Source: Acidimicrobiales bacterium (GTDB lineage Bacteria > Actinomycetota > Acidimicrobiia > Acidimicrobiales > Bin134). From it: a stretch of DNA of 64,000 nt. Positions 1-64,000 of this stretch are shown piece after piece. Positions within the stretch are counted from its first letter, which is position 1. Every line of letters starts with the position of its first letter. Both the position numbers and the translations under genes were made by a program. The notes under the pieces were generated by a model that did no database searches, was not told the origin of the DNA, and saw only the letters and a list, made by a program, of their open reading frames with translations. The stretch covers positions 2,396,909-2,460,908 of the forward strand of contig OZ220474.1 in NCBI GenBank assembly GCA_965115985.1, written 5' to 3'.

Positions 1-2
1 TA

Positions 3-179
3 TGGCCAGTGATTCTGGTTGCCGGTTTGGTCGTCATGGGGTTCTGTGTCCTTGAGGGGCTGGCCATCGGTGATGATCTGCACGAGGCCGGCAGTCGGGT
101 TGGCTCCGGCCTGTTCGTCGCCTATGCCGGAGGGAGCACGGCCTCGGTGGGCGGTGTGCTGCTCAGACCGAGCCGGTGA
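3..179 (+). CDS. 3' end of a hydrophobic membrane protein (5' partial, runs off window)
   Basis: Frame 3 is open from the window edge to TGA 177-179 and reads WPVILVAGLVVMGFCVLEGLAIGDD... It has no in-window start, so it is absent from the ORF track. Confidence 0.3.
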   Translation, partial: WPVILVAGLVVMGFCVLEGLAIGDDLHEAGSRVGSGLFVAYAGGSTASVGGVLLRPSR

Positions 180-316
180 GGTTCACCCGCCTAATAGCCG
201 GCAACTCCACCTCGAAGGGGCACAACCAGCATCACCGTAAGCGAGGTTCACCCGCCTAATAGCCGGCAACTCCACCTCGAAGGGGCACAACCAGCATCAA
301 CAGGTTCACCCGCCCC
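178..316. repeat. Tandem repeat, 65/58-bp unit x2.3
   Basis: gaggttcacccgcc... restarts at 178, 243 and 302. The array begins on the stop codon of the partial upstream CDS and fills the gap to the convergent kinase gene. Confidence 0.9.
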
Positions 317-334
317 ATCTTGGACGAGCGGGAA

Positions 335-2584
335 CTAGGCCGGGCGGGTCAGCGGCAGTTCCACCACCATCTCGGTGAACTCGCCCGGTTCGGTGTTGAC
401 GGTGATGGTGCCACCATGCTCCCGAATGATGTCGTTGGACAGGGCCAGGCCCAAACCGGTGCCCTCATTGGTGGGTTTGGTGGTGAAGAAGGGGTCGAAG
501 ATTTTCTCGGCCACATCCGGGGGGATGCCGTTTCCGTTGTCCCTCACGCTGAGGATGGCGCTCTCCTCGGTACGGCGGGTCCTCAAAACGATGGTGGGGG
601 AGAAGTCATCGGCATCGGAGGAGCCCGATTCGATCAGTTCCTTCTGCTTCTTGTTGGTGGCGTAGCCGGCATTGGCCACGAAGTTGAGAAACACCCGGCC
701 CAGGTCTTGGGGCACGACCTCGAGTTGCCCCATGTCCGGGTCGAACTCCTCGTCCATGGTGACCTGGAAATCGGGATCCTGGGCTCGAGCACTGTGAAAG
801 GCCAGCAGGGAGTGCTCATGGATCAGATCGTTGATGTTGGTGAGCTGGGTCTCGCCCCCGCCCCGGCCCATCAGGAGCATGTCCTGGACGATCCGGTTGG
901 CCCGGCTGCCGTGCGATTGAATGCGTTCCAGGTTGTCGTTCAGGTCCTGGTTGATCTCCTCCAGCAGGTCACGCTGCTCGTCGGTGAGGTCGTCGATGAA
1001 CTCTTCCACTATCTCGGTCATCTCTTCGAGCAATTCGGCCGATGCCGCGGAGAAGTTGTTGATGAAGTTGAGCGGATTGCGGATCTCATGCGCCACTCCG
1101 GCGGTGACCTCTCCCAGCGCGGCCAGCTTCTCCCGGGCGACGATCTGATCCTGGGCTTGGCCCAACTCCTCCAGCACGGCTTGAAGTTCGTTGTTGCGCT
1201 CGCCCAGTTCCTGGGCCAGTTCCTCCACCAGGTTCAACCGCTGAATCTCCAGGGCGTGGCGACGGAACACCTCAAGAGCCGAGGCCATCTCCGCGATCTC
1301 GTCGCGACCACTGACCTCCACCTCCTCCTCCAACTCCCCCTTGGCCAGTGTTCGCATGCGACTGGACAGGCGGCCGATTCGGCGCAGTAGGACACGGCCC
1401 ACGAAGAGCCAACTGATCAGGCCGGCACCGATGACACCGATAACGCTGATGATCACCAGCAGGATTCGGGCAGTGCTGATGGTTTGCGCGGAGTTCTCGG
1501 TGGCCTCGTCGGCCCCGGCCCGGGCGGCGTCCACGAGGGCGTTGACCTCTTCCAGAAGTTCGACCGCGATGGTTTGGTTCTGAGCCAGAAGGTTGTTCTG
1601 GCGCTCGATGATCTTCAGGCGGTCGACCGATACCTCAAAGGCGCTTTGCTCCCCGTTGCCGAGGGCCAGTAGCTGGTTCACCGCTGATTCCAGTCCCGGG
1701 ATCATTTCCGACGCGGCCACCGCGGACAGGCTGATCCGGATGCGATCCTCCACCGACTCGAAGCTCTCCTGTAGAGGTTCGACGAACTCGGCGGTGGAAG
1801 CAATCAGAGCGCTGCCCATCAATTCGGATGCTTGGGCAACGTCGGCCTGCAACGCGTTGAAGTGTCGATAGAGGAGCAGCTCGTCTCCCGATGTGCGAGT
1901 GGCGGCATCGGTGGGCTCGGAAACGAAGTCTCGATATCCGGTTACCTGGAAGAAGAGTTGGTCGTCGATGGCGGGCAGAATGATGCTGTTGGCTTGATCG
2001 CTCAGAGCCGGAATCTGGTTCTGGAGTTTTTCGATCTCTCCGGTCAAGCCGTAGTAGTGGGGCATATCGGCAGTTATGGTCGTGATGTTCGTCTCCAACG
2101 TTCTGGCGGATTCCCGGATTGCTTCAACGTGTACGTCTCCCGGGTTCTCATCGGCGAGGAGTTCAAAATTCTGCTTGAACTCCTGTTGGGCAGTGGTGAC
2201 TTCTGCGGAGATGGTCGAGAATTGATCGGGGGAAGACGTGGTTAGTCTGGGAGCGGCTGCCACCAGAGCGCTGCTCAATTCGGCCAGCCGAAATGCGCCG
2301 GCCAACTCGGGTACGCTTTCCTGGTTCACTCGATTCTGGCTTCTGCTTACGTTGGTGAACGAGATCCAACTCACGACGCTGGCTACGATGGTCAGAACAA
2401 CGGCACCGAAGATCCCGGCATACAATTGAGTGGAAATCCGTCGATGGGCGGCCGGACGTTGAGCGCCGGTGTCGGGGTTCTCGATCTCGGGGGTTTGTGG
2501 GTCGGGTGTGGCGGTCACGGGCTGGTACTCCCCGGTGTCGGGGTTCTCGATCTCGGGGGTTTCTGGGTCGGGTGTGGCGGTCAC
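335..2584 (-). CDS. Sensor histidine kinase (2 TM, ~300-aa extracytoplasmic domain, HAMP, HisKA, HATPase_c)
   Basis: H-box HEIRNPL, DNGNGI and GTGLGL ATP-lid motifs, a HAMP-like segment after the second TM. GTG start 2584 overlaps the upstream TGA (GTGA). An alternative in-frame GTG lies at 2518 in the second repeat copy. Confidence 0.9.
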   Translation of the reverse strand: MTATPDPETPEIENPDTGEYQPVTATPDPQTPEIENPDTGAQRPAAHRRISTQLYAGIFGAVVLTIVASVVSWISFTNVSRSQNRVNQESVPELAGAFRLAELSSALVAAAPRLTTSSPDQFSTISAEVTTAQQEFKQNFELLADENPGDVHVEAIRESARTLETNITTITADMPHYYGLTGEIEKLQNQIPALSDQANSIILPAIDDQLFFQVTGYRDFVSEPTDAATRTSGDELLLYRHFNALQADVAQASELMGSALIASTAEFVEPLQESFESVEDRIRISLSAVAASEMIPGLESAVNQLLALGNGEQSAFEVSVDRLKIIERQNNLLAQNQTIAVELLEEVNALVDAARAGADEATENSAQTISTARILLVIISVIGVIGAGLISWLFVGRVLLRRIGRLSSRMRTLAKGELEEEVEVSGRDEIAEMASALEVFRRHALEIQRLNLVEELAQELGERNNELQAVLEELGQAQDQIVAREKLAALGEVTAGVAHEIRNPLNFINNFSAASAELLEEMTEIVEEFIDDLTDEQRDLLEEINQDLNDNLERIQSHGSRANRIVQDMLLMGRGGGETQLTNINDLIHEHSLLAFHSARAQDPDFQVTMDEEFDPDMGQLEVVPQDLGRVFLNFVANAGYATNKKQKELIESGSSDADDFSPTIVLRTRRTEESAILSVRDNGNGIPPDVAEKIFDPFFTTKPTNEGTGLGLALSNDIIREHGGTITVNTEPGEFTEMVVELPLTRPA

Positions 2585-2599
2585 GGGCTGGTACTCCCC
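2468..2599. repeat. 66-bp tandem duplication x2 spanning the SBP-stop/kinase-start GTGA junction
   Basis: ggtgtcggggttctcgatctcggggg... begins at 2468 and 2534 with 1 mismatch. It encodes the duplicated TATPDP(E/Q)TPEIENPDTG N-terminus of the kinase. Confidence 0.95.
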
Positions 2600-4014
2600 A
2601 GAGCACTAGCGGATCGGTAGCGGCCATTGGCATCCAGGACGGTCAAAAAGACGGCATCCGAACCTTGGTTGTCCACTGCCCGGTCTGCTTCTTCGCCGAA
2701 GTCGAGCACGAATCCGTCGATGCTGATCCGACCGGCACCCAATAGGTTCTCCAGGAAGCAGTCGCGGGTCGGATCGGAACCGCACGCTTCCAGTCCGGCT
2801 ATGGCCAGCCTCCCGGCCAGGTATCCCTCGAGGGACACGAAACCGGGTTCGGCTTCGGGGTCGAACCCGGCCAGGGCTCGGGTATAGGAGGCCACGACCG
2901 GGATGGAGTTGTCGTGGGGGAACGGAACCACCTGGGTGACGTAAACACCCTCCCCGCCCGTCCCCAACTCGGTGGCCAACGCGTTACTGCCCACGAAGGA
3001 GACCGTCATGAATATGGGATCGAAGCCGATGTGGCGGGCCCAGGATATGACGGCGGCGACCGGTTGATAGGCCCCCACCAGGATCACTGCCTCGGGATCG
3101 CCCCGTCTCAGGTCGAGCAGCGCCGACTTCACTGCGGTGGTGTTGCGGGGGTAAACGCCGGTGGCCACCGGGACCATTCCTCGCCGCCCCAGTGCGGCCA
3201 ACACCCCGTTGTAACCGGCCCGCCCGAACGAGTCGTCCTGGAACATCACCGCGATACGACTGATGCCGGCATCGGTGGTGAGACGTTCGACCATCTCCTC
3301 GGTCTCCTGGGCGTAGGAGGCCCGGAGGTTGACGATGTTGTCCTGACCGTCGTTGCGCAAAAAGCCCGCTCCGGTGAACGGAGCTACGTAGGGGACCCCG
3401 GCATCGGCTGCCACCGGGGTGGCCGAACGCGAAGTCGGTGTGCCCACCGCGCCGATGAGGGCGAAAACCCGCTCTTCGTCGATGAGGGCCTGGGTGTTGG
3501 TTATGGCCGCCTCGGGTTCGTAAGCGTCGTCGCGGGTTGTCAACTCGAGGCGACGTCCGTTCACCCCGCCCCGGCGGTTCACCTCCTCGAAGGCTGCCTG
3601 GATGCCGAGCCTCATGTTGATGCCCAGTTCCTGAGCCGGCCCGCTCAGGGCTGCCGACTGCCCGAAAACCACCCGGTCGTCGAAAACCCCGAGTCTTCCC
3701 GGGTCCACCAAGGTCGGTTCGGGAGTCGGCGGGGGCGTTGAAGGAGGAACCACCGGATCGGACCCCCCCGATCGACATCCCGATGCGATGAGGGCCAGCG
3801 CGGCGATGACGAGTCCTACTGGTCGCAGGGCGCGGGGTTTGATGACGAGTCCTACTGGTCGCAGGGCGCGGGGTTTGATGACGAGTCCTACTGGTCGCAG
3901 GGCGCGGGGTTTGATGACGAGTCCTACTGGTCGCAGGGCGCGGGGTTTGATGACGAGTTGGAGTTCCCTCGGTTTGGTGGACAGGTTGTTTTGCTGGATT
4001 GTAGTGGTGTTCAT
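2581..4014 (-). CDS. Periplasmic substrate-binding lipoprotein, LivK/Peripla_BP_6-like; native 5' end severed by IS3, current start inside the IS end
   Basis: The mature part resembles branched-chain amino-acid binding proteins. Lipobox LIASGC is preceded by four KPRALRPVGLVI repeats. ATG 4014 lies in the IS terminal repeat. The long track ORF 2581..4593 is read-through into the IS. Confidence 0.75.
   Translation of the reverse strand: MNTTTIQQNNLSTKPRELQLVIKPRALRPVGLVIKPRALRPVGLVIKPRALRPVGLVIKPRALRPVGLVIAALALIASGCRSGGSDPVVPPSTPPPTPEPTLVDPGRLGVFDDRVVFGQSAALSGPAQELGINMRLGIQAAFEEVNRRGGVNGRRLELTTRDDAYEPEAAITNTQALIDEERVFALIGAVGTPTSRSATPVAADAGVPYVAPFTGAGFLRNDGQDNIVNLRASYAQETEEMVERLTTDAGISRIAVMFQDDSFGRAGYNGVLAALGRRGMVPVATGVYPRNTTAVKSALLDLRRGDPEAVILVGAYQPVAAVISWARHIGFDPIFMTVSFVGSNALATELGTGGEGVYVTQVVPFPHDNSIPVVASYTRALAGFDPEAEPGFVSLEGYLAGRLAIAGLEACGSDPTRDCFLENLLGAGRISIDGFVLDFGEEADRAVDNQGSDAVFLTVLDANGRYRSASALGSTSP
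3805..3958. repeat. 36-bp in-frame tandem repeat x4.3 (left half of an array split by IS3)
   Basis: Unit gatgacgagtcctactggtcgcagggcgcggggttt encodes VIKPRALRPVGL. The array ends at the IS3 target-site duplication. Confidence 0.95.
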
Positions 4015-4880
4015 GCGGCTTGGTGGTGGGTGTAGGTCTGGGCGGGGGTGCGGTGGCCGAGTGAGCTGTGGTGGCGTTGGCGGTTGTGGAACACTTCGAT
4101 GTAGTCGAACAGGATGGTTCGGAGTCGTGTGTGGTGGAGGTGTTCCCAGGGGCCGTGGATGTGGCGGATTTCTTTTTTGAGGGTGGCCCAGAACGATTCC
4201 ATGGCGGCGTTGTCGTAGCAATCTCCGACGCTTCCCCAGGAGCCGACGAAGTCGGCTTGGGCGAGGCGGTCGCTGAACGCCATGGAGGTGTATTGGGTTC
4301 CGTGGTCGCTGTGGTGGATCAGTCCGGGTTCGGGTCGGCGGCGGGCGATGGCCATGGTCAAGGCGTCGACGACGAGGTCCGTGGTTTGGTGCTCGGCGAT
4401 GGACCAGCCCACCAGGGTGCGGTCGCAGAGGTCCAGGATTCCCGCCAGGTGGACTTTGGTGTCGGCGCAACCGAACGAGGTTATGTCGGCCACCCATTTG
4501 CGGTCGGGAGCCTCGGCGGTGAAGTCCCGGTCCAGCAGGTCCCCGGCGGGCACTGTTTTGGCGCCGGGATCGCGGCGACGACGGTGGGAACACGCCCCCA
4601 CCAGGCGGTTCGCTCGCATCAGGCGGGCCACCCGGTTGCGGCCCACGCGGTGACCGCGGCGGCGGAGCTGCTCGTGGATCCTCGGGGAGCCGTAGGTGCG
4701 TCTCGAGGTCTGGTGGATCTCGCGGATCTCGACCAAAAGCTCGGCGTCGGAGGTCTCACGCCTGGACGGGCGTCTTTTGGCCCAGGCGTAGAACCCGGAC
4801 CGGCACACCCCGGCGACGCGGCACAAATCGGTGACCCGGTACTCGGCTCGGTGGTCGTGGACGAACCGGTAGCCGATCAC
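4011..4880 (-). CDS. IS3 transposase OrfB (DDE integrase core)
   Basis: rve-type sequence (HSDHGTQYTS, CYDNAAMESFWATLK). It overlaps orfA by 4 nt. Stop TGA 4011-4013 overlaps ATG 4012-4014 of the SBP fusion start. Confidence 0.9.
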   Translation of the reverse strand: MIGYRFVHDHRAEYRVTDLCRVAGVCRSGFYAWAKRRPSRRETSDAELLVEIREIHQTSRRTYGSPRIHEQLRRRGHRVGRNRVARLMRANRLVGACSHRRRRDPGAKTVPAGDLLDRDFTAEAPDRKWVADITSFGCADTKVHLAGILDLCDRTLVGWSIAEHQTTDLVVDALTMAIARRRPEPGLIHHSDHGTQYTSMAFSDRLAQADFVGSWGSVGDCYDNAAMESFWATLKKEIRHIHGPWEHLHHTRLRTILFDYIEVFHNRQRHHSSLGHRTPAQTYTHHQAA

Positions 4881-5173
4881 CGGTTCGTCTCCCTCGCGAA
4901 ATACGCGGCCGCCTTCCCCAGAATCTCCAAATCGATCTCCTGCTGAGCCACCCGCCTGCGCAACCTCTTCAACTCCTCACGCTCGGACACGCTCAACGCC
5001 TCGGGATCGGCCGCTCGCTCGCGTCGCTCACGATCGGCCTTGACCCAGTTCCACAGCGTTCCCTCGCTGATCCCCAACGACCGGGCCACCCCAGCAACCG
5101 AACGACCCGACGACACCGCCAACGCCACCGCCTCACGACGAAACTCAGGCGGATACTTCGACACACGACCCAT
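4877..5173 (-). CDS. IS3 transposase OrfA (HTH)
   Basis: MGRVSKYPPEFRREAV... with a leucine-zipper-like end. An AGGAGG site lies upstream of ATG 5173. The track ORF extends to 5239, but that part is the IS end. Confidence 0.85.
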   Translation of the reverse strand: MGRVSKYPPEFRREAVALAVSSGRSVAGVARSLGISEGTLWNWVKADRERRERAADPEALSVSEREELKRLRRRVAQQEIDLEILGKAAAYFARETNR

Positions 5174-5238
5174 ACGAGCCTCCTTCCCCAGGGACCGAAC
5201 CCCCATAATCAGGTGTCCACCAAACCGGGGCAACTCCA

Positions 5239-5411
5239 AGTCCTACTGGTCGCAGGGCGCGGGGTTTGATGACGAGTCCTACTGGTCGCAGGGCGCGGGG
5301 TTTGGGGACGAGTCCTACTGGTCGCAGGGCGCGGGGTTTGATGACGAGTCCTGCTGGTCGCAGGGCGCGGGGTTTGGGGACGAGTCCTACTGGTCGCAGG
5401 GCGCGGGGTTT
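5239..5411. repeat. 36-bp tandem repeat x4.8 (right half of the IS-split array; alternating gat/ggg variants)
   Basis: Same unit as 3805-3958. Joining 3958 to 5242 restores a seamless 9-copy array. Confidence 0.95.
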
Positions 5412-5432
5412 CCTCCGGCCGGCGGGTTTCAC
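5242..5432 (-). pseudogene. Detached original 5' end of the SBP gene
   Basis: GTG 5432 overlaps the TGA of the upstream kinase gene (GTGA) and reads MKPAGRRKPRALRPVGLV... through the repeats until the IS3 insertion. Confidence 0.7.
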
Positions 5433-5860
5433 GACTCGGGAAGCACGACCAGCTTGAGGTGGTTGCGGCCGTGCTCGTTGTGGTACTCCAAATCCTGGCC
5501 CAAGGTCCGCACCAGATAGAGCCCCAGACCACCGATGGGGCGCTCGGCCAGTGACAACGTCAGGTCGGGCTCGGGGGCGTCCTCGAGTGGATTGAAGAGG
5601 GCTCCGTCGTCGGTCACGCGGATGGTCAGCGCTCCGTCGTCGGATTCCAGCTCGAGGTCGATGGTCGTGAGTCCGCTGGTGTCCCCATGGGTGAGGGTGT
5701 TGAGCACCAGTTCTTCCAGTATCAGATTGGCCCGCATGGTCAACGTCACCGGCCAGTTCTCCGCCTCGGCCATTTCTTCCAGGACATTCTCGATCTCCGG
5801 CAGGACGGACGAGGGTTCACCCTGTTCCAGAGGGAGAGAGAAGCGCAGCGATCGCTGCAT
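5429..5860 (-). CDS. RsbW/SpoIIAB-like anti-sigma-type serine kinase (HATPase_c_2)
   Basis: 143 aa with NTLTHG and GGLGLYLV motifs, in an operon with STAS and PP2C genes. Confidence 0.8.
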   Translation of the reverse strand: MQRSLRFSLPLEQGEPSSVLPEIENVLEEMAEAENWPVTLTMRANLILEELVLNTLTHGDTSGLTTIDLELESDDGALTIRVTDDGALFNPLEDAPEPDLTLSLAERPIGGLGLYLVRTLGQDLEYHNEHGRNHLKLVVLPES

Positions 5861-6103
5861 GTCAGCAGCTAGCTCCCACGGTCGGCGCGAGGATCGAGTG
5901 GCTAGCTCCCACGGTCGGCGCGAGGATCGAGCGGCTACCTCCCACGGTCGGCGCGAGGATCGAGCGGCTACCTCCCACGGTCGGCGCGAGGATCGAGCGG
6001 CTACCTCCCACGGTCGGCGCGAGGATCGAGCGGCTACCTCCCACGGTCGGCGCGAGGATCGAGCGACTAGCTCCCACGGTCGGCGCGAGGATCGAGGCGG
6101 CCA
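5861..6103. repeat. 33-bp tandem repeat x7 filling the whole intergenic gap
   Basis: Unit ggctacctcccacggtcggcgcgaggatcgagc with contiguous copies and no spacers. It carries the 80-codon ORF 5862..6104. Confidence 0.95.
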
Positions 6104-7255
6104 TCAGGGGCGGCGAAGCGTCAGACAGGTGATGTCGTCGGACTGGGGGGCGTCGCCCGTGAAACTCCTCACACTCTCGAACACCGCCTGGTTGGCGGCC
6201 GACGCGCTGTCGGGGGGGTGACCGTTGAAGACCTCGGTCAAACGATGCATACCGAACTGTTCGCTGGTGGCGTTCATGGCCTCGGTGACCCCATCGGTGA
6301 ACAACACGATGGTGTCCCCCGGGGCCAACGTGATCGTCTCCTGGGAGTAGGTGATGTCGGGAGCGACCCCCAGGGCTACACCATCGGTGAGCGGCAACTC
6401 GGTGACCGTGCCGTCCCTGCCGACCAGAAGCGGGGGGTCATGGCCCGCGGTCGAATAGGTGAACGACCCGGTGTCCGGGTTGAACAGGGCATAGATCAAT
6501 GTCACGAACATGAAGGTGGGGTTGTCCTGATGGAGTTGGTTGTTGACCTCGCCCAGCACCATTTCCGGGTCTCGGACACCGATGGCCGCCCCTTTCAGTG
6601 CGGTACGGCTGGACATCATGAACATCGACGCGGGGATTCCCTTGTCGGACACGTCGGCCACCACGAGGCCGATTTTGTCCTCGAGCGTGAAATAGTCGTA
6701 GAAGTCGCCGCCGACATTGCGAGCCGGTTCCATGTTGGCGGCCACTTCGTATCCGTCGTTGGCCGGGGGGGTCTTGGGCAGGATGGATTGCTGGAGTTGG
6801 CTGGCAATGCTCAGCTCGTTCTGAAGGGCCACCAGTTGGTCTCGGGACGACAACGCCTCCCGCCACTCGGCCAAGTGTTCCAAGGTGCGGGTGATGGTGA
6901 TCTTGAGGTCGTCGAAGTCGATGGGCTTGGTTACGAAATCGAAGGCCCCCCGGTTCATGGCGGTGCGGATGTTGTCCATGTCACCGTAGGCGGAGATGAT
7001 CACCGCCCTGAGATTGGGATCAACCCCGGGAAGCTGCTGGAGCAGGGTGAGGCCATCCATCTTGGGCATGTTGATGTCCGACAGCACCATATCGATGGTC
7101 GGATCGGCGTTGAGCTTTTCCAACGCCTCCACCCCATTTTGAGCAAAAACGAACTCGTATTCGTTGGAGCGGATCTTGCGGCGCATCCTCTGAAGGATCA
7201 GAGGTTCGAGGTCCGGTTCGTCGTCGACGACCAGGATTCTGTAGGGATGATGCAA
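6104..7255 (-). CDS. Response-regulator receiver fused to PP2C/SpoIIE phosphatase (RsbU-like)
   Basis: N-terminal REC domain (VVDDEPD...DINMPKMDG) and a C-terminal PP2C-type domain (GGDFYD, DGVTEA). Confidence 0.9.
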   Translation of the reverse strand: MHHPYRILVVDDEPDLEPLILQRMRRKIRSNEYEFVFAQNGVEALEKLNADPTIDMVLSDINMPKMDGLTLLQQLPGVDPNLRAVIISAYGDMDNIRTAMNRGAFDFVTKPIDFDDLKITITRTLEHLAEWREALSSRDQLVALQNELSIASQLQQSILPKTPPANDGYEVAANMEPARNVGGDFYDYFTLEDKIGLVVADVSDKGIPASMFMMSSRTALKGAAIGVRDPEMVLGEVNNQLHQDNPTFMFVTLIYALFNPDTGSFTYSTAGHDPPLLVGRDGTVTELPLTDGVALGVAPDITYSQETITLAPGDTIVLFTDGVTEAMNATSEQFGMHRLTEVFNGHPPDSASAANQAVFESVRSFTGDAPQSDDITCLTLRRP

Positions 7256-7259
7256 GGGA

Positions 7260-7589
7260 TTACCCCTGTTTGGCGTCTTCCACCGATGGAAATACGTTGA
7301 TGATCTGGTCGAAACCGCTGATGCGGAATACGTCGCCCACGGTCTCCGACAACGAGCAGATGCTGAAGGACTTGTTCTGCTTGTCGAGGCCCTGGGCCGC
7401 CATCAGCAGTACCCGCAACCCGGCACTGCTTATGTATTCGAGGCCGCCGAGATCCAGGATGACCTTCTGGTCGCCGGGATCGAACAAGCCCTGGAGGGAC
7501 TCGAGGAGATCGGATGCGTTGGATCCGTCCACCCGGCCGGAAGCATTGACGACCAGTACATCACCATTGCGATCATGACTCAATTCCAT
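7260..7589 (-). CDS. STAS-domain anti-sigma-factor antagonist (RsbV/SpoIIAA-like)
   Basis: MELSHDRNGDVLVVNASGRVD...YISSAGLRVL. ATG 7589 is preceded by AAGAGAGG. The track start 7649 is probably too long. Confidence 0.85.
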   Translation of the reverse strand: MELSHDRNGDVLVVNASGRVDGSNASDLLESLQGLFDPGDQKVILDLGGLEYISSAGLRVLLMAAQGLDKQNKSFSICSLSETVGDVFRISGFDQIINVFPSVEDAKQG

Positions 7590-7674
7590 GGCTGGGGCCT
7601 CTCTTTTCTTATTCCGTGGCCGAATATTTTGCCAGCCAGCACTATACACAACCCACCGGGCTCAACGGGTAGCG

Positions 7675-7828
7675 GCGACCGGCAGCGCTGGTGGGGGCGA
7701 GGGGTCAGCGGGGTTGGGGCGCGCTGGTGGGGGCGAGGGGTCAGCGGCGACCGGCAGCGCTGGTGGGGGCGAGGGGTCAGCGGGGTTGGGGCGCGCTGGT
7801 GGGGGCGAGGGGTCAGCGGGGTTGGGAG
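7675..7828. repeat. 36-bp tandem repeat x4 (72-bp higher order) copying the 3' end and stop of the thiolase-like gene
   Basis: The 26-nt core gcgctggtgggggcgaggggtcagcg occurs at 7685, 7721, 7757 and 7793, with alternating 10-nt linkers. The last core contains the real stop at 7813-7815. Confidence 0.9.
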
Positions 7829-8991
7829 AGGATGAGCGCGCTGGTGGGGACGGCGGTGCCTGCGGTGGCCAGCACGTTCTGCACGTTGTCGATCTGGTTC
7901 ACCGAGGTGCCCCGGATCTGCCGCACGCCCTCGGCGATGCCGTTTAGACCGTGGATGTAGGCTTCCCCGAGCTGCCCGCCGTTGGTGTTGATGGGTAGGC
8001 GGCCGTCCCGCTCCAGATGGCCGTCGCGGATGAAGTCCTTGGCCTCGCCCCGAGCGCAGAAGCCGAACTCCTCCAGTTGGGGAAGTACCAGTGGGGTGAA
8101 GTGGTCGTAGATTATGGCGGTCCGGACGTCATCGGCCGACAGGCCGCTGGACCGGTAGAGCTGGCGGGCGCACAACCCCATCTCGGGGATGCCGGTGATG
8201 CTGTCCCGGTAGTAGCTCCTCATCATGTGCTGGTCCTCGGCCGCGCCCTGCGCGGCGGCGGCGACCACGGCCGGCTTCTGCTTCAGGTCCCGGGCCCGCT
8301 CGGCCGAGGTCACCAGCAGGGCCTGGGCCCCGTCGGTCTCCTGGCAGCAGTCCAGCAGGTGCAGCGGCTCCACGATCCAGCGGCTGTTCTGGTGGTCCTC
8401 CAGGGTGATGGGCCGCTGGTAGAAGTGGGCGTGGGGGTTGGTGGCCGCGAACGACCGGTCCACCACCGACACCCGGCCGAAGTCCTCGGAGGTGGCTCCG
8501 TACTCGTGCATGTAGCGGGTGGCGAACATCGCCACCCAGGAGGCCGGGGTGACCAGCCCGAACGGCGAGCTCCACGAGAAGCTGACCTCGGCGGCTTCGG
8601 CCCCGGCGGGCCGATCCTGCACCCCGGTACCGAACCGATGCCAGGAGCGCTCGTTGAAGGCCCGGTAGCACAGCACGTAGTCGGCTGCCCCGGAGTAGAC
8701 GGCCTGACAGGCCAGGGCGACCACCCCGCAGGCCGCCCCGCCCCCATGATGGACCATGGAGAAGTGGGTCAGCTCCTCGACGCCCAGGTTGCGGGCCAAC
8801 TCTATTTCGGGATTCTGCTCGGCCGAGTAGGTCACCATGCCGTTGACCTTCTCCGGGGGGAGGCCGGCGTCCTCGCAGGCGGCCAGGCAGGCTTCCACCG
8901 CCTGGGCCATGGGGGTGCGGCCCGATTCCTTGGTGAACCGGGTGGCTCCGATGCCGGCGATGGCGCAGTGGTAGGCGTATTTCAGGGTCAT
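7813..8991 (-). CDS. Thiolase-fold protein, SCP-x/lipid-transfer (Ltp)-type
   Basis: 392 aa. MTLKYAYHCAIAGIGATRFTKESGR... is typical of non-canonical thiolases that pair with DUF35 proteins. Confidence 0.8.
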   Translation of the reverse strand: MTLKYAYHCAIAGIGATRFTKESGRTPMAQAVEACLAACEDAGLPPEKVNGMVTYSAEQNPEIELARNLGVEELTHFSMVHHGGGAACGVVALACQAVYSGAADYVLCYRAFNERSWHRFGTGVQDRPAGAEAAEVSFSWSSPFGLVTPASWVAMFATRYMHEYGATSEDFGRVSVVDRSFAATNPHAHFYQRPITLEDHQNSRWIVEPLHLLDCCQETDGAQALLVTSAERARDLKQKPAVVAAAAQGAAEDQHMMRSYYRDSITGIPEMGLCARQLYRSSGLSADDVRTAIIYDHFTPLVLPQLEEFGFCARGEAKDFIRDGHLERDGRLPINTNGGQLGEAYIHGLNGIAEGVRQIRGTSVNQIDNVQNVLATAGTAVPTSALILSQPR

Positions 8992-10445
8992 GGCGTTCTC
9001 CTACGACCGGGGAGGACCAGTTCGGCCGTTCCGGTCACGTGCGGTCCTCGGCTGTTCAGGCCCTGGAAGGAGACCTCGGCGGTTCCCACTCCATCGACCT
9101 CCTGCTTGGCGGTTACCGACCCCGACAGGGTCATGCAGTCGTAGGGATAGTTGGGGGCACCGAGGCGGATCCTCAGGTTCTTGAGGATGGCGTCGGGACC
9201 GGCCCAGTCACCGATGTAGCGGGCCGAGAGGCCGCTGGACGTCAGGATGTTCATGAATATGTCCTCGGACCCCTTGCGGATCGCCATGTCCCGGTCGTGG
9301 TGGACGTCCTGATAATCGCGTGACGCAATGGCGGTGGACACGATCAACGTGGGGGTGAGCGGGATCGGGCACAGCGGCAGCTCGTCACCCACGTTCACCT
9401 CGTCGAGGGTGAGGGTGGTCGGATTGCGGGGGATCCGGGCGGGCCGGAACATCGGCAGGCTCACGTCCTCGTGGGTCGGCATGTGCCAGACCTCGAGGGG
9501 CATGCCCACCTTGAGCTGTTCCGATCGGCAGTCGGTAATGTTGGTGACCAGGCGGACACCCTCCTCCAGCTCGACCAGTCCGATGTTCAGCGGGTAGTCG
9601 AACGAGGGGACCCGGGGGTGGTGGGCCACCACGTAGGAATAGAGAGTGCCCCTACCGGAGACCACGCGGTACCCCATGGAGGTGGCCCCGCAGGCCGGGC
9701 AGCGGTTACCGGGCGGGTGCTGGAGATACCCGCACTCCCGGCACTGCTGGATTCGCAGCTCACCGACCCGGCTGCCCTCCCAGAAGAAGTCGGTATCCTG
9801 GTTGCGACCGGGGCGGGGGCGCGGCGGCCGCTCGCCGGTGTCGTTGCTGGTGCTACTGCTGCTGGTGCCGCTTTTTCCACTGGTGCTGCCGGCGGTGGCG
9901 CTGCTGCGTCCCGTGCCGGGGCGGAACTTGAGGATGCGGAAGAACATGGATCCGACGTGGCCGCCGTGCTGGTCGTGGTACTCGGCCTCGGTGGTCACGA
10001 AGTGGCCGATGCCCAGGGCGGTTTGCTTCTCGTCCGAGACCTCCACCAGCTTCACGGTTCCGGTGAGGTGGTCGCCGAGCCGGAGATAGCGGTGGTAGAC
10101 GTGCTCGGAGTTGGTGGCCACCACGCCGACGTATCCGGCTTGGTCCAGCATGGCGTACACCCCCGAGGCGGGATCCTGGGGGTCGTCCTCCCGGGGGACC
10201 AGCCCGATCATGGTCCAGGCGTTGAGCATGGCCGGAGGGGCGGTGATCTCCCCGTGGGGGCCCTGGCGAGCGGCGTCGGGATCGGTGTATAGGGGGTTGG
10301 CGTCGTCCATGGCGTCGCACCAGTGGTGGATCATGGGTTGGTTGACCGGATCACGAGCAGTGGTCGGGGTGCCGGTGCGGCCGACCTGTCGACGCAGCTC
10401 GGCTACGAACGCCTCCTTCTGCTCGTCGGTCATCCCATCGCTCAT
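8988..10445 (-). CDS. MaoC_N hotdog - DUF35 (Zn-ribbon/OB) - MaoC hotdog fusion protein
   Basis: CRECGYLQHPPGNRCPACG ribbon plus OB segment sits between two hotdog-like halves. ATG 10445 is preceded by GGGGGGAG. The track start 10577 lies inside the upstream repeat array. Confidence 0.7.
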   Translation of the reverse strand: MSDGMTDEQKEAFVAELRRQVGRTGTPTTARDPVNQPMIHHWCDAMDDANPLYTDPDAARQGPHGEITAPPAMLNAWTMIGLVPREDDPQDPASGVYAMLDQAGYVGVVATNSEHVYHRYLRLGDHLTGTVKLVEVSDEKQTALGIGHFVTTEAEYHDQHGGHVGSMFFRILKFRPGTGRSSATAGSTSGKSGTSSSSTSNDTGERPPRPRPGRNQDTDFFWEGSRVGELRIQQCRECGYLQHPPGNRCPACGATSMGYRVVSGRGTLYSYVVAHHPRVPSFDYPLNIGLVELEEGVRLVTNITDCRSEQLKVGMPLEVWHMPTHEDVSLPMFRPARIPRNPTTLTLDEVNVGDELPLCPIPLTPTLIVSTAIASRDYQDVHHDRDMAIRKGSEDIFMNILTSSGLSARYIGDWAGPDAILKNLRIRLGAPNYPYDCMTLSGSVTAKQEVDGVGTAEVSFQGLNSRGPHVTGTAELVLPGRRRTP

Positions 10446-10491
10446 GCTCCCCCCTTTGCTGCCGCGCACGTTAGCGCGGCCGGCACTGGGG

Positions 10492-10742
10492 GGTGGAAAG
10501 TGAGGCGCATCGGTCATCTTCTGGGGGGTTGTCTTGGTCAGCGCGACTGGCATTGCGGGGTGGAAAGTGAGGCGCATCGGTCATCTTCTGGGGGGTTGTC
10601 TCGGTCAGCGCGACTGGCATTGCGGGCAGAAGGTGAGAGTGCGGGCATCGGTCATCTTCTGGGGGGTTGTCTCGGTCAGCGCGACTGGCATTGCGGGCAG
10701 AAGGTGAGAGTGCGGGCATCGTAGGTGCGGTGTTGGAGCGGG
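10492..10742. repeat. 67/71-bp tandem repeat x3.7 copying the 3' end and stop of fpg
   Basis: ...tcagcgcgactggcattgcgg... recurs with unit starts at 10492, 10559, 10626 and 10697. The real stop is at 10676-10678. Confidence 0.9.
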
Positions 10743-11488
10743 GTGGCGCAGCGCAGGCACGGTTGGCCGGAGCGGCCGTAGCAGGCCAGGGCGTTTTGGT
10801 GGTTTCCCCGGCCGCCGTCGGCGTCGCGGTAGTCCCGAAGCGTGGTGCCACCGTTGGCCAGCCCGGCTTCCAGAACCTGGACGAGGGCGGTGTGGAGCTT
10901 CGTGGCCGCGCCCCGGCTGATCCGGCGCTCGGCCGGGTGAATCCCGGCCATCCACAGGGCCTCGGTGGCGTAGATGTTGCCGACACCGGCCACCGGCTTC
11001 TGGCTCAACAACTGGGTGGGGATGCGTCGGCGGCTCCGGCGCAGGGCCTGATGGAGGCTCTCGGTGGTGAACTCGGGGCTGAGAGCGTCCGGGCCTTGAG
11101 CAGCCAACGTGGGGATGGTGTCGTACTGGCCCTCGGGCACGCACCGGATCCGACCGAAGCGGCGGACGTCCCGGAAGACCAGTCGCTCGTCGTGATCGAG
11201 TTGCCACCATGCCCGGATGTGGGGATCCTCGGTGCTGTCGGTGCTGTCGGCGGTGCTGACCATGAGCGAGCCGGTCATGCCCAGGTGGACGATGAGTTCC
11301 CGTCCGTCGTCCAGGGGGGCGATCAGGTACTTGCCTCGGCGGTTGACGTCCTGGATCGTGGTACCGACGGCGGCCCGGGCCGGGGTGAACTTGTCCGAGG
11401 GATGGCTGTGGGCGGCCCGGATGCGCCGTCCTCGAAGTCGGGGCACCAGTTGCCGGCGGATCGTCTCCACCTCGGGTAGTTCGGGCAC
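10676..11488 (-). CDS. mutM: Formamidopyrimidine-DNA glycosylase (Fpg/MutM)
   Basis: GTG 11488 is followed by PELPEVETIRRQL. The C-terminal zinc finger is CLRC...CPQC. 270 aa. Confidence 0.9.
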   Translation of the reverse strand: MPELPEVETIRRQLVPRLRGRRIRAAHSHPSDKFTPARAAVGTTIQDVNRRGKYLIAPLDDGRELIVHLGMTGSLMVSTADSTDSTEDPHIRAWWQLDHDERLVFRDVRRFGRIRCVPEGQYDTIPTLAAQGPDALSPEFTTESLHQALRRSRRRIPTQLLSQKPVAGVGNIYATEALWMAGIHPAERRISRGAATKLHTALVQVLEAGLANGGTTLRDYRDADGGRGNHQNALACYGRSGQPCLRCATPLQHRTYDARTLTFCPQCQSR

Positions 11489-11508
11489 CGACCCGATTGT
11501 CGCACGGA

Positions 11509-11747
11509 TGCACGGGTGGGGCTTATTGGCGGGAACCGAGGAGGTCGGTGGTGACGCGGTGCAGGAGCGGGGTTTATCGGCGGGAACCGAGGAGGTCGGT
11601 GGTGACGCGGTGCAGGAGCGGGGTTTATCGGCGGGAACCGAGGAGGTCGGTGGTGACGCGGTGCAGGAGCGGGGTTTATCGGCGGGAACCGAGGAGGTCG
11701 GTGGTGACGCGGTGCAGGAGCGGGGTTTATCGGCGGGAACCGAGGAG
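11509..11747. repeat. 51-bp tandem repeat x4.6 copying the 3' end and TAA stop of the nucleotidyltransferase gene
   Basis: ttatcggcgggaaccgaggag... occurs at 11523 (variant), 11574, 11625, 11676 and 11727 (native). Confidence 0.95.
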
Positions 11748-12533
11748 GGTGCGGGCAATCTCCAGGTCCTCGGGGTTGGTGATCCCGATCCAGGATTCGT
11801 CGGTGGTGACGACCCGGACGGTGAGGGCCCCGGCCTCCATTCGGGCCGCGACGGCCCGGGGGAGGAGGTACTCGGCGGTGGGACTGTGGCGGTTCTCCTC
11901 GAGGAAGCGGGCGAAGCCGTCCCGCAGGCTGTTCATGAACCCGGGGGGGAAGGCCCACAGGTTCATGGACACCAGGGTGTCGGCGGGAAAATCGTTGCCG
12001 GCTCGAGATATCCCCTCCTGTTCGGTGATGCCGGTGAGACGATCACCGTCCACGCGGCACACGCCCCGGGTCACCGAGCCCTCGGCCGGCAGGGTGCGGT
12101 CGAGGTGGTAGCCGCACAACCAGGCCTCGTTGTCGGCCATTGTTCTCATGGCTCGGGCCAGGGCGGTGTACGCGGTGGGGCCGTAGTAATCGTCGGCGTT
12201 GCCCACCATGAACGGGCCGGTCACCGCCCCGGCGGCCGACAGCACGGCGTGGGCCGTGCCCCATGGCTTCGGGCGGGGAGGGCCGTGCTCGTCCTGGCGC
12301 ACGAAGGTCACCTCCAGATCGGCGGGTAGTCCGCCGCGAGCCTCGAAGTGTCGGTTCACGTCGGCCTCGATGTCGCTTCGCACGATGAGCACCACTCGGT
12401 CGGCCCCCGCGGCCCGGGCATCGGTAATGGCGAAGTCCAAAAAGGCCTCGCCCCGGGGTCCCACCCGGGCGAGTTGCTTGGTCCCGCCGAAACGCGACCC
12501 CAGCCCCGCGGCCATCACTATGAAAGTGAACAT
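11727..12533 (-). CDS. Nucleotidyltransferase-family protein (sugar-phosphate NTP-transferase fold)
   Basis: N-terminal MAAGLGSRFGG..K signature. 268 aa. Confidence 0.75.
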   Translation of the reverse strand: MFTFIVMAAGLGSRFGGTKQLARVGPRGEAFLDFAITDARAAGADRVVLIVRSDIEADVNRHFEARGGLPADLEVTFVRQDEHGPPRPKPWGTAHAVLSAAGAVTGPFMVGNADDYYGPTAYTALARAMRTMADNEAWLCGYHLDRTLPAEGSVTRGVCRVDGDRLTGITEQEGISRAGNDFPADTLVSMNLWAFPPGFMNSLRDGFARFLEENRHSPTAEYLLPRAVAARMEAGALTVRVVTTDESWIGITNPEDLEIARTLLGSRR

Positions 12534-12624
12534 TGTTCCAGTCTCCGGCGCAGGGTGGGCATGCAGAGGGGTTTGGCTACGGCCATCACTATGAAAGTGA
12601 ACATTGTTCCAGTCTCCGGCGCAC
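12511..12624. repeat. 71-bp-period duplication of the overlapping stop/start junction (43-nt core x2)
   Basis: gccatcactatgaaagtgaacattgttccagtctccggcgca occurs at 12511 and 12582. The upstream copy supplies the helicase TAG (12589-91) and the downstream copy supplies ATG 12533. Confidence 0.9.
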
Positions 12625-15600
12625 TTCCTGTCGGGCCGAGGCCAGGTCGTCGTCGGTGATGGCGACCTCCTCGGCCGGTTGGCCCTTGCGGGCGAACACC
12701 AGCATGCCGCGGGCCACCGGCTCGTCCACCACTTGCTCGACCATCAGGCAGTAGGCGGCCACCTGGAGCTTGTAGCGGTCGATCTTGGCTCGTCGGGCCT
12801 CGTCGTCGTGGATGTCGTCGGTCTTGAAGTCCACCACCACCAATCCGTTGTCGGAACGGTAGAGCAGATCGATGTAGCCCTCCACCACCCTCCCTTCCAC
12901 CGGGGCGGCCACGAACAGCTCCTTCCAGTGATCGGCGACGGCGGCCTCCTTGACGGTGCCCGACCTCAGAACGGATTCGGCCAGTGAGCGCACGGTCCGG
13001 ACGTCCCCGGGGATGCCCTCGGTCTCGGCTTGGGTCTCTGCCACCGGCAAAAGGCCGGCGGGGTCGACGTCCAACCCCACGGTTTGCAGCACGCCGTGGA
13101 CCGCTCGGCCCACCTTCGTACCACCCCGACCCCTGGACCCCGAGGATCGCCGATCGTCGTCGCCGGGTTCGTCCTGGTCGAGGTCGAGGTGGTCGAGTCC
13201 GACCATCGCTGTAATCACCCGCGGGGAGTCCTGGTCGACGTCGGGGTCGTCGGGGCGGTGGTCCTGGCTACCGAGCAGGTGGGCGTCCTGGTCGAGGTCG
13301 AGGTGGTCGGGATCGTCGGGGGCAGCGACAGGTACGACTCCTCCGGTCTCGGCCTCGGCTCGGGCAATTGCCGAGGGGCTGGTGGCGGATGCCTTCCTGG
13401 CACGATCCAGGGCAGCCTCTCGCTCGCTCTCCCAGTCGGGCTTGAACTTGGCGGAGGATTGCTGGGAATGCAGGCGGCCGAACCACAGCTCTGCTGGGGG
13501 AAGCTCGGCTGCGTGGTCCGCCACCATGTCGGCCATGGAGGGGCCGCCGCGTCCGCTCTCGCTTCTCTCCAGACGATGGGTGGATACCACCAGGTGGTCC
13601 CGAGCCCGGGTGAGGGCCACGTACAGCAGGCGTATCTGCTCGGCGCTCCCCATGGTCTTCTCATGCTCCTCGCACTGGTTGAATCCTTTGGTTCGCAATT
13701 TTTTGTTGAAACCGACCTCGAACCCGCCCTCGGGGGGCCACAGCACCGTGGGTGGGGTGGATCGTCCCTGGGCGTAGGTTCCCGACACTATGGCGATGGG
13801 AAACTCCCGGCCCTTGGCCGCATGGATGGTGGTTATGCGAACCGCGTCGTCATCGGTCTCCGACAGGATGGCATCGGGTTCCCGGGCTCGTTCGTCGATC
13901 TTGCGGTTGGCCCAGGCGACGAACTCCCTCAGCCCCCGTCCGCCGGATTCCTCGAACCGGCGGGCCTGGTCGATCAACAGGCCGAGGCTGTGCCACACGT
14001 CTCGGGATCTGCGGGGGCCGAAGCAGCTTGATTCCAGCAGTCGCCGTTCCCGCACGATTCGCTCGAGCAACTCGCTGGGATCCAGCCAACGCACCCGGGA
14101 GTGCAGGTCGGCCAGCCACGCCATGGCCTCGCCCACCGGGTGATCCTCGGGCAGTAGCGCGGGTCGTGGTGCCATGTAGCTCCATCGGCCCTCGTGGGTC
14201 ACCTTGAAGTCGAACAGGTCGTCGTCGCCGCAACCGAAGACCGGGGAGCGCAGGGCATTGACCAGGGACACCTCGTCGGTGGGGTCGGCCAAGGCTCGGA
14301 CCGTGGCCATCACCTCCCGGATGATCCTGCCGGTCCAGACGAGCGAACCGGCCTCGATGCGGTAGGGGATGTCGTGCTGCTCCAGCGCTTCCTCGAGTTG
14401 GGGCAGCGAGGTGCGGGTCGGCACCAGGATGCAGACGTCCTCCAGCTTGGCCGGTCGCCAGTGGTCCCGACCGTTCTCGTCCCGGCCGCTGCTCACCGAC
14501 CAGTGCCGGCCGATGGCGGTCAGCACGACCTGGGCCACCTCCCGAGCCTCGATCTCTCGTAGGGAACGAATGTTGGTTTTCGGGGGATGCTCGTGGCCGA
14601 GAACCGTCACCGGTGGTCCCATCGGTGGCCGTCCCCGAACCGAATCCAGGGCTTGGTAATCGGGTTGGACGTACAGCAGTTTCGGATTGCTGGGTGCGGT
14701 CATGAAACCGTCGAAGAGCGCGTTTATCCAGCCAATTATCGGTTCCACCGTGCGGAAATTGCGGGTGAGCGATTTGCGAACCGCGGTTCGGGATTGTCCC
14801 GCCCGGGCGAACAGAGCGATGTCCGCCCGACGGAATCGGTAGATGGACTGCTTGGGGTCGCCCACGTAGAACAGGTGACCGGGCTCGTCCTGCAATTCGG
14901 GCCAGTCCCGGGTGTCGTCGGGGGGCGCGGCGATCAGCTTGGCCAGCTCTATCTGGATGGGGTCGGTGTCCTGGAACTCGTCCAGCAGCAGTCGTTGGTA
15001 GCGCTGGGCCAGGGTCCGTCTCACTTCCTGGCCGTGCTCGGGGTGTCGCAGCAGGTTTCGGGTGAGAACCAGCAGGTCGTGGTATTCCAGCACCCCCTTG
15101 TGGGTGCGGTCCTCGGCTGCTTCGAGGGTGAACGCTCCCAGTACCAGGGTCAGCCGCCGGATCAGCCCATCGGCCACGCGGTTCCTCAGATCCTCGATGG
15201 CTCCACCCAGTTGGGCCAGACGGTCGGTCACCTCGCTCAAGGACGGCAACCCGCTGTCCTCGTCGGGCCAGTTGTTCTTCCTGCCCGCTCTGGTGAAGCT
15301 CAGCCCGGGCAAGAGCAGTATGCGGAGCATCTGTTCTCGGTCTGACCCTGCTTCGTGCAACAACTCGGCCCGCTCGCCGATCGTTCTCAGCTTGGGCAGC
15401 ATCTTGTCGGAGGGATCCCGACAGTAGGACTCCAGGGCGGCTATTTCGGTGAACCTCTCGGGCAGGGAAAGGCCGCGAATATCGGGAAGCTCGATCGGGC
15501 CGGTGGGAGGCGGGACTTCCCCCATTCGCTGGGCCACCAGGTCCCAATTGTTGTCCAGGAATTGGGACAAATCCCGAAGATGGCTCGACTTTATTTCCAG

Positions 15601-16065
15601 GGTTCGAGCCATGACCAGGGCATGCTCCTGATCGGGATCGCTCAGCAGTTTGCTCAGGTACTCCTCCCAACGGTCCTCGAACGTTTCGTTCGGGCTCACC
15701 TCGAGGTGGGGGGGTAGTCCGGCCTCGATGGCGTGCTGGGAAAGGATGCGGAGTGCGAACCCGTGGAGGGTGGTGATGGCTGCGCCGTCCAGATGGTCGA
15801 GGGCCTCGGAGTGTTCCCCCGAGGCGGAGAGCTGCCGGCGCAGGCGGTTCCTCAGTTCGGCGGCGGCCTTCTCGGTGAAGGTGATGGCCGCGATGTTCTC
15901 CATGGCCACCCCGGAGTCGAGCAGGGCCAGCACCCGGTTGATCAGCTCGGTGGTCTTGCCCGACCCGGCCCCGGCCTCCACGAACAAGGTGGAGTCCAGC
16001 TCGGTGGCGATGGCTTCCCGGTCGGCCTGGTCGCGGGCGGTGTCGTCGGGGGGTGGCGAGGTCAT
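12589..16065 (-). CDS. UvrD-type helicase with C-terminal RecB-type nuclease (AdnB/AddA-like subunit)
   Basis: Walker A GAGSGKT, UvrD motifs, and a C-terminal GYIDLLYR...VVVDFKTD nuclease motif. It overlaps the upstream partner gene by 4 nt. Confidence 0.85.
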   Translation of the reverse strand: MTSPPPDDTARDQADREAIATELDSTLFVEAGAGSGKTTELINRVLALLDSGVAMENIAAITFTEKAAAELRNRLRRQLSASGEHSEALDHLDGAAITTLHGFALRILSQHAIEAGLPPHLEVSPNETFEDRWEEYLSKLLSDPDQEHALVMARTLEIKSSHLRDLSQFLDNNWDLVAQRMGEVPPPTGPIELPDIRGLSLPERFTEIAALESYCRDPSDKMLPKLRTIGERAELLHEAGSDREQMLRILLLPGLSFTRAGRKNNWPDEDSGLPSLSEVTDRLAQLGGAIEDLRNRVADGLIRRLTLVLGAFTLEAAEDRTHKGVLEYHDLLVLTRNLLRHPEHGQEVRRTLAQRYQRLLLDEFQDTDPIQIELAKLIAAPPDDTRDWPELQDEPGHLFYVGDPKQSIYRFRRADIALFARAGQSRTAVRKSLTRNFRTVEPIIGWINALFDGFMTAPSNPKLLYVQPDYQALDSVRGRPPMGPPVTVLGHEHPPKTNIRSLREIEAREVAQVVLTAIGRHWSVSSGRDENGRDHWRPAKLEDVCILVPTRTSLPQLEEALEQHDIPYRIEAGSLVWTGRIIREVMATVRALADPTDEVSLVNALRSPVFGCGDDDLFDFKVTHEGRWSYMAPRPALLPEDHPVGEAMAWLADLHSRVRWLDPSELLERIVRERRLLESSCFGPRRSRDVWHSLGLLIDQARRFEESGGRGLREFVAWANRKIDERAREPDAILSETDDDAVRITTIHAAKGREFPIAIVSGTYAQGRSTPPTVLWPPEGGFEVGFNKKLRTKGFNQCEEHEKTMGSAEQIRLLYVALTRARDHLVVSTHRLERSESGRGGPSMADMVADHAAELPPAELWFGRLHSQQSSAKFKPDWESEREAALDRARKASATSPSAIARAEAETGGVVPVAAPDDPDHLDLDQDAHLLGSQDHRPDDPDVDQDSPRVITAMVGLDHLDLDQDEPGDDDRRSSGSRGRGGTKVGRAVHGVLQTVGLDVDPAGLLPVAETQAETEGIPGDVRTVRSLAESVLRSGTVKEAAVADHWKELFVAAPVEGRVVEGYIDLLYRSDNGLVVVDFKTDDIHDDEARRAKIDRYKLQVAAYCLMVEQVVDEPVARGMLVFARKGQPAEEVAITDDDLASARQEVRRRLEQCSLS

Positions 16066-19000
16066 TGTTTGTCCGGTTCCTCTTCCGGTTCTTCTTCCGA
16101 GTCATCGGGTGGTTCGGCCAGATGGCGGTAGCCGGCCAGCTCGTCTCGTTCCTGCATGGTCTCCCACTCCCGGCGGCGGTCCTGGGTGCCGAGCCGGTCG
16201 GCGTTGCAGTAGTCGCAACGCTGGCTGTACTGCCCTTCCGTACGATCGGGTTGGGGTCGGTCGCAGAACACCCCGGCCTCGATGCCCTCGGTGATGGCGT
16301 CCACCACCGTGCGGAAACGATCCATCGCTCCGTCGTCCAGCGGGTAGCCGAAGGTATGGAACCCCCCGTCCTCGGTGACGAACCAATACTGGGTGGTGAC
16401 CGGGGCATCGGGGTTCTCGGTGAGTGCCCGGGCGGCCAACCCGTAAACCGGAAGCTGGAGCCGGGTTCCCCGTTGGACGGGGTCCCCGTTCTGGCTGCGG
16501 GCATCCAGGTCCCGGTAGCCATCGGCCTTGCCGGTCTTGTAGTCGGTGACCAGCAGTTTGTCGCCCCGGCCCTGATCGACCCGATCGGCCCGGCCCCTGA
16601 ACCGAACCTGCCGACCGCGGGGAAGCTCCACGGTTACCGCCTCCAAATCGTCGTCGGGCGCTCCGAACCCCAACTCGCCGGCGATGGTGGTGACGCCCGT
16701 CCGGCGACGCTGCTCGTAGTCCTCCATCAAAAAGCGGCGCAGATCGAACAGAATCCGGCTTCGGTCGTAGCCCCAGAACACCGGCGAGCCGGTCAGCCCC
16801 CGGGCCTCGGCCTCCTCGCACTGCTGCGTCCCGATGGCGACGAGCCGGTCCTGCTGCTCCCCGCTCCAGCGTTGGCCCGGTGGCGGAACCCGGCTGGCTT
16901 CCAGTTGCTCGCACAGGAACAGTTCGAGGATCCGATGAATCAGCGAGCCCTTCTCCGAGGCCGAGATCTCCGACAGTTCCTCGGGTTGATCCGCGGCCTG
17001 CACCCGCAGGACGTGCCGGAACAGGTAGCGCATCGGACAATCGGCCCACATCTCCAGGCTGGTGGGCGATACTGCGTCCCCGATCAGTCCGGCGGTGTCG
17101 AGGCCGGCCAGGTTGCCGTCGAAGCGGGTGAACCGATCCGAGGCCCGGGCGGCCATCATCTCGGCTCCCCGGGCCAGGATCGGATCATCGTCCGGCACCT
17201 GGTATCCCCTCTGGTTCGTGCGGGCGACGGGGTCGGGGCTTAGGGGTGGCTGCTCGGCCTGATTCGTATGGGCGACAAGGTCGGGGTCTTCGTGTGGCTG
17301 TCCGGCCTGGTTCGTGCGGGCGACGGGGTCGGGGCTCAAGGGTTGTTGGCGTGGGGGCCGTCCGGCCTGGTTCGCATGGGCAATGGCCTGCAACCGGAAC
17401 TCCTGGGCGGTGGCGGGGAAATCGGCGTGAAGCACCCTCCCCGAGAACGAAGGGACGTGCTCGAACCATTCGGGGGTCCGGTCGCCGGCCAGGCTCTCCA
17501 GGTTGGTGCTGTCCACCGGTTGTCCGGCCAGGGCGGTGGCGGTGTCCAGGAGCCAGCGGGACGGGTACTGTTCACAGGCCTCTCGCGAATTGCTTCGGGC
17601 GTAGATCAGGGTGCTGATCTCGGTTGAAGCCAGCACGACCAGAAAGTGGCGGTGCTGTTCGTCCAATCGGTCGGAGATCAGGGTCAGGTCGCCGCCGGTG
17701 GCCCGGCGTTCCCGGTCGGGAAGCAGGGGGTTGTCGGCGGGACTGTGGGGGAACGTTCCCTCGGCCATGCCGATGAGGATCGCCCGGCGCAGCTCCATTC
17801 CCGTGGAGGCACCGATCAGCTCGGTCAGCACCCCGTGACCTACCCGGCCGGTGCGCTTGGTGGGGGTGGCCAGCTCCGAGGTCAAGGCGTGGCGGAAGGC
17901 AGTCGGCCGGGGAGATGCCTCGATCCGGTCCAGGTTGGCCAGGCCATCGAGGACGTTTTGGATCTGATCGGCCGCATGCTGCTCGGACTCGGGCCAGGCG
18001 GCCACGGCGCTGTCGTCGGCCAGGTACTTGCCGATCAGGTCCTTGATCCACTGGCACCACGCTTCCCAGGTGGTCGGTTCGGGATCGGGGGACAGGTCGT
18101 CGATGAGTTCGGCCATGAACCGGGCGAGGGAGTCGGTGTGGTCGGCTTCTCGCCGGTGCCACTCGGCCCATCTCTCGGTCTGGTCGGGATCGTCTTGCTC
18201 TCGTTCCCCGGCTTCCCGCAGCTCCTGGGCATAGCCCCCGAGCCGGGCCCTCCACTGCTCGGTGCCCCGAACCACTCCTGCTCGGCGGGCCACTCGCTCC
18301 CAGGCCACCACCGGGATGCCCACAGGTCGGGTCTGTCCGGTGGTCTCGGTCGAAGCCATCGGGGAGGGGGCCGCCACCGACAGCAGGTCGAACACCTCGT
18401 CGCGACGGAAGTCGCGGTTGTGCAGATTGAGCAGGGCCAGCACTCCCCGTCCCACCAGCGATTCGGCCAGTGTGCGTCCGCTGGGGCCGTTGAACGGGAT
18501 GCCGGCTGCGGTTAGGTGATCCTGCAAATGGCGGATGGTGGACATGCCGCTGCCACTGAGGACGGCGATTCGATCCAAGGGAATGCCTTCTTGGGTTGCG
18601 TTGACCACCTCACGAACCGCCACCCGTACTTCCTCGTCGGCACCGGCGGTGCTGATGATTCGTTGTCCGTGGGCAGGGCTGATGCCCGCGTCGACTTCCT
18701 CGTCGGCACCGGCGGTGCTGATGATTCGTTGTCCGTGGGCAGGGCTGATGCCCGCGTCGGCTTCCTCGTCGGCACCGGCGGTGCTGATGATTCGTTGTCC
18801 GTGGGCAGGGCTGATGCCCGCGTCGGCTTGAGGTTCTTCCCCCATGCGGCCGATCGACTCCCGCACGGCGGCGTCGGCCTTGTGGTTTCCGGTGAGTCCG
18901 GCAACCACCGCGACCGTTGTTCTGCGGGCCAGGGCACCGATCATGCGCCCCTGGGACCGGGTGACCCGTTGGGGGAGGTGGATTATCACCGGGCCGAGTT

Positions 19001-19577
19001 CTTCGAGGACGTCGTCGATCGGTTCTGATTCGATCGGTTCTGATTCCAGCGCGGCGATGGCCAGGTGGTTGAGATCCTGGCCGTCGCACCAGCGACCCTT
19101 CAGTCTGTCCCTCACCTGGCGGTGGACGCGGACCACCTCGGCGGCTCGTCGGCTCTGCGAGGCCAGCATGTCCAGTTCCTGGTCGGTCAGGTCGCGAAGG
19201 TCGCGGTAGGCCTGCACCAGGGCCTGCTCGGTGGCGGGATGGCGGGCCGAGGCCCCGAACAGGCCGGGGTCGGTCTCCAGCACGTTTCTCACGGTCGCGC
19301 CGATCACCGGTCCGGGGAGCGGCCTGCGCCCATCCTCTCCACCCACCCGAGAACCGGCCAGCCGCTCGGCCAGGTCGAACAGCTTGAGGAAGTTCACCGC
19401 GGCAATTCCCCGCTTCTTGGCCCCGATGACTCGCCGGATGGCCACACCGGCCATGTTGGTGGGCACAACCACGGTGACTGCTCGAAAGGGGTCGTCGTTC
19501 TTGTATTCGCGTACCAGCGTTTCGAGTTGCTCGCAAGCAGGTCTACCGTACGATGTGTATTCGATTCGTAAGGCCAT
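16062..19577 (-). CDS. AdnA/AddB-like helicase-nuclease subunit (degenerate motor, PD-(D/E)XK nuclease with Cys cluster)
   Basis: No GxxGK[ST] was seen by eye. The C-terminal part has LLVTDYKTGK plus WADCP...C-x16-CDYC cysteines. 1171 aa. Confidence 0.75.
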   Translation of the reverse strand: MALRIEYTSYGRPACEQLETLVREYKNDDPFRAVTVVVPTNMAGVAIRRVIGAKKRGIAAVNFLKLFDLAERLAGSRVGGEDGRRPLPGPVIGATVRNVLETDPGLFGASARHPATEQALVQAYRDLRDLTDQELDMLASQSRRAAEVVRVHRQVRDRLKGRWCDGQDLNHLAIAALESEPIESEPIDDVLEELGPVIIHLPQRVTRSQGRMIGALARRTTVAVVAGLTGNHKADAAVRESIGRMGEEPQADAGISPAHGQRIISTAGADEEADAGISPAHGQRIISTAGADEEVDAGISPAHGQRIISTAGADEEVRVAVREVVNATQEGIPLDRIAVLSGSGMSTIRHLQDHLTAAGIPFNGPSGRTLAESLVGRGVLALLNLHNRDFRRDEVFDLLSVAAPSPMASTETTGQTRPVGIPVVAWERVARRAGVVRGTEQWRARLGGYAQELREAGEREQDDPDQTERWAEWHRREADHTDSLARFMAELIDDLSPDPEPTTWEAWCQWIKDLIGKYLADDSAVAAWPESEQHAADQIQNVLDGLANLDRIEASPRPTAFRHALTSELATPTKRTGRVGHGVLTELIGASTGMELRRAILIGMAEGTFPHSPADNPLLPDRERRATGGDLTLISDRLDEQHRHFLVVLASTEISTLIYARSNSREACEQYPSRWLLDTATALAGQPVDSTNLESLAGDRTPEWFEHVPSFSGRVLHADFPATAQEFRLQAIAHANQAGRPPRQQPLSPDPVARTNQAGQPHEDPDLVAHTNQAEQPPLSPDPVARTNQRGYQVPDDDPILARGAEMMAARASDRFTRFDGNLAGLDTAGLIGDAVSPTSLEMWADCPMRYLFRHVLRVQAADQPEELSEISASEKGSLIHRILELFLCEQLEASRVPPPGQRWSGEQQDRLVAIGTQQCEEAEARGLTGSPVFWGYDRSRILFDLRRFLMEDYEQRRRTGVTTIAGELGFGAPDDDLEAVTVELPRGRQVRFRGRADRVDQGRGDKLLVTDYKTGKADGYRDLDARSQNGDPVQRGTRLQLPVYGLAARALTENPDAPVTTQYWFVTEDGGFHTFGYPLDDGAMDRFRTVVDAITEGIEAGVFCDRPQPDRTEGQYSQRCDYCNADRLGTQDRRREWETMQERDELAGYRHLAEPPDDSEEEPEEEPDKQ
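17211..17375. repeat. Degenerate in-frame 48-60-bp repeats inside the AdnA-like gene
   Basis: ctggttcgtgcgggcgacggggtcgggg... recurs three to four times. The protein has repeated NQAG.PP...SPDPVARTNQ. Confidence 0.7.
18629..18826. repeat. 66-bp in-frame tandem repeat x3 inside the AdnA-like gene
   Basis: Copies at 18629, 18695 and 18761 are nearly identical and encode DAGISPAHGQRIISTAGADEE(A/V) x3. Confidence 0.95.
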
Positions 19578-19663
19578 ACCCCCAAGTGTAGGTAAGGCAG
19601 TGACAGTTCCTATATGGCATCCGTATGGCTCCTGTGCGGCCTCAACAAGTGGGCAGGGGTGGG

Positions 19664-20863
19664 TCAGAAGTGGGTGAGTTGGGTGTGGGCCAGGCGGCCC
19701 ATGGCGGGGGCCATGAGGGCTTGTTCTCGGAGTGCGTTTCGGGCCAGGTAGTGGGCGAGTTGGGCGTCGTCGGTGAGGTCGAGGTGATGTCGGTCGGCCT
19801 GGTCCTGTTCGGCCAGTGTCGGGCCGATGCGGTCGACCATGTCGAGGTAGCGAACCAGGCGGGCGATTGATTTGGCCCGGACTGCGGCGTACCCGTCCAG
19901 GGCGGGGGTGATGACCGTGCGCAGGTCGTCCAGAACGGCGGCGTAGATGTCGCTCACCTCGGTGTCGGGGGGTTCGGGCAGCTCCGGGGGTTCCACCACC
20001 ACCCCCAGGGCCCGGCAGACCAGCTCGGCGGTCACTCGCCGATGGAGAACGGCGAACAGCTTGCCCATGCCCGGGTCGCCACCGGCGGTACCCGGAACCC
20101 CCAACCCGACCAGGTTGCGCACCTGGCAGGCCAGTTGCCAGTACCGCACCCGCTCGACGTCCACCGGGCCGTCGTACCAGCCGAACGCGGTATCGACGTC
20201 CACGAACGGGGTGAGCATGGCCCGTACCGTTATCCAGGCCAGATCCTCCATGGGGTCACCGACGTGGGCCAGTTCCCAGTCGCACAGTCCGGTCACCCGC
20301 CGGCCGTCGTGCATCACGTTGCCCGGCCCCAGATCACCATGAACCAGCACCGCCCGCTCGGGCGGCCCGGGCGCAGCCTCGGCCAGGTGGCGCAGACCGA
20401 GGTCGATCAGTGGATCGGCCTCGGGGCAGTGTTCGTCGTAGATGCGAGTCCACCGGGCCAGGTCGTCGACCTCCAGGTGATCGGGCGGTTCCAGAGCATG
20501 GAGGGCGTTCACCTGACCCATGAAGTCCTGGGCCACCTCCGCCTCGTCCAGCGGCCCCGGAGCGCCCTCGAGGAACTCCAGCAGCAGGACTCGTCCATCG
20601 GGGTCGGCACCGTAGGATGCGGCCGCCCTCACGGGGGTGTCGGCCAGCCAGTCGTACACCCGGGCCTCGCGGGCCAGGTCGTATCCCACGATGGTCAGCG
20701 GAGACGTTCCGTTGTCCATTCTCAAAAAACGGCGCTGGCCGTCCAGCAAGCCCACCACCCACGCCTGGCGGGACGCCCCTCCCGGTATCCGCACCGCCTC
20801 GACGACCGACTGCCCGCAGCGATGCTCGATCCAGTCGATCAGCTCCCGGTCGAGGTTGTTCAT
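19664..20863 (-). CDS. Phosphotransferase-family kinase (APH/choline-kinase fold)
   Basis: LVHGDLGPGNVM catalytic loop and DWE motif. ATG 20863 (MNNLDRELIDWIEHRCG) is the only repeat-borne start followed by the gene body. Confidence 0.8.
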   Translation of the reverse strand: MNNLDRELIDWIEHRCGQSVVEAVRIPGGASRQAWVVGLLDGQRRFLRMDNGTSPLTIVGYDLAREARVYDWLADTPVRAAASYGADPDGRVLLLEFLEGAPGPLDEAEVAQDFMGQVNALHALEPPDHLEVDDLARWTRIYDEHCPEADPLIDLGLRHLAEAAPGPPERAVLVHGDLGPGNVMHDGRRVTGLCDWELAHVGDPMEDLAWITVRAMLTPFVDVDTAFGWYDGPVDVERVRYWQLACQVRNLVGLGVPGTAGGDPGMGKLFAVLHRRVTAELVCRALGVVVEPPELPEPPDTEVSDIYAAVLDDLRTVITPALDGYAAVRAKSIARLVRYLDMVDRIGPTLAEQDQADRHHLDLTDDAQLAHYLARNALREQALMAPAMGRLAHTQLTHF

Positions 20864-21117
20864 CGGGTGGATCCCGCCTGGCGTCCCCCACCGATCCAGT
20901 CGATCAGCTCCCGGTCGAGGTTGTTCATCGGGTGGATCCCGCCTGGCGTCCCCCACCGATCCAGTCGATCAGCTCCCGGTCGAGGTTGTTCATCGGGTGG
21001 ATCCCGCCTGGCGTCCCCCACCGATCCAGTCGATCAGCTCCCGGTCGAGGTTGTTCATCGGGTGGATCCCGCCTGGCGTCCCCCACCGATCCAGTCGATC
21101 AGCTCCCGGTCGAGCAT
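20827..21117. repeat. 65-bp tandem repeat x4.4 containing the kinase start codon and first 12 codons
   Basis: cgatccagtcgatcagctcccggtcgaggttgttcatcgggtgg... occurs at 20827, 20892, 20957, 21022 and 21087 (partial variant). Confidence 0.95.
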
Positions 21118-21501
21118 TGGGTCAGTCCGGCTCTTCGCGTTTATGCGGGGAGGGGGGTGTTTTAGGGGTATCCATGTTTTGGGTGGGGGCCTCGCCGATT
21201 CTTGTGCTCGCCGGTTCTTGTGACTGTCACGTAGTCGAGGAGTCGGGAGGCCCTTGGTGGTCGAGGATAGTTGTTTGTCGGGTTCGCCGGGGATGCCTCG
21301 TTGGCCGTCGATCCGTTCCACATCGTGCGCCTCGGGGTTCGAGCCCTCGACGAGGGCCGCCGACACACCCCCAACGAGATCACCGGTTGTAGGGGCAGAA
21401 AACCGGACCCGGCTCCACCGAGCAAGGAAACTGCTGGTAACAGCAGCCAATCGCTACCGGCCAACAACCATGCCAAACCAATATTCCGGCCCCCAAACGA
21501 C

Positions 21502-21533
21502 CGGTGCCCCGGACCGGAAGGTCCGGGGCACCG
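21502..21533 (-). terminator. Strong hairpin downstream of the LPXTG gene
   Basis: cggtgccccggacc-ggaa-ggtccggggcaccg forms a perfect 14-bp stem. On the minus strand it is followed by gtcgttt. Confidence 0.5.
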
Positions 21534-21557
21534 AGTATTCAGTTCAGGAAAATAACG

Positions 21558-22082
21558 CTACAGGGTGCGTAGTCTTCGGCTGAGGCCGAGCACCATCAGG
21601 CCGGCAAGCAACACCGACACAGCGATGACGGCGATCAGCGGAGCGTTGGAACCGGTATTGGGCAACATGTCCATGTCATCCATGTCACCGCCGATCATTA
21701 CCGAAGCACTGGCGCTTTCCCCATCCGGCACCAATTGGAACAGCAAGAAGGTCACGCCGTCTTCGCCGACCTCCACGTCTTCGATTGTGTCGGAGTAGGT
21801 GCCGCCTTCCAAGCTCACAGGCACCCCAAGACCTCCGCAATACTGCGTCAATCCCGCCATGTCGGTAATGAGAGACGTATCGCCGGTGTTGCACACCGCA
21901 AGGTTCACACTGGAAACGGTGAAACCCGATGCGCTTATCGTGAAGTCGTAGGTGCCGGCTTCCGGTACCGAAGCGGGATCGACCGTCATGGTTTGGCCGT
22001 CCTGGGCCGAGGCGGAGCCGGCGAACAAGAAGCCGGCCAACGCCACCGCCAAGGCAACGAAAATCAATTTGTGTTTGGTCAT
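21558..22082 (-). CDS. Sortase-anchored surface protein (signal peptide + LPNTG + TM + basic tail)
   Basis: MTKHKLIFVALAVALAGFLFAGSASA signal. The C-terminus is LPNTGSNAPLIAVIAVSVLLAGLMVLGLSRRLRTL. An AAGGAG site lies 8 nt upstream of ATG 22082. Confidence 0.85.
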   Translation of the reverse strand: MTKHKLIFVALAVALAGFLFAGSASAQDGQTMTVDPASVPEAGTYDFTISASGFTVSSVNLAVCNTGDTSLITDMAGLTQYCGGLGVPVSLEGGTYSDTIEDVEVGEDGVTFLLFQLVPDGESASASVMIGGDMDDMDMLPNTGSNAPLIAVIAVSVLLAGLMVLGLSRRLRTL

Positions 22083-22248
22083 GATTGTATCTCCTTCGAG
22101 CAAGCCTCCGGTCGGCTCGCTCCTTGCCTACCTTGCCATACCGCCGGGCGTTTTTCCACCCCGACCACAAGAATCAGAACCCACGAACCCTCGCCCAAAC
22201 GCGAAGAGCCATCAGTCCCGCCCGATGTCCCCAGCGTTCAGGCCGGGC

Positions 22249-23187
22249 TCAGCCTGCTGGTTCGGAACGGGTCCCGGAAATCAGTTCCCTCGCCGGAGCG
22301 TCGGCCCGCAGCTTGCCCGCCGCATCTCGCTCGAGCACGTGGTCGGTGCCCTCGGGGCAATGGGCGACGAAGGGGCACCAACCGCACAGGGGGCCCACGG
22401 TGGCCGAGAACTCCTGCGAGATGCAGCTATCCAGGATCGCCAACCATGTGGCTCGCAGCTCCGTGGTGGCCTCGTCCAGGTTCTCGTCGGTGATCTCGAC
22501 CTCGACCACCTTCTGCCCCAGGTAGAGCAATTGGGCCTTCACCGGCTTGCTGCCCTCCGCCTCGGTCAATGCCGCCGCGTAAAGCAGCATCTGGGTGACG
22601 TAGTTGGACGAAAACCGCTCGGAGGGGGCTTTGCCCGATTTGTAGTCGGTAACCACCAGGCCCTCGTCGGTTTCGTCGACCCGGTCGATGATGCCCCGGA
22701 ACGGCACCTTGTTTACCTCCACCCGAACGTCCTGCTCGGTGGCTGCGACCCTCACCTCGCGGGGATCCTCCAATTCCCAGAGGCCTTCGATGGCCTTCCA
22801 ACCGTTGATGCGGAAGTCCAGTCCGCCCCGCTCGTCCAACTCCAGTCCCTGGTAATCGGAGCTGGCCTCCATGGTGGGCCAGAGCTCACGAGCCAGCTTC
22901 TTGGCCCGTTCCACCGTGCGGTTCTCCACCGGTTCCTGCATCAACCTCTCCAGCACCATGTGGGCGAAGGTGCCGGTGACCGCGGCCTCGCCGGGAGGAT
23001 CGGGCAGGCGATCCACGTAGCGGAACTTCCACCGTCGGGCACACTCCCGGAACGAGGATGCGCTGGACGGCGAAAGATATTTGGGCGTGTAGCGCTCGGG
23101 AATCTCCAACAGGACCTCCGATGGGGTTTCCCGCGATTCTTCGTCGGTGGCCTCGGCGGCTGGTGCTGCTGGTTTGGTGATGGTCAT
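22249..23187 (-). CDS. PD-(D/E)XK nuclease, RecB/Cas4-like with 4-Cys cluster
   Basis: IIDRVDE...VVTDYKSGK, QMLLYA, N-terminal C (FRECARRW) and C-terminal CGWCPFVAHC. Confidence 0.8.
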   Translation of the reverse strand: MTITKPAAPAAEATDEESRETPSEVLLEIPERYTPKYLSPSSASSFRECARRWKFRYVDRLPDPPGEAAVTGTFAHMVLERLMQEPVENRTVERAKKLARELWPTMEASSDYQGLELDERGGLDFRINGWKAIEGLWELEDPREVRVAATEQDVRVEVNKVPFRGIIDRVDETDEGLVVTDYKSGKAPSERFSSNYVTQMLLYAAALTEAEGSKPVKAQLLYLGQKVVEVEITDENLDEATTELRATWLAILDSCISQEFSATVGPLCGWCPFVAHCPEGTDHVLERDAAGKLRADAPARELISGTRSEPAG

Positions 23188-23209
23188 GTGGATTATCCCC
23201 TTGTGAAGG

Positions 23210-25441
23210 TCAGAAATCGAGGGCGTCGCGGTCGACCAGGTTGCTGTGGGCCACCAGGAAGTCCTTGCGGCGGCCCACGTCGGACCCCATCAGGGTCTCG
23301 AACATCTCGTCGGCGGCGGTGCCGTCGTCCAGGGTGAGCCGGCGCAGGGTGCGGGTGGTCGGGTCGAGGGCGCACTCGGCCAACTCGTCGGTGTCCATCT
23401 CTCCCAGCCCCTTGAACCGGGACCAACGAATGTTCTCGGCCTTGCGGTTGCCCCGGGCCAGCTCGGCGGTTTTTTGGTCCCGCTCGGCATCGGACCACGC
23501 CCGATGGGTTCGGTCGCCCACTTTGGCGGTGTACAGCGGGGGCTGGGCGGCGAACACCCGGCCCGCCTCCAGCATCGGACGCATGAACCGGTGGATGAGG
23601 GTGAGCAGCAGGCAGCGGATGTGACTGCCGTCCACATCGGCGTCGCACAGGATGATGATGCGCCCGTACCGGGCCTTGGCCAAGTCGAAGCCGTCGCCCG
23701 AACCGGCCCCCATGGCGGTGAACAGGGCCTGGGCCTCGGCATTGTCCAGCACCTGCTTCACCGACGACTTGGCTGCGTTCACCACCTTGCCCCGCAGCGG
23801 GAGGATGGCCATGTTCTCGGCGTTGCGCCCGGCCTTGGCCGGCCCGGCGGCCGAGTCGCCCTCCACCAGGATCAACTCGGAATCCGGGCCGTGGACCCGG
23901 CAGTCGGCCAGCTTGTCGGGCATCCCGGTGGAGCCCAACGACGCGGCCCGTCGTCGGTTCTCCAGGGTCTGACGGGCCGACACCCGGGTCACCACCGCGT
24001 CGACGATCTTGGACTGCAAGGCGGTCACATGGCTCTTGGGACCGGTTTGGAACCAGCTCTCCAACCCGTCCTTGAGCACGTTGTAGACGATGGACTGCAC
24101 CGGTGGGGTGCCCAGCTCCTGTTTGGTCTGGCCCCGGAATTGCGGTTCGGGCAGGGTGACCTTGATCGCGGCCACCAGGCCCTCCTGCACGTCCTCCCGC
24201 TGGGCCCGGTCGTGGCCCTGCTTGGCCAGGCGGGCCAGCTTCTTGGAGTCGGCCAGCAGGCTGTCGTTGATGGCCCGGGTCAGGGCCCTCTCGAAGCCGG
24301 TCAGGTGGGTGCCGCCGTGGGGGGTGGGGATGGTGTTGACGAACGTGGCCACCCGGGTGTCGTAGTCCTTCACCCAGCGCATGGCGATGTCCACCTGGCA
24401 CCGGCGCTCCACCATGGTCATGGCTCCGTCCACCGGGACCTTCTCCTCGAAGGCCCCCTCCCCGGGAATGGAGACGATCTCGGTCACGGTCTCCGACGTC
24501 GACAGGTGGCCCACCAGGTCGGCCAGCCCGCCGTGGGAGATCAGATCGACCGGCTCGTTGTCGTGGCCCCGTCGCTTGTCCTCCAGCGTGATCCGCAATC
24601 CGGGTACCAAAAAGCAGGCCTGTTGGGCTCGCTCCCTGATGGATTCGTAGTCCACCGTTGCATCGGGGTCGAACATGTCCAGGTCGGGCCAGAAGCGGAT
24701 ACGGGTGCCGGTTCTGCGGGTGGTGCGGGCCTTGCGGAGCTTGTGGCCCCCGACGAAGCGGTCCCCGACGAACTGGCCCGCCTTCTGGCCGGAGAACCAG
24801 AGTTGCCAGGTGGCCCCGTCCCGGTCCACCTCGGCCCTGAGCCGGGTGGACAGGGCATTGACCACCGAGGCCCCCACACCGTGCAGCCCGCCGGAGGCAC
24901 TGTAGACCCCGCCCCCGAACTTGCCGCCGGAGTGCAGCTCGGTGAGCACCACCTCCAGGGCCGACACCTTCTTGGTGGGGTGCGGATCGATCGGGATGCC
25001 CCGACCGTTGTCGCCCACCTCGATCGAACCGTCGGCATGGAGGGTCACGTCGATACGGGTGGCGAATCCGGCCCCGGCCTCGTCCACCCCGTTGTCGATC
25101 AGCTCCCACACCAGATGCATGAGGCCGTCACCGCCGGTGCTCCCGATGTACATCCCCGGGCGTTTGCGAACCGCTTCCAGCCCCTCCAGGGTGACGATGT
25201 CGGCGGCGTCGTAGCGGACGCGGCCTTTGGCTTTGCCTTTGCCGCGGCCGTTGCCCTTGCTATTGCCGCGGCCGTTGCTCTTGTCGTTGCCGCCGCCGTT
25301 GCTCTTGTCGTTGCCGCGGCCGTTGCTCTTGCCTTTGTCGTTGCCGTTGCCATTGCCATTGCCATTGTCGGCCTGCGCCGCGGTGAGGAGGTTGACGTCT
25401 CGGCTCGGGGCGGGGGAAGCGGAGTCGGTTCGGGTCACCAT
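23210..25441 (-). CDS. Type IIA topoisomerase ATPase subunit (GyrB/ParE/TopoM-like) with G/N/K-rich N-terminal extension
   Basis: GHKL ATPase, TOPRIM (EGDSAAG) and PLRGK motifs. ATG 25441 overlaps the stop of the A subunit (ATGgTGA). Confidence 0.9.
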   Translation of the reverse strand: MVTRTDSASPAPSRDVNLLTAAQADNGNGNGNGNDKGKSNGRGNDKSNGGGNDKSNGRGNSKGNGRGKGKAKGRVRYDAADIVTLEGLEAVRKRPGMYIGSTGGDGLMHLVWELIDNGVDEAGAGFATRIDVTLHADGSIEVGDNGRGIPIDPHPTKKVSALEVVLTELHSGGKFGGGVYSASGGLHGVGASVVNALSTRLRAEVDRDGATWQLWFSGQKAGQFVGDRFVGGHKLRKARTTRRTGTRIRFWPDLDMFDPDATVDYESIRERAQQACFLVPGLRITLEDKRRGHDNEPVDLISHGGLADLVGHLSTSETVTEIVSIPGEGAFEEKVPVDGAMTMVERRCQVDIAMRWVKDYDTRVATFVNTIPTPHGGTHLTGFERALTRAINDSLLADSKKLARLAKQGHDRAQREDVQEGLVAAIKVTLPEPQFRGQTKQELGTPPVQSIVYNVLKDGLESWFQTGPKSHVTALQSKIVDAVVTRVSARQTLENRRRAASLGSTGMPDKLADCRVHGPDSELILVEGDSAAGPAKAGRNAENMAILPLRGKVVNAAKSSVKQVLDNAEAQALFTAMGAGSGDGFDLAKARYGRIIILCDADVDGSHIRCLLLTLIHRFMRPMLEAGRVFAAQPPLYTAKVGDRTHRAWSDAERDQKTAELARGNRKAENIRWSRFKGLGEMDTDELAECALDPTTRTLRRLTLDDGTAADEMFETLMGSDVGRRKDFLVAHSNLVDRDALDF
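25215..25372. repeat. In-frame low-complexity 24-27-bp repeats (GNDKSNGRG-type)
   Basis: gccgcggccgttgctcttgtcgtt variants are repeated about six times in the 5' end of the B-subunit gene. Confidence 0.8.
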
Positions 25442-27861
25442 CGGGGCCTCCCCACGCTCAGGACCGCAGCGTGATCGACGTCCTCGCTGGGCCGGGGGAG
25501 CGGCACCGGGGTCTTGGCCGGTTTCCCGTTCTCGTCCACCTCGGCCAGCAGGTCGGCCGGTGGGGCCACCACCGCCATGGCCGGCTCTTCCTCCCCGGAC
25601 CCGGCCAATGCCGTGCCCAGCCCCCCCCGAGCGGTGGCCGGAATGTCGGTCACCGGGGTTATGGCCACCGACCCCCCGGTACCCACTGCGATGACCGCCT
25701 CGTTCCCGCTCGCCCCTCCGGCGGCGATGATCCGGTCGTCGTTTCGCAGCTTCATGCCCACGACCCCGGTTGCGCCCCGCCCCTGCACCGGAACCGATGC
25801 GACGGGAGCTCGCAGTGCCCGCCCTTGGGCGCTGACCAGCACCATCTCCGCGGCCTCCGGGGCGTAGAACGCGGCGACGACCCGGTCGCCGGGCTTCAGC
25901 TTGATGATCTGCTTGGTCATCCGGCCCCGGTCGGCCTCGGACAGATCGACCCGCTTCACCGTGCCCGAGGTGGTGACCATCACCAGAGGATCGTCGCCCG
26001 GCGTGACCAGGGTCAGCACCGCCTCGCTGCGCATGGTGCCGAACACCTCCGACGCCGGTGCCCCCCGGCTGCGACCGGCAACCTCGGGGAGCGACGAGAC
26101 CGACGAGGCGACGACCCGCCCCCCCGAGGTCACCGCCAGAATCGTGTCCGTGGCATCGGCCTCCACCGATGCGGCCAGCACGTCGTGTCGTCCGAACCGG
26201 GATCGACGACGTCCCCCCACCGGGGCCCGCCCCACGACTCCGGTGGTGGACAACGTGATCACGTACGGCCCATCGGTCGATGCGGTCAGCTCGGCCGTCG
26301 GAGTGGCCTCGTACACCGGGGCGTCCTGGTGGGCCACGATCTCGGTGCGGCGATCCTGTCCGAACCGCTCCACCAGATCGTCCAGTTCCCTCAGAACCAC
26401 CGTGCGCCGGCGCGGCTCCGAGCCCAGCAGCTTCTCCAACTCCTCGACCAGGGCGATCAGCTCGTTGCGCTCGTCGATGATCCTCTGCTTCTCCAGTGCG
26501 GTGAGTCGCCGAAGCTGCATGTCAAGGATGTGAGCGGCCTGGGTCTCGGTCAGCTCCAGGGCGTCCTGCAACCGCCGGCGGGCCACCCCGGCGTCGTCGG
26601 ACCCCCGGATGATGGCCACCACCTCGTCGATGTTGTCCAGGGCGATGATGAGCCCCTCCAGAATGTGGAGGCGGTCCCGGGCCCGTCCCAGGCGGTACCG
26701 GGTGCGGCGCACCACCACGTCGAGGCGGTGGTCGATGTAGTGTTGGCACAGATCGGCCAGGCCGACGGTGGTGGGCACCCCGTGTACCAGCACCACGTTG
26801 TTGACCGCGAAGGTCTCCTCCAGGGGGGTGAGACGGCACAGGTCGTGGTACAGCTTCTCGGGAGCCACGTGGGGCTCGCATTCGATGAGGATGCGAAGAC
26901 CGTGGTGGCGGTCGGACAGGTTGCGGGCGTCGTGGACTCCGGGCAGCTTGCCGTCCACGATCAAATCGTTGATGCGCTTCACCACCTTCTCGGGCCCCAC
27001 CATGTAGGGCAGCTCGGTGACCTCGATGCCCCAGCGGCTGCGGGTGAGCCGCACCGGGTTCATCCTGGCCTGGATGCGGAACGAGCCCCGGCCGGTGGCC
27101 ATGGCCTGGCGCAACCCTCCGTCCTCGAGGTCGATGATCCTTCCCCCGGTGGGGAAGTCGGGGCCGGGCAGCACCTCCAGCAACTCGTCGATGGTCGGCT
27201 TGGGGCGGCGCTTGTTCATCACCAGCCTGATGGCCTCGGCCACCTCCCGCAGGTTGTGGGGAGCCATGTTGGTGGCCATGCCCACCGCGATCCCGGTGGT
27301 GCCGTTCACCAGCAGGTTGGGCAATCGCCCCGGCAGGCACTCGGGCTCGACGCTCTCCCCGTCGTAGGTGGACCGGTGATCCACGGTGTCCTCGTCGATC
27401 TCGGCCAGCATCTCCATGGCCGCCTCGGCCAGGCGGCACTCGGTGTAGCGGGGGGCGGCCGGAGGGTCGTCGGGGGTGCCGAAGTTGCCGTGGGGATCGA
27501 TCAACGGGACGGGCCGGGAGAACTCCTGGGCCAGTCGCACGAGGGCGTCGTAGATGGCGGCGTCCCCGTGGGGGTGGTACTTGCCCATGGTGTCGCCCAC
27601 CACCCGGGCGCTCTTGCGGTGGGGTCCGTCGGGGCGGATCCCCATGTTCAGCATCGAGTAGAGGATGCGGCGCTGAACCGGCTTCAGACCGTCGCGAGCA
27701 TCGGGGATGGCCCGGGAGGTGATGACCGACAGGGAGTAGGCCAGGAAAGACTCCGACATCTCGTCGGCCACCGGGACGTTCACCAGATCGCGGGCGAAAT
27801 CGACCCCGCTCCCGGGGTCGTCGGACCCGGTGGGGAGTGATAACTGTGTTGGTTGGGCCAT
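25435..27861 (-). CDS. Type IIA topoisomerase DNA-cleavage subunit (GyrA/ParC/TopoN-like)
   Basis: The catalytic [10 protein letters not shown] tyrosine region and a beta-pinwheel C-terminal domain are present. No canonical GyrA-box QxRGGxG was seen by eye. 808 aa. Confidence 0.9.
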
Positions 27862-27912
27862 GATTGCCTTGGCAGTTTCTCGGGGGCGAAACAGGGTTGT
27901 TGCGCCCGATTA

Positions 27913-28025
27913 GACGGTACCCGGTGGCGGTGACGGTTATGGGGCAATCCGGCACCGCCTGGATACCGACAAGGTGGTGACGGTACCCGGTGGCGGTGAC
28001 GGTTATGGGGCAATCCGGCACCGCC
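27913..28025. repeat. 66-bp-period duplication (47-nt core x2) between the GT2 stop and the topoisomerase start
   Basis: gacggtacccggtggcggtgacggttatggggcaatccggcaccgcc occurs at 27913 and 27979. Confidence 0.9.
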
Positions 28026-28047
28026 GCGGGCAATCAGTGCGGGCGGG

Positions 28048-28968
28048 TCATAGTTGTTGTGTTGGGGCGGCGGGGATGCGGGTGCGGCTGAGGCGCACGG
28101 TCTGGCCGAAGGAACGAACGGCGGCTCGAAGCGCTCTCAGGCCGAGCATGGACACCTGTCCGGTGGTGCGATCCCGGTGGGGCACGGGCACTTCGGCCAG
28201 GTGGCCCCCGGATCGGGCCAGCATCCCCGAGAGCACCACGTTGGGGGCGAAGGTGTCGTCGGGGATTAGCGCCACCAACCGGGCCAGCACGGTCGAGCGC
28301 ATGAGTCGGTAGGGGCAGTTCACGTCGGCCAGCTTGCAGCCGAAGGCGGCTCGGGCGGTGAACCGGGCCACCCGGGAGATGGCCCGCCGCCCCGGTGACT
28401 GGTTCCGATTGGTGCGGATGCCGATGACCGCGTCCACCTCGCGGCGCAGGTTCCACAGCTCGCCGAATGCGTCGGCGGGCATCTCGTCGTCGGAGTCGGT
28501 CTGGAACACCCAGTCGGCGGTGATCACCCCCCGTCGGTAGCCCCGCAGCACGGTGGGCCCGTGTCCGCTATTGGCCTTGACGTCCACCACCAGGCAAGGG
28601 TGGTGCTCGGCCACCTCCCGCAGGATCTCCTCGCTGGCATCGGTGGCCCCGTCCACGATGGTCACCAGCTCGTAGCGGATTCCCAGGCGGTCGAGAACCC
28701 CGAGCCAGTCATCGACCACCTTGGCGATGATCCCCTCCTCGTTGTGTACCGGCATGACCACGCTCAGATCCAGCCGTTCGTCCGGTGGGGTGGTGGTCAT
28801 TGCCGCCGGTTCCAGGCGTTCGTCCGGTGGGGTGGTGGTCATTGCCGCCGGTTCCAGCCGTTCGTCCGGTGGGGTGGTGGATGTCACTTCGGGCTCGGTA
28901 CCGGCCGATGATTGCCGGTGGGGGTTGCCAGTGGTTGATGCCGCAGTCGCCTCGGGTTCGGCGGTCAC
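28048..28968 (-). CDS. Family-2 glycosyltransferase (Dpm1/polyprenol-phosphate type)
   Basis: VVMPVHNEEG...DGATD...DSDDE motifs. GTG 28968 overlaps the SDR stop (GTGA). Alternative ATGs lie inside the repeat (for example 28800). Confidence 0.8.
   Translation of the reverse strand: MTAEPEATAASTTGNPHRQSSAGTEPEVTSTTPPDERLEPAAMTTTPPDERLEPAAMTTTPPDERLDLSVVMPVHNEEGIIAKVVDDWLGVLDRLGIRYELVTIVDGATDASEEILREVAEHHPCLVVDVKANSGHGPTVLRGYRRGVITADWVFQTDSDDEMPADAFGELWNLRREVDAVIGIRTNRNQSPGRRAISRVARFTARAAFGCKLADVNCPYRLMRSTVLARLVALIPDDTFAPNVVLSGMLARSGGHLAEVPVPHRDRTTGQVSMLGLRALRAAVRSFGQTVRLSRTRIPAAPTQQL
28770..28890. repeat. 42-bp in-frame tandem repeat x2.9 in the GT2 N-terminus
   Basis: It encodes TTPPDERLEPAAM x3. 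Each copy carries an ATG. Confidence 0.9.
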
Positions 28969-29900
28969 CCCTCGGGGGTGCTTTCAGCCAGAAGCCGGGC
29001 CTCCTTGTCGGCCAGGACGGCACCGCTCAGGTCGTAGCGGATGGCGGCGGTGTTGGGCTCCGGCCCGTCCCAGCCGGGCAGCAGACCCCGCTCGTGGCAG
29101 AAGAACTGGGCCTCCACATTGGTGCCGTTCAGTTCCCGGGCCTCGGGGTCGGTGGCCAGCCAGGCCACCACCGCGCCGATCACGTCGGGAGGTTGACCGG
29201 TGTCGTCGAAGCCGAACTGGGCCATGTCCTGGGCGATGCGTTCGGTGGAGATGTAGCCGGGCTGCACGTTGAAGGCGTTGATGCCGTCGTCGCCGTGCTC
29301 CACGGCCAAGAACCCGGCCACCCGATGGAAGGCCCCCTTGCTGATGCCGTAGCCCATGCCCCATCCCCCGCCCCCGGCCGCTGCGGTGGGATCGGCATAG
29401 CCCGAGGCCGAGGTGATGTTCACGATGGTGCCGTGTCCCCGCTCGATCATTCGGGGCAGGAACGCCTTGGTCAGCACCAGCGGGGCCAGGCAGTTGGCCC
29501 GCAGGTGGCGGTCCAGCAGCTCGATGGGGGTATCCAGCAGGCGGTCCATGTGGCCCGGTCCGATATAGCGTCCGTTGTTCACCAGCACGTCCACCCGACC
29601 CCAACGTTCCAGTACCGTGGCGGCCGCGGCCCCCAGGGAGGCGTCGTCGAGCAGGTCGGCGGCCACGATCAGCGCCTCGCCCCCGGCCTCGGCCACCAGG
29701 GCCGCGGTGGACGACAGGCTGCCCGGCAGCGGCGAGGTGTCCGACCGCTTGACGGTGGACGAATGCTCCCGCTCCTCGCCCTCCCGGACGGTCCGGGCCG
29801 ACACCGCGACGTCGAAACCCGCCCGAGCCAGATGCACCGAACACGCCTTGCCGATCCCCCGACTGGCCCCGGTGACGAACGCCACCGGTCGGTCACCCAT
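28965..29900 (-). CDS. Short-chain dehydrogenase/reductase
   Basis: VAFVTGASRGIGKA and YGISKGA motifs. ATG 29900 is in the downstream copy of the duplicated junction. Confidence 0.85.
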   Translation of the reverse strand: MGDRPVAFVTGASRGIGKACSVHLARAGFDVAVSARTVREGEEREHSSTVKRSDTSPLPGSLSSTAALVAEAGGEALIVAADLLDDASLGAAAATVLERWGRVDVLVNNGRYIGPGHMDRLLDTPIELLDRHLRANCLAPLVLTKAFLPRMIERGHGTIVNITSASGYADPTAAAGGGGWGMGYGISKGAFHRVAGFLAVEHGDDGINAFNVQPGYISTERIAQDMAQFGFDDTGQPPDVIGAVVAWLATDPEARELNGTNVEAQFFCHERGLLPGWDGPEPNTAAIRYDLSGAVLADKEARLLAESTPEG

Positions 29901-29968
29901 GGCGGAACCCTGGGCGGGGCCGAACCGTTCCCGACGGTGGGACCACCGCCCGGTCACCCATGGCGGAA
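29885..29968. repeat. 61-bp-period duplication of the ATGGGTGA stop/start junction
   Basis: ggtcacccatggcggaa occurs at 29891 and 29952. Confidence 0.85.
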
Positions 29969-30442
29969 GCTCTTTCCGTGCCAGTCGCTTCGCAGCTCGT
30001 CGGGGGCTTCGGGCACCGGGCCGCGCACCCACTGGGGTACGGCGGTTCGGGCGGTGATGAGCCAGCGGTCGCCGAATCGGGCCACGTCGTCGCAGTAGCG
30101 CAGCCCCAGGACGAGATCATCGATGCCCGACTCCTCCGGTTGCATGTGGTAGGCCACCGCGTAGGTCTCCACATGGCCCTCGTCGGCTCCCTCGACCAGA
30201 TCCACGTACTGGTTGCCCATCACGTGCAGGGTGGCCTCGAACTTGGCCAGCTCCTTTTCCGTCCAGTCCAGGTAGGGGTCCAGCGGCCCCGACACCACTG
30301 TCCCGTGGACGACGCAGTCGGGGTGGAAGTTGGATCGCACCAGGTCGAAATCGATGCGATCGATTCCCCGGGCGTACCGCTGGGGGAGATCCTTGATCAA
30401 CTCCCGATCCTTCAACCATTGCACCGTGGACTCGATGCTCAT
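29954..30442 (-). CDS. SnoaL/NTF2-like fold protein
   Basis: 162 aa. LIKDLPQRYARGIDRIDFDLVRSNFHPDCV is typical of SnoaL_4 proteins. Confidence 0.7.
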   Translation of the reverse strand: MSIESTVQWLKDRELIKDLPQRYARGIDRIDFDLVRSNFHPDCVVHGTVVSGPLDPYLDWTEKELAKFEATLHVMGNQYVDLVEGADEGHVETYAVAYHMQPEESGIDDLVLGLRYCDDVARFGDRWLITARTAVPQWVRGPVPEAPDELRSDWHGKSFRHG

Positions 30443-30495
30443 TGTTGCCTCCCTTGTCCCTGTTCGATCAGTTCTTGTCGCGCTACGGTTGCCCC

Positions 30496-32064
30496 ATGAA
30501 AGAGCTGATATATCACCGGCTGTTCTACCCGGCAGTGGAACGGTACGCCAACAAGGAGGCCATTGTCGACGGCGGCCACCGGGCGAGCTTCGAGGCCCAC
30601 GGGGAGCGGGTCACCCGACTGGCCAACGCCATGGGAAGCGAACTGGGGGTCAAAAAGGGCGACCGGGTGGCCATCATGGCCCTCAACAGTGCGGCCTACC
30701 TGGAGCTCTACCATGCCTGCTACCTGGGCGCGGGCGTCATCAATCCCTTGAACCTGCGGTTGGCCGGCCCCGAGCTGGACTACATCGTGCGGGACTCGGG
30801 CACCGAGGTGGCGTTCGTGGATCCCTTCTTCGCCGAACCGTTCGCAAAAGCCATGGAGGCGGCCGGCGGCAGCAGTCCCATCCGCACCGTGGTGCTCATC
30901 GGTTCGGGCGACGGGCCCCACGACGTGGCCTACGAGGACTTGATCGCCGCGGGCGACAACATCGTCCCCCCGGAGCCCGAGGAGGACGATCCGGTGGTGC
31001 TCATGTACACCGGGGGCACCACCGGCCTGCCCAAGGGAGTGCTGATCCAGCAGCGGGCCGAGATGCTCAACGTGTACCACGTGGTCATCGGATTGGGTGG
31101 TCTGGTGGACAGCGAGGTGTTCTTGAGCCAGACCCCGCTGTTCCACGCCGCCTCCATGGCCAGCTTGTTGTCCATTCCCGCCGCCGGGTCCAAGATGGTG
31201 ACCATTCCCGCGTTCGATCCGGCCGGGGTGATGAACCTCATCGAGGCCGAGGGGGTCACCCAGACGGTGATGGTGCCCACCATGATCGGGATGTGCATCC
31301 AGCACCCCGAGTACCGACCCGACCGGCTGGGTTCTCTGCGCGAGCTGGTCTACGGGGCCTCGCCCATGCCCGAGGCCATCCTCGACCACCTTCTGGAGCA
31401 CCTGCCGGATGTGAGCCTGCTTCAGGGCTACGGAATGACCGAGTGCTCGTCGGTGCTCACCTTTTTGCCCCCCGAGGACCACGTGGTCGGCAGCCCCCGG
31501 TTGCGGTCGGTGGGTCGCCCGCTGTTCGGGGTCACCCTGTCCATTCGGGACGAGGACGGCAACGTTCTGCCCGATGGGGAGGTCGGCGAGGTGTGCGCCC
31601 GGGCCGGCAACTTCATGAAGGAGTACTGGAACAAGCCCGAGGCCACCGCCGAGGCGTTCCGGGACGGCTGGTACCGCACCGGCGACGCCGGTTACCTGGA
31701 CGACGAGGGGTATTTGTTCCTGGTCGACCGGGTGAAGGACATGATCGTCTCCGGCGGCGAGAACGTGTACTCCTCCGAGGTGGAGAGCGCCATCTCCACC
31801 CATCCGGGCATCGCCCAGGTGGCGGTGATCGGCATTCCCGACCCGGTATGGGGAGAGGCGGTCCATGCCGTGGTGGTTCCCGTACCGGGCCAGGAGTTGA
31901 CCGAAGACGAGGTCTGCGAACACGCCCGCCGATCCATTGCCGGCTACAAAGTGCCCAAATCCGTGGAGTTCCGCTCGGAACCCCTCCCCCTGTCCGGGGC
32001 CATGAAGGTGCTCAAACGAGAACTGCGGGCCCCCTACTGGGAGAGTGGGGACAACAACATCTGA
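30496..32064 (+). CDS. AMP-dependent acyl-CoA synthetase/ligase (FadD-like)
   Basis: LMYTGGTTGLPKGV AMP-binding motif, YRTGD, GENVYS and a C-terminal K. ATG 30496 (MKELIYHRL). Confidence 0.9.
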   Translation: MKELIYHRLFYPAVERYANKEAIVDGGHRASFEAHGERVTRLANAMGSELGVKKGDRVAIMALNSAAYLELYHACYLGAGVINPLNLRLAGPELDYIVRDSGTEVAFVDPFFAEPFAKAMEAAGGSSPIRTVVLIGSGDGPHDVAYEDLIAAGDNIVPPEPEEDDPVVLMYTGGTTGLPKGVLIQQRAEMLNVYHVVIGLGGLVDSEVFLSQTPLFHAASMASLLSIPAAGSKMVTIPAFDPAGVMNLIEAEGVTQTVMVPTMIGMCIQHPEYRPDRLGSLRELVYGASPMPEAILDHLLEHLPDVSLLQGYGMTECSSVLTFLPPEDHVVGSPRLRSVGRPLFGVTLSIRDEDGNVLPDGEVGEVCARAGNFMKEYWNKPEATAEAFRDGWYRTGDAGYLDDEGYLFLVDRVKDMIVSGGENVYSSEVESAISTHPGIAQVAVIGIPDPVWGEAVHAVVVPVPGQELTEDEVCEHARRSIAGYKVPKSVEFRSEPLPLSGAMKVLKRELRAPYWESGDNNI

Positions 32065-32126
32065 CTTTTGTTTGATTCCGCCGGTGATCTTTCAAATGGT
32101 CCGGTTGGGGTCCGGTTCAGGGTCTC

Positions 32127-32259
32127 GGGGTTGGTGTTGGGAGGTTGTGGCGAATCGGTCGCAGCGGGGGGCTGGGAGGCTGGTTGTTCAGCGTCTTGGG
32201 GTTGGTGTTGGGGGGTTGTGACGGGTCGGTCGCAGCGGGGGGCTGGGAGGCTGGTTGTT
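32127..32259. repeat. 71-bp-period duplication (62-nt core x2) of the 3' end and stop region of the DUF222-HNH gene
   Basis: ggggttggtgttggg.ggttgtg.....tcggtcgcagcggggggctgggaggctggttgtt occurs at 32127 and 32198. Confidence 0.9.
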
Positions 32260-33534
32260 GTCGGTGGGTTTGGGTGTATGAGGAGATCTCATGACGGACC
32301 GATCGTCCCGGTGGTTGGGGGGTTGACTGTCGCCTGCGGGTTTGGGCGGTTTCTGCCAGGGTGGTCGTAGGTGGTGGCGGCGGGTGTCGGGGTGTTTTTC
32401 GACTTTCCAGTTTTGGTGGTGAATGTTGTGGTGGCAGTCGTGGCAGACCAACACCAAGTTGTTGGCCTGGGTGGGTCCGCCTTTGTGCCAGTGTTCGATG
32501 TGGTGGCTGACGCACCATTCGGGTTGTTTGCCGCAGCCTACGCATCCTTGGTCGCGGGCTACGAGCGTGGCTCGGAGTTGGGGGCTGGGGTGTCGTTGGC
32601 GGCCCAGCGACAGGCATTCGAGGTCGCCGTTGAAGATGCCGGGCAGTATCTCGGCATCGCAGGCGAGTTCGTGGAACTTCTCGGCCGGTAGTGGGGTGCC
32701 GTCGGAGAGGCGGGGCCGACCGAGTTGTTGGTCGATGGTGTCGTAGTCGGCGATGATGACCAGGCTGGTGGGCTGGGGCCGCTCCCGGCTGGTTCCACCA
32801 TCGGCGTGCTCGGTGGTGCGGGTCAACAACTCCGCAATGGCATCGGCCCGACGATGACGAGCATCGAGGCGCTCACGGCCGGTGGTCGCGTACCAGGCCA
32901 TGTCCGTTTTCTGGTTGAGAGCCGCTCGGATGCGCTGCCCGGTCACAGGATCGAACAAGGCGTACAGGCACCACATGCCGTCCTCTTGCTCGCCGAAGGT
33001 GGCCATGCGGGCGTTCCTCTGCCGTTCCAGTCGTTTGGTGCCGTCGTCGCCGACCAACTCGTCTTGATGATCGCGTATCGTGCGGCGGAACTGATCGGGA
33101 GACTCGGTTTCGGCGGCGGCCACCATCTTTTTTTCGTCCAAAGGTCCGGCCTTGGCTGCTCGGCCCAGGATGCGGGCGTGCTCGGAGGTGATACGACTGT
33201 CCACCAACGCGTCACGCGTGGTCGGTAGTTCCTCCAGTTGTTCGGCGTCCTCCAGGATGCGTCGAGCCTTGCGACCCGACTGGCGCAACCCGGCCCTCAG
33301 AGCCTCCTTGGTGTCGTACGCACCGGTGCGGCGGTTCTTCTCGGCCACCGCCTCGGCCAAGAACCCATCCAAACGATTACGGGCACTGCCCAACAGCCGC
33401 AGCCGTGAGTCCAAACCGGCATCGTCCAACCCGGCCACATCCACTGTGTCTATATGCACCCCCGAACCGGCCCCGCCCGTGGGAGCGGGCTGCACCGCTG
33501 CGAGTTTGTCCCTGGTCAGAGGCTTCAAATCCAT
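32188..33534 (-). CDS. DUF222 + HNH endonuclease protein (REP13E12-type family of Actinobacteria)
   Basis: HNH region CVGCGK...HHIEHWHKGGPTQANNLVLVCHDCHHNIH. ATG 33534 lies 7 nt after a TAGACT box. GTG 33540 is also possible. Confidence 0.85.
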   Translation of the reverse strand: MDLKPLTRDKLAAVQPAPTGGAGSGVHIDTVDVAGLDDAGLDSRLRLLGSARNRLDGFLAEAVAEKNRRTGAYDTKEALRAGLRQSGRKARRILEDAEQLEELPTTRDALVDSRITSEHARILGRAAKAGPLDEKKMVAAAETESPDQFRRTIRDHQDELVGDDGTKRLERQRNARMATFGEQEDGMWCLYALFDPVTGQRIRAALNQKTDMAWYATTGRERLDARHRRADAIAELLTRTTEHADGGTSRERPQPTSLVIIADYDTIDQQLGRPRLSDGTPLPAEKFHELACDAEILPGIFNGDLECLSLGRQRHPSPQLRATLVARDQGCVGCGKQPEWCVSHHIEHWHKGGPTQANNLVLVCHDCHHNIHHQNWKVEKHPDTRRHHLRPPWQKPPKPAGDSQPPNHRDDRSVMRSPHTPKPTDNNQPPSPPLRPTRHNPPTPTPRR

Positions 33535-33541
33535 GCCCACC

Positions 33542-33547
33542 AGTCTA
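33542..33547 (-). promoter_or_regulatory. -10-like TAGACT box placed for a leaderless transcript
   Basis: TGTCACAGGTGTCGGTAGACT-N7-ATG. The same arrangement is found upstream of the second DUF222-HNH gene at 49028-49033. Confidence 0.45.
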
Positions 33548-34175
33548 CCGACACCTGTGACAACATCTACTGTGAGCCCTGGTCACCACGAAAAATTGTT
33601 TATAGATAATTGAAAATAGCTGATACTTGCTAATACCGACTCGGAACTTGAAACCCAACCCGTCGCGACCTCCGTTGAAGTTCATCTTTCCTCACCACCA
33701 CCGAGGTCGAGGATGCACATTGAGTTAAGTGGCCCCTGCCCCCCCTGTCTCACCAAACCGCTCACAGGGAGCCGCAGCGGTTCCCGCTCCGATCACCACC
33801 GACAGCCCGAAACCCTGGAGAAGCCGTCCCTTGCCCCCGCAGGTCACCGCCCCGACCACCACCGCCCTACCAAACCCCCCGCTGACTCACTTCTTGCTTC
33901 CTCGCCAAGCCTGGAACTGCATGTGAGTGTGGGCGATCACGGTGCTCCAGCTAAACTCCGCTTCTTGCGCTCCCCCGACAAACCATGTACCTTCCCCGAT
34001 ATCAGCGACAAAACCCGCGAGACTCGTTCCCTCTGCGGCCAGACCTAGATATGACCGGGCTTCGTTTCTGGTTCTCTCTAAATCTGGCTGCGGGTTGTCG
34101 CTGATACGAAAAGTCCGGCTTATTTGTAGGGAACCACCCTTGATGACTACCACCGACCCCTGCTAAAATGTTCTG

Positions 34176-34481
34176 ATGGTCACCCCACCACCAACGGACG
34201 ATACCACCGAGGCCGACAATAACCCGGCCCCGAACACACCACCACCAATCCAACCACCTACAACCACCAAACAAAAGAGACCTTTCTACCATTTTTGGCG
34301 TATAAACTTGCGCAAAGTTTATAGTACTGTTTTTACTGTTATTATGTTTTTAATACCAGTGACAGCAATTAGAACATTGCATTGGCTTGGCCTTTATTAT
34401 TGGATTAGTTTTATAGTTGGTGTAATTGTTGCAGCATTGGTAGCAATTACGCTTACTAGAATAGAAAATATAAAGAGATAA
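34176..34481 (+). CDS. Small membrane protein, paralog 1 (Pro/Thr-rich N-terminus, 2 TM)
   Basis: PPIQPPTTTKQKRPFYHFW is followed by two hydrophobic segments and a basic tail. Confidence 0.55.
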   Translation: MVTPPPTDDTTEADNNPAPNTPPPIQPPTTTKQKRPFYHFWRINLRKVYSTVFTVIMFLIPVTAIRTLHWLGLYYWISFIVGVIVAALVAITLTRIENIKR

Positions 34482-34571
34482 AATCTTAGAATAAAACTTC
34501 CATGACCATGCAGGGGTCGGTGGTGGTCATCAAGGGTGGTTCCATTAGAGATAATCGAGGGGAATACGAAA

Positions 34572-34724
34572 ATGTTTCGCAAGTGTTTGGTGATTACGGT
34601 TTGCCTTACCGTGTTTGCTACGGTGACTCCGGCGGTGCAGGCTCACGACCTGGAGACTGTGACTAGGACGATCCCGGCGGTCACGCGACATGAACCCATT
34701 TACAAGGATGTCGAAGAAACCTAA
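34572..34724 (+). CDS. Small secreted peptide (50 aa)
   Basis: MFRKCLVITVCLTVFATVTPAVQA signal-like N-terminus. A GAGGGG site lies 8 nt upstream. Confidence 0.4.
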   Translation: MFRKCLVITVCLTVFATVTPAVQAHDLETVTRTIPAVTRHEPIYKDVEET

Positions 34725-34770
34725 AAATTGAGGGTTCCCTATATGGAGACTTACAATTTGAGGGTTGGCC

Positions 34771-34779
34771 GTGGTATAA
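34771..34779 (+). promoter_or_regulatory. Extended -10 element TGgTATAAT
   Basis: tggtataat lies about 26 nt upstream of ATG 34805, with GAGAGGAA between them. Confidence 0.35.
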
Positions 34780-34804
34780 TCCGGCTACTTGAGAGGAACT
34801 GCCT

Positions 34805-35113
34805 ATGACAACCACCAACACTCCAACAATGAACAGCACCCCGGACATACCCCCACCACCAACCTAACCACCCACAACTACCGGACAAAATAAGATATGG
34901 TACAAACCCTCCTGGAGTTCCATTAAATATTATTTTTGGAATTTTATTGCGCTGATTATATCAAATACAGTGTCTAATTTTTTGCCCGAACCTTTTTATA
35001 GTCATCGCTATCTTCTTCTTATAATAGTAGGTTCAGGTACCTTAATTATATTTGGTGCAATTGTACCTGGCGCATTGGTTTGGGCATGGTTGCGGTCAAG
35101 ATACGGTCGATGA
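34805..35113 (+). pseudogene. Small membrane protein, paralog 2, with in-frame TAA at 34865-34867
   Basis: MTTTNTPTMNSTPDIPPPPT*PPTTTGQNKIWYKP...LPEPFYSH... is homologous to the neighbours but interrupted. No in-frame ATG follows the stop. Confidence 0.5.
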
Positions 35114-35412
35114 GGAGCCTAAAAGTAATAATCGAGTAACTATCAAGGGGACTGTTAGTTATGAGAAAGCCTTTTGAATTGGTAGTCCCCTAATCGTGGG
35201 TGAGCAAATGGCGGGGTTCCTATAGCAAGCACGACAATAAACACTACAACTACTAAGCTCTTACGAAGCCTCTTTGTGTTCCTCTCGATTATCTTGAGGG
35301 TAACCACCCTTGACGACCACCACTGACCCCTGCTACATGGCCCCGAAAGCTTTAACGTAACATTTTATCTCATAACTAACAACCCCCTCGATAGTTACTC
35401 GATTACTATTAC

Positions 35413-35862
35413 TTAGACTTTCCGTTGTCTATTCCTAAGCAACATAAATACACTAATGAGTATTATAGCAATACCAAACACTCCAGCAAGTAGAGTAAAA
35501 TCACTAGCAAAAGGTTCAGGTAAATAGCGGGATATCAAAAACGCCAAAAAAATCACTAACCAATGAACTAACGTCCCAATAGGTATTATAATCCAAGAAG
35601 TGCTGCGCTTTCTCTTTAGTTTGGTAGTTGTGGGTGGTGGGGGAATGGTTGGGGCCATGTCGGCATCGGTAGCAACCGGTGGTGCGGCGGTGTTGGCCGA
35701 GGTGTGGTAGGCACCGGTGGCAGTGTCGGCTGGGGTGGCTGGTGATCCGATGTTGGCCATCATAACTCGGTGGCGGGGCTGGGGGTGGCTGTTGAGCCTG
35801 GTTGGCGGCGGGGCCGGGGGTGGTGCAGATTCCCGGCCCTCGTCGGTGGGGGTCTGTTCCAT
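35413..35862 (-). CDS. Small membrane protein, paralog 3 (start uncertain)
   Basis: PPPPTTTKLKRKRSTSW..., LPEPF between two TM segments, and a basic tail RNRQRKV. Confidence 0.55.
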   Translation of the reverse strand: MEQTPTDEGRESAPPPAPPPTRLNSHPQPRHRVMMANIGSPATPADTATGAYHTSANTAAPPVATDADMAPTIPPPPTTTKLKRKRSTSWIIIPIGTLVHWLVIFLAFLISRYLPEPFASDFTLLAGVFGIAIILISVFMLLRNRQRKV

Positions 35863-35891
35863 TTCGAGGGGGTGGCGGGTAGGGTGGGGGT

Positions 35892-36575
35892 ATGCAGGTA
35901 GATATTCGTCATGCTCCCAGTTTTGCGGTTGCCCGGTGCGTTCTGAGCGGTGGGGAACAGGTCAAGGTCGAGGCGGGGGCCATGTCGGCCCATTCCATGG
36001 GGATGTCGCTGGAGGCCAAGATCGATGGCGGGGTGTTCAAGGGGCTCAAGCGCAGCATCCTGGGTGGCGAGTCGCTGTTCTTGTCCACCTTCACCGCCCC
36101 GGCCGAGGGTGGTTGGGTGGATGTGGCCGCCAAGCTGCCCGGCGACCTGCGGGTACTCGAGTTGGACGGCTCGCAGGCGTGGGTGATCGAGCGGGGCAAC
36201 TGGCTGGCCTCCGATGCCTCGGTGGGGGTGGACACCAAGTGGAGCGGGTTCAAGTCGATGGTCGGCGGCGAGGGCGGTTTCATGGTTCACGCCGAGGGCA
36301 CCGGCAAGGTGGTGGTGGCCTCCTACGGGGCCATCGATGTGATCTCGCTGGCGGCCGGCGAGTCGGTGGTGGTGGATACCAGTCACATGCTGGCCTTCCC
36401 CGACACGGTTAGCTACGAGCTGCGTCGGGCGGTGGAGGGTCGCTCGATCCAGTCGATGAAGTCGGGCGAGGGCTTCGTATTCCACTTCACCGGCCCCGGC
36501 GACATCTTGACCCAGACCCGCAACCAGCAACAGCTCATCGCCTGGATCAACACCGAGATCGGTTCCCGGGAGTAG
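35892..36575 (+). CDS. AIM24/DUF124 (TIGR00266) family protein
   Basis: MQVDIRHAPSFAVARCVL..GEQVKVEAGAM...GESLF is characteristic of the family. Confidence 0.85.
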   Translation: MQVDIRHAPSFAVARCVLSGGEQVKVEAGAMSAHSMGMSLEAKIDGGVFKGLKRSILGGESLFLSTFTAPAEGGWVDVAAKLPGDLRVLELDGSQAWVIERGNWLASDASVGVDTKWSGFKSMVGGEGGFMVHAEGTGKVVVASYGAIDVISLAAGESVVVDTSHMLAFPDTVSYELRRAVEGRSIQSMKSGEGFVFHFTGPGDILTQTRNQQQLIAWINTEIGSRE

Positions 36576-36730
36576 GAGCCTGGATCAACACCGAGATCGG
36601 TTCCCGGGAGTAGGAGCCTGGATCAACACCGAGATCGGTTCCCGGGAGTAGGAGCCTGGATCAACACCGAGATCGGCTCCCGCGAGTAGGAACCTGGATC
36701 AACACCGAGATCGGCTCCCGCGACGCGAGG
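36541..36730. repeat. 38-bp tandem repeat x5 copying the last 11 codons and TAG of the AIM24 gene
   Basis: cctggatcaacaccgagatcggttcccgggagtaggag occurs at 36541, 36579, 36617, 36655 and 36693. Confidence 0.95.
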
Positions 36731-36762
36731 CTCCCGGGAGTAGCCCTGGGAGGCTCTCCCGT

Positions 36763-37731
36763 CTAGCGGTGACAGCAGTCGGTGGGGCAGGGGGGTGGTG
36801 GGGGAGCGAGGGCGAGGTCGGCGATCATGGCCACGAATGCGGGGTGGGTGCCGACGGTGGGGACTCGGGAGAACCGGAGTCCCAAGGAGTCGGCTCGCCC
36901 CCGGGCCTCGGTGTCGAGGTCGTAGATGACCTCCATGTGGTCGGCCACGAAACCGATGGGCACCACGATCACCGCGTCCGCCCCGTCTCGGGCCAACCGG
37001 TCGAGTTCGTCGCCGATGTCGGGTTCCAACCACGGCACCCGGGGCGGGCCGCTGCGGCTCTGGTAGGCCAGCGACCACCGGTCGGTTCCGGTGCGGGTCG
37101 CCACCTGGAGACAGGCCCGGTCGAGCTGGGACTGATAAGGAGCGGTGGCCGCCATTGAATGGGGAATGCTGTGGGCGGTGAACACCACGGGGGCGCTTGG
37201 CTCCGCCTCCCGGGCGACGGCCAGATTGGCGGCCATGGCCGACAAAAAGCCCTCGTGCTCCCAGAACGGAGGCAGCTTGTCGATTACCGGTGCATCGGGT
37301 CCGACCGCCGCCCGGGCCCGGTCGATGTCCTCGGCGTACTGCCGACAGCCCGAGTAGGAGCCGAAGGCCGAGGTGACGAACCCTGTCGACCGGGTAATGC
37401 CGTCGTCGCGCATCTCGGCCACGGCGTCGGTCAGCATGGGTGTCCAGTTCCGGTTGCCCCAGTAAACCGGAATATCGGCTCCCCGCCCGGCCAACTCGTC
37501 AACCAGGGCGGCCATCAGGTCACGGTTGCACTGGTTGATGGGACTGATGCCGTCGAACAAGTAGTAATGCTCGGCCACCGCGGCCAGGCGGTCGTCACCG
37601 ATACCCCGTCCCCGGGTCACGTTGCGCAAGAACGGCATGACGTCATCGGGCTCCTCGGGTCCGCCGAACGACACGATCAGGATCGCGTCGGGACGGGAGC
37701 CAGGCATTGCGGTTGAGGATACCGTGGGCAT
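36763..37731 (-). CDS. hemH: Ferrochelatase (actinobacterial type with C-terminal Cys cluster)
   Basis: ILIVSFGGPE, PFWEHEGF and HSIPHSM motifs. The C-terminus is PPPCPTDCCHR. Confidence 0.9.
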   Translation of the reverse strand: MPTVSSTAMPGSRPDAILIVSFGGPEEPDDVMPFLRNVTRGRGIGDDRLAAVAEHYYLFDGISPINQCNRDLMAALVDELAGRGADIPVYWGNRNWTPMLTDAVAEMRDDGITRSTGFVTSAFGSYSGCRQYAEDIDRARAAVGPDAPVIDKLPPFWEHEGFLSAMAANLAVAREAEPSAPVVFTAHSIPHSMAATAPYQSQLDRACLQVATRTGTDRWSLAYQSRSGPPRVPWLEPDIGDELDRLARDGADAVIVVPIGFVADHMEVIYDLDTEARGRADSLGLRFSRVPTVGTHPAFVAMIADLALAPPPPPCPTDCCHR

Positions 37732-37866
37732 GGTCGGTTGCCGACTGCGGTCAGCCCGGAGCCAGGCATTGCGGTTGAGGATACCGTGGGCATGGTCGGT
37801 TGCCGACTGCGGTCAGCCCGGAGCCGGAGGCATTGCGGTTGAGGATACCGTGGGCATGGTCGGTAG
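37697..37866. repeat. 62/64-bp tandem repeat x2.7 containing the hemH start codon
   Basis: gagccaggcattgcggttgaggataccgtgggcatggtcggttgccgactgcggtcagcccg occurs at 37697, 37759 and 37821. ATG copies lie at 37731, 37793 and 37857. Confidence 0.95.
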
Positions 37867-37952
37867 GGTCTGGTGACGGAACAGGGGTCTCGCCGCCCAG
37901 GAAGTAGTGAGCGGCGGAACCATCCTTAGGGTAGCCGAACCAGGGAGAGAGT

Positions 37953-38861
37953 TTGCGGGTTAGAGAACGCAGTCGTCTGACGGTTCTTATCAGTGCCGTG
38001 GCCGCCACCTTGGCGACTGCCGGCGGGGTCGCTCTTGGGCAGATGGATGGACAGAGCGATGGAGACGACGATCCGATCTCGCCGGTAGCGGTCGAGTCGG
38101 CCGACCCGGCGTGGCGCGATCTGAACCGAGCTCTCCAGGATCTCGAGACCGCCGAAGCGGCCCGCGACGCCGTTCAGTCCTCCATTGACCGCACGACCGA
38201 CGAACTGAACCTGGAACTGGGTCGGCTGGATCAACTCAACCGCACCGATGCCGGCAAGCGGTTGCTGGAGGGGGAGGCCCGACAGTTGGTCGTGCAGGAG
38301 TACATGCTGGGGGGCCATCTTGAGGATCTGGTGTTCGTCCTGGGGGTGTCCGAGGCCACCGACGCCATTTGGCGCAATGCCCTGCTTTCGGAGGTGTCCG
38401 AGGTGATGGACGATGCCTTGAGGTCGACCGATGACGTGCCCGGGGAGCGGGAGCGAACCGAGGCTCGCATTCGGCGGCTCAACAACGCCCTGCCGTATCT
38501 GAACGACCGCGTGGCCGATGCCAAGCAATCGGTGGCGGCGGCCGAGTGGGTGGTGTACATCGCCGAGATCAACGATCTGGCCGACCGCGAGCTGGCGGCC
38601 AACGGATGGATAGAGCCCACCGAGAGTCATTGGCACAACCTCCGGTGGTGCGAATCCCGCAACAACTATCGCATCGAGAGTGCCAACGGCCTGTTCTACG
38701 GTGCCTACCAGTTCGAGCCCCGGACATGGAGAACGGTGGGCGGCACCGGCAACCCGGCCCACGCCCCGCCCGAGGAGCAGGATGCCCGAGCCCGTCTGCT
38801 GTACGCCCGCAGGGGGGCCCAGCCCTGGCCCCGGGACTACTGCGGTCGGTGGCTGCCGTAG
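37953..38861 (+). CDS. Secreted Rpf-like transglycosylase-domain protein with coiled-coil N-terminal region
   Basis: Signal-like N-terminus after a TTG start with GGGAGAGAG upstream. The C-terminal WHNLRWCESRNNYRIESANGLFYGAYQFEPRTW resembles the Rpf/transglycosylase-like domain. Confidence 0.75.
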   Translation: MRVRERSRLTVLISAVAATLATAGGVALGQMDGQSDGDDDPISPVAVESADPAWRDLNRALQDLETAEAARDAVQSSIDRTTDELNLELGRLDQLNRTDAGKRLLEGEARQLVVQEYMLGGHLEDLVFVLGVSEATDAIWRNALLSEVSEVMDDALRSTDDVPGERERTEARIRRLNNALPYLNDRVADAKQSVAAAEWVVYIAEINDLADRELAANGWIEPTESHWHNLRWCESRNNYRIESANGLFYGAYQFEPRTWRTVGGTGNPAHAPPEEQDARARLLYARRGAQPWPRDYCGRWLP

Positions 38862-38977
38862 TTCCAACCCAAGTCCCCCCAGTACCGGGCGGCCCCAGTA
38901 GTTCCAACCCAAGTCCCCCCAGTGTCGGGCGGCCCCAGTAGTTCCAACCCAAGTCCCCCCGGTGCCGGGCGGCCCAG
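38858..38977. repeat. 40-bp tandem repeat x3 starting on the rpf-like TAG stop
   Basis: gtagttccaacccaagtcccccc.gt..cgggcggcccca occurs at 38858, 38898 and 38938. Confidence 0.95.
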
Positions 38978-38996
38978 GTACTAGGTTTGTGGCCGG

Positions 38997-40997
38997 ATGA
39001 TGTTCTGGGTCGCTCTGTTTCTGGCCAACTGCGTGCTCGTCGGCATAGGCCTCACCTATCTGACCGGGCTGAAGCTGCTCATCGAGGAGAGGGTGGCTTA
39101 TGGAGCGGTGGTCGGGTTCATGGCGGTCACCCTGGTCGGCTACGTCGCGGGGTGGGTGTCGGGAGGGCTGAACGGCTGGGTGGTGGCCGTGTCCGCTCTG
39201 GTGGCCGCCGCGATATCGGTGACGGGATGGCGAACCGGTGGGCACCAGATCGGCCGGGAATGTCGCGATTTTCGACACCGCCTGGCCCGGCCCGTCTATC
39301 ACCCGGAGAACCCCGCCCCCCTTCTCATCCTGACCGCCCCGGCCTGGGTGGTCACCGTGATCATCCTGAACCGGGCCTATGTGCCCGACGGCTCCGGTGG
39401 CGTGATGGCCGGCCACCTCTCGTCGTGGACCGACTGGCAGGCTCATCTGACCTACGCATCGTCGTTCGCCCATGCCGAGAACTTCCCCCCCGAGCTGCCG
39501 ACTGCCTTCGGGGTGGACAAGCTGCCCTACCACTTCGGCATCGACTTCTTCGCGGCCATGCTCGACCGGGCCGGGTTGAGCGCCTTCGGCGGACTGGAGG
39601 TGTCGTCGGGCTACCTGGCGTTCGCCTTCGTGCCCGTCATGTACCTGGTGGGAGTGCGGCTGTTCGACAGTCGGGCGGTGGGGGCGACCGCGGTAATGCT
39701 GTTCACCCTGTTCGGCGGGTTGGGATGGCTGCGTTTCCTCGACGATCTGGCCGATGGCGGGTGGAGCATCATGTGGAACCTGCCCACCGACTACACCCGC
39801 CACCACGCCGGGAACATCCTCATGGAGAACGCGGTCACCGGCAACCTCTTTCCCCAGCGTCCGACCCTGGCGGGATTCTCCCTTCTGTTGATCGCGGTGG
39901 TGCTCCTGCGGGAGGCCCACCTGTCGGGATCGCGCCGGGTGTTCGTCGCGACCGGAGTGATGGTGGGCCTGATGCCACTGTTCCACGTGTATTCGTTCGG
40001 GGTGGCGGTGGGACTGGGGGTGATCTGGGCGTTGTTGAATCATCGCCGGCAATGGTTGTGGTTCGTCGTGCCCGCGGTGGTGCTCTCGGTGCCGGTGGCC
40101 TTGTGGATCCGACCGCTGAACACCGAGATCGTGGTGGAGACCTGGGTGGGGGGCGACTGGATGCAACCCAAGGACTACTCGGTGGACCAGGACAACTTCT
40201 TCACCTTCTGGTGGCGCAACGCCGGGGTGTTCTTGATCCTGATGCTGGTGGCCCAGCTCTGGAGGGGCACGCTGCCCCGAATCCTGTTGTGGGGGTCCAT
40301 TCCGGTGTGGCTCTGGCTGATCGTCCCCAACTTCGTGCGGGTGGACCCGTCCCATCCCTGGAACAACACCCACTGGTTCGTGCCGGTGATCCTGCTGGGG
40401 TCGTTCCTGGTGGCCGCGGTGGTGGTCAGGCTGGTCTCGGTGGGGACGTTCGGGGCGGCGGGCGGGGATCAAGGCTCATCGTCACCGGTTGCATCCCTGC
40501 CCCTGGTCTCGGTGGGGACGTTGGGGGCGGCGGCCGCGGTGATTCTGGTCGGGATCATGACGTTCTCGGGGGCACTGGACGTCTGGAAAGCGATGGATCC
40601 CAAGGTGAACGCATGGCCCGTTCCGATCACCTCGGCCGACGGGATCGCCGCCGGGGAGTGGGCCCGCGACCAAACCCCGCCCGACAGCGTGTTCCTGATC
40701 GGTTTCGAGCACACCCACCCGGTGCCGGCGCTCAGCGGCCGACAGGCTGTGGTGGGATATGCGGGCTGGATCAACGACCTCGGGGTTACCGACTGGGGGG
40801 AACGCCAGGACCATGCCCGGACAATGCTGAGAGGCTCGGAGGGCACCGAGGAACTGTTGGACGACTACGAAGTGGACTACGTGGTGGTCGGGCCGATCGA
40901 GCGCGGGGTCAAAGTCAACGTCAACCAGCCGTTCTGGGCCGACCGGGGAACGCTGGTCTTCAACCAGGGCGAATACGCCATCTACCAGGTGGATTGA
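38997..40997 (+). CDS. Polytopic membrane protein, possible GT-C-fold glycosyltransferase
   Basis: More than 12 hydrophobic segments and a soluble C-terminal domain. It sits adjacent to a PMT_2/TIGR03663-like gene. Function is inferred only from context. Confidence 0.6.
   Translation: MMFWVALFLANCVLVGIGLTYLTGLKLLIEERVAYGAVVGFMAVTLVGYVAGWVSGGLNGWVVAVSALVAAAISVTGWRTGGHQIGRECRDFRHRLARPVYHPENPAPLLILTAPAWVVTVIILNRAYVPDGSGGVMAGHLSSWTDWQAHLTYASSFAHAENFPPELPTAFGVDKLPYHFGIDFFAAMLDRAGLSAFGGLEVSSGYLAFAFVPVMYLVGVRLFDSRAVGATAVMLFTLFGGLGWLRFLDDLADGGWSIMWNLPTDYTRHHAGNILMENAVTGNLFPQRPTLAGFSLLLIAVVLLREAHLSGSRRVFVATGVMVGLMPLFHVYSFGVAVGLGVIWALLNHRRQWLWFVVPAVVLSVPVALWIRPLNTEIVVETWVGGDWMQPKDYSVDQDNFFTFWWRNAGVFLILMLVAQLWRGTLPRILLWGSIPVWLWLIVPNFVRVDPSHPWNNTHWFVPVILLGSFLVAAVVVRLVSVGTFGAAGGDQGSSSPVASLPLVSVGTLGAAAAVILVGIMTFSGALDVWKAMDPKVNAWPVPITSADGIAAGEWARDQTPPDSVFLIGFEHTHPVPALSGRQAVVGYAGWINDLGVTDWGERQDHARTMLRGSEGTEELLDDYEVDYVVVGPIERGVKVNVNQPFWADRGTLVFNQGEYAIYQVD
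40431..40532. repeat. 72-bp-period in-frame duplication inside the membrane-protein gene
   Basis: ctggtctcggtggggacgtt.ggggcggcgg occurs at 40431 and 40503 (LVSVGT.GAA twice). Confidence 0.85.
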
Positions 40998-41010
40998 TCT
41001 GCCGGGTGGG

Positions 41011-41076
41011 TTGGCTATGAGTTGGATCGACTATCGGGGGGATTGGCTACGAGTTGGATCGACTATCAGGGGGATT
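41011..41076. repeat. 33-bp tandem repeat x2 resembling the 3' end and TGA of the upstream gene
   Basis: ttggcta.gagttggatcgactatc.gggggat occurs at 41011 and 41044. The unit end ctatcagggggattga resembles the native ctaccaggtggattga. Confidence 0.85.
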
Positions 41077-41084
41077 GAGGGGCA

Positions 41085-42968
41085 GTGCGAGCAATAGTCC
41101 GTGAGCGAAAGGTACCTCTGGAGGGTCGGAGCCCGCGTGAGTTCTGGCACCGCCGACCCGAGACGGCGCTGGCCATCACCGTGGGGGCGATGGCGCTGGC
41201 CGGGTTGGTGCTACGGCTCGTGGAGTTGGGCGAGCGGCCGTTGCATCACGACGAGAGCCTGGACGCCTGGTACTCCTGGAAGTTCATCGAGGGCACCTAC
41301 GAGGGCTACGACCCGACCTACCACGGGCCGTTGCGGTTCTACCTGACCGGCGGGATCTTCTGGCTATTGGGAGAGTCGCACACCACCGCCCGGCTTATGT
41401 CGGTCCTGGCCGGTGTGGGCTTGATCGTTCTGCCCTGGTTCCTGCGCCGATCCCTGGGCCCGATCGTCACCCTGGTTACGGCCGCGGTGCTGGCGTTCAG
41501 CCCGATCTCGCTGTATGTGACCCGACTGGGCCGAGAGGATGCGCTCATCGCTCTCATCACGCTGGCGATGATGGTGGTGATCGTCAGGTTCATGGACCGC
41601 CCCCGGCTGTTGCTGCCCTCCCTGCTCGGGTTCCTTCTGGCCGCGGGGTTCGCGGTCAAGGAGACCACGTTCATCGTCCTGTTCATCTTCGGATCGTTCT
41701 TCCTGGCCCTTCTGGCCGAGCAGGCCGTCCGGGTGACCCTGGGCACCGAGGACGAGCCCACCGGGTGGTCGTGGATGTTGCCCGCCGGGTTGGTGCCCAT
41801 GGGGATCGCCTTCGTGGTCAGCACCCGATTCGACCTGAACGTCTTCATCACCCTGGGCGTATACGGGATACTGCTGGTGGTGGCCGTTTGGGTACCGGCC
41901 GGGTTCCGGGCCATCGGGGAACTGCCCGCGGTGCGGATCGTCCGCAGCGTGCCCACCTGGGGGTGGGTGCTGGCGGCGGCGGTGTTCCTGTTCTTCTTCG
42001 CCCTGTGGTTCACGGTCTTCTTCACCCATCCCGAGGGCTTTCGGGACGGCTTCACCGACGGCATCACCTACTGGCGGGGGGAGCAGGACACCAACCGGGG
42101 CGGCGAGCCGTGGTACTACTACCTGTACGCCGTCCCGCTGTACGAGTATCTGGTGGGCGCGCTGGCGGCGGTAGGAGCCGTCCACGTGTTCCGCAACCCC
42201 ACGTTCGTGGGCAAGTTCATGGTGTGGACCGCCGGGGCCAGTTGGTTGTCGTACTCCTGGGCCGCCGAGCGATTCCCGTGGCTGGCGCTTCACCTCCTGG
42301 TGCCGATGAGCTTCGTGGCCGGCTACGGCGTGCTGGCGCTGTGGCAGGCCCGTGCCCGGGTGTGGGCGGTACACCAGTCGCGGGTGTGGGCGGTCCCCGT
42401 CGTCGCGGTGATGTTGATGGGGCTTGTGGCCACCACCCTCTACGGCTCCTACATCTCCAACTACGTGAACCAGCGCGACCCCCGGGAACTGCTCACCCAG
42501 GTTCACACCACCGATGAGTACGTGAACACGGTGAACCGCATCGAAGCGCTCGACGAGTACAGCAGGTCGGTGGGCGAGGGCCCGATCACGGTGGCCATGG
42601 ACACCACCCTCTCGGTGCCCAACCTGTGGTACATGCGGGACTACGAGAACCTTACGTGGATCGACAGCGCCTCGGCGTCGTCGGCGTCCGCCGATTTCGT
42701 CCTCGTCTCGTCGCCGGGCGACCCGGAGTCGGTCCCCGATCCCGACAATTACCAGACCACCCGTTTGCCCCTGCGGGATTGGTGGGCTCCCCAGTTCCAG
42801 TCCTACCACGACGGCTGGTTCTCCGGTTGGGCCAAGTGGTTGGTGAACCGGGAGATCTGGGACGACTCCAGCCTGGGCAGCACCGACTTCGATCTCTCGG
42901 TCAGCCTCCGGGCTCGCCACCTCGAGACCCGGATGGCCGAGTCCCGGGAGGGCCGAGTCCCGGAGTGA
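41085..42968 (+). CDS. TIGR03663/PMT_2-like membrane glycosyltransferase-family protein
   Basis: N-terminal LVELGERPLHHDESLDAWYSW...YDPTYHGPLRFY and a WYYYLY motif. Polytopic. Confidence 0.7.
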   Translation: MRAIVRERKVPLEGRSPREFWHRRPETALAITVGAMALAGLVLRLVELGERPLHHDESLDAWYSWKFIEGTYEGYDPTYHGPLRFYLTGGIFWLLGESHTTARLMSVLAGVGLIVLPWFLRRSLGPIVTLVTAAVLAFSPISLYVTRLGREDALIALITLAMMVVIVRFMDRPRLLLPSLLGFLLAAGFAVKETTFIVLFIFGSFFLALLAEQAVRVTLGTEDEPTGWSWMLPAGLVPMGIAFVVSTRFDLNVFITLGVYGILLVVAVWVPAGFRAIGELPAVRIVRSVPTWGWVLAAAVFLFFFALWFTVFFTHPEGFRDGFTDGITYWRGEQDTNRGGEPWYYYLYAVPLYEYLVGALAAVGAVHVFRNPTFVGKFMVWTAGASWLSYSWAAERFPWLALHLLVPMSFVAGYGVLALWQARARVWAVHQSRVWAVPVVAVMLMGLVATTLYGSYISNYVNQRDPRELLTQVHTTDEYVNTVNRIEALDEYSRSVGEGPITVAMDTTLSVPNLWYMRDYENLTWIDSASASSASADFVLVSSPGDPESVPDPDNYQTTRLPLRDWWAPQFQSYHDGWFSGWAKWLVNREIWDDSSLGSTDFDLSVSLRARHLETRMAESREGRVPE

Positions 42969-42976
42969 TCGGGCTG

Positions 42977-43318
42977 TCAGCCGTCGCCGAGCAGTCGGTT
43001 GACCATTCGGGCCATCGGGCCGGGTCGGGGAGGTTCGTAGTCGTCGGGCACCAGGTGGGGGGCGTAGTGGGCCAGGGTGGTCATTACCCGGTCGGGTGTG
43101 GGGTTCACCATGGCGGTGTCACCCACCACCACGGTGGGCACCGTTTCGTTGCCGGCGGCCACCGATCGGACAAAGGCGGCCGCCGAGGGATCCTCCCAGA
43201 TGTTGTGCATGTCCATGTGTACGCCGAGTTCGTCCAGCTTGCGGTGCAGGTGAGCGCAGAACCCGCATCCCGGTCGCCAGTAGAACGTGATGCCGCCCAC
43301 CGGGGAGTTCGAGCTCAC
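42977..43318 (-). CDS. Glutaredoxin-like protein (mycoredoxin type, CGFC)
   Basis: ITFYWRPGCGFCAHL...TVPTVVVG. The GTG start at 43318 lies within a GTGA. Confidence 0.8.
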   Translation of the reverse strand: MSSNSPVGGITFYWRPGCGFCAHLHRKLDELGVHMDMHNIWEDPSAAAFVRSVAAGNETVPTVVVGDTAMVNPTPDRVMTTLAHYAPHLVPDDYEPPRPGPMARMVNRLLGDG

Positions 43319-43432
43319 GGCACGTAGGGCAGGGCCAGCACCACCCGCTCGGCCAGGTCGCGGTCGCCGCTCACGGCACGTAGGGCAGGGCCAGCACCAC
43401 CCGCTCGGCCAGGTCGCGGTCGCCGCTCACGG
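43314..43432. repeat. 56-bp tandem repeat x2.1 of the GTGA junction and last 19 codons of the DinB-like gene
   Basis: ctcacggcacgtagggcagggccagcaccacccgctcggccaggtcgcggtcgccg occurs at 43314 and 43370, with a partial copy at 43426. Confidence 0.95.
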
Positions 43433-44168
43433 TAACCAGCCCGGTGGCCAGTGCCCCGGCCGGATCGGTGCGGCCGCAGCACAGCGCGTTGTAGGTGTCC
43501 ACGTCGGTATGCACGGTAGCGGTGGGCTCGGAGGCCGGGGCCGAGGGCTTGGCCCGACCATCGATCACCGCCACCCCTCGGGGGCCGCCGGTGTCGCCCT
43601 CGACGTCGAATACCACGGTGCTTCCCTCGGGAGCGCCCGCCTTCTTGCCCACCACGAAGCCCATGTTGTTGGCGTGCCAGTCCAGGCAGTGTCTAACCAC
43701 CGGACCACTCAGATGACCGGGGATACCGAGCGCCCGGCGCATGTCCTGCTCGTGGGCCCAGCAGTCGAACACCCGGATGTGCATGAACGTCCGGTAAGGG
43801 GCCTTGCCGATCGGGGTGAAACCCACCTCGTCCCACTTCTCCTCGGGCATGGTTCGCAGCATCTCCAGCCGCCGGGCGCAGAGATCGATCATCTCGGCCA
43901 GCACCTCCGCGCCGGGGCGGGATCGTCGGGGGGCGATCTGACCCTCGTTGAACGCGGCGATGTCGTCCAGCCCATCCCCAGTGGCGGGGGGTTCGGTGTC
44001 CACCCCGGCCAGCATCCGCTCGGTGCCGATGATGTGGCTGACCTGGTCACGCACCGACCAACCGGGGCACTCGGTGGGCAGGTCCCACTGCTCGTCGCTC
44101 AGTCCCGCGCCGAGGTCGGCAATGGAGTCCCAAACCGATTCCAACAACTCGATGACCGGATCGCTCAT
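43371..44168 (-). CDS. Mycothiol-dependent maleylpyruvate-isomerase-like DinB-fold protein (TIGR03083 type)
   Basis: MSDPVIELLESVWDSIADLGAGLSDEQWDLPTECPGWSVRDQVSHI. Confidence 0.8.
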   Translation of the reverse strand: MSDPVIELLESVWDSIADLGAGLSDEQWDLPTECPGWSVRDQVSHIIGTERMLAGVDTEPPATGDGLDDIAAFNEGQIAPRRSRPGAEVLAEMIDLCARRLEMLRTMPEEKWDEVGFTPIGKAPYRTFMHIRVFDCWAHEQDMRRALGIPGHLSGPVVRHCLDWHANNMGFVVGKKAGAPEGSTVVFDVEGDTGGPRGVAVIDGRAKPSAPASEPTATVHTDVDTYNALCCGRTDPAGALATGLVTVSGDRDLAERVVLALPYVP

Positions 44169-44314
44169 CCTGGTGTCCTTTTCATCAATGGATCGTCCGT
44201 CATGTCTGCCGGCCGCCTGGTGTCCTTTTTATCAATGGATCGTCCGTCATGTCTGCCGGCTCTTCATCCGGGGGCCGCTTCCGACGTGTAGCCCTTCATC
44301 CGGGGGCCGCTCAT
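44165..44314. repeat. Composite repeat (47-bp x2 and 33-bp x2) carrying five ATGA overlaps
   Basis: cctggtgtcctttt.atcaatggatcgtccgtcatgtctgccgg occurs at 44169 and 44216. cttcatccgggggccgct occurs at 44263 and 44295. Confidence 0.9.
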
Positions 44315-45042
44315 GTCTCCAACCCCACGGTGAACGACCGGGTGTCGTCGTCGAGCATCTGGCGTATGGCCTCGGCCACCGGACCCCGGATGATGCGTCG
44401 AGTGGCCGCGAACGCCGTGATCGACAGCCCCTCGGCCAGCGCCGCGGCCTCGGCCATGGCGGCCTCCTCCAGCTCCTCGGCCGGCACCACTCGATCGAGG
44501 TAGCCGGCATCGACCGCGGTGTCGGGCGAGTAGAGCCGGGCCAGCAGAACCGAGGAGTGAACGTGGCGGGGGGACAGCCGGTCGCGGGCCAGCGTTATCA
44601 CCGACGCGGGCAGCACCATGCCTATGGCGGTCTCGTTGAGTCCGATCTTGGCCGGGACGGCCGCACCGATGCGCACGTCGCAGCTCATCAGCCAGATGGC
44701 CCCGGCGGCCAGGGCGTGGCCGGTGCAGGCGGCCACCACCGGGATGGGGAACTCGTACAGCCTCAGGAACAGATCCATGCCCGCTCGGAACAGGTTGCGG
44801 GCCGCTTCGGGGCCGGACTCCATCACCTTCAGATCGAATCCGGCGGTGAACCGGCCCGGGCGACCCATCATCACCACGGCCCTGGCCTCCTCGGCCGCTT
44901 GATCGAGCACCGTCTCCAGGCCGGTGATGACCTCGTGGGACAAGACGTTGACCTTGCCGTCGTCCAGCCTGATGATGGCGACGTCGCCGTTCGGTTCGTA
45001 GCCGACCGAGGCGCTGGTTGTCCCTGTCATGGCCGATGACAC
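44311..45042 (-). CDS. Enoyl-CoA hydratase/isomerase (crotonase) family
   Basis: VAIIRLDDGKVNVLS...GRFTAGFDL oxyanion-hole region. 243 aa. Confidence 0.85.
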   Translation of the reverse strand: MSSAMTGTTSASVGYEPNGDVAIIRLDDGKVNVLSHEVITGLETVLDQAAEEARAVVMMGRPGRFTAGFDLKVMESGPEAARNLFRAGMDLFLRLYEFPIPVVAACTGHALAAGAIWLMSCDVRIGAAVPAKIGLNETAIGMVLPASVITLARDRLSPRHVHSSVLLARLYSPDTAVDAGYLDRVVPAEELEEAAMAEAAALAEGLSITAFAATRRIIRGPVAEAIRQMLDDDTRSFTVGLET

Positions 45043-45083
45043 TATCCCACCCGTCCGCCAGGATCATCAGCATCGGGATCGTC

Positions 45084-45246
45084 CCCGCTCGGATCGTCGG
45101 AACCGGGACCGCCGGCACCCGGATCGTCCCTATTCGGATCGCCGGCGCTCGGATCGTCCCGTCCCTATTCGGACCGCCAGAACCGGGATCGCCAGCGCTC
45201 GGATCGTCCCGTCCCTATTCGGACCGCCAGAACCGGGATCGCCACC
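45084..45246. repeat. 48-bp tandem repeat x~3.4 in a divergent promoter region
   Basis: gcgctcggatcgtcccgtccctattcggaccgccagaaccgggatcgcca occurs at 45146 and 45194, with degenerate copies upstream. Confidence 0.85.
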
Positions 45247-45262
45247 ATTAGAATTGCTCGTC

Positions 45263-46204
45263 GTGGTGGCTGCCATTTCTGTTCGCGGTATGCGCCGAAC
45301 CTACGGAGAGGTGGTGGCGGTCGACTCGCTCGACCTCGAGGTGGCCGAGGGGGAGGTCTACGGATTTCTGGGCCCCAACGGCGCCGGTAAGTCCACTGCG
45401 GTGAGGATGCTGTGTACGTTGGTGTCGATGACCTCGGGGACGGCCTCGGTCGCCGGTTACGACGTGGCCACCCAGGGCGATCGGGTGCGGCTCAGCATCG
45501 GGGTGGCCCTTCAGGACGCGGCCCTCGACGGCAAGCTCACCGGGCGGGAGACGCTGACCCTTCAGGGCCGGTACTACGGTCTGGAGCGGGCATCCATCAC
45601 CGCTCGCATGGAGCAGTTGGCCCCCCTGCTGGAGATGGATGCCATCGACCGGCGAGTGTCCACCTACTCGGGGGGTATGAAGCGCCGACTGGATCTGGCC
45701 GCCGCGCTGATGCACAACCCCAAGGTTCTGTTCCTGGACGAGCCCACCACCGGACTCGACCCCATCAGCCGAGCCACGGTCTGGGAACAGATCCGGCGGT
45801 TGAATCGTGAGCTGGGCATGACCATCTTCCTCACCACCCAGTACCTGGAGGAGGCCGACATGCTGACCCACCGGGTGGGGATTTTGAACGAGGGTCGCCT
45901 CGTGGCCGAGGGAACGCCCGATGAGCTCAAGCGCACGGTGGGCTCCGACGTGGTGGTGGCCCGGGTGGTCGGCAACCCCGAGGTGGCGGCCGCGGCCATC
46001 GGCGAGGTGCCGGGCATAAGCAACGTGGAGGTCTACGAGAACGAAGTGAGCGCGGCCACCGGCGACGGGGCCTCGGTGATAAGCCCGGTGGCGGTGGCGT
46101 TGTCGGCGGCCGGAGTGGAGGTATCCGACCTGTCGATCCACCCCACCACGCTCGACGACGTGTTCCTCGAGCTCACCGGAGCCCGGATAGAGGTGGAGGA
46201 ATGA
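45263..46204 (+). CDS. ABC transporter ATP-binding protein (DrrA/ABC-2 type); start approximate
   Basis: GPNGAGKST, LSGGMKRRL and LFLDEPT motifs. The start is probably GTG 45263/45266 just before ISVRGMRRTYG. Confidence 0.85.
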   Translation: MVAAISVRGMRRTYGEVVAVDSLDLEVAEGEVYGFLGPNGAGKSTAVRMLCTLVSMTSGTASVAGYDVATQGDRVRLSIGVALQDAALDGKLTGRETLTLQGRYYGLERASITARMEQLAPLLEMDAIDRRVSTYSGGMKRRLDLAAALMHNPKVLFLDEPTTGLDPISRATVWEQIRRLNRELGMTIFLTTQYLEEADMLTHRVGILNEGRLVAEGTPDELKRTVGSDVVVARVVGNPEVAAAAIGEVPGISNVEVYENEVSAATGDGASVISPVAVALSAAGVEVSDLSIHPTTLDDVFLELTGARIEVEE

Positions 46205-46285
46205 GCGACCCGGCCTGCGACTCGTGCCAGGAGGCGGTGCGCTGCACCGGAGCCCGGATAGAGGTGGAGGAATGAGCGACCCGGC
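46174..46285. repeat. 71-bp-period duplication (41-nt core x2) of the ATGA ATPase-stop/permease-start junction
   Basis: caccggagcccggatagaggtggaggaatgagcgacccggc occurs at 46174 and 46245. Confidence 0.95.
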
Positions 46286-47090
46286 TCGGACGGCCCGGCC
46301 GGTCGCCTCGGTGATCGAGGCTCGCCCGTCGGGGTTCTTCACCGACATGGCCTCGGTGGCCAACCGGGCGCTGCGACTGCTGCCCCGGGACCTGGAGGCG
46401 ATCATTCCGGCCATGCTGGTGCCCCTGTTCTTTTTGGTGGTCACCATCGGGGCCATCCAGAACCTGGCCTCCGAGGCGGTTTCGGGGATCGACTACAAGG
46501 CGTTCCAGCTTCCGGTGGCGATAATGACCGCAGTCACCGGCATGTCCCGGGCCAATTCGCTCGTGATCGACATCTCCGACGGTTACTTCGACCGCCTGCT
46601 GATGACGCCGGTGAACCGCCATGCCCTGTTGCTGGGGCTGATGGTGGCCGACTTCACGCTGTTCGTGGTCATGTCGGTGCCGGTGATCGTGCTGGGTTTC
46701 ATCATCGGTGTGGGCTTCGGGGCCACCGGGTTTCCGGGCCTGGTGGTGTTCGTGTTGTTCGGTGCATTGTGGGGGCTGGCCTACACCGGCTTTCCCTACG
46801 CCATCGCGCTTCGCACCGGGAACCCCGCCGCGGTGAACTCCAGCTTCCTGCTGTTCTTCCCCTTCATGTTTTTGACCACCGCCTGGGTGAGCCGAGAGGT
46901 GATGACCGACTGGCTGGCCGCCATCACCTGGTTCAACCCCATGACCTACGCCCTGGAGGGCATGCGCTCGCTGTTCTCCGGCTGGAACGGCTGGGCCCTG
47001 GCCCGGGCCCTGCTGGCCATAAGCTCGGTAGGCCTCCTGGCCCAAACCCTCGCCTTCCGATCCCTACGAGGCCGCATCCGCCGAGGCTGA
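46272..47090 (+). CDS. ABC-2 type transporter permease
   Basis: Six hydrophobic segments. ATG 46272 (MSDPARTARP) is in the second junction copy. Confidence 0.8.
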   Translation: MSDPARTARPVASVIEARPSGFFTDMASVANRALRLLPRDLEAIIPAMLVPLFFLVVTIGAIQNLASEAVSGIDYKAFQLPVAIMTAVTGMSRANSLVIDISDGYFDRLLMTPVNRHALLLGLMVADFTLFVVMSVPVIVLGFIIGVGFGATGFPGLVVFVLFGALWGLAYTGFPYAIALRTGNPAAVNSSFLLFFPFMFLTTAWVSREVMTDWLAAITWFNPMTYALEGMRSLFSGWNGWALARALLAISSVGLLAQTLAFRSLRGRIRRG

Positions 47091-47091
47091 G

Positions 47092-47198
47092 GCGGATTGC
47101 GGACCGCCGGCGGGTACCTGCACACACGGCCCGTACAGGCCAGTTTCTCCCAAGGTTGCTCCCCCCAGAATCAGGTGTCCACCGAACCGGGGCAACTC
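47092..47198 (-). mobile_element. Remnant of an IS3-family end (terminal repeat plus first orfA codons)
   Basis: cccc.a.aatcaggtgtccacc.aaccggggcaactccaa matches 5196-5238. The similarity continues over the orfA start region (cacacg.ccc.tac). Confidence 0.7.
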
Positions 47199-47202
47199 CA
47201 AC

Positions 47203-47231
47203 TTGACACGGGGGGGGGGGGGGGGTAGTTA
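47203..47231 (+). promoter_or_regulatory. TTGACA-c-G16-TAGTTA element (candidate promoter with homopolymer spacer)
   Basis: A -35-like TTGACA (47203-08), a 17-nt spacer made of c plus 16 G (47210-25), then TAGTTA, 11 nt before ATG 47243. An identical 28-nt core lies inverted at 61200-61227. Confidence 0.4.
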
Positions 47232-47242
47232 TACAGACCGCT

Positions 47243-47509
47243 ATGACAAGTCCCTACGACAGTCCGGTTGCCAAGCCCCCCAATGGATTGGCGACGGCAG
47301 GATTCATACTTTCCTTCTTTACGCTTCTCCCGTTCTTCGGGTTCTTCGTCTTCATCCTTAGCGTGATCTTTTGTAGTATCGGGTTGCGTCGGGCCAACGC
47401 TGAGGGCCGTCAGGGCAAAGGTCTGGCGATAGCCGGCCTCGTAATCAACATAGCCACGCTGCTTCTCACAATCATTTTCGTCATAGCGATACTAGGGGCA
47501 GCCTCGTAA
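47243..47509 (+). CDS. Small membrane protein, DUF4190-like (2 TM)
   Basis: NGLATAGFILSFF... and GLAIAGLVINIATLLLTIIFVI. Lower G+C than the flanks. Confidence 0.7.
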   Translation: MTSPYDSPVAKPPNGLATAGFILSFFTLLPFFGFFVFILSVIFCSIGLRRANAEGRQGKGLAIAGLVINIATLLLTIIFVIAILGAAS

Positions 47510-47605
47510 TAGCGATTTTTGCTGATTGCGCGGCTATTACACAGCTTGGGTGGCAGGAGGTTGTGCGGCCCGGGTTGATGGGATAGGTGTCGTCAAGCTG
47601 GCTGG

Positions 47606-47714
47606 GGAACATCCGGCTTATTGCTCATGGTTCGGTTGGCTCTCTCGCATGATGGTTCCCGCCCGGCTCAGGCTGCGCAGGGAACATCCGGCTTATTGCT
47701 CATGGTTCGGTTGG
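47606..47714. repeat. 74-bp-period duplication (35-nt core x2) of the 3' end of the second DUF222-HNH gene
   Basis: ggaacatccggcttattgctcatggttcggttggc occurs at 47606 and 47680. Confidence 0.9.
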
Positions 47715-49020
47715 CCCGGTTGGTGTAACGCTTTTTGGCCGGGGGTTTGAGTTTGTGCTGCCCTTCGGGTTCGGTGGTCACGGTGTAGCCGTGTTTGTGG
47801 ACCTTGGTGTGGCAGGTGGGGCATAGCAGTACCAGGTTGGTGATGTCGGTGGGTCCGCCGTGTTCCCACCACAAGATGTGGTGGGCCTCACAAGCAGTGG
47901 CCCGCAGCCCGCAGCCGATGCAGTGCTTGTCCCGGGCGTAAAGAGCCAGCCTCTGTGCTTGTGTGGCTGATCGTTGTTTTCTGCCCAGGTACAACGGCAC
48001 CCCGTCGCCACCAAAGATGGCCGGTATCACCCCGGCATCGCAAGCGATCCTCCGTAGATCGTCGATGCCGATAGGGGTTCCGTCGATCAGCCCGGCGTTC
48101 TTCAGTCGCCCGGTCAACTCGTCGTAGTCAACCGTGACCAGCAATGTCGTGGCCTGCACGGCGACATCCTCGGTGGCAGCGTCCCCGCCGGTGGCAGTAT
48201 TCCCGCTGGAAGCAGCGTCCCCGCCGGTGGCAGCAGCACCCCCGTCGGAAACAGCATTGCCGCCGCCGGTGCTGGCGGGGGTTTGGGTGATGAGCGCGAC
48301 CAGAGCGTCGGCGTTGCGTTGTTCGTGGGTGCGGTCGTTGCCTGCTTTGAAGTCGTCTCGGAACATGCGGTCGTGGAGGTCGTCCAGCGCGGTTCTCACT
48401 CGCTCTCCGGAGAGGCGGTCGAGTTCGGCGTGGATGATGATCATGTCGTCGTCGCCGTCGAACACGCCGGCTCTCCGGCGTTTGCGTTGTTGTTCCAATC
48501 GGCTGGTTCCGTCGTCGCCGCATCGTTGGTTTTCGTGGCGGTCCACGGTTTTTTTGAACTGGTCGAAGTCCTGGGTTATGGCCAGGGCGATGAGCTCGAA
48601 CTCCTGGTCGTCGCCCAGGGGCACTCGTTGGTGGGATTCGCCCATCAGTCGGGCGTGGTCCATGGGTATCCATCCGTCCTGCACTGCGTCCAGTGTGGTG
48701 GGCAGTGCTTTGAGCACTTCCGCGGTCTTGGCCTGTTTGCGGGCCCGATAACGACCCAGGCCGAACTGGCGGCACACATCGGCCACCGCGTCATCGCCCT
48801 CCAGGTCACCCAGGCGACCCAGCAAGGCGGTCAGGTAGCCGTCGAGCCCGCGGCGGGCCGCGTCGGCTTGGAAGATCAGCTTGAGCAGATCCTCGGTGCC
48901 CAGCTTGGTGGGGGCGACCTGGTTCGCCTTCGAGCAAACACACGAGCAAGCACACCCGGCCTCCCGGCCTCCCGGTCCGGCCTGCTCGGCGTCGTCCCTG
49001 GTCACAGCGTCGATTTCCAT
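47668..49020 (-). CDS. DUF222 + HNH endonuclease protein, second paralog
   Basis: Same architecture as 32188..33534, with CIGCG...HHILWWEHGGPTDITNLVLLCPTCHTKVH. Confidence 0.85.
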   Translation of the reverse strand: MEIDAVTRDDAEQAGPGGREAGCACSCVCSKANQVAPTKLGTEDLLKLIFQADAARRGLDGYLTALLGRLGDLEGDDAVADVCRQFGLGRYRARKQAKTAEVLKALPTTLDAVQDGWIPMDHARLMGESHQRVPLGDDQEFELIALAITQDFDQFKKTVDRHENQRCGDDGTSRLEQQRKRRRAGVFDGDDDMIIIHAELDRLSGERVRTALDDLHDRMFRDDFKAGNDRTHEQRNADALVALITQTPASTGGGNAVSDGGAAATGGDAASSGNTATGGDAATEDVAVQATTLLVTVDYDELTGRLKNAGLIDGTPIGIDDLRRIACDAGVIPAIFGGDGVPLYLGRKQRSATQAQRLALYARDKHCIGCGLRATACEAHHILWWEHGGPTDITNLVLLCPTCHTKVHKHGYTVTTEPEGQHKLKPPAKKRYTNRANRTMSNKPDVPCAA

Positions 49021-49027
49021 ACCCCAC

Positions 49028-49033
49028 AGTCTA
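49028..49033 (-). promoter_or_regulatory. -10-like TAGACT box, leaderless arrangement
   Basis: TGTCACAGGTGTCGATAGACT-N7-ATG(49020). Confidence 0.45.
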
Positions 49034-49149
49034 TCGACACCTGTGACAGTATCCCCCCTGAATCATCTTCAGCCATAAGAATCAACGTAAAAAATATAGA
49101 AATATCCAGAATTTAATCGGTTTGAATGACAAAAACCTCCTACCTCTCC

Positions 49150-49186
49150 AGCAAGGCCCCGGAACCAGGAGCCCACCAAACCGGGG
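49150..49186 (-). mobile_element. Degenerate IS3-end-like fragment
   Basis: caggagcccaccaaaccggggcaacccc compared with caggtgtccaccaaaccggggcaactcc at 5212-5238. Confidence 0.4.
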
Positions 49187-49216
49187 CAACCCCATGGCAA
49201 CCCAAATATCGGCTTC

Positions 49217-49356
49217 GCGATGTTCGGGTCGTGGGGCCACGGCCAGCGTCCGGGTGGCGCACTGCCGGCCTGCACCGCGATGTTCGGGTCGTGGGGCCAC
49301 GGCCAGCGTCCGGGTGGCGCACTGCCGGCCTGCACCGCGATGTTCGGGTCGGGCAG
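49217..49356. repeat. 60-bp perfect tandem repeat x2.3 upstream of the NfuA-like gene
   Basis: cgcgatgttcgggtcgtggggccacggccagcgtccgggtggcgcactgccggcctgcac occurs at 49217 and 49277, with a partial copy at 49337. Confidence 0.95.
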
Positions 49357-49400
49357 GTCGGGGTCGAGTTCGGGCGGGTGGCTCGGGTAGGCTGGTCGGC

Positions 49401-50024
49401 GTGAGCGAGACGGTTCAAGCCCAACTGTTCGAGGTGACCGAGGCGGCCATTGCCAAGGTACTCGAGATCCGATCCAACGAGGATGATTCCGAAGCCCTCG
49501 GCCTGCGTATCGAGGTGACCGGGGTCAGCGGTGCCGACTACACCTACGATCTGGCGTTCGAGGAGATTGCCCAGTGCGTGGAGGGCCATCGCAGCATCAT
49601 CGCCGGGGGCCTTACGGTGATGATCCCCGAGGAGTCGGTCGAGGCGCTGACCGGAGCCACACTGGATCTGCCCAACAACCCCATGCAGGGTGGGCTGGTC
49701 ATCCGCAACCCCAACAAGCCCGACCTCTTGGCCGGTGCCGATCTGGAGCTCGCCGGCACGGTCCCCGAAAAGCTCCAGCAGCTTCTCGATCAGCACATCA
49801 ATCCCTCGCTGGCCTCCCACGGTGGTTTCGCCACCCTGCTGGGGGTGGAGGGGCCCACCGCCTACATCACCATGGGCGGCGGATGCCAGGGCTGTGCCAT
49901 GAGCGCGGCCACGCTGCGGGAGGGCATAACCGTGATGATCACCGAGGCGATCCCCGAGATCACCGATGTGGTGGACGCCACCGACCACGAGGCCGGCGAC
50001 AACCCCTACTTCGCCCGCACCTGA
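49401..50024 (+). CDS. Fe-S cluster carrier, IscA/HesB-like N-domain + NifU C-terminal domain (NfuA-like)
   Basis: GTG 49401. The protein has FEVTEAAIAKVLEIR... and HGGFATLLGVEG...GGGCQGCAMS. Confidence 0.8.
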   Translation: MSETVQAQLFEVTEAAIAKVLEIRSNEDDSEALGLRIEVTGVSGADYTYDLAFEEIAQCVEGHRSIIAGGLTVMIPEESVEALTGATLDLPNNPMQGGLVIRNPNKPDLLAGADLELAGTVPEKLQQLLDQHINPSLASHGGFATLLGVEGPTAYITMGGGCQGCAMSAATLREGITVMITEAIPEITDVVDATDHEAGDNPYFART

Positions 50025-50046
50025 ACCTCCCCCGACCCACCTGCTC

Positions 50047-50275
50047 CCCCGCCCGTCCGGGACGTGACCCGGATATGAGTCGTTCGGTCCGAGGCCGCCC
50101 GTCCGGGACATGACCCGGATGTGAACTGCCCGGTTCGGGCCCCGCCCGTCCGGGACATGACCCGGATGTGAACTGCCCGCTTTGGCCCCGCCCGTCCGGG
50201 ACGTGACCCGGATGTGAGTTGCCCGCTTCGGGCCCGTCCGTCCGGGACGTGACCCGGATGTGAGTTGTCGGCGCG
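50047..50275. repeat. 46/47-bp tandem repeat x5
   Basis: cgtccgggac(a/g)tgacccggat(g/a)tga... occurs at 50054, 50100, 50147, 50193 and 50239. Confidence 0.9.
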
Positions 50276-50294
50276 GCCTGGCAGAATGGCGGGC

Positions 50295-51992
50295 ATGTTC
50301 GATCTTTTGATTCGTGGGGGCACGGTTGTGGACGGGACGGGATCCGTTCCCAGGGTTGCCGATGTGGCGGTGGCCGATGGGGTGGTGGCCGCGATCCAAG
50401 CCGGTCTCGTCGCCGAGGCCACCGAGGTGATCGATGCCACCGGACGCTACGTGACCCCGGGGTTCGTGGACGTGCATACCCACTACGACGGCCAGGCCAC
50501 CTGGGATCCGATCATGGCCCCCTCGGCCTGGCACGGGGTGACCACGGTGGTGATGGGCAACTGCGGGGTGGGTTTCGCCCCCGCCGATCCCGATGCCCAC
50601 GACTGGCTGATCGAGCTGATGGAGGGGGTGGAGGACATCCCCGGGGCGGCCCTCCACGAGGGGATCACCTGGCGATGGGAGACCTTCCCCGAGTACATGG
50701 ACGAGCTCGAACGGCTCGACCGCACCATCGACGTGGCCGCCCAGGTGCCCCACGGGGCGGTGCGGGCCTACGTCATGGGCCAGCGGGGGGCCACCACCGA
50801 GGCGGCCACCGCGCCCGAGCTGGCCGAGATGGCCCGCATCGTGGGCGAGGGAACCGGTGCCGGTGCGGTGGCGTTCTCCACCAACCGATTGCCGCTGCAC
50901 ACCTCGCTGTCGGGGGTGCCGGTGCCGGGTACCTTCGCCGACCATCAGGAGCTGGCCGCCCTCGTGGGGGCGCTTTCGGGCCGGTCGCTGGTGGAGGTGG
51001 TGCCGGCCGGCTCCATGGGCGAGGATCCCGACGCCCCCATCCGGGAGGTGGAGCTGTACCGGCGGTTGAGCCTCGAGACCGGTCGAGCCATCACCTTCAC
51101 CATGGTGCAGATCCACGCCAACCCCGGCCAGTGGCGACGGCAGATGGACATCGTGGAGCGAGCCAACGCCGAGGGGGCCAGGCTGGTGCCCCAGGTGCAG
51201 GGCCGCCCCGGCGGGCTGCTCGCCGGATGGGATCAGTTCAACCCGTTCGCCAAGCGCCCGTCCTACCAGGCACTGGGCCACCTGCCGCTGGAGGAACGAT
51301 TGACCGAGCTGCGCCGCCCGAAGTTGCGTGCGGCGATCCTGGCCGAGGATATTCCCGGCGATCCGGCCATGGGCATCCTGCGCCATTCCCTGCACGCCAC
51401 GTTCCCGTTCGACGACGGCCCGGTGTTCGAGCCCGACCCCGCCGATTCGGTGGCGGTTATGGCCGACCGCACCGGCACCGATGTGCTCGAGCTTTTGTAC
51501 GACCTGATGTGCGACCGGGGGATGCTCCAGGTGTTCTTCACCGGCTACCACCACGGCGACCTCGAGGACCTGCGGGAGATGATGGTTCATCCCATGACCG
51601 TGGTCGGGTTGGCCGACGGCGGGGCCCACTGCCGGGTGATCTCCGACGCCAGCCTGCCCACCTACGTGCTCCAGCACTGGGTGCGCGACCGCCGGCGAGG
51701 ACCGAAGCTGTCCATGGCCGAGGCGGTGAGGCTGTTGACCTCCGAACCGGCCGAGCTCTACGGCTTCGACGACCGGGGCGTGCTGGCCACCGGCAAGCGG
51801 GCCGACCTCAACGTCGTCGACCTCGAGGCCATGCGCCTCCACCTGCCCGAAGTGGTGGCCGACCTTCCCACCGGGGCCCGCCGCCTGCTCCAGAGCGCCG
51901 ATGGTTACGACGCCACCGTCTGCGCCGGCGAGGTCACCTTCCGCCACGGCCACCCCACCGGTGCTCGTCCCGGAACCCTCATCCGGGGCTAG
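50295..51992 (+). CDS. N-acyl-D-amino-acid deacylase (D-aminoacylase) family amidohydrolase
   Basis: [16 protein letters not shown]...[13 protein letters not shown]. Confidence 0.85.
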
Positions 51993-52042
51993 CCCCATCC
52001 CCCGAGCAGTCGCGCCCGGCATCGACCCTCTTGTTTTGACCG

Positions 52043-52133
52043 CCCCTTGTCGCCATGAAGTGCCCATGATGACCATTCGTCGGAGTCGGCGACCGATGCC
52101 GAGCCCGGCATTGATCCCCTTGTCGCCATGAAG
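52043..52133. repeat. 73-bp-period duplication of the helicase start region
   Basis: ccccttgtcgccatgaag occurs at 52043 and 52116. The decoy ATG 52055 opens only MKCP*. Confidence 0.85.
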
Positions 52134-54941
52134 GGCCCCGAACCCCTGGGCCGCAGTGCTCTTGTCGCGGTGGGGCAGTCGGCACCGCAAGCCTGGCAGG
52201 GTTGCCCACGCCTGAGGGTGCGAACCGACCGCTTCGATCCGGCGGTGGGGCGGGAGCTGAGACGAGCGTGGGTGGAACGCACCCCGGTGGTGATCGAACT
52301 GCAAGGCAACCTGCCGGAGGCCGAGCCGGTCATTCATACCCATTGGTGGGAGCTCAATGCCGGTTTGACCATGCCCGCCGAGGTGTTCGGTCATCTCCTC
52401 ACCGCCAACACCGTGGATTGGCGTGATCCCCACCACCCCCGATTCGAGCCCCGGGAGCGAGCGCTGGTGCTGGGAGCCCGCCCGACCGCGGAGGGCGAGC
52501 CCGGTGATGTGGTGACCGCCACCGGACCGATCTGGTGCGACGGCGGGCCGTTCGCGGTGTTCGACCCCGAAGCGCTGGGGGCCGGATCGGTTCCCGCCGT
52601 TCCCGCCGTCAACCTGGCGGCCGGGAGCCTGGTCGCCCCGACCCCGACCCGACCCCGGGCCGACCTGGCCGACGACCAGATGGCCGCGGTGGCCCATCTG
52701 GGCGGCGGTGCCTGCATCGTGGCCCCGGCCGGTTCGGGCAAGACCCGGGTGCTCACCGAACGAGCCCGCTACCTGGTGCGCGACCTCGGCGTCGATCCCC
52801 GAGCCGTCTGCCTGGTGGCGTTCAACGTGCGGGCTCGGGCCGAGATGGCCGAACGCACCGCCGATCTCCCCGGTCTGGAGGTGCGCACGCTCAACAGCCT
52901 GGCCCTGGCGGTAACCAACGGCACCGGCCCGTTCGCCCGCCCCCGCGACCACGGCCGGGTGGAGGTGATCGACGAGCGCAGGGTGCGGGACCTGCTCGAC
53001 GGGATGGTGCCCCGCAAGCGGCGGGCCATGACCGACCAGCTCGCTCCCTGGATCGAGGCTCTGGGCGCGTCCCGGCTGGGTCTGCGGGATCCCGCCGAGG
53101 TGGAGCGCGACTTCCATCCCGATGTGCCCGACTTCTCGGTGATCGCCCCCCGATACGTCGATCTGCTCGACGAACGGGGCCTGGTGGACTTCGACCAGCA
53201 GATCGTTCGGGCCATCGACGTCCTGCTCGGCGACCCCGCGGCTCGGGCCGCGGCCCGGCGGGTGTGCGGCATCCTCTTGGTGGACGAGTTCCAGGATCTC
53301 ACCCCCGCACACCTGCTTTTGGTGCGGCTGCTGGCCGGACCCCGAGCCGATGTGTTCGGGGTGGGCGACGACGACCAGACCATCTACGGCTACTCCGGGG
53401 CGTCCCCGCAGTGGCTGATCGACTACGACAAGTTCTTCCCCGGATCCCGCCGCCACGAACTGCACGTCAACTACCGCTGCCCTCCCGAGGTGGTGGATGC
53501 CGCCTCCAACCTCCTGTCCCACAACCGCCGACGCATCGACAAGCAGATCACCGCGGCTGGGGGCCAAGCCGACCCCGACAATCCCGGCCAGGACCGCCCC
53601 GCCCGTTCCGGCCCGGACCGCCCCACCCCCGACCGCCCCGCCCCCGCCCGCCCCGGCCCGGTTGCACCCATCACCGTCCGGACGGCAGCCTACGGAGCAC
53701 CGGTACTGCGTCGGACCGTCGAATCCCTGCTGAACGCCGGTGTCCATCCCCACCACATCGCCGTTTTGGCTCGGGTGAACAGCACCCTGTTGGTTCCCCA
53801 GATCGTTCTTGGCGAGATGGAGGTGCCGTCCACCCGACCGGTGGGTCACTGGTTCCTGGAGCGCACCGGGGTGGCCGCCGCCCTGGCCTGGCTGGACATC
53901 GCCACCGCCCCGGAGCGGGGCCTGCCCGCCCAGGCCCTGGCCGATGCCGCCCGCCGTCCCCCCCGAGGCATCTCCCCTCGGGTCATCGAATGGATCGCCG
54001 AACAACAAAGCGTCTCGGAGATCAAGGCCCTGGCCCGCCGCATCAAGGACGAACGCTCCTCCCGGAAGGTGAGCGAGTTGGCCGACGATGTCAAGATGCT
54101 GCGGTCGAGGGCTCGCAAGGCCGGTGGTCGGGTCACCACCCGGGCCCTGCTGGAGACGGTGCGCGACGAGATGGGCCTGGGCGGAAGCCTGGACACTCGC
54201 CTGGACGCCTCCCGCCGCTCGGTGGATCGATCGGCCCACGGCGACGATCTACGAGCGCTCATCTCGGTGGCTCATCTGCACCCCGACCCGACCGATTTCA
54301 GGGAGTGGCTGGCCGACAGGCTGCCGGACGCAGGTGGGGGCGACCGGGGTGTCCGGCTGGCCACCGTGCATCGGGTGAAGGGGCTCGAGTGGCCCCACGT
54401 GATTGTCTACGAGGCGTCCAAGGGGCTGATGCCCCATCGCTTGTCGGGAGACCTGGAGGAGGAACGGCGGGTGTTCCACGTGGCCCTCACCCGCTGCTCG
54501 GAATCGGTCACCCTCATCTGCGGCGACCCACCCACCACCTTTCACCAGGAACTACTGACCCGCCACCAACCCCCTCCCGACCCCGACCCGACCACCACCG
54601 CCGACCTGCTCACGCCCCCCATCGTCACCGCCCCCACCCCACTACCCGACTCGCCCCCCAGCAAAACACCCACCAACAAGCCACCCTCACGCTCCAATCC
54701 CCATCCCCCCTCCGACCCCGTCGGCAGCGCCGCATTCGAGGCCCTGAAAGCCTGGAGACGCGAACGCAGCCGAGCCGACGGCGTTCCCGCCTACATCGTG
54801 TTCACCAACGCCACCCTGATGGAACTAGCCACCCACCGCCCCACCACCGACACCGAACTCCTATCCATCCCCGGCATCGGCCCCACCAAACTCACCACCT
54901 ACGGCGAAGACATCAAAAAAGTCCTCACCCAGTTCCACTAA
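52128..54941 (+). CDS. UvrD/Rep-family helicase with ~180-aa N-terminal extension and C-terminal HRDC domain (UvrD2-like)
   Basis: APAGSGKT Walker A, DEFQD, VHRVKGLEW, and a C-terminal AFEALKAWRRERS...IPGIGPTKL HRDC domain after a Pro/Thr-rich linker. Confidence 0.9.
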   Translation: MKGPEPLGRSALVAVGQSAPQAWQGCPRLRVRTDRFDPAVGRELRRAWVERTPVVIELQGNLPEAEPVIHTHWWELNAGLTMPAEVFGHLLTANTVDWRDPHHPRFEPRERALVLGARPTAEGEPGDVVTATGPIWCDGGPFAVFDPEALGAGSVPAVPAVNLAAGSLVAPTPTRPRADLADDQMAAVAHLGGGACIVAPAGSGKTRVLTERARYLVRDLGVDPRAVCLVAFNVRARAEMAERTADLPGLEVRTLNSLALAVTNGTGPFARPRDHGRVEVIDERRVRDLLDGMVPRKRRAMTDQLAPWIEALGASRLGLRDPAEVERDFHPDVPDFSVIAPRYVDLLDERGLVDFDQQIVRAIDVLLGDPAARAAARRVCGILLVDEFQDLTPAHLLLVRLLAGPRADVFGVGDDDQTIYGYSGASPQWLIDYDKFFPGSRRHELHVNYRCPPEVVDAASNLLSHNRRRIDKQITAAGGQADPDNPGQDRPARSGPDRPTPDRPAPARPGPVAPITVRTAAYGAPVLRRTVESLLNAGVHPHHIAVLARVNSTLLVPQIVLGEMEVPSTRPVGHWFLERTGVAAALAWLDIATAPERGLPAQALADAARRPPRGISPRVIEWIAEQQSVSEIKALARRIKDERSSRKVSELADDVKMLRSRARKAGGRVTTRALLETVRDEMGLGGSLDTRLDASRRSVDRSAHGDDLRALISVAHLHPDPTDFREWLADRLPDAGGGDRGVRLATVHRVKGLEWPHVIVYEASKGLMPHRLSGDLEEERRVFHVALTRCSESVTLICGDPPTTFHQELLTRHQPPPDPDPTTTADLLTPPIVTAPTPLPDSPPSKTPTNKPPSRSNPHPPSDPVGSAAFEALKAWRRERSRADGVPAYIVFTNATLMELATHRPTTDTELLSIPGIGPTKLTTYGEDIKKVLTQFH

Positions 54942-54975
54942 CCCTCGGCAAAAATAACTCCCACCGCTCATCGGA
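54654..54975. repeat. Segmental duplication copy 1 (HRDC-coding 3' end plus ~30 nt downstream)
   Basis: About 93% identical by eye to 61868-62172. Confidence 0.85.
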
Positions 54976-55315
54976 TATCGAATGTTGGCAATACCAACAG
55001 GGGAGAGACAGGTGAGGAGTTTATAAGAAGGTGTCTGAGGAGAGCAGGCTTTTCAGATAATGTTCAACATCTGGAGGAAGAACGAAGCCAACGAAGGACT
55101 AGCTGGCCACTTAGTGATGATGGCACAGGATCAGGATATTACCTATAAACTAACTAAACAATTAGCAGATATGAAACCTATAGATGAAATGGCTGAAATC
55201 CTACTTGAAAAAATGGTTGATGAATAAGTACTCCTGATAATTAACTTTGGCTACGCAAATAGATTGTGTTATAGCTCTCAATCCACCCGCTACTATTCAA
55301 AGTAGTAGGCTGATT

Positions 55316-57469
55316 TCAATTACTGGAATTCCACCGTCCATCCAAGCGCATTGAAGTCAAGCCCCAACATTCTGCTTTCCCAGTTTCCCGGAGGCCACAA
55401 GCATGGTAACCGTGGACTGATACCGATGTGAACCGACCACTGGGTACGTTCGTTATCAAATCTAGGCTCCTCCCGTACACATCTAGGTCACTCCCCCAGC
55501 ACACAATGGTGCCGTTTTCTCTTAGTCCACACGAGAACATAGCCTCTTTGGATGAGGCGATCGCGCTGAATCGACCATCCGGGGGATCTAGCACCCCGGT
55601 AGGGTTTCCATCTGGGTAGTAAACTTTATCATCCCCCCAACAAACCAGGGTACTATCCTCGCGTATACCACATGCATAGAAGAGCCCTGTGGACACTGCA
55701 GTAAACCGTCCTTCTGGTGCGTTCAGTTCCTTGAAAAAGTATTCATAAGTCCTATCATCATCCCGGATAAATGTTGTTGAAATCGCATCTTTTTTCCAGC
55801 ACTCGACTGTCCCATCTTCTCGCAGGCCACAGGTATGAAGGTCGCTCGTAGAAACTTCCATAAACTCGCCGCCAGAGTAATTATATAAAGGCCATAGTGT
55901 ATAGCCATTGGAATTCCAGCATACAATAGTATTGTCGATAGAGACACCACAATACAACCCCAATAAATTACTACTACTACCACTTATAGAGGTGAACTGG
56001 CCCTCAGGCTCATAGAAAGAAGTCTTATTCAAAGCCATACTATAACCATAGTCCCAGCAGCGGATATTTCCATCTATTAGAAGACCGCAACTATCACGAC
56101 GAGTATGAGCAATATCAATAAACTTGCCTTTAGGCATATTTAGTGTTTCCCCCATTCCCCATCCCCAGCACTGGATCGTACCATCGTTACGAATACCGCA
56201 TGTGGAGTTGCCATATCCTGCATGGACACTTTTGAACTGGGAGTCAGGTGCACCAGTCTTCTCAATACTGCACCGGTCACCCTCGGGCCAACCAAGTAGT
56301 TTGAGGTGCCCACAGCCGATGTAAGAAGTTATATTACCACCATAGTTGAAAGTATACGGGCTGCACCCTATACCGTACATGATCGAACAATCTTGTGGGT
56401 GGTCAAGATAAAACACCGAATGTCCAATCTCATGTGCAACTAAAGGAAGATTCCAATATCTATGGCAATCAGCCTTATCCATGCTCAAACGCGAGTTACC
56501 AGACTCACCTCCGTCAGGACAATTAGGTGCAAATACATGACGGTACCAAGGTTCTTCATACCATGGATGGGCACTAATATACCATTCATAAAATGATTCA
56601 GGAGTATAAACCACTGCATACTTTCCATAACTCGCGTAGCCTGCCGCACCACCCCCTGGGGCTGCATCAACTAATATTAACAAATTGTTGTAGTCTCCTA
56701 AATCTTGGATTGCAGTAAGACATGGCTTACCTTCTAACTTACTAAGGCCGCCTATAGTCAAACCTTTCCATTCTATATTTGGTGAAACAATTCCTCCATA
56801 AATGAATTCAAGGCTTACTAGGTTAGATGATTGCTTAGCGTAGAAAGTAGACACTACATCATTCAATCTAGCTATATCATGATTGATATATATATCTGTG
56901 TATCGCTGACTATCAGGCACACAGTAGAACACTGTAATATCTACCTTACCTGTGAAAGGCACTGGTGAGAGTGGGAGGGTCAATGGTGAGCTGTATAGCC
57001 ACCGGCCGGTGGGAGCATCAAGGGGGAAATAGCGGACCTGGGGCAAGAGGTGACCACCCCATGTGTTATCAACTCGACCCAACTGAAGGGCGAACTCAGT
57101 CCTGCCACTGATCAGCCTGCGAGCTGCAATACGGACGGTTCCAGTTTCAATAGTAAGCGGTGAACTGGATAGCCACCAGTCGATGGAGGTGGAAGTAGGG
57201 AAGTAACGAGTGCTGGGCAAGAGGCGGTCACCCCAAGTGTTATCGAGCTGACGTAACTGAGCGGCAAACTCAATTCTACCGTCACTCAATTTGCGGGCCG
57301 CGATACGTACCTCCAACTCATCGTCATCACCAATCAGTTCCTGTGCAGTGGCTTCGGAAGAAACAACCACCAAGCCCACCGCTATCGACACCACCACCAA
57401 ACCGACACCCACCAGACTCCTCCACCATTGTCGAATTGGAGAGGAAGGGGAGAGGAGGGGAGGGTTCAT
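55316..57469 (-). CDS. Secreted multidomain protein: 2 N-terminal ~55-aa modules + HExxH metalloprotease-like domain + degenerate RCC1-like repeats
   Basis: Signal/TM region WWRSLVGVGLVVVSIAVGLVVVSS, VAHEIGHSVFYLDHP, and seven C(G/W)-type blades (CGIRNDGTIQCWG ... ACGLRETGKAECWG). The gene is A+T-rich. Confidence 0.75.
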   Translation of the reverse strand: MNPPLLSPSSPIRQWWRSLVGVGLVVVSIAVGLVVVSSEATAQELIGDDDELEVRIAARKLSDGRIEFAAQLRQLDNTWGDRLLPSTRYFPTSTSIDWWLSSSPLTIETGTVRIAARRLISGRTEFALQLGRVDNTWGGHLLPQVRYFPLDAPTGRWLYSSPLTLPLSPVPFTGKVDITVFYCVPDSQRYTDIYINHDIARLNDVVSTFYAKQSSNLVSLEFIYGGIVSPNIEWKGLTIGGLSKLEGKPCLTAIQDLGDYNNLLILVDAAPGGGAAGYASYGKYAVVYTPESFYEWYISAHPWYEEPWYRHVFAPNCPDGGESGNSRLSMDKADCHRYWNLPLVAHEIGHSVFYLDHPQDCSIMYGIGCSPYTFNYGGNITSYIGCGHLKLLGWPEGDRCSIEKTGAPDSQFKSVHAGYGNSTCGIRNDGTIQCWGWGMGETLNMPKGKFIDIAHTRRDSCGLLIDGNIRCWDYGYSMALNKTSFYEPEGQFTSISGSSSNLLGLYCGVSIDNTIVCWNSNGYTLWPLYNYSGGEFMEVSTSDLHTCGLREDGTVECWKKDAISTTFIRDDDRTYEYFFKELNAPEGRFTAVSTGLFYACGIREDSTLVCWGDDKVYYPDGNPTGVLDPPDGRFSAIASSKEAMFSCGLRENGTIVCWGSDLDVYGRSLDLITNVPSGRFTSVSVHGYHACGLRETGKAECWGLTSMRLDGRWNSSN

Positions 57470-57519
57470 CTTTAAAGATTATACTTAGGACATCGGGATT
57501 GCAACTGTAACACGGCGTT

Positions 57520-58400
57520 TGTGTGCAGATAAGTGTTTTCGGATCGAGGCGATAGTCAAGTTGGAGTGCTTGATGTCCGAGATCGTTCGGCGGTCGGGTC
57601 GGAACCGCTCCGCGGTGTGACGGGAGTTAGCCCGCAAAGGTCGACGACCGTGCCGAACCCGATCACTGGGAGAGCAATCTATTGGCAAGCTCTATTGGTG
57701 GTCGCGACAGAGTTCATTGTAGATGGTTTGGGCTGTTCGCCAGTTGCGGGGGTTTGCGGGGCATGGTGTCGGGCTGGTCCTCGATGATGGCGAGGCGTAC
57801 CGGGTTGATATCCAGGTCGGTCGATTTGAGCACCCAGCGTCTTATCTGTTCGTTGGTGGCTCGCTGCCAGGGCGAGCGCGCCTCGCAGAAATAGACCTCG
57901 ATACCCAGGGCGTTTTCGATGTCGGCCCATTGGGCCATCTCGGTGCCCTGGTCCCAGGTCAAAGTCTTGACCATGGCCGACGGTTGGCGACCCAGCACCG
58001 CGGTGGCGGCTCGTGCGGTGCTGTTGGTGTCGTAGCCGTCGGGCAACGCCACCAACAGGGTATGGCGGCTGGTTCTTTCCACCAGGGAGATAATGGCCGT
58101 CCGGTTGTTCCGGCCGATGATCAGATCGCCCTCCCAGTGGCCCGCCTCGCAGCGGTCGTCGACCTCGACGGGTCGCTCGGTCAAGCACCGGTAGTCGCCC
58201 AGCACGGAGCGTTCGTTGCGGGCGACCTCCCGCCACACCGCCGAGCGGCTCCGACCCAACCGCCGCGTAACCTCGGCCACAGAGAGCCCCAACCCGACCA
58301 TCGCCTCGATCCGAAACCGCTCACCCGCACCCAAACGCCGTGCCATAATAGAAACCTCCACCGGTTGATTGCCGACACTTCTAACCGGCCATTATGGCCG
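57520..58400. mobile_element. IS30-family debris (two fragments in opposite orientation)
   Basis: ORF 57714..58361 (-) has an HTH (LSVAEVTRRLGRSRSAVWREVARN) joined directly to a partial DDE core (HWEGDLI, TWDQGTEM), too short for an intact IS30 transposase. 57590-57660 (+) reads SEIVRRSGRNRSAV*RELARKG, a second broken HTH fragment. Confidence 0.7.
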
Positions 58401-58692
58401 ACCCGTCGCAACCACCAGTGGAGTTCAACGACTGTTGCTTTGAAGCTCACGCTGGCAAGTTGCCACCCACCACAGGATAAAGGTCGGCTGGGTCTCTACA
58501 GGTGTCAACCACAACGACTAAACTCCTTTGCCCTGACCAGCACAGCCACCCTAGGTTTGCTCCAACACATCAGTACCCTTCACCTTTATCGCGGCTACAG
58601 GAGCGAACCCTAGCACCTAATCTGCCTGGACCACAGCATCAATGATGTCGTCCGAACTCCCAACGACCGTCCAGCAAAAACGCCTCCTACGC

Positions 58693-60588
58693 TCAGCCAA
58701 GTCGTAGGTTGAGGTTGCCGTTGCCCCAGCAGGTGATGGTGCCGTCGATGCGCAGCTTGCACGAATGCGACCCGCCGGCGGATACCGCGGCGAATCGGAT
58801 GTCGGGTGCCTCCGCCCGCCCGTGGTCGTTGTCGCCCCAGCAGGTGATCGTGCCATCGGTGCGCAGCCCGCACGAATGCGATCCGCCGGCGGATACTGCG
58901 GTGAATTGCCCGCCGGGTGCTACTACCTGCCCGTGGTCGTTGTCGCCCCAGCAGGTGATCGTGCCGTTGGTGCGCAAACCACAAGAATGCGATCCGCCGG
59001 CGGATACCGCGGTGAATTGCCCGCCGGGTGCCTCCGCCCGCCTGGAGTCGTTGTCGCCCCAGCAGGTGATCGTGCCGTTGGTGCGCAAACCACAAGAATG
59101 CGATCCGCCGGCGGATACCGCGGTGAATTGCCCGCCGGGTGCCTCCGCCCGCCCGGAGCCGTTGTAGCCCCAGCAGGTGATCGTGCCGTTGGTGCGCAAA
59201 CCACAAGAGTGCGATCCGCCGGCGGATACCGCGGTGAACTGTCCGTCCGGTGCCTCCGCCTGCCCGTAGCCGTTGTTGCCCCAGCAGGTGATCGTGCCAT
59301 CGGTGCGCAAACCGCACGAATGCTCGCCGCCGGCGGATACCGCGGTGAATTGCCCGCCGGGTGCCTCCGCCCGCCCGTTGTTGCGCCAGCAGGTGATCGT
59401 GCCATCGGTGCGCAAACCGCACGAATGCGATCCGCCGGCGGATACCGCGGCGAACTGTCCATCCGGTGCCTCCGCCCGCCCGTAGCCGTTGTCGCCCCAG
59501 CAGGTGATCGTGCCGTTGATGCGCGCACCGCACGAATGCGATCCGCCGGCGGATACCGCGGCGAATCGGATGTCGGGTGCCTCCGCCCGTCCGTGGTCGT
59601 TGTCGCCCCAGCAGGTGATCGTGCCATCGGTGCGCAGCCCGCACGAATGCGATCCGCCGGCGGATACTGCGGTGAATTGCCCGCCGGGTGCTACTACCTG
59701 CCCGTGGTCGTTGTCGCCCCAGCAGGTGATCGTGCCGTTGGTGCGCAAACCACAAGAATGCGATCCGCCGGCGGATACCGCGGTGAATTGCCCGCCGGGT
59801 GCCTCCGCCCGCCTGGAGTCGTTGTAGCCCCAGCAGGTGATCGTGCCGTTGGTGCGCAAACCACAAGAATGCGATCCGCCGGCGGATACCGCGGCGAACT
59901 GCCCGTCCGGTGCCTCCGCCCGCCCGTAGCCGTTGTCGCCCCAGCAGGTGATCGTGCCATCGGTGCGCAAACCACAAGAATGCGGTCCGCCGGCGGATAC
60001 CGCGGCGAACTGCCCGTCCGGTGCCTCCGCCCGCCCGTAGCCGTTGTCGCCCCAGCAGGTGATCGTGCCATCGGTGCGCAAACCGCACGAATGCTCGCCG
60101 CCGGCGGATACCGCGGCGAACTGCCCGTCCGGTGCCTCCGCCTGCCCGTAGCCGTTGTTGCCCCAGCAGGTGATCGTGCCATCGGTGCGCAAACCGCACG
60201 AATGCTCGCCGCCGGCGGATACCGCGGTGAACTGTTCTGCCGTGACTCGTTCTGGGTTGGGGGTAGGTGTGGGTTGGAGGGTGAGGGGGGAGCTGTTGAG
60301 CCATTGGCCGGTGGAGGCGGTGGTGGGGAAGTAGCGCTTGTCGGGTAGGAGGCGGTCGCTCCATGTGTTGTCGGGCTGGCGGGTTTGGAGGGCGAACTCG
60401 ATCCTGCCGCTGTTCAATTTGCGGGCGGTGATTCGTACTTCCCGCGTACCATCATCAGCAGTCTGGGTTTGGGTGGCTACAGTGGGAGCAACGGCTGTGA
60501 CCCCTACTGAGATTGCCAGTATCACCGCGCTGGCCCACACCAACGATTTTACTTTTTTCTTGCCCATTTTTACTTTTCCCCTGTCCAT
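58693..60588 (-). CDS. Secreted RCC1-like repeat protein (one N-terminal module + 14 x 37-aa blades)
   Basis: Signal/TM region KSLVWASAVILAISVGVTAVA. The unit GQFTAVSAGGSHSCGLRTDGTITCWGDNGYGRAEAPD is 111 bp. Alternative start at 60567. Confidence 0.85.
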   Translation of the reverse strand: MDRGKVKMGKKKVKSLVWASAVILAISVGVTAVAPTVATQTQTADDGTREVRITARKLNSGRIEFALQTRQPDNTWSDRLLPDKRYFPTTASTGQWLNSSPLTLQPTPTPNPERVTAEQFTAVSAGGEHSCGLRTDGTITCWGNNGYGQAEAPDGQFAAVSAGGEHSCGLRTDGTITCWGDNGYGRAEAPDGQFAAVSAGGPHSCGLRTDGTITCWGDNGYGRAEAPDGQFAAVSAGGSHSCGLRTNGTITCWGYNDSRRAEAPGGQFTAVSAGGSHSCGLRTNGTITCWGDNDHGQVVAPGGQFTAVSAGGSHSCGLRTDGTITCWGDNDHGRAEAPDIRFAAVSAGGSHSCGARINGTITCWGDNGYGRAEAPDGQFAAVSAGGSHSCGLRTDGTITCWRNNGRAEAPGGQFTAVSAGGEHSCGLRTDGTITCWGNNGYGQAEAPDGQFTAVSAGGSHSCGLRTNGTITCWGYNGSGRAEAPGGQFTAVSAGGSHSCGLRTNGTITCWGDNDSRRAEAPGGQFTAVSAGGSHSCGLRTNGTITCWGDNDHGQVVAPGGQFTAVSAGGSHSCGLRTDGTITCWGDNDHGRAEAPDIRFAAVSAGGSHSCKLRIDGTITCWGNGNLNLRLG

Positions 60589-60590
60589 TT

Positions 60591-61118
60591 CTAGCCCTTG
60601 TAGCTTTCACCGAAACTTTTGCCTGGGAAGCCTCCGGATTCGGTATCGTCCTTGTTGCCGTCGGAAAACCCGTCCTCGTATCCATCCTCGAATGCGTTCT
60701 TCATATCCTCCAACGTGTTAATGCTGATCCCGTTTAGGCACGCTATGTAACCCAGCCTGTAACCGTAATCATTGTTTCTGGCTGGATCTTCATCCTTGCA
60801 ATCTTTGTGGCCATCTTCGATGTCATCCATACCGCCCAAATCATACATAAAGCTGTCTGCACTGTCGTGATCGAAGTTGTTTGAGTACCAGCCATCGTCG
60901 TAGCCTTCGTTGTAGCCATATCCGTAGCCGATCTCTTTGGCCAAACCCCCGGCTCCTCCCCCTCCGCAAGCAGTGGCCAGAGCCACTACAAAAAGAACGA
61001 TGATCGCCAGCGGCTTGTATGCCGTGGTGGCATGGTTGCCCGCGACCCCGGTGTCCGGCTCCGAGGCTGGAGCGTCCCATTCTCTCGTGTCCACCGATTC
61101 GCGTCCCTGCTCTGACAT
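60591..61118 (-). CDS. Acidic Gly/Tyr/Asp-rich lipoprotein
   Basis: TM and lipobox IIVLFVVALATAC. Its stop is 2 nt from the start of the RCC1 gene. Confidence 0.65.
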   Translation of the reverse strand: MSEQGRESVDTREWDAPASEPDTGVAGNHATTAYKPLAIIVLFVVALATACGGGGAGGLAKEIGYGYGYNEGYDDGWYSNNFDHDSADSFMYDLGGMDDIEDGHKDCKDEDPARNNDYGYRLGYIACLNGISINTLEDMKNAFEDGYEDGFSDGNKDDTESGGFPGKSFGESYKG

Positions 61119-61197
61119 GATCTTGTACCTGTCCTTCCCCCCTGGAAAGTCAGCAAACTTCCCAAGTCCCGGTTGAATGCAGTGCTATCAGATTGCA

Positions 61198-61226
61198 GTT
61201 CTACCCCCCCCCCCCCCCCGTGTCAA
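61198..61226 (-). promoter_or_regulatory. Inverted twin of the TTGACA-c-G16-TAG element
   Basis: Plus strand ctaC16gtgtcaag (C run 61204-61219). On the minus strand this reads TTGACA-c-G16-TAGAAC, about 80 nt upstream of ATG 61118. Confidence 0.35.
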
Positions 61227-61345
61227 GCCTTAGGGCAGAGAAATCCAAAAAATCCAGGAACGATCCGGACTGCCTGGCCAGCGGGGGTGAACCCGCCGGC
61301 GGGCTACTGCCCCGGGCACCCTCGTCGGCACCCCGGTGCCGGAGG

Positions 61346-61852
61346 CTAGACCCGAGCCAGCGTCTCCCGGGCGGCGGTGGCGATGCCGGCGGGGTCGAGG
61401 CCGCAGTGGGCGAGGATTTGGTCGGGTTTGCCGTGGGCGATGTACTGGTTGGGCACGCCGAGCACTCGGATGGGGGGTACGGGGCCGTGGTGGCCGCGGT
61501 GGGCCAGGTGGTCGGCGATGGAGCTGCCGGCTCCGCCGTCGCGCCAGCCGTCCTCGATGGTCACCACCGCGCGGTGGGCGGCGGCGTCGGCCAGCATGTC
61601 GGGGTCTAGCGGCTTGACGCAGCGGACGTCCCACACGGTGGCCGATACGTCGTCGGCGGCCAGCAGATCGGCGGCTTCTGTGGCGGCGGCCAGCATCTTG
61701 CCCACGGCCAGCAGGCACACGTCGGTGCCCGACCGGGCCTTGCGTCCCCGCAGGCCGTAGCCCACCTGGTCGTCGGGCACCGAGGGGGCCGCGGTCTTGG
61801 CCCAACGCAGGGCCACCGGGCCGGTGGTGACCTCCAGGGCGTCGTGGAGCAT
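61346..61852 (-). pseudogene. dxs: 3' fragment (last ~168 codons) of 1-deoxy-D-xylulose-5-phosphate synthase
   Basis: It matches only the transketolase C-terminal domain of DXS (LLAVGKM..., VWDVRCVKPLD, TIEDG). An in-frame stop lies 13 codons upstream of the first Met, and homology ends at ~61853. Confidence 0.75.
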
Positions 61853-61867
61853 CTGCCCCCACCACCC

Positions 61868-62172
61868 GCGCCCCCCAAAAAGCCACCCTCACGCTCCAAC
61901 CCTCGTTCCCCCACCGATCCCGTCGGCAGCGCCGCGTTCGAGGCCCTGAAAGCCTGGAGGCGCGAACGCAGCCGAGCCGACGGCGTTCCCGCCTACATCG
62001 TGTTCACCAACGCCACCCTGATGGAGCTGGCCACCCACCGTCCCACCACCGACACCGAACTCCTGTCCATTCCCGGCATCGGCCCCACCAAACTCACCAC
62101 CTACGGCGAAGACATCAAAAAAATCCTCACCCAGTTCCACTAACCCCCGGCAAAAATGCCTTCCACGCTTAC
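61868..62172. repeat. Segmental duplication copy 2: orphan HRDC-coding fragment (track ORF 61844..62143)
   Basis: It encodes ...DPVGSAAFEALKAWRRERSRADGVPAYIVFTNATLMELATHRPTTDTELLSIPGIGPTKLTTYGEDIKKILTQFH, differing at about 3 residues from the helicase C-terminus. No helicase core precedes it. Confidence 0.85.
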
Positions 62173-64000
62173 CCAGAACCTCTGCCAAGGTACCAGCAGG
62201 TGATGGTGCCATCCGTGCGCACACCACACGAACGCACGCCCGAAAGATGTTGTTCATGGCCGCCAACGGACACTGCGGTGAACTGTCCATCCGGTGTCGC
62301 CTGTCCGTACTCGTCACTGTAGCCCCAGCAAGTTACCGTGCCATTGGTGCGCAGACCACATGAATTCGATCCGCTGGCGGATACTGCGGTGAACTGTCCA
62401 TCTGGAGCATCCGCCTGACCGTAGGCGTTGTCACCCCAGCAGGTGATGGTGCCGTCGGTGCGCAGACCACACGGGGACTCGCCGCCGGTGGATACTGCGG
62501 TGAATTGTCCGTCGGGAGCATCCGCCTGACCGTAGGCGTTGTCACCCCAGCAGGTGATGGTGCCGTCGGTGCGCAGACCACACGGGGACTCGCCGCCGGT
62601 GGATACTGCGGTGAATTGTCCGTCGGGTGCCTCTGTTTGACCAGATAAGTTCTTGCCCCAGCAGGTGATGGTGCTGTTGGTGCGCAGGCCGCATGAATGC
62701 CAGCGGCCAGTGGATACTGCGGTGAACTGTCCATCTGGAGCATCCGCCTGACCGTAGGCGTTGCCGCCCCAGCAGGTGATGGTGCCGTCGGTGCGCAGGC
62801 CGCACGAATGACCCCAGCCAACGGTTATTGCGGTGAATTGTCCGTCGGGTGCCTCTGCCTGCCCGCTCTCGTTGTTGCCCCAGCAGGTGATGGTGCCGTC
62901 GGTGCGCAGACCGCACAAATGATCGGGACTGGCGGTTATTGCGGTGAATTGTCCGTCGGGTGCCTCTGCCTGCCCGCTCTCGTTGCCGCCCCAGCAGGTG
63001 ATGGTGTCGTTGGTGCGCAGGCCGCATGAATGCCCGTTGCCGGTGGATACTGCGGTGAATTGTCCGTCGGGAGCATCCGCCTGACCGAGATAATCTCCTT
63101 GCCAGTCGTTGTTGTTGCCCCAGCAGGTGATGGTGCCGTTGGTGCGCAGCCCGCACGAATGGTTGCCGCCGGCGGATACTGCGGTGAATTGCCCGTCGGG
63201 TGCCTCTGTTTGACCAGATAAGTTCTTGCCCCAGCAGGTGATGGTGCCGTTGGTGCGCAGCCCGCACGAATGGTTGCCGCCGGCGGATACTGCGGTGAAT
63301 TGTCCATCTGGAGCATCCGCCTGCCCTTGGTAGTTGTTGCCCCAGCAGGTGATGGTGCTGTTGGTGCGCAGACCACACGGGGACTCGCCGCCGGCGGATA
63401 CTGCGGTGAATTGTCCGTCGGGAGCATCCACCTGGCCGCTCCCGTAGCCGCCCCAGCAGGTGATGGTGTCGTTGGTGCGCAGACCACATGAATGCCCGTT
63501 GCCGGCGGATACTGCGGTGAATTGTCCGTCGGGAGCATCCGTCTGCCCTTGGTAGTTGTTGCCCCAGCAGGTGATGGTGTCGTTGGTGCGCAGGCCGCAT
63601 GAATGCCCGTTGCCGGCGGATACTGCGGTGAATTGTCCATCTGGAGCATCCGCCTGCCAGCTGCTGCCCCAGCAGGTGATGGTGCCGTTGGTGCGCAGGC
63701 CGCACGAATGGCTACCGCCGGCGGATACTGCGGTGAATTGGTTTTGGTTGGGGGCCGGTGTGGGTTGGAGGGTGAGTGGTGAGCTTGTGAGCCACCGGCC
63801 TGTAGGAGCGGTGGTGGGGAAGTAGCGCTTGTCGGGCAGCAAACGGCTACCCCATGCGTTATCGGCCTCGCGAGGTTGAAGGGCGAACTCAACCCTGCCG
63901 CTGTTCAGTTTGCGAGCCATGATGCGTGCTGTGCTGGTTTTTAGGGTGAGTGGGGAGCTGGTGAGCCAGCGGCCGGTGGGTGCGGTGGTGGGGAAGTAGC
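62169..64000 (-). CDS. RCC1-like repeat surface protein, 5' partial (continues beyond window)
   Basis: About 14 blades (34-41 aa) are preceded by at least two N-terminal modules. The frame stays open through 63921-64000 (YFPTTAPTGRWLTSSPLTLKTSTARI before the track Met). Confidence 0.85.
   Translation of the reverse strand, partial: YFPTTAPTGRWLTSSPLTLKTSTARIMARKLNSGRVEFALQPREADNAWGSRLLPDKRYFPTTAPTGRWLTSSPLTLQPTPAPNQNQFTAVSAGGSHSCGLRTNGTITCWGSSWQADAPDGQFTAVSAGNGHSCGLRTNDTITCWGNNYQGQTDAPDGQFTAVSAGNGHSCGLRTNDTITCWGGYGSGQVDAPDGQFTAVSAGGESPCGLRTNSTITCWGNNYQGQADAPDGQFTAVSAGGNHSCGLRTNGTITCWGKNLSGQTEAPDGQFTAVSAGGNHSCGLRTNGTITCWGNNNDWQGDYLGQADAPDGQFTAVSTGNGHSCGLRTNDTITCWGGNESGQAEAPDGQFTAITASPDHLCGLRTDGTITCWGNNESGQAEAPDGQFTAITVGWGHSCGLRTDGTITCWGGNAYGQADAPDGQFTAVSTGRWHSCGLRTNSTITCWGKNLSGQTEAPDGQFTAVSTGGESPCGLRTDGTITCWGDNAYGQADAPDGQFTAVSTGGESPCGLRTDGTITCWGDNAYGQADAPDGQFTAVSASGSNSCGLRTNGTVTCWGYSDEYGQATPDGQFTAVSVGGHEQHLSGVRSCGVRTDGTITCWYLGRGSG

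Follow-up and report, generated by a model that had tools for sequence, protein, structure and literature searches.

A tandem repeat between two genes of a signalling operon raises the question of how ribosomes reach the second gene. [quoted passage not shown] Does this frame couple the two genes, or is it an accident of the repeat?

The two genes belong to an operon on the minus strand in which the partner-switching families STAS, SpoIIE (PP2C) with Response_reg, and HATPase_c_2 are encoded together, all above the Pfam cut-offs, which confirms the identities that a sequence-only reading of this stretch had given to the genes on either side of the array. An RsbV/SpoIIAA-like STAS-domain antagonist gene (7260..7649; Pfam STAS, 6e-20) has its likely start at ATG 7589, giving a protein of 109 aa, the length also found in the relatives L038 and L041-45. 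The phosphatase gene (6104..7255, 383 aa; Response_reg, 7e-25; SpoIIE, 3e-52) starts 4 nt past the stop of the STAS gene and ends with TGA 6106..6104; its product was aligned over residues 1-383 with those of 29 related loci at 78-88% identity. Behind the array lies the gene for the serine kinase, of the anti-sigma type (5429..5860, 143 aa; HATPase_c_2, 4e-20), with homologues of 67-81% identity. Its stop overlaps the start (GTG 5432) of a Peripla_BP_6 lipoprotein gene in the motif GTGA. This gene carries an in-frame 36-bp array that is split by an IS3-family insertion sequence of 1280 bp with orfA and orfB (3959..5238; HTH_Tnp_1 and rve), so that the gene start and the first half of the array occupy 5239..5432, while the second half (3805..3958) adjoins the gene body (2581..3958 together; Peripla_BP_6, 2e-55). 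The ends of the element are defined, a 3-bp target duplication (ACT) is present, and removal of the element restores the ORF. The last gene of the chain encodes a HAMP-HisKA-HATPase sensor kinase (335..2584, assigned by Pfam); it is joined by a GTGA overlap at 2584, and its first 22 codons are repeated in frame by a 66-bp array of two copies (2466..2599). Since the junction spacings along the whole operon are +4, -1/+1, -4 and -4, the operon forms a continuous coupled chain.

The presence of a STAS antagonist, a HATPase_c_2 kinase and a PP2C phosphatase in one operon recalls the RsbV-RsbW-RsbU module, and the order of these three genes is the same in relatives. The window operon differs from that module in the receiver domain of its phosphatase and in that the genes which follow encode a periplasmic binding protein and a histidine kinase with a HAMP domain, not a sigma factor. 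No Rfam match was obtained across the whole window. The sequence-only reading had named a promoter and ribosome-binding site of the kinase's own, inside the array, as what would speak against coupling. No sigma-70-like promoter was found in 5200..8000, in or around the array, but an SD-like GGGAG, the nearest such motif in the window, does lie 12 nt upstream of the kinase ATG.

The array itself was delimited by TRF to 5864..6101 on the minus strand (period 33, 7.2 copies, 96% matches, score 425), with the unit TCGATCCTCGCGCCGACCGTGGGAG[G/C]TAGCCGC, and a search with the 33-mer at up to three mismatches gave seven matches compared with none in 100 shuffles, in agreement with the sevenfold array first described for this gap. 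The units are spaced exactly 33 nt apart; the four central ones are identical and contain the SD-like motif GGGAGGT, with differences of 2 nt in each of the three units at the edges. The coordinates of the 80-codon ORF (5862..6104) were likewise reproduced. It begins at ATG 6104..6102, overlapping the PP2C stop at a spacing of -1 (TGATG, 6102..6106), and ends at TGA 5864..5862, which is separated by a single base, c5861, from the kinase ATG 5860..5858 (TGAcATG, 5858..5864). Its product reads MAA(SILAPTVGxSR)n, and no purine run resembling an SD was found upstream of its ATG. As had been pointed out from the letters alone, the unit of 11 codons keeps the bridge in frame: its length is a multiple of three, and therefore no copy number shifts the frame. 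For this reason, and in view of the lack of a sigma-70-like promoter nearby, a phase-variable contingency locus (a simple sequence repeat switch) was rejected. The open frame by itself is unremarkable, since four of the six frames are entirely open through the array. The codon-usage log-odds of the mini-ORF (-2.5) is the highest of the six frames and not gene-like (kinase, +62).

More telling were 37 related loci of Acidimicrobiia, most of them from Ca. Poriferisocius (sponge symbionts). TGATG, TAATG or ATGA occupies the PP2C-stop position in all 37, and in 36 of them a mini-ORF of 13-18 codons, or a chain of two ORFs, starts from this stop. The mini-ORF or chain ends at most 2 nt from the kinase start, or overlaps it, in 31 of the 37; in 28 there is a single mini-ORF whose end lies at +1/+2 or -4 relative to the kinase start, and chains of two ORFs occur in three (L023, L029 and L039). 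In five outgroup loci the mini-ORF ends 8-14 nt upstream of the kinase start, inside the SD. The sole related locus without a mini-ORF, L027 (spacer form TGATGAAATG), has its PP2C and kinase genes only 4 nt apart. Among the 29 Poriferisocius-clade loci of a genome scan, 27 have the last mini-ORF stop 1-2 nt ahead of the kinase start, and in one the two overlap. The lengths from ATG to stop in the relatives are 45, 48, 54 and 57 nt, with the bridge kept throughout, and both ends of the window mini-ORF, at -1 and +1, fall within about -4 to +3 nt of its neighbours. Homologous operons of other phyla do without a mini-ORF, by a TAATG overlap in L033 and, in L031, by a stop that lies 1 nt from the start. 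The stop-to-start bridge is thus real, as the sequence-only reading held, and evolutionarily maintained; to judge from these loci, it is conserved across sponge-symbiont Acidimicrobiia and older than the array.

The reading frame is kept in the related loci, and its peptide is not. The mini-ORF peptides are unrelated between spacer classes, and the mean column entropy of the mini-ORF by codon position is 0.46/0.41/0.60 and 0.43/0.61/0.35, compared with 0.15/0.14/0.50 and 0.22/0.05/0.49 for the flanking genes in the first spacer class (the second class is similar). Substitutions in the mini-ORF show no codon (3-nt) periodicity, unlike those in the flanking genes. An unconserved peptide and the absence of codon periodicity together suggest that it is translation itself that is maintained.

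The best explanation, to which we assign a probability of roughly 60%, is a lineage-specific in-frame expansion, from one to seven 33-bp copies, of a pre-existing, conserved relay mini-ORF that couples the kinase to the phosphatase. Ribosomes ending REC-PP2C at its UGA would restart on the overlapping AUG (UGAUG), read the mini-ORF, halt at its UGA, a single nucleotide short of the kinase AUG, and begin anew at that codon. Because ribosomes would be relayed from PP2C over the mini-ORF to the kinase, kinase synthesis would be tied to phosphatase synthesis despite a gap of 45-57 nt in the relatives or 243 nt in the window; the act of translation would matter, and the peptide would not. The mini-ORF is presumably translated, and the kinase presumably depends on it. 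According to a review (PMC12548453), coupling works efficiently at -4 to +3 nt, whereas at distances of more than about 30-40 nt it is weak or absent. The review also treats short ORFs by which ribosomes are delivered to the next gene, as well as the synthetic 'bicistronic design' (PMC12548453, refs 75 and 78). The window mini-ORF resembles both in that a short leader ORF would only bring the ribosome to the next start, with an SD-like motif in its 3' end and its stop adjoining the start. It differs in that it would itself be begun by reinitiation, without an SD of its own and with two coupled junctions in series, and in that a tandem repeat makes up its 80 codons. Classical coupling by overlapping stop and start codons uses the same junction motifs, TGATG, as in trpE-trpD, and ATGA; in the window the spacing is -1 where the mini-ORF begins and +1 where it ends, with +4 and -4 at the other junctions of the operon, but the coupling would be indirect, via an intervening, non-conserved ORF.

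Coupling could in principle also act through the unfolding of an inhibitory structure over the start codon of the kinase. Folding of the array RNA is, however, weaker than that of its shuffles (-106.5 vs -132 kcal/mol for 200 shuffles, z = +5.1), no covariation was detected in the spacers of 10 relatives by RNAalifold, and no consensus RNA structure was found at the kinase start among 20 sequences. The palindrome GCAGCGATCGCTGC at the kinase start is specific to the window and not conserved. With no inhibitory structure at the downstream start, reinitiation is favoured over unfolding. On the same evidence, an SD-sequestering hairpin within the unit or the spacer was rejected.

The origin of the array follows from simple arithmetic. 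The distance from the first base of the PP2C stop to that of the kinase ATG is 246 nt, that is, 48 nt plus 6 x 33 nt, so that the window spacer corresponds to a 48-nt ancestral spacer with six extra in-frame copies of a 33-bp piece from within it. Collapsed to one copy (48 nt), it aligns colinearly with the homologous single-copy spacers of the relatives, and the array therefore goes back to internal duplication and not to insertion. No further copy of the 33-mer was found outside 5865..6095 in the 64 kb at up to three mismatches, no exact copy of its 25-nt core in 39 related loci or in metagenome_contigs, and no similarity of the unit to the other 24 arrays of the window. The 33-bp unit is, by these comparisons, of local origin, a duplicated resident spacer and not a dispersed element.

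This bears on the proposed match to the MIRU ORFs of Mycobacterium tuberculosis operons. MIRU-VNTR loci, such as the MIRUs between senX3 and regX3 (Supply et al., 1997, according to PMC12548453 and PMC3184786), share with the window array the position of tandem units between two neighbouring signalling genes of one operon, ORF ends that overlap or abut the neighbours (TGATG 6106..6102 and TGAcATG 5864..5858) so that translation can pass, a unit length that keeps the frame, and an actinobacterial lineage. These papers (PMC3184786, PMC12548453) describe MIRUs as dispersed, apparently mobile elements that are 40-100 bp long and occupy about 40-50 loci in a genome. MIRUs are dispersed and have target-site repeats, whereas the window unit is a single-locus repeat of 33 bp, below that size range, that is homologous to the resident spacer and did not arrive by insertion, and its bridging ORF predates the repeat. 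The part of the match that stands is the ORF bridging the flanking stop and start, as an analogy only; with a 33-bp unit that is unique in the searched DNA and locally derived, a MIRU or other mobile repeat family was rejected. In the literature searched, in which the name 'Poriferisocius' is rare, nothing was found on tandem repeats in sponge Acidimicrobiia or on VNTRs in coupling spacers.

The expansion is most likely a near-neutral product of the very high tandem-duplication load of this genome, and would have been tolerated since a stop-free 3n unit does not break the relay. The window contains about 25 arrays, and strong arrays number 3.9 per 10 kb, compared with 0.11 in 348 kb of homologous loci (~30-fold). 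Those located in translated or coupled contexts all belong to the period class that preserves an unbroken ORF chain: the periods are 48, 66, 48, 111 and 462 within genes and 36, 66 and 42 in translated gene starts, while in duplications across -4 or -1 junctions the unit measures 56, 47, 44 or 71 nt, in each case 2 mod 3, the length that an unbroken ORF chain requires at such a junction. Arrays in untranslated spacers have any period and are 3n in 3 of about 13 cases, the prior for a 3n period being one in three.

A rival reading holds that the bridging frame is incidental, the kinase being translated from its own Shine-Dalgarno sequence, the mini-ORF not usefully translated and the array junk with a period that is 3n by chance. 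An SD-like GAGGGG or GGGAG precedes the kinase ATG in all Poriferisocius loci, and such motifs could allow independent initiation. The open frames across the array and the codon usage of the mini-ORF, both described above, fit this reading as well, one third of arrays are 3n by chance, as are some in untranslated spacers, and a 15-codon GC-rich frame would stay open with a chance of about two thirds. Nevertheless, we consider it unlikely. In the window the SD of the kinase, GGGAG at 12 nt, is weaker and more distant than the GAGGGG at ~8 nt of the relatives. The two ends of the mini-ORF, its ATG on the PP2C stop and its TGA next to the kinase ATG, have stayed in phase through several independent length changes in an otherwise fast-evolving spacer; the related loci being phylogenetically non-independent, it is ~6-8 such changes that back the conservation of the frame, with a rough binomial p of about 0.01. 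PP2C and kinase share a frame in 23 of 34 related loci, and among these the PP2C frame, which serves as a control, has acquired a stop in the spacer in seven, but the mini-ORF frame in none; across all loci the mini-ORF ends early only in L023. Moreover, the independent duplications at the PP2C-kinase junction and at other coupled junctions are all of the relay-preserving length class. A further counterpoint to the relay is the IS3 insertion just downstream, which could mean that the operon is decaying in the window genome; the array would then be a sign of relaxed selection.

It is improbable, in our estimate, that relay-ORF length and the number of GGGAGG motifs form a heritable, reversible rheostat or, more broadly, that selection on the relay decides which junction duplications survive in a repeat-rich symbiont. 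The specific form of this idea, which takes up the tuning by a variable-length coupler that the sequence-only reading had proposed and in which slippage in 11-codon units alters the arrival of ribosomes at the kinase and so tunes the kinase:phosphatase ratio heritably, appears quite improbable; possible routes would be drop-off, standby binding of 30S subunits, or pausing at GGGAGG motifs inside the array. The near-perfect array, in which the four central units are identical, implies that slippage has been recent and repeated, the strong SD-like GGGAGGT of these units has no start codon within reach, and the PP2C-kinase junction has been duplicated independently in L029 and L039. The spacer is unduplicated, however, in 34 of the 37 relatives, copy number leaves the count of reinitiation steps unchanged, and the unstructured array RNA offers no structural handle. 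In a genome full of tandem arrays, this one needs no special explanation and is more simply a tolerated by-product. As for sequence from the same species, none was found in the collections that were scanned: exact-protein look-ups were empty, and the best other kinase in the protein database is 81% identical; metagenome scans gave no DNA match to the unit and, at the protein level, one locus at 74%.

Read-through of the PP2C UGA would yield a REC-PP2C-linker-kinase fusion with the array as a repeated linker, (RSSRRPWEVAA)n, predicted to comprise 608 residues (about 67 kDa). This architecture is known from HsbR of Pseudomonas, and in the window PP2C and kinase do lie in one frame that is open over all 246 nt. 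Yet the shared frame follows arithmetically from the -1/+1 junction geometry, the codon log-odds of the PP2C/kinase frame across the array is -33, and neither the shared frame (23 of 34 loci) nor its openness (stops in 7 of the 23) is conserved. As a conserved mechanism, read-through is largely refuted, and we regard it as very improbable. A functional small protein of 80 aa, (SILAPTVGGSR)n, is similarly far-fetched: although its frame scores best of the six and has proper start and stop codons, the only Pfam match of the peptide is below threshold, its codon usage is neutral, and the orthologous peptides of relatives are unrelated and free of purifying selection. An assembly artefact is hardly credible, given that the window proteins lie on a single contig of 3,371,582 bp, that the edge variants of the units are ordered, and that the coding arrays among the 25 of the window are all in frame, unlike random misassembly.

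Taken together, the window array is a tidy natural example of the expansion of an apparent relay ORF, from ~15 to 80 codons, and not a new mechanism. This comparative evidence from uncultured bacteria suggests that a non-coding-like mini-ORF can be kept purely to pass ribosomes between ratio-sensitive signalling genes, and that such a relay coupler is able to absorb large in-frame tandem expansions. That every duplication of a coupled junction falls in the chain-preserving length class suggests that bridging mini-ORFs arise by tandem duplication of an overlapping stop and start, which would provide a simple model for their birth, with the window case as a natural counterpart to MIRU ORFs and synthetic bicistronic designs.

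The genes of the partner-switching module lie on the minus strand, and all three clear the Pfam cut-offs by a wide margin: a STAS antagonist gene (7649/7589..7260), a receiver-PP2C phosphatase gene (7255..6104) and an RsbW-like HATPase_c_2 kinase gene (5860..5429). This gene set is bona fide; the operon continues downstream with a binding-protein and histidine-kinase pair and contains no sigma factor. Between PP2C and kinase, on the same strand, TRF reports a tandem array (5864..6101; period 33, 7.2 copies, 96% matches, score 425), and the 33-mer gave seven matches at ≤3 mismatches vs none in 100 shuffles. The units are spaced by exactly 33 nt; the four central ones are identical, and one 5' and two 3' units differ by 2 nt each. 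The A of the PP2C stop TGA (6106..6104) is also the A of the ATG at 6104..6102, which opens a mini-ORF of 80 codons, MAA(SILAPTVGxSR)n, running to a TGA (5864..5862) that is separated by 1 nt from the kinase ATG (5860). With these -1 and +1 junctions, a common frame of PP2C and kinase follows by arithmetic. When array, ORF and junctions were re-derived, every coordinate of the sequence-only reading, which had proposed that this ORF bridges the two genes, was correct. Since the array leaves four of the six frames open throughout, an open frame is by itself weak evidence; the proposed bridge was substantially strengthened by comparative data on related loci.

To collect these loci, the kinase was used to scan species-representative genomes, which yielded 29 loci from sponge-associated Acidimicrobiia, many of them Candidatus Poriferisocius, with identities to the window of 67-78% for the kinase and 78-88% for PP2C. 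The protein collection and one metagenome scan added the loci L038 (81%), L040 (74%), L039 (a contig of 2x coverage) and five outgroup loci of 55-59% identity (L041-L045). Wherever gene calls were returned for relatives, the order STAS, REC-PP2C, kinase, periplasmic binding protein, HAMP histidine kinase is constant. Unduplicated PP2C-kinase spacers measure 42-57 nt, except in locus L027, where the genes are 4 nt apart (TGATGAAATG) and the mini-ORF is absent. Spacers of the Poriferisocius clade nearly always begin with TGATG (or ATGA/TAATG) and end with TGA-N-ATG. A single mini-ORF of 14-18 codons ends 1-2 nt before the kinase start, or overlaps it, in 28 loci; three others (L023, L029 and L039) carry a two-ORF chain instead. 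The outgroup loci have a mini-ORF of 13-16 codons that ends 8-14 nt upstream of the kinase start, inside the SD. In operons of other phyla no mini-ORF was found between PP2C and kinase, which overlap at TAATG in one (L033) and have stop and start 1 nt apart in another (L031).

The phase of the mini-ORF is kept at all ATG-to-stop lengths observed (45, 48, 54 and 57 nt). By a rough estimate, 6 of about 7 independent length changes are in phase, for which the binomial p of ~0.01 is a rough approximation because the loci are related. As an internal control, the PP2C frame was continued past the PP2C stop in the 23 loci that have PP2C and kinase in one frame: a stop turns up in this control frame in 7, and the mini-ORF frame is interrupted in none. 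Among all loci the original mini-ORF is cut early only in L023, by a frameshift followed by a restart at ATGA. The peptides, however, are unrelated between spacer classes (e.g., MSAPARSQPATRGR, MFALLDRSLPPLPDTRNW and MNSLHFPPASARSYARVG), and mean column entropy per codon position is flat in two spacer classes (0.46/0.41/0.60 and 0.43/0.61/0.35), whereas in PP2C and kinase, over the 50 codons next to the spacer, the third position has the highest entropy, as is usual (0.15/0.14/0.50 and 0.22/0.05/0.49 in the first class; the second is similar). The bridge ORF of the window has neutral codon usage (log-odds -2.5 vs +62 for the kinase) and no Pfam match above threshold. Judged from these alignments, the conserved feature is the putative reading of the mini-ORF, not its product.

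Collapsing the array to one unit leaves a 48-nt spacer (TGATGGCCGCCTCGATCCTCGCGCCGACCGTGGGAGCTAGCTGCTGAC), which matches the most frequent spacer class in length and can be aligned colinearly with the spacers of relatives; 48 nt plus 198 nt for six 33-nt copies gives the observed 246 nt. No further copy of the unit occurs elsewhere in the window, no exact copy of its 25-nt core was found in the related loci searched or in the metagenome collection, and the unit is unrelated to the other arrays of the window. The array thus arose by duplication within resident sequence and not by insertion of an element, and the identical central GGT units between GCT edge units point to at least two rounds of expansion.

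Near-perfect tandem arrays are exceptionally dense in the window, which at cut-offs of period ≥15 and score ≥100 holds 25 non-redundant ones covering 10% of its bases. This makes 3.9 arrays per 10 kb; homologous loci from the same genus, 348 kb in total and including complete long-read chromosomes, have 0.11 per 10 kb, and those relatives lack every array that lies within 6 kb of the kinase. Periods range from 32 to 111 bp, plus one scored by TRF at 462, and the units are mutually unrelated and thus local duplications, apparently from a lineage-specific burst. Array context was assigned by a codon-usage gene map with Pfam checks. Periods are all multiples of three inside genes (48, 66, 48, 111, 462) and in translated gene starts (36 in the lipoprotein signal peptide, 66 in the histidine-kinase start, and 42), and take any value in untranslated spacers (65, 71, 65, 71, 38, 62, 40, 32, 50, 46, 72, 51, 60). 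Since arrays inside genes keep frame and the window's own proteins lie on one 3.37-Mb contig, an assembly artefact is unlikely.

A review puts the optimum of translational coupling at -4 to +3 nt, with a 3-10-fold drop by about +40 nt and weak coupling or none over more than 30-40 nt (PMC12548453). Without a bridge, the kinase would thus lose its coupling to PP2C over a gap of 45-57 nt, and surely over one of 243 nt. No SD-like run precedes the mini-ORF ATG (CTTCGCCGCCCC), so that only ribosomes ending translation of PP2C would enter this ORF. The SD-like motif of the kinase lies inside the mini-ORF, in most relatives as GAGGGG ~8 nt before the start and in the window as a weaker GGGAG 12 nt before it. 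Nothing was found to favour coupling by RNA unfolding: the array RNA folds less well than shuffles (z = +5.1), and neither covariation in the related spacers nor a consensus structure at the kinase start was seen. Since, in addition, neither a sigma-70-like promoter nor an Rfam family was found in the region, the favoured model, inferred from sequence, is reinitiation through two closely spaced junctions: ribosomes terminating on PP2C would reinitiate at the mini-ORF and then at the kinase.

Short ORFs may serve only for ribosome delivery, and MIRU ORFs, coupled at -4, are cited as a likely natural case (PMC12548453). The likeness to MIRU ORFs proposed earlier holds as a functional analogy, which extends to bicistronic-design couplers, but not as membership: the unit of the window is 33 bp long, unique to the locus and locally derived, and the locus belongs to a different class of Actinomycetota. 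It had also been suggested that copy number could tune the kinase:phosphatase ratio. The array contains four GGGAGGT motifs that have no start codon within reach and may, speculatively, pause ribosomes or bind 30S subunits; however, one or seven units make no difference to the number of reinitiation steps, the array is just one of ~25 in the window, and 34 of 37 relatives have an unduplicated spacer, so we regard tuning as improbable. No same-species sequence of the locus was found in the protein and metagenome collections.

Other elements were observed in the window. An IS3-family element of 1280 bp (3959..5238; inverted repeats TGGAGTT...AACTCCA, 3-bp target duplication ACT) interrupts a 36-bp x ~9 array (3805..3958 and 5239..5411). 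Its removal in silico restores one ORF from GTG 5432, which overlaps the kinase stop as GTGA and reads (KPRALRPVGLVx)9 followed by the lipobox LIASGC of the Peripla_BP_6 lipoprotein; the Peripla_BP_6 gene is therefore severed from its coupled start. In L039, a 51-bp repeat in two copies lies at the start of this gene. A perfect 27-nt inverted repeat, CTTGACAC-G16-TAG, with a 16-nt homopolymer in each copy, occurs at ~47203..47229 and ~61200..61226, ~14 kb apart, and a solo IS3 terminal repeat (TGTCCACCGAACCGGGGCAACTCCA) lies directly upstream of the first copy. The segment between the repeats, which contains a low-GC island as well as a gene for a repeat protein, could be mobile or invertible. 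The two low-GC islands (33541..35996, 49% G+C; 54942..57713, 47%; 64.6% overall) are probably foreign DNA; both are without a gene in the codon-usage map, and the second contains a 720-codon stop-to-stop ORF (55316..57478, minus strand). Two arrays of 111-bp (37-codon) units, at 58723..60231 (13.6 copies, inside a called minus-strand ORF) and 62259..63740 (~13 copies, cut by the window end), are ~80-89% alike and look like paralogous repeat-protein sequences.

Duplications were also found at other coupled junctions. At the MDMPI-glutaredoxin junction on the minus strand, an array of 56-bp units (43313..43432; x2.1) copies the last 19 MDMPI codons and GTGA, and the copy forms a mini-ORF (VSGDRDLAERVVLALPYVP) that is joined at one end to the MDMPI stop and at the other to the glutaredoxin start, each time through GTGA. 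The 142-nt gap between the enoyl-CoA hydratase and MDMPI genes (44169..44310, minus strand), which includes a 47-bp x2 array, holds four ATGA-linked mini-ORFs of 16, 6, 16 and 12 codons; the same junction is a plain ATGA overlap in one relative (L047), a 31-nt uncoupled gap in another (L048) and an independently duplicated two-ORF chain in a third (L046). The TGATG/TAATG PP2C junction was duplicated independently in L029 (44-bp unit, 3426..3531) and L039 (71-bp unit, ~4760..4900), giving their two-ORF chains. A 66-bp x2 array (2466..2599) spans the GTGA junction (2584) of the binding-protein and HAMP histidine kinase genes and duplicates the first 22 histidine-kinase codons in frame. Wherever a duplication copied an overlapping stop/start into a mini-ORF chain, the unit length was 2 mod 3, in all such cases identified. 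These sequence patterns suggest that the ancestral PP2C-kinase mini-ORF may have arisen by duplication of a directly overlapping junction, and that which duplications persist depends on selection to keep the relay unbroken.

Follow-up and report, generated by a model that had tools for sequence, protein, structure and literature searches.

The fpg (mutM) gene considered here lies in a 64-kb stretch of DNA (the window) on a 3.37-Mb contig of an Acidimicrobiia-like bacterium, where it is flanked by a nucleotidyltransferase gene upstream and a FAS1-dehydratase/ChsH2-like gene downstream (Table 1). Both junctions of fpg are occupied by tandem arrays, each made of head-to-tail copies of one unit, as in a VNTR. 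A further direct repeat one gene upstream duplicates the nucleotidyltransferase start (MFTFIVMA) together with its leader and overlaps the helicase-nuclease stop. Close relatives for comparison (L081, L083, L084 and L165-L168) were obtained by exact-protein look-ups. The genes of the window are bacterial, and Acidimicrobiales/Acidimicrobiaceae MAGs were the closest relatives found. A scan of GTDB species representatives gave closest matches that were 55% identical, and a scan of JGI metagenomes with Fpg gave none closer than 56% identity; the JGI loci served as a control set. The nucleotidyltransferase gene adjoins fpg upstream in all of the close relatives, and the surrounding order (helicase-nuclease pair, nucleotidyltransferase, fpg, ChsH2-like dehydratase, thiolase, STAS, SpoIIE phosphatase, anti-sigma kinase, binding protein, histidine kinase) is kept in each of them with the exception of L168, from which the dehydratase and thiolase genes are missing.

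Table 1. Features of the fpg locus, in the direction of transcription, and classes of tandem array across the window.
Feature	Position	Strand	Details
Perfect direct repeat, 44 nt	12509-12623	minus	spacing 71 nt
Nucleotidyltransferase gene, upstream neighbour of fpg	12533-11727	minus	268 aa; own TAA 11729-11727, within first 51-bp unit
TTG opening the 360-aa ORF	11758-11756	minus	inside nucleotidyltransferase gene, other frame
51-bp tandem array	11748-11518	minus	4.5 copies, 98% matches (TRF)
Spacer between array and fpg start	11517-11489	minus	29 nt, non-repeat
fpg/mutM CDS	11488-10676	minus	270 aa; GTG 11488-11486, TGA 10678-10676
67/71-bp tandem array	10721-10473	minus	~3.3 copies (TRF 3.2-3.3 copies, 90-93%)
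Spacer before next gene	10472-10446	minus	27 nt, with GGGGGGAG motif
FAS1-dehydratase/ChsH2-like gene, downstream of fpg	10445-8988	minus	485 aa; start ATG 10445, after GGGGGGAG
Arrays from inside a gene 3' end, stop included	starts 7667, 10473, 11518, 32115, 36540, 38858, 43313		n = 7
Arrays duplicating a gene start region	starts 20827, 37696, 44169, 12509
Array spanning an overlapping stop/start	start 2466		in frame throughout
Arrays past a stop or between genes			several
Arrays internal to genes			a few

A preliminary description of this DNA had reported the 51-bp array upstream of fpg and the presence in each unit of the upstream gene's TAA in another frame, and both observations hold. Each unit comprises the last 7 codons and TAA of the nucleotidyltransferase gene, which ends in CTC CTC GGT TCC CGC CGA TAA, followed by 27-30 nt, and reads SVPADKPRSCTASPPTS in the fpg frame. 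The TAA recurs in every copy, always out of the fpg frame, so that five such stops lie in the array. The four copies nearest the nucleotidyltransferase gene are identical, and the last one, adjoining fpg, is degenerate (CCAATAAGCCCC...). Whereas the upstream stop is part of each unit, the fpg start falls outside the array, beyond the 29-nt spacer, and fpg now lies 238 nt from the upstream stop. This spacer is common to the window and the sister species L165 (cgtgcgacaatcggg..gGTG), and it carries a TG-n-GACAAT motif that ends 7 nt before the GTG. As a guess, this motif could be a candidate -10 element for a leaderless fpg transcript.

At the other end of fpg, the 67/71-bp array copies the zinc-finger end and stop of the gene, also as previously described. 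The first unit holds the working end of fpg, ...DARTLTFCPQCQSR (FCPQCQSR) plus the TGA, of which the units that follow carry copies. The final unit, the most degenerate of all, keeps the ancestral end of the gene (...CGCGCTAA), which was recognised by eye in an alignment with L165, L166, L167 and L083, and it runs on into the ancestral spacer that precedes the next gene. The 25 nt that lie between the copies of the fpg end (CCGAGACAACCCCCCAGAAGATGAC) have no counterpart in the relatives, so that the array did not begin as a plain duplication of ancestral sequence. Orthologues of the ChsH2-like gene start at the equivalent ATGAGCGAT, 25-28 nt past the fpg stop.

According to established Fpg enzymology, catalysis depends on the proline at the N-terminus, and an N-terminal extension would bury this residue. 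Translation from GTG 11488 reads GTG-CCC-GAA-CTA-CCC-GAG-GTG-GAG (M-PELPEVE) and gives a 270-aa protein that scores 260.3 bits against the NCBIfam equivalog NF002211 (cut-off 212) and 240.8 bits against TIGR00577 (cut-off 203.3). Residues 1-268 cover positions 1-273/274 of the NCBIfam profile, end to end. The Pfam domains Fapy_DNA_glyco, H2TH and zf-FPG_IleRS are present, and the translation ends in a C-terminal zinc finger of the form CX2CX16CX2C (CLRC, 16 residues, CPQC). Family profile, PELPEVE motif, H2TH domain and zinc finger thus all identify the product as a member of the Fpg/MutM family. Pro2 aligns with residue 1 of PDB 1EE8, the solved chain of Thermus thermophilus MutM, which begins at Pro. 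Nearly all of the best 120 homologues are 265-273 aa long, and the sole 360-aa copy is the gene call made for the window itself (P0001). Together, the full-length profile match, the alignment of Pro2 with 1EE8 and the homologue lengths indicate that the short form is the real protein and that GTG 11488 directly before PELPEVE is the fpg start. The biochemical argument of the preliminary description, by which only initiation at this GTG can give active enzyme, is sound.

The fpg frame is nonetheless free of stops from position 11758, through the array and down to fpg, which yields the 360-aa ORF noted in the preliminary description; the codon at 11758, given there as ATG, is TTG. If this openness mattered, translation entering from the array would produce an N-terminally blocked and inactive Fpg, either as a cost or as a regulatory isoform. 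The open frame itself, the GAGGA placed 8 nt upstream of the TTG, the gene caller's choice of the 360-aa ORF and a period of 51 that holds all copies in one frame fit such a scenario, but we consider it very unlikely. Across the array, four frames out of six contain no stop, and a given frame of a random 51-mer taken from the window and tandemised is open with P = 0.75 (P = 0.80 for shuffled 51-bp units); in-frame openness is the default state of DNA with 66-68% GC and is uninformative. The TTG lies 31 nt ahead of the nucleotidyltransferase stop, within that gene, and the GAGGA is part of its conserved coding sequence NPEDLE. No ATG, GTG, TTG or CTG occurs in the fpg frame between TTG 11758 and GTG 11488. 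The array therefore offers no in-frame codon at which ribosomes could initiate in the fpg frame, and some initiation may occur at TTG 11758.

The upstream phase is also not conserved. L165 has no TTG at the equivalent site (gaaaccgcc) and its fpg frame is open for 128 codons upstream, and in X3, a related strain ~95% identical to the window, the TTG-to-GTG spacing differs by 131 nt. Since 131 is not a multiple of 3, the frame that is open upstream of fpg in X3 is in another phase than in the window. The arrayless relatives L083, L084, L166 and L167 have a stop one codon upstream of the fpg start. No conserved alternative N-terminal isoform emerged from the comparison of these four genomes with X3 and L165, and all relatives encode the short form. 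The 360-aa ORF is an annotation artefact, a chance by-product that misled the gene caller because high-GC repeats contain few stop codons, and the significance that had been attached to the open frame is not borne out. The downstream gene presents a second case: an ORF of 529 aa can be read from ATG 10577, inside the 3' array, versus 485 aa for the gene supported by its orthologues, and judging from the orthologous starts the longer ORF is a spurious extension into the array.

The state of the locus before the arrays arose can be read from the relatives. In L083, L084, L166 and L167, whose Fpg proteins are 77-82% identical to that of the window, 3 nt separate the upstream stop from ATG-CCC-GAA (PELPEVE), the next gene begins 25-28 nt past the fpg stop, and no array was found at either fpg junction. 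In the sister species L081/L165, whose Fpg is 86% identical, the upstream junction carries another duplication, 34 bp x 2, with a unit that contains the end of the same upstream gene and its TAA; only the fpg-proximal spacer of this junction is common to the window and the sister species. Because this fpg-proximal sequence is shared with L165, the degenerate copy of the 51-bp unit is older than the split between the two species. The identical copies are of recent date and originated independently in the two lineages.

Repeats are a classic cause of assembly error, which raises the question of whether the arrays were created during assembly of long metagenomic reads. Contigs from the sequencing runs X1-X3, all of DNA type, were used to examine this. 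Contigs from independent runs cross the array edges and match them exactly. In run X1 the word depth of the 51-bp unit is 304, versus 70-79 in the flanks, corresponding to ~4 perfect copies, and in run X2 it is ~2.3-2.8x that of the flanks; the depth of 10473-10545 in X2 is 633, versus 191 in the flank. A contig of strain X3 runs straight through the fpg region in a shorter version. An assembly artefact was discarded on the strength of the independent contigs and the word depths, and we regard it as extremely improbable.

The same data show that copy number is variable. X1 and X2 are both ≥99% identical in the flanks, yet they differ in unit depth. In X3, the 51-bp array has 24 other letters in place of 155 nt, and the 3' array has 103 letters in place of 171 nt (68 nt less). 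Over the first 20 kb of the window, arrays are missing or shorter in X3 at 253-330, 10492-10664, 11540-11696, 12508-12580 and 18684-18832: the array at 253-330 is shortened, the 71-nt duplication at 12508-12580 is absent and with it the 44-nt direct repeat, and two of three 66-bp units are missing at 18684-18832. The arrays that flank fpg are thus VNTRs in the ordinary sense, with copy numbers that differ between close strains.

We also asked whether the arrays could act as structured RNAs or as terminators or attenuators, or whether they could belong to a dispersed mobile family of the MIRU/REP type, as their position between operon genes and their MIRU-like unit sizes of 32-72 bp might suggest. 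The folding energy of the two fpg arrays is no better than that of shuffles (z = -0.65 and -1.26), and an Rfam search of the arrays gave no match at or near the gathering score of any family. A consensus scan of the locus found no promoter of the sigma-70 type and no terminator-like site. A structured RNA, terminator or promoter in the arrays was rejected on these folding, Rfam and consensus results. When 22 units from across the window were compared all against all, they proved to be locally derived and mutually unrelated; the sole related pair comes from one 36-bp array that was split by an insertion sequence, and the next best pairs scored 29 and 27, about as high as the best shuffles (null maximum 27). 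Within the 64 kb, related units at many loci, as expected of MIRUs, were not found, and the all-against-all comparison eliminated a dispersed MIRU-like family as a candidate. Taken together, we judge that the arrays have only a slim chance of being RNA elements or a mobile family.

The preliminary description had drawn attention to the bracketing of fpg by arrays, and the significance that this implied is not supported by the window as a whole. Using TRF (period ≥28, ≥85% identity, non-overlapping), we found 23 arrays in the 64 kb (0.36 per kb). Two control sets drawn from unrelated bacterial loci contained 2 arrays over 0.49 Mb (0.004 per kb) and 4 arrays over 0.60 Mb (0.007 per kb), so that the window is ~90 times as dense as the control loci. 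The sister species has 0.24 arrays per kb and more distant relatives have 0-0.05. Genuine RCC1 protein repeats account for two of the 23 window arrays. From 178 to 12623, arrays occupy about eight out of nine successive junctions, so that their presence both before and after fpg is nothing out of the ordinary. It is the array density of the lineage, rather than the bracketing of fpg, that is unusual and worth following up. A literature search found no paper describing such repeat richness in Acidimicrobiia.

The arrays fall into a few positional classes (Table 1). Genes beside them were defined by a GC3-based ORF filter and by Pfam domains, and the presence of these domains shows that the flanking genes are real. 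Where an array lies in a frame that has to remain open, its period is a multiple of 3 (six of six arrays), which is true of 4 of the 17 junction arrays (Fisher p = 0.002), revealing a filter on arrays that would disturb a reading frame. L165 carries arrays at several of the same junctions as the window, with different units. This, like the nearly unbroken run of occupied junctions between 178 and 12623, could reflect targeting to gene ends, or function, instead of uniform mutation followed by filtering.

These findings are best explained, and we think probably so, by near-neutral duplication: the fpg arrays would be VNTRs that formed at operon junctions through a lineage-specific high rate of tandem duplication, and the 360-aa ORF an artefact of them. 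In this model, stretches of 30-75 bp would frequently be duplicated in tandem in the lineage, and slippage would then expand and contract the copies. The ancestor would have had fpg 3 nt past the upstream stop and the next gene 25-28 nt past the fpg stop, and both junctions would have grown to about 230-240 nt in this lineage. Selection would discard duplications that shift or disrupt frames and would spare those that contain a stop, duplicate a start, fall in a spacer or are tolerated in frame. Duplications that contain a stop would persist because the upstream protein is unchanged, the first copy ending the gene and the rest remaining as untranslated spacer, and Fpg would still be made from GTG 11488. 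Array-free relatives have ~1.2 kb per gene and gaps of ~45 nt. As a rough estimate, ~8% of 50-bp duplications placed at random would reach a junction, and a back-of-envelope calculation suggests that the 17:6 ratio of junction to genic arrays would be reproduced if ~9% of in-frame insertions were tolerated.

The main consequence of these findings is practical. Open high-GC repeats make gene callers extend ORFs, as happened here to fpg (360 versus 270 aa) and to the next gene (529 versus 485 aa), and an Fpg annotated as 360 aa would seem to lack its catalytic N-terminus. Dense, strain-variable and frame-filtered arrays also provide a natural system in which to study the origin of tandem duplications and their tolerance at operon junctions.

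The window-wide pattern can be compared with that of Borgs, in which genic repeat units are always divisible by 3 and intergenic ones mostly are not (Schoelmerich et al. 2023, PMC9879509), and in which the first repeat unit often lies within a gene end (PMC9879509). The window resembles them in its very dense, near-perfect, locally unique and recent arrays that differ between close relatives, in genic periods divisible by 3 and in first units placed within gene ends; the density, unit uniqueness and near-perfection, genic periods and turnover of the Borg pattern are all found here. Unlike Borgs, which are AT-rich archaeal elements, the window is bacterial DNA with 66-68% GC from a contig of 3.37 Mb, and its units measure 32-72 bp. 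Its GC content is 62-70% over most of its length, the array units have 13% A and no A bias, and the window lacks the A-rich strand of those archaeal extrachromosomal elements. A tentative and more ambitious possibility, unlikely in our estimation, is that the lineage formed by the window genome and its sister species has a Borg-like intensity of duplication, preferentially acting or retained at gene boundaries, with variable spacers that retune translational coupling and expression across operons, including that of the anti-mutator fpg, in the manner reported for fpg1 of M. tuberculosis. Extrapolated to the whole contig, 0.36 arrays per kb would amount to the order of a thousand arrays.

The MIRUs of mycobacteria offer a second comparison. 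In the account of Supply et al. 1997 cited in PMC2734929, they are related units scattered over 41 loci. The window arrays share with MIRUs, as that account presents them, tandem units of 40-100 bp, a position between operon genes and variable copy number. Each window array is instead built from a local gene end, with units unrelated between loci, and the 51-bp units do not show the translational coupling expected of the MIRU type, in which the ORF of a unit overlaps the stop of the gene before it as well as the start of the gene after it. The window arrays are not MIRUs, because they do not form a dispersed family.

The array feature itself is a junctional VNTR, which is an already known kind, and its closest precedent is the VNTR upstream of fpg1 in Mycobacterium tuberculosis. 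There, direct repeats make up the 358-bp gap between rnc and fpg1 (ETR-F/VNTR3239; fpg1 is Rv2924c) (Olsen et al. 2009, PMC2734929), whereas this gap measures 1-6 bp in most of the non-complex mycobacteria listed (PMC2734929). The repeat length varies among isolates, and longer repeats went with higher fpg1 mRNA (PMC2734929). This precedent raises the possibility that the copy number of the 51-bp unit sets fpg expression through uncoupling, promoter context or mRNA stability. Since Fpg limits oxidative mutagenesis, copy-number changes would turn the locus into a contingency switch for mutation rate, an idea that has been put forward for M. tuberculosis fpg1. Promoter tandem repeats whose copy number varies within M. 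tuberculosis populations (PMC12817950) lend this some plausibility, as do the different copy numbers in X1, X2 and X3 and the retention of the fpg-proximal spacer in the sister species L165. On the other hand, similar arrays occupy most neighbouring junctions regardless of gene function, so that fpg is not singled out, and our scans of the locus gave no promoter-like, terminator-like or structured-RNA signal. We therefore consider a role in setting fpg expression unlikely. Such a role is compatible with a neutral origin of the arrays.

The window array and ETR-F have several features in common. In both cases direct repeats fill the junction directly upstream of fpg in an actinobacterial gene cluster, the junction is short in relatives (358 bp versus 1-6 bp in M. 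tuberculosis, 238 nt versus 3 nt here), and the repeats are lineage-specific with strain-variable copy number. The sequences are unrelated and of independent origin, and the upstream gene is rnc in M. tuberculosis but a nucleotidyltransferase gene here. The ETR-F repeats begin 40 bp past the stop of rnc and extend to the start of fpg (PMC2734929), whereas the window array takes in the upstream stop and leaves 29 nt to the fpg start. An expression effect was measured in M. tuberculosis, and the window has a second array past fpg. For the M. tuberculosis promoter repeats, a promoter role with phenotypic consequences has been argued (Modlin et al. 2025, PMC12817950); they resemble the window array in lying upstream of genes and in shifting copy number within and between close populations, and they differ from it in that our consensus scan found no sigma-70 type promoter at the window locus. 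With this locus, VNTRs immediately upstream of fpg are seen in two independent actinobacterial cases.

The two 36-bp arrays, which have one unit in common, look like a single array interrupted by an insertion sequence of the IS3 family. The element encodes a transposase, carries inverted ends (...ccaccaaaccg.gg.aactcca) and is accompanied by a 3-bp duplication (ACT) at the point of insertion. Word depth of the element was 6-10 times that of its flanks in sequencing run X3, indicating that it is multicopy in that strain.

Repeats and associated features in the window
Feature	Position	Description
36-bp unit arrays	3805-3958 and 5239-5411	one unit common to both; IS3-family element within 3805-5411
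Transposase ORF, IS3-family element	4011-4976	domains HTH_21, rve, rve_3
33-bp x 7.2 array	5864-6101	begins at TGATG stop/start overlap 3' of SpoIIE-type phosphatase gene
9-bp direct duplication	11220-11240	inside fpg; GACAGCACC x 2, encodes STDSTDST
Perfect 44-nt direct repeat, spacing 71 nt	12509-12623	copies nucleotidyltransferase start codon, first 8 codons and leader
Perfect 65-bp x 4.4 array	20827-21114	APH-family phosphotransferase gene; start codon plus opening ~10 codons (LDRELIDWI) copied
Large genes of 111-bp (37-aa) RCC1-type repeats	58693-60606 and 62259-63740

If translated from the ATG of the TGATG overlap, the 33-bp array would extend the N-terminus of the HATPase_c_2 anti-sigma kinase by 79 aa of repeat (SRSILAPTVGG x 7); the kinase orthologue in the sister species L165 is 143 aa long. 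At the phosphotransferase gene, only the final copy of the array reads on into the gene. The upstream copy of the 44-nt repeat runs into the 3' end of the helicase-nuclease gene, where it overlaps the final codons and the stop; having only 1.6 copies, this repeat was not picked up by TRF, and the 71 nt of the duplication are missing from strain X3. At the same helicase/nucleotidyltransferase junction, the sister species has a perfect 10-bp x 8.2 array (AGCAAGGCTT; L165 9034-9115, equal to L081 3034-3115); in the window this junction holds the 71-nt duplication.

The RCC1-type repeats are true protein repeats rather than junction arrays, and the gene at 58693-60606 has 14 RCC1_2 matches. GC content falls to 48-55% at 34001-36000 and 54001-58000, versus 62-71% in the rest of the window, and these stretches may be acquired DNA. 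Rfam gave no matches across the entire window.

Within fpg itself, one copy of the 9-bp duplication is missing from run X2, which makes it an in-frame 3-aa polymorphism. The STDSTDST duplication falls in a loop that is not present in solved Fpg structures.

Follow-up and report, generated by a model that had tools for sequence, protein, structure and literature searches.

A young 65-bp tandem array at the start of a kinase gene in an Acidimicrobiia genome: probably a tolerated by-product of widespread tandem duplication

The window analysed here, a 64-kb stretch of an Acidimicrobiales genome, carries an APH-fold kinase gene whose 5' end is occupied by a tandem array of the gene's own translation start. 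Upstream follow a candidate promoter element, a hairpin and two further genes, as listed here.

19664..20863, minus strand: APH-fold kinase / phosphotransferase-family gene, 399 aa (Pfam, homologues)
20827..21114, minus strand: perfect tandem array, 65 bp x 4.4 (TRF, sequence)
20860..20928, minus strand: decoy ORF 3, same as decoy ORF 1; its TGA (20862-20860) overlaps the kinase ATG (20863-20861)
20925..20993, minus strand: decoy ORF 2, same as decoy ORF 1 (ORF list, sequence)
20990..21058, minus strand: decoy ORF 1, MNNLDRELIDWIGGGRQAGSTR and stop; its TGA overlaps the next ATG (ORF list, sequence)
21055..21117, minus strand: decoy ORF 0, variant copy beginning ATGCTCGAC, translated MLDRELIDWIGGGRQAGSTR and stop; its TGA overlaps the ATG at 21058 (sequence)
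21264..21269, minus strand: TATCCT, a -10-like TANNNT hexamer, candidate promoter element (TANNNT scan)
21503..21532, minus strand: hairpin with a perfect 12-bp stem, GGTGCCCCGGAC cttccg GTCCGGGGCACC, just past the upstream gene (sequence)
21558..22082, minus strand: small secreted protein gene, ~174 aa, with an LPNTG-type C-terminal sorting signal (sequence)
22249..23187, minus strand: PD-(D/E)XK nuclease gene (Pfam, gene order in relatives)

The kinase ORF matches the Pfam family APH (PF01636, E 6e-21), retains intact HGDLGPGN and DWE motifs and is ~80% identical to its orthologues. An ORF that is intact in these respects is presumably expressed in this genome. The frame stays open further upstream, to a GTG at 20956 that would yield a 430-aa alternative. 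The start at 20863, however, is conserved in about 85 orthologues, which have N-termini of the form M-x-x-L-D-R-E-L... and are mostly 399 aa long, and its ATG is the only one that continues into the 399-aa ORF. These comparisons support 20863, the start chosen in the original prediction, as the real one. The locus is also a warning for gene callers, which may pick extended or decoy starts such as that of the 430-aa alternative.

TRF places the array at 20827..21114 (minus strand) with period 65, 4.4 copies, 100% matches, no indels and a score of 576, and a perfect periodicity over 288 bp cannot arise by chance. Full units begin on the minus strand at 21058, 20993 and 20928, followed by the final ATG at 20863, and each 65-bp unit combines a 29-nt leader (GGTGGGGGACGCCAGGCGGGATCCACCCG) with kinase codons 1-12. 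Read from its start, a full unit runs ATG AAC AAC CTC GAC CGG GAG CTG ATC GAC TGG ATC (the kinase codons) and then GGT GGG GGA CGC CAG GCG GGA TCC ACC CGA TGA, which translates as MNNLDRELIDWIGGGRQAGSTR before the stop. The four decoy ATGs (21117, 21058, 20993, 20928) open ORFs of 20-22 codons. At 21058, 20993, 20928 and 20863 the decoy TGA shares its TG with the following ATG (cgATGA), the stop/start overlap typical of termination-reinitiation coupling. Any 3n+2 period produces this overlap automatically when the first base of codon 2 is A. The 5'-most copy, at 21117, is a variant (ATGCTCGACCGG, translated MLDRELIDWIGGGRQAGSTR and stop) that ends in the same kind of overlap. The anatomy thus agrees with the original prediction of a 65-bp array of 4.4 copies with identical 22-codon uORFs (three full units, one peptide), a TGA/ATG overlap at every junction, a deviating copy furthest upstream and, as the 100% identity of the units bears out, a recent or homogenised expansion. 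The Shine-Dalgarno-like element of the unit is weak (AGGCGGG, 10 nt from the AUG).

At its 5' end the array carries a partial copy of 28 bp, preceded by an in-frame ATG, that abuts unrelated DNA. Simple duplication yields whole copies, yet this one is partial; the history of the array therefore includes at least one further event, for example a deletion or a ~1.4-kb lineage-specific insertion. Neither the 80 nt upstream of the array (shuffle fraction 0.80) nor the whole 1.2-kb upstream region (shuffle fraction 0.19) has significant similarity to the unit, and the spacer directly after the nuclease stop resembles the unit leader weakly (19/25, position-specific P about 0.04). Elsewhere in the 64-kb window, 16-mers of the unit are absent. 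A protein-coding repeat was rejected for both strands: 65 is not divisible by 3, and plus-strand ORFs over the array are shadows with atypical codon-position GC. GATC occurs 14 times in the 288-bp array, is 2.2-fold over-represented across the whole window and is absent from most other arrays; a methylation or binding array was considered, and the cluster was treated as incidental, two of the three sites per unit deriving from the I-D and W-I-G codons.

The array might lie outside the functional mRNA or act at the DNA level only. In that case the transcription start would fall in the last unit or immediately ahead of it, or expression of the kinase would be low after its separation from the ancestral operon, and the upstream copies would be inert or would alter promoter spacing. 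Most orthologues carry a conserved -10-like TAGCCT or TAGATT 3-7 nt before the kinase start codon, which suggests a leaderless kinase mRNA in those genomes and is in line with this explanation. The former gene neighbourhood is also interrupted. In two relatives with the same gene order (L001 and L002) the nuclease lies 31-41 bp upstream of the kinase. In the window, the kinase and this former neighbour are kept apart by the lineage-specific gene at 21558..22082, which has no Pfam match and is absent at 33 orthologous loci (L001-L033), and by the strong hairpin, likely a terminator that shields the kinase from transcription entering from upstream. A scan for sigma-70 consensus promoters near the kinase found no sites. 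However, the 65-bp unit lacks any TA dinucleotide and thus any TANNNT -10 element, a promoter inside the unit would recur in every unit, and the kinase with its catalytic motifs and identity to orthologues is presumably expressed. The TANNNT scan found no -10-like hexamer within the array; the sole one between the hairpin and the kinase is TATCCT, ~150 nt upstream of the first decoy ATG, so that the array is probably co-transcribed with the kinase. We consider an array without a place in the mRNA quite unlikely.

As part of a leader RNA, the array has neither the structure, nor the Rfam match, nor the conservation of a leader-peptide attenuator or riboswitch-type leader. Its predicted folding is not unusual (MFE z = -0.15 versus shuffles), an Rfam search of the array gave no match to a known RNA family, and the upstream region of the window is without homology to the leaders of orthologues. 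Across 20600-21700, Rfam gave just one match, an sRNA below threshold at 21499-21596, in overlap with the upstream hairpin. Known regulatory uORFs and leader peptides, such as the uORF coupled to iraD (PMC5574718) or the mgtA-type leader ORFs (PMC8092293), are likewise short ORFs in a 5' leader able to influence initiation at the main ORF. Each of them, however, is a conserved single ORF that is linked with a sensor (CsrA, ions, amino acids) or with alternative RNA structures, whereas the kinase leader is not unusually structured, is not conserved in relatives and contains no sensing logic.

For bacteria, ATGA overlaps are reported to support tight translational coupling, and Huber et al. 2019 describe strict coupling in 13/14 tested gene pairs with ATGA/TGATG overlaps (PMC6728339). 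The AUGA stop/start geometry is the same at every unit junction of the kinase array, where coupling is putative. The known cases, however, join two different conserved genes. In the array, up to four 22-codon duplicates, which themselves probably serve no function, form a chain, and the downstream AUG still has its own leader. In contingency loci of Neisseria and Haemophilus, hypermutable simple-sequence repeats at 5' ends cause phase variation by switching frame or promoter spacing. The kinase array resembles these loci as a hypermutable tandem repeat at a gene 5' end from which whole units may be added or lost reversibly. In contrast to them, an ATG comes with each unit, so that the last one is in frame with the kinase whatever the copy number and no ON/OFF switch arises, and promoter hexamers neither flank the array nor lie within it.

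Including this array, the window holds about 23 young minisatellites. Counting non-redundant arrays with a period of at least 20 and a match of at least 90%, there are 20, or 3.1 per 10 kb, as compared to 0-0.5 per 10 kb at most orthologous loci of relatives, complete long-read chromosomes included. The units are mutually unrelated except for one pair: an all-against-all blastn of 24 array units returned 3805/5239 as the single related pair, of which the kinase-start array is not a member. Being unrelated, the units represent local duplications and not a mobile family, and a dispersed MIRU- or MITE-like element was rejected on this comparison. MIRU-VNTRs of Mycobacterium, e.g., the senX3-regX3 intercistronic repeats, are described as strain-variable tandem units transcribed with adjacent genes (PMC3184786). 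They share with the kinase array tandem units of 40-100 bp in an actinobacterial genome and a position between or at the ends of co-oriented genes. Work by Supply and colleagues from 1997 reportedly found that the ends of short ORFs in MIRUs overlap neighbouring stop and start codons, and the 65-bp unit, too, contains short ORFs with an ATGA overlap at each junction. MIRUs, however, form a dispersed related family of about 40-50 loci, maybe spread by insertion, whereas the arrays in the window copy local gene ends; the kinase array duplicates the gene's own start and N-terminal codons, and its decoy peptides copy the protein N-terminus. Another array of the window, 33 bp x 7.2 at 5864-6101, is a closer MIRU look-alike than the kinase array.

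The positions of the arrays are far from random. At gene ends or in intergenic DNA, i.e., not fully intragenic, lie 16 of 23 arrays versus 6.1 +/- 2.1 expected, a number reached in 0/20000 trials of random placement. None of the 12 arrays with a non-3n period lies in a gene interior, and the seven intragenic arrays are 3n without exception. Several other arrays in the window duplicate start or stop regions, among them at least three further start-region arrays:

ferrochelatase gene: start-region array, 62 x 2.7
GT2 glycosyltransferase gene: start-region array, 42 x 2.7, in frame
TIGR03083-family gene: array immediately upstream, 47 x 2.0, with two ATGA-chained decoys

Stop-spanning and intergenic arrays are at least as common in the window as start-region arrays. 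This distribution across the window points to a general mutational process combined with a selective filter, and not to a locus-specific regulator.

Perfect repeats are a classic site of assembly errors, and an assembly or consensus artefact would mean that the array or its copy number is not real. Several observations make this very improbable. A contig of 3.37 Mb is on record with the identical kinase protein, and such a contig suggests a long-read assembly; relatives apparently assembled in the same way, judged by their contig names, have few arrays. The arrays in the window are of differing ages (79-100% identity) and respect reading frames, which artefacts would not. Moreover, related contigs from independent samples have the same array with different whole-number copy counts. 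This last case comes from a sister species, where the neighbouring nuclease gene contains a perfect 36-bp array in 6.1, 4.1 and 3.1 copies on three contigs from three samples that encode an identical kinase protein and have flanks 100% or 99.9% identical. Arrays of the clade thus change quickly. For the species of the window itself, an exact-protein look-up found no other sequence on record, a 27-nt junction pattern had no match in metagenome contigs, and protein-guided scans reached at best 79% identity in genome contigs and 75% in metagenome contigs.

Similar start-region architectures occur in relatives. At the orthologous kinase start of L005, a 23-bp x 2 duplication of Shine-Dalgarno sequence and ATG creates a uORF, MSETGGGQ and stop, the TGA of which overlaps the true kinase ATG. 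In L012, a 41 x 3.3 array at a GT2 start encodes MKSSSWPTKRRGQL and stop in copies chained by ATGA. These two ATGA decoy ladders arose independently. The L012 array is flanked by imperfect 12-bp direct repeats, as predicted for microhomology-mediated tandem duplications (PMC8639346). Independent arrays were also found at shared gene junctions in several species, the recurrent junctions being the kinase start, the GT2 start and the DNA upstream of fpg. Such repeated hits could reflect hot spots or positive selection and are unpredicted by a purely neutral reading.

A tempting alternative, in line with the original prediction, makes the array an adaptive translational tuner located in the 5' leader. 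Ribosomes would enter mainly at the upstream AUGs, kinase output would be set by the number of termination-reinitiation steps or ribosome-loading sites, and changes in copy number would provide heritable, reversible tuning. The perfect ATGA geometry at all junctions, the probable co-transcription of array and kinase, the independent appearance of the same architecture at the L005 kinase and at other genes, the recurrence of arrays at shared junctions and the demonstrable copy-number variation of neighbouring arrays are all consistent with this proposal. However, the real AUG shares the upstream context of the decoys, so that ribosomes initiating internally are expected to skip the ladder; random duplications that pass through a selective filter would end up with the same architecture; and stop-spanning and intergenic arrays, devoid of such logic, are no rarer in the window. 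The inconspicuous RNA structure and the lack of a match to known RNA families likewise speak against a dedicated tuner, which we regard as unlikely.

We therefore favor the view of the array as a young variable-number tandem repeat (VNTR). Rather than a dedicated regulator, it is probably a tolerated by-product of a process that acts genome-wide and whose products are filtered by selection. Its copies are arranged head to tail (period 65, 4.4 copies, 100% identity), and its unit derives from the adjacent kinase start, with the conserved first 12 codons, and not from a dispersed element. Slippage or unequal recombination would have tandemly duplicated 65 bp of the kinase translation-initiation region. 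The array would be tolerated because the last unit retains the native leader and start codon ahead of an intact ORF, so that it does little harm and may persist.

The reading frame offers a plausible basis for the selective filter. With a 3n+2 period, a translating ribosome would leave a decoy and enter the next unit in the +1 frame, which is rich in stops in this high-GC genome. In the genes of the window there are 2.77 stops per 100 codons in frame +1 versus 0.67 in frame +2, and for the kinase, stops first occur at codon 0 in frame +1 versus codon 175 in frame +2. As codon 2 begins with A, a decoy would stop at the first possible codon, and decoy-loaded ribosomes would be released or passed on at the next AUG by the AUGA termination-reinitiation geometry. 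They would thus be kept from crossing the kinase start out of frame. All five start-region arrays with a non-3n period are 3n+2 (65, 62, 47, 41, 23), as are 10/12 of the non-3n arrays in the window, a bias that rests on few cases. A weaker 3n+2 bias is also present in arrays outside the reach of the frame argument.

Bacterial ribosomes initiate internally and not solely at the 5'-most AUG. If, as we assume, they can initiate directly at the last AUG, the cascade is optional and not obligatory. The anatomy of the originally predicted cascade hence stands, whereas the proposal that copy number sets the number of reinitiation steps before the gene overreaches, as the last AUG keeps the 29-nt upstream context of the decoys. 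The effect of copy number on kinase output is probably modest at most.

The array nevertheless constitutes a natural experiment, in which one to five identical initiation regions are chained by AUGA before an intact gene. Transferred to reporters, it could reveal how bacterial ribosomes split between direct initiation and reinitiation. The host is best read as a member of the Acidimicrobiia, Candidatus Poriferisocius-like and of the sponge-symbiont type, with unusually frequent tandem duplications; a literature search on tandem-repeat-rich sponge symbionts or Poriferisocius found nothing relevant. Speculatively, and with low probability, a duplication process that is still active and prefers gene starts and stops in this Poriferisocius-like lineage makes the surviving AUGA decoy ladders an undescribed class of copy-number-tunable ribosome-loading leaders. 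If true, junctions hit repeatedly in different species and 3n+2 ladders would let an uncultured symbiont tune the expression of individual genes quickly and reversibly. In this genome context, young minisatellites occur roughly once every 3 kb and cluster at gene ends. If this holds genome-wide, tandem duplication in the organism would be unusually frequent, something that only long-read assemblies reveal, and the genome would offer a clear view of how selection filters duplications, to 3n periods inside genes and apparently to 3n+2 at their starts.

The kinase array is young, its copies are perfect, and it arose by local duplication of the initiation region of the APH-fold kinase gene (19664-20863, minus strand), with the native unit intact at its 3' end. 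Tandem Repeats Finder (TRF) assigned to 20827-21114 a period of 65 and 4.4 copies, with 100% matches and no indels. As read from the sequence, the minus-strand layout of the region is A, X, four successive Y X, and B, including the following pieces:

X, minus strand: 28-bp piece of the array, CTCGACCGGGAGCTGATCGACTGGATCG
Y, minus strand: 37-bp piece of the array, GTGGGGGACGCCAGGCGGGATCCACCCGATGAACAAC
B, minus strand: continuation 3' of the array, AGCATCGCTGCGGGCAG...

ATGs are present at 21117, 21058, 20993, 20928, and 20863. The three in full units each open a decoy, i.e., a short ORF started by an upstream ATG copy, that translates as MNNLDRELIDWIGGGRQAGSTR and ends at a TGA sharing its T and G with the next ATG. 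At 21117, X stands directly after the ATG (ATGCTCGAC...) and the product is MLDRELIDWIGGGRQAGSTR, its TGA likewise overlapping the next ATG. AUGA geometry is found at every junction of the array. The identical upstream ORFs with TGA overlapping the next ATG, and the variant most-upstream copy at 21117, were both part of the original prediction and were confirmed. It had also stated that only the last ATG (20863) enters the kinase, and the 399-aa ORF is indeed reached from there alone and matches Pfam APH (PF01636, E 6e-21); TRF, ORF reading, and the Pfam match together bore out every factual statement made on the array. The kinase frame is open upstream as far as GTG 20956, which gives a 430-aa alternative. 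The array holds 14 GATC in 288 bp (three per unit) and most other window arrays lack GATC altogether; window-wide, GATC is 2.2-fold over-represented and CTAG, TTAA, CGCG, and GCGC are strongly depleted.

About 85 kinase orthologues at 70-80% identity were retrieved by protein search, most of them 399 aa long and typically starting with M-S-E-L-D-R-E-L-L-A-W-V-E-E-C-C-G-Q or close variants, and the same start position is found at the DNA level in 30 orthologous loci. Since MNNLDRELIDWIEHRCGQ from 20863 fits the orthologue starts exactly, the native order is Y-X-B, and the copies lying upstream of it are derived. At the 5' end, the additional 28-bp X abuts unrelated DNA and has an in-frame ATG before it. 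Simple duplication should yield whole copies and thus leaves this partial X unexplained; a probable cause is truncation of the array, or rearrangement of its first unit along with a 1.4-kb lineage-specific segment. Named matches were Candidatus Poriferisocius sp. and other Acidimicrobiia or Acidimicrobiales MAGs, with many complete chromosomes among them. No second representative of the window's species was found in the searched protein, genome, and metagenome collections; because the best identity was only about 80%, the species is otherwise absent from them. The contig on record for the identical kinase protein is 3.37 Mb long, suggestive of a long-read assembly.

The gene order of the window (gyrB-like, PD-(D/E)XK nuclease, kinase, large PD-(D/E)XK protein) is shared by the orthologous loci L001-L005, L012, and L023 of related genomes. 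Their nuclease-kinase gap is 31 bp in L001, 41 bp in L002, and wider in the rest of the group, up to ~160 bp; that of the window is about 1.4 kb and contains:

21558-22082: gene for a small secreted protein with LPNTG sorting signal
21503-21532: perfect hairpin with a 12-bp stem

The secreted-protein gene has no counterpart among the 33 orthologous loci compared. The gap also contains ~380 bp without a convincing ORF, and the array. In most orthologues a conserved -10-like TAGCCT or TAGATT lies 3-7 nt 5' of the start codon, which suggests that their kinase mRNAs are leaderless. The kinase gene of the majority clade (L006-L011, L013-L022, L024-L033, around 9975-10003) is inverted relative to its neighbours and immediately preceded at its GTG start by a highly conserved GGCTTAGCCTGGG(C/T)GG, consistent with the -10 element of a leaderless transcript. 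Because the array unit contains neither a TAGCCT/TAGATT-like element nor any TA dinucleotide, the sole TANNNT hexamer from hairpin to kinase is TATCCT at 21269-21264, and a sigma-70 consensus scan around the kinase found no sites, the whole array most likely lies in the 5' leader if the kinase has its own promoter. The RNA stability of this leader is not unusual (z = -0.15), no Rfam family matches it, and AGGCGGG, 10 nt 5' of the AUG, is the unit's only SD-like (ribosome-binding) element.

The kinase array is one of many in the window. TRF returned 72 rows, which after removal of overlaps left 20 arrays, i.e., 3.1 per 10 kb (period at least 20, identity at least 90%, non-overlapping). The orthologous loci of 33 relatives (7-21 kb), many of them complete long-read chromosomes, mostly hold 0-0.5 arrays per 10 kb, with intermediate densities in L005 (2.4) and L012 (1.4). 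The young minisatellites of the window, about 23 in all, are exceptionally dense; they have periods of 24-72 bp, and many are 94-100% identical. As array units are mutually unrelated, one pair excepted, the arrays are local duplications and not copies of a mobile element. That pair, 3805-3958 (plus strand) and 5239-5411, lies 1.3 kb apart and has a common 36-bp unit that encodes DDESYWSQGAGF in one orientation and is inverted relative to similar flanks (TGGAGTT.CCC.GGTTTGGTGGACA).

With genes taken as stop-to-stop intervals, 16 of 23 arrays were not fully within a gene versus 6.1 +/- 2.1 expected, a count reached in none of 20000 random placements of 23 arrays. None of the 12 arrays with non-3n periods lies in a gene interior, and the seven fully intragenic arrays all have 3n periods. 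Arrays inspected individually were of three kinds:

10473-10721: stop-spanning, ...CPQCQSR-stop
11518-11811: stop-spanning, ...LLGSRR-stop
36540-36720: stop-spanning, ...EIGSRE-stop
43313-43432: stop-spanning, ...LALPYVP-stop
5864-6101, minus strand: intercistronic, MIRU-like, 33 bp x 7.2, a single ~80-codon ORF of repeats only
37696-37864, minus strand: start region of ferrochelatase, 62 x 2.7
28769-28880, minus strand: start region of a GT2 glycosyltransferase, 42 x 2.7, in frame, repeats MTTTPPDERLEPAA
44169-44260, minus strand: start region, directly 5' of a TIGR03083-family gene, 47 x 2.0

The ORF at 5864-6101 starts with an ATG that overlaps the upstream stop (TGATG) and ends with a TGA 2 nt 5' of the next gene's ATG. 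Each of the two units of the 47-bp array has an ATG, opening two ATGA-chained decoys: the TGA of MTDDPLIKRTPGGRQT overlaps the ATG of MTDDPLMKRTPG, whose TGA overlaps the real ATG of the TIGR03083-family gene. The ferrochelatase unit also holds TATCCT, a -10-like hexamer. Genes of DNA metabolism also contain in-frame arrays, namely in the 1171-aa PD-(D/E)XK protein (16062-19577; 48 bp and 66 bp at 17211-17343 and 18628-18829, minus strand), which is AdnA/AdnB-like as judged from its neighbours, and in an N-terminal extension of the gyrB-like gene (23210-25441; 24 bp, G/N/K-rich, 25219-25363). Three neighbouring genes (58696-60588, 62172-63920, and 55319-57469, all minus strand) encode beta-propeller-type proteins with RCC1 repeats (PF13540), with 111-bp (37-aa) repeats and 13-14 repeat matches each. 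Eukaryote-like repeat proteins of this kind are often reported in sponge symbionts.

Ladders, i.e., decoys chained by AUGA overlaps, also arose in relatives. In L005 (OZ241836.1), the orthologous kinase gene starts with a perfect duplication of 23 bp x 2, aaccggaggcgggcaATGAGCGA, whose upstream copy encodes the decoy MSETGGGQ and ends in a TGA overlapping the true ATG. A 41-bp x 3.3 array at the GT2 gene start in L012 (OZ241383.1) yields decoys MKSSSWPTKRRGQL chained by ATGA onto the real GT2 start ATGAGTGAC. Together with two in the window, these two make four independent AUGA ladders. When flanks of arrays from relatives were mapped onto the window, the same junctions proved to be occupied recurrently. 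Arrays occupy the GT2 start in five genomes (window, L005, L012, L022, L166), the junction 5' of fpg with all units different (window 51 bp, L012 65 bp, L005 34 bp), and both the kinase start and the 3' end of gene 30397-32064 in the window and L005.

Arrays of relatives at the kinase start, the GT2 start, and the fpg-upstream junction (units and periods differ)
L005 9962-10008
L012 1661-1795
L005 3347-3415
L022 17452-17582
L166 145-231
L012 18839-19069
L005 20514-20582

Seven of ~9 junctions coincided, with a probability of ~0.03 by a rough hand binomial that assumes arrays at ~40% of the junctions there. This recurrence is suggestive, not proof, of hot spots or long-lived array sites.

The periods may reflect a reading-frame effect. 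With a 3n+2 period, a ribosome from a decoy ATG would cross into the next unit in frame +1, counted from the ATG of that unit, and the first +1 codon is TGA because the second kinase codon begins with A. Stops per 100 codons of window genes number 2.77 in frame +1 and 0.67 in frame +2, and the first +2-frame stop of the kinase lies 175 codons in; given this rarity, a 3n+1 duplication would send decoy-started ribosomes far past the real start, out of frame. Duplications with a 3n period, of which the GT2 array is an example, would extend the N-terminus by repeats. Among non-3n periods, 3n+2 is seen in all five start-region arrays (65, 62, 47, 41, 23), in 10 of the 12 window arrays, and in 14 of 18 once relatives are included. 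We hypothesize, on the basis of the stop counts and a small sample, that a frame filter explains the 3n+2 start arrays; stop-spanning and intergenic arrays, to which the decoy-frame argument is not obviously applicable, show a weaker 3n+2 excess.

Copy-number variation was observed directly in a related species, at the nuclease and not at the kinase array. Three contigs from three samples (L163, L164, L165) encode an identical kinase protein and have 100% or 99.9% identical flanks around the neighbouring nuclease gene, whose N-terminus contains a perfect 36-bp array of differing length:

L163 8863-9080: 6.1 copies
L164 1604-1749: 4.1 copies
L165 8971-9081: 3.1 copies

Such differences on near-identical flanks indicate that array copy number outpaces point substitution in this clade, and they support that such arrays are real. 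The kinase array had been predicted to be recently expanded or homogenised; its 100% identity fits recent expansion, given how fast arrays change in the clade.

In bacteria, tight coupling through termination-reinitiation is known to be supported by AUGA overlaps (PMC6728339). Each of the identical initiation regions may be loaded with ribosomes, and ribosomes on decoys would terminate on the next AUG and then leave or reinitiate. The last AUG could be used directly, because its context is the same as in the presumed single-copy ancestor. The proposal that copy number sets a series of obligatory steps before the kinase follows the logic of scanning in eukaryotes, and bacterial initiation does not require such steps. 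Overall, kinase output is probably little affected, or slightly raised should the decoys serve as additional loading sites. The array is most readily understood as a tolerated outcome of frequent tandem duplication. Since the frame is kept at any copy number, it is no classical switch of the phase-variation type.

The closest known relatives of the kinase array are mycobacterial MIRU-VNTR loci, whose short ORFs have ends that overlap neighbouring genes. These loci are intercistronic tandem units carrying short ORFs (PMC3184786), and the 5864-6101 array is a close look-alike of them. MIRUs are, however, a dispersed family by definition, whereas the kinase array unit is unrelated to other array units. 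Coupled ATGA gene pairs have the same geometry, but the kinase array chains duplicates of the gene's own N-terminus. As a single locus it is of moderate interest; more interesting is the broader minisatellite phenomenon to which it points, genome-wide, recurrent, and biased to gene termini, in a lineage resembling sponge symbionts.

Follow-up and report, generated by a model that had tools for sequence, protein, structure and literature searches.

Serial tandem duplication of a stop/start overlap as the probable origin of a four-step ATGA relay between two operon genes of a sponge-associated Acidimicrobiia genome

Short reading frames or short tandem repeats at gene boundaries have been described in several bacterial systems. 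'Ribosome delivery' by a mycobacterial uORF, reportedly described by Shell et al. in 2015, is one example. As portrayed in the review PMC12548453, which cites Supply et al. 1997, MIRUs are tandem intergenic units at start codons with an ORF coupled at -4 nt, and they form a dispersed, apparently mobile mycobacterial family with a shared consensus. Termination-reinitiation is strict at -4/-1 overlaps, with strict coupling in 13 of the 14 native pairs tested (PMC6728339); it depends on such an overlap, a gap of about 20 nt being enough to abolish it almost completely (PMC10666635). It has also been put forward that the sole role of some short ORFs may be ribosome delivery (PMC12548453), and that in M. 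tuberculosis tight overlaps may suppress Rho termination (bioRxiv 10.1101/2022.06.01.494293).

The spacer described here, 142 nt from the stop end of an enoyl-CoA hydratase gene (ECH) to the ATG of an MDMPI-family gene, resembles each of these systems in part, and MIRUs most closely. As with MIRUs, whose units measure roughly 40-100 bp, short tandem units lie between co-directional operon genes (here a 47-bp unit in two copies and a 32-nt-spaced unit), the small ORFs of the units overlap their neighbours and the downstream gene by -4 nt (here through four ATGA links), and by this overlap insertion would hardly affect downstream expression. Termination-reinitiation pairs (Huber et al. 2019, 2023) share the canonical -4 overlap found at every link, and the single overlap that appears to be ancestral; the known cases, however, are single gene-to-gene overlaps, whereas four mini-ORFs span 142 nt here. 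In the NUGA-overlapping uORFs of mycobacteria (10.1101/2022.06.01.494293) a short ORF would likewise serve only to deliver the ribosome to an overlapping start, and uORF-to-uORF overlaps are reported, but those uORFs sit in the leader of a transcript, whereas the present chain is intercistronic, would be fed from the upstream gene and was made by tandem duplication. Finally, the head-to-tail, near-identical copies of 30-110 nt with microhomology at their ends recall bacterial minisatellites (VNTRs) and their replication slippage; the difference here is a very high, boundary-concentrated density of arrays.

The whole stretch of DNA analysed, hereafter the window, is 64 kb long and lies on a contig of 3.37 Mb. 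Several homologues of its MDMPI protein carry the name Candidatus Poriferisocius, a sponge-associated Acidimicrobiia, to which the host genome, likewise sponge-associated and of the Acidimicrobiia, is related. ECH, MDMPI and, where present, a glutaredoxin gene make up a conserved operon. Indeed, ECH lies directly upstream of MDMPI in 34/34 relatives (L001-L034, obtained from a genome-collection scan; n=35 with the window), and its C-terminus, ...SFTVGLET*, is kept in all 34. About 20 close homologues of the MDMPI protein (72-85% identity, ~265 aa) share its length at 100% coverage, so ATG 44168 is the conserved start. The features of the locus, and of the sibling junctions discussed below, are collected in Table 1.

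Table 1. Features of the ECH-MDMPI junction and of related junctions, in window positions
Feature	Position	Strand	Particulars
Second four-mini-ORF ATGA relay	20827..21117	-	65-nt x4.4 array, 100% identical
Glutaredoxin-like gene, next downstream of MDMPI	42977..43318	-	Pfam
MDMPI-stop/glutaredoxin-start GTGA junction	43313..43432	-	56-nt x2.1 duplication, 100% identical
MDMPI/DinB_2-family gene, downstream partner of ECH	43371..44168	-	265 aa; Pfam MDMPI_N 3e-29, DinB_2 3.7e-10
Mini-ORF 4	44165..44203	-	ATG 44203, 12 codons, MTDDPLMKRTPG; stop 44167-65 overlaps ATG 44168
47-bp tandem duplication	44169..44260	-	2.0 copies, one mismatch; repeat finder, TRF score 177
SD-like AAGGA	44176..44180	-	7 nt upstream of ATG 44168; aligns with position of relatives' GGAGGA
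Mini-ORF 3	44200..44250	-	ATG 44250, 16 codons, MTDDPLIKRTPGGRQT; stop in ATGA 44203-00
Mini-ORF 2	44247..44267	-	ATG 44267, 6 codons, MKSRQT; stop in ATGA 44250-47
Second duplication	44259..44311	-	21-nt copies with GCGGCCCCCGGATGAAG core; start-to-start spacing 32 nt
Mini-ORF 1	44264..44314	-	ATG 44314, 16 codons, MSGPRMKGYTSEAAPG; stop 44266-44264 in ATGA 44267-64
ECH, enoyl-CoA hydratase/isomerase (crotonase-fold) gene	44311..45042	-	243-codon ORF; Pfam ECH_1 1e-34
ABC ATPase-permease junction	46201..46275	+	24-codon mini-ORF MSDPACDSCQEAVRCTGARIEVEE between ATGA 46201-04 and ATGA 46272-75

The first-pass annotation had described a relay of ATGA-coupled mini-ORFs leading from the stop of the crotonase gene to the start of the DinB/MDMPI-like gene, and direct reading reproduced all five minus-strand ATGA tetramers (44314-11, 44267-64, 44250-47, 44203-00 and 44168-65). 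The ECH stop (TGA 44313-44311) falls within the first of them, translation returned mini-ORFs of 16, 6, 16 and 12 codons with the peptides reported, and the last mini-ORF ends across the MDMPI start, all as had been claimed. The chain has no break and uses ATG starts only, and the 4-nt ATGA geometry of termination-reinitiation overlaps is present at 5/5 of its junctions; two more ATGA, at 44299-96 and 44185-82, lie outside it. The same annotation held that overlapping frames built from 47-bp and 33-bp repeats tile all 150 nt between the genes; the tiling and the 47-bp repeat stand, whereas the spacing of the second repeat is 32 nt, not 33.

The mini-ORF peptides are without meaning of their own: they are unconserved and in part scrambled copies of gene ends. 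A conserved micropeptide is ruled out, since the bridging peptides vary strongly across the relatives. Within the spacer we found no Rfam family at E<=1, no RNA fold more stable than that of shuffled sequences (z = -0.22) and no promoter or terminator on the minus strand; a structured RNA leader, riboswitch or attenuator is ruled out by these results. A terminator-like hairpin on the plus strand (44207-44222) is weak and no more than chance expects.

The repeats suggest how the spacer was built. Each copy of the 47-bp unit holds GGCAGACATGA and an AAGGA, and the 32-nt duplication divides an earlier mini-ORF of 11 codons into mini-ORFs 1 and 2. Mini-ORF 4 corresponds to an old terminal unit of 35 nt that is shared with L009 and L029 in the alignment, the ATGA-to-ATGA distance being 35 nt in both. 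This terminal unit matches the ECH 3' end of direct-overlap relatives at 16/26 positions, which suggests a copied ECH 3' end, with ATGA, as the starting point of the spacer; similarly, the GGAGGAC Shine-Dalgarno (SD) sequence of the relatives may stem from the ECH codons GTA-GGA-C. From the repeat structure we infer an order of four steps. The old 35-nt unit, probably the copy of the ECH 3' end and ATGA, would have come first, bringing an internal GGAGGAC used as SD; a 32-nt unit would then have been added and duplicated, and the recent 47-bp duplication would have come last. The ATGA chain stays unbroken after each duplication because the units carry ATGA, have lengths of 2 mod 3 and consist of G+C-rich sequence that is poor in stops. 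A source for the filler sequences was not found in the window. The one lead is a borderline inverted match of 14-21 nt that links the GCGGCCCCCGGATGAAG core to ECH codons at 44380-44400.

A single ancestral ATGA had been expected in related genomes, and four of the 34 relatives (L007, L016, L023 and L024) have just that, a spacer of -4 nt as measured from the ECH stop end to the MDMPI ATG. To judge by sequence, one ATGA overlap is the ancestral state of the junction. The other spacers measure 26 nt (L018 and L032), 27 nt (L033), 31 nt (L029, in which ATAG replaces ATGA), 34 nt (19 loci), 35 nt (L004), 49 nt (six loci, with an additional 15-nt duplication), 96 nt (L009) and 112 nt (L030), compared with 142 nt in the window. 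In the 34/49-nt class, which is the commonest state among the relatives, an ATG (TGATG) or a GTG/TTG (NTGA) at the ECH stop opens an ORF of 12-17 codons that terminates in the ATGA of MDMPI. The 15-nt unit toggles between one and two copies among near-identical relatives. L009, the sister of the window in the NJ tree at a nucleotide distance of 13%, has an ATG-only relay of its own with two steps, ATGA-65-ATGA-35-ATGA, derived from a duplicated 20-mer, GGCCTGACAAAATGAGCAGC.

Overall, ATG-only overlaps or a direct overlap join the two genes at 20/35 loci, a figure that rises to 30/35 when GTG/TTG starts are allowed. The five unlinked loci are L018, L028, L029, L032 and L033, two of them on account of indels of 8 and 7 nt, and in L004 an insertion of 1 nt makes the bridging ORF an in-frame N-terminal extension. 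Frame-breaking indels of 8, 7 and 1 nt are thus tolerated in relatives with a strong GGAGGA.

How surprising is an unbroken chain? Four-step relays appeared in ~1e-4 of composition-matched shuffles of the 142-nt spacer, and any complete relay in 25-27% at that length (~10% averaged over three length classes). This null is misleading, since at a fixed length of 1 mod 3 both ends can be joined by a single long ORF, and it was replaced by an exhaustive enumeration of tandem duplications of 5-60 nt in two inferred ancestors. Stops are rare at the 65% G+C of the spacer. Collapsing the 47-bp repeat gave an ancestor with a three-step relay, and collapsing both the 47-bp and the 32-nt repeats gave one with two steps, ATGA-32-ATGA-35-ATGA. 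Of all duplications enumerated, 87% kept a complete relay in the three-step ancestor and 78% did so in the two-step ancestor, so that growth from two to four steps is no sign of design. Given the repeats, the multi-step chain is therefore automatic.

We consider it probable, then, that the 142-nt spacer arose by serial local tandem duplication of the stop/start overlap junction, as a by-product in a duplication-prone genome, with the relay as the reason why the additions were tolerated. What stands of the original relay reading is the unbroken, ATG-only structure and the single ATGA expected in relatives. A purpose-built device is improbable: the chain is a by-product of tandem duplications that carry ATGA, neighbouring junctions were expanded in like manner, relatives with a strong GGAGGA put up with frame-breaking indels, and MDMPI may be initiated independently from the AAGGA that occupies the place of that GGAGGA. 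An evolved regulator is thus not the best description of the relay, which would rather account for the tolerance of the insertions.

The initiation signals bear on whether the chain could nonetheless carry ribosomes. With SD duplex energies computed for an assumed canonical anti-SD, the MDMPI start of the window has a dG of -5.5 kcal/mol, which is equalled by 32% of random sites, compared with -10 to -12 for the GGAGGA of most relatives. Mini-ORF 1 has a GGAG 3-4 nt upstream, inside ECH codons, with a dG of -5.5, and the starts of mini-ORFs 2-4 are without a convincing SD. Across the 35 loci, ATG coupling was found in 14/16 with a weak SD as against 6/19 with a strong SD (Fisher p = 0.0016), an association that is post hoc and phylogenetically fragile, weakening to p ~0.03 after the collapse of obvious lineages. 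The remaining two weak-SD loci are coupled by other means, and all five unlinked loci have the strong SD, GGAGGA.

Because the SD of the window is weak and weak-SD relatives remain ATG-coupled, a working hand-over of ribosomes along the chain, by chained termination-reinitiation, is plausible. A ribosome ending ECH could re-initiate at each overlapping AUG in succession, and such serial re-initiation would keep the spacer translated and let part of the ribosomes reach the start of MDMPI, where there is also a weak SD. Since a gap of about 20 nt nearly abolishes the process, the overlap chain is the only route by which such coupling could cross 142 nt.

A stronger version of this idea is that the relay is itself selected, chained termination-reinitiation being required for MDMPI translation, for ribosome cover against Rho-dependent polarity, or for both, and selection having kept only those duplications that preserved the chain. 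The weak SD of the window, the excess of ATG coupling at weak-SD loci and the GGAGGA of every locus that lacks a link all fit this view, as do the gap sensitivity of coupling (PMC10666635) and the possible blocking of Rho termination by tight overlaps in M. tuberculosis (bioRxiv 10.1101/2022.06.01.494293). In addition, the duplications that span an NTGA (47, 32, 56, 71 and 65 nt) are 2 mod 3 in 5/5 cases (p = 0.004), again a post hoc and phylogenetically fragile figure; together with the association between weak SD and ATG coupling, it hints at selection for coupling and not a pure by-product. Against this, retention of the relay is the default outcome of duplication in the enumeration, some relay is present in ~10-25% of random spacers, and boundary arrays as a whole divide 6/4/10 among 0, 1 and 2 mod 3 (p = 0.25). 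Moreover, the relatives are phylogenetically non-independent, and the inefficiencies of four successive re-initiations would multiply. We regard selection of the relay as a tentative possibility.

At the other extreme, the spacer may be inert, with mini-ORFs that are not meaningfully translated, MDMPI initiated de novo from AAGGA and the relay no more than a curiosity of the sequence. The SD-like motif does stand 7 nt from the start, which is the canonical distance, and corresponds by homology to the GGAGGA of the relatives, unlinked relatives exist with spacers of 26, 27 and 31 nt, and mini-ORFs 2-4 start without a convincing SD. However, AAGGA is weak, the overlap between the ECH stop and the first AUG is just that of the direct-overlap relatives, an arrangement that was strictly coupled in 13/14 pairs (PMC6728339), and all later AUGs share that geometry. 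An inert spacer is on balance unlikely.

The favoured reading, serial duplication of an overlap junction, gains from the neighbouring gene boundaries. At the junction between MDMPI and glutaredoxin, where the relatives that have glutaredoxin show a direct GTGA overlap, a duplication with the microhomology CCGTGAGC at its ends (43313-43432) has produced a mini-ORF, VSGDRDLAERVVLALPYVP, that runs from GTG 43374 to a stop at 43317-15 overlapping GTG 43318. The ABC ATPase and permease genes overlap directly through ATGA in 33/33 relatives checked; in the window a 41-nt copy of the junction recurs there after 71 nt, 30 nt of which are filler, and the second ATGA (46272-75) is the true permease start. 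Thus three neighbouring ancestral NTGA junctions (ECH-MDMPI, MDMPI-glutaredoxin and ABC) have all been expanded with the relay intact. Additionally, a second relay of four mini-ORFs leads through ATG 21117, 21058, 20993 and 20928 to a 399-codon gene at ATG 20863. The tally for the 64 kb is two four-step and two one-step relays.

These junctions belong to a much wider pattern. TRF returned 32 non-redundant tandem arrays with a period of at least 12 nt in the 64-kb window (5.0 per 10 kb, 10.8% of bases), with units mostly of 30-110 nt and many arrays 97-100% identical, whereas the relatives show only 0-2 weak ones apiece over the orthologous 6.8 kb, TRF finding none in sister L009. For sorting the arrays, the gene map required GC3>GC1; this removed a spurious ORF of 1,700 codons (49140-54239, minus strand). 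Arrays crowd on gene boundaries. Inside ORFs the period is divisible by 3 in 9/10 arrays, the exception lying in a probable 5' UTR; at gene ends and spacers there is no significant bias among residue classes. Since periods divide by 3 inside ORFs and those at boundaries do not, the tandem repeats are real and filtered by selection. Several boundary arrays, such as 10473-10721, 11518-11748, 37696-37864, 38858-38975 and 41003-41077, have no overlapping relay. In L009 the MDMPI 3' end is present in three diverged copies although no co-directional gene lies downstream, which argues that duplication is independent of coupling.

That frame filter also speaks strongly against an assembly or sequencing artefact having produced spurious tandem copies. 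In favour of an artefact, many arrays are 100% identical, and neither exact look-ups of both flanking proteins nor metagenome scans with spacer words found another assembly of this species. One scan gave no match; the two matches from the other (L067 and L068) were unrelated chance matches and were set aside. On the other hand, in-gene periods keep the reading frame in 9/10 cases, the copies in the spacer differ by one base, and the sister genome has diverged duplications at the same junctions. We consider an artefact extremely improbable.

A mobile repetitive element of MIRU type, inserting at start codons, would give a similar picture, and the architecture does fit the description of MIRUs in PMC12548453, with tandem units coupled at -4 nt; one 36-nt unit, moreover, occurs at two loci of the window. 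Yet the units at this junction are visibly derived from flanking gene ends, and the 47-nt and 32-nt units occur nowhere else in the 64-kb window, in 68 fetched loci or in ~450 kb of relatives, so that, in contrast to the dispersed family with a shared consensus described there, these are locus-specific copies in an Acidimicrobiia genome with no shared family found. Among arrays with a period of at least 25 nt, 23/25 have locus-specific units, and a dispersed mobile element is argued against because all but two unit families are confined to one locus. Sequence homology to MIRUs is unlikely in any case, since the host is a Ca. Poriferisocius-like member of the Acidimicrobiia. We judge such an insertion very unlikely and classify the spacer as the product of junction duplications that arose de novo, are specific to the locus and imitate the arrangement of MIRUs, that is, as a variant and not a MIRU member.

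Taken by itself the ECH-MDMPI junction is a curiosity, and its value comes from the apparent window-wide expansion of gene boundaries, with mini-ORF chains remaining wherever a 4-nt stop/start overlap had been expanded. There is a practical warning for annotation: because gene starts and ends are duplicated, the longest-ORF start will often be wrong in this genome. More broadly, though we put it forward with reserve, this may be a lineage with a very high rate of 30-110-nt duplication in which, at ancestral ATGA/GTGA junctions, only duplications that keep the chain survive, giving rise to multi-step relays. If true, the genome would be a natural experiment in termination-reinitiation chained over more than 100 nt, and an instance of MIRU-like architecture arising de novo, with no mobile element and outside the mycobacteria. 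If the chains carry ribosomes, serial termination-reinitiation would be workable, the tolerance of operons to insertions at coupled junctions would be explained, and an architecture long known from mycobacterial MIRUs would have a mechanistic origin.

The relay of four ATGA-linked mini-ORFs between the genes for an enoyl-CoA hydratase/isomerase (ECH) and an MDMPI/DinB_2-family protein (MDMPI) has a counterpart elsewhere in the window. This second relay feeds a 399-codon gene (ATG at 20863), and its units repeat the first 12 codons of that gene. Both junctions flanking the ECH-MDMPI pair have also been enlarged by junction duplication, leaving a single bridging mini-ORF at each; in Ca. Poriferisocius-like relatives the genes overlap directly at both.

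Coordinates and properties of the repeats and junctions (window positions unless prefixed L009)
Feature	Position	Strand	Details
Second four-mini-ORF ATGA relay	20827-21117	-	65-nt unit x4.4, 100% identity
MDMPI to glutaredoxin junction	43313-43432	-	GTGA, 56-nt perfect duplication
ABC ATPase to permease junction	46201-46275	+	ATGA, 71-nt spacing with 30-nt filler
Repeat-built bridging ORF	5864-6101	-	33-nt unit x7.2; 80 codons, SRSILAPTVGG repeats
Fpg/Nei-like gene with arrays at both ends	10473-10721 and 11518-11811	-	N-terminus PELPEVE, C-terminal CPQCQ zinc finger
CCCTACGTGTCGTGAGTTG (MDMPI 3' end and stop) x3	L009:3783-3925		spacings 68 and 54 nt
Inverted match in spacer filler	44257-44277 / 44296-44309 vs 44380-44400		14 nt at 93%, 21 nt at 81%
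36-nt unit (AGTCCTACTGGTCGCAGGGCGCGGGGTTT + GAKGACG)	3805-3958 and 5239-5411		two loci 1.3 kb apart
111-nt (37-codon) repeat arrays	58723-60231 and 62259-63740		13.6 and ~13 copies, 77-89% identity
Example short arrays	3805-3958, 5864-6101, 18628-18829, 20827-21114, 36540-36720, 50048-50267		

At one further boundary the bridge is a single long ORF consisting of repeats throughout. It starts in a TGATG overlap with the stop of the upstream gene (6104) and ends 1 nt short of the ATG of the next (5860). Repeats also border the Fpg/Nei-like gene, where a 71/67-nt unit copies the C-terminal codons and stop together with 20 nt of spacer and the ATG that follows. The start of this gene is preceded by a 51-nt x4.5 array, so that the longest ORF gives the wrong start. 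At the locus of the sister genome (L009), it is the 3' end of MDMPI that has been triplicated; the core of the copies is perfectly conserved, the sequence between them has diverged, and no glutaredoxin gene lies downstream.

As to the origin of the filler in the ECH-MDMPI spacer, the GCGGCCCCCGGATGAAG core of its second duplication (the 32-nt-spaced repeat) matches, in inverted orientation, the ECH codons RRIIRGP, approximately 100 nt upstream. This may reflect an origin of the filler by template switching, or else chance.

Of the non-coding repeat units in the window, the 36-nt unit is the sole one found to be dispersed, and each of its arrays lies directly downstream of a minus-strand gene. 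The long 111-nt arrays, across which the ORF map is fragmented, presumably represent a gene for a repetitive protein domain. Separately, a 1,699-codon open frame on the minus strand (49140-54239) was rejected as spurious because its GC1 exceeds its GC3; the true genes in this region are on the plus strand (Nfu-like, 49122-50024; amidohydrolase-like, 50265-51992). With such a G+C content, long open frames antisense to real genes are a common occurrence.

Overall, the window (1-64000) contains 32 non-redundant short tandem arrays with periods of at least 12 nt, together occupying 10.8% of its bases. Many have 2-7 copies at 97-100% identity, and they cluster at gene boundaries. Such arrays are nearly absent from the orthologous loci of 34 relatives. 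Their exceptional density here points to a burst of tandem duplication specific to this lineage.
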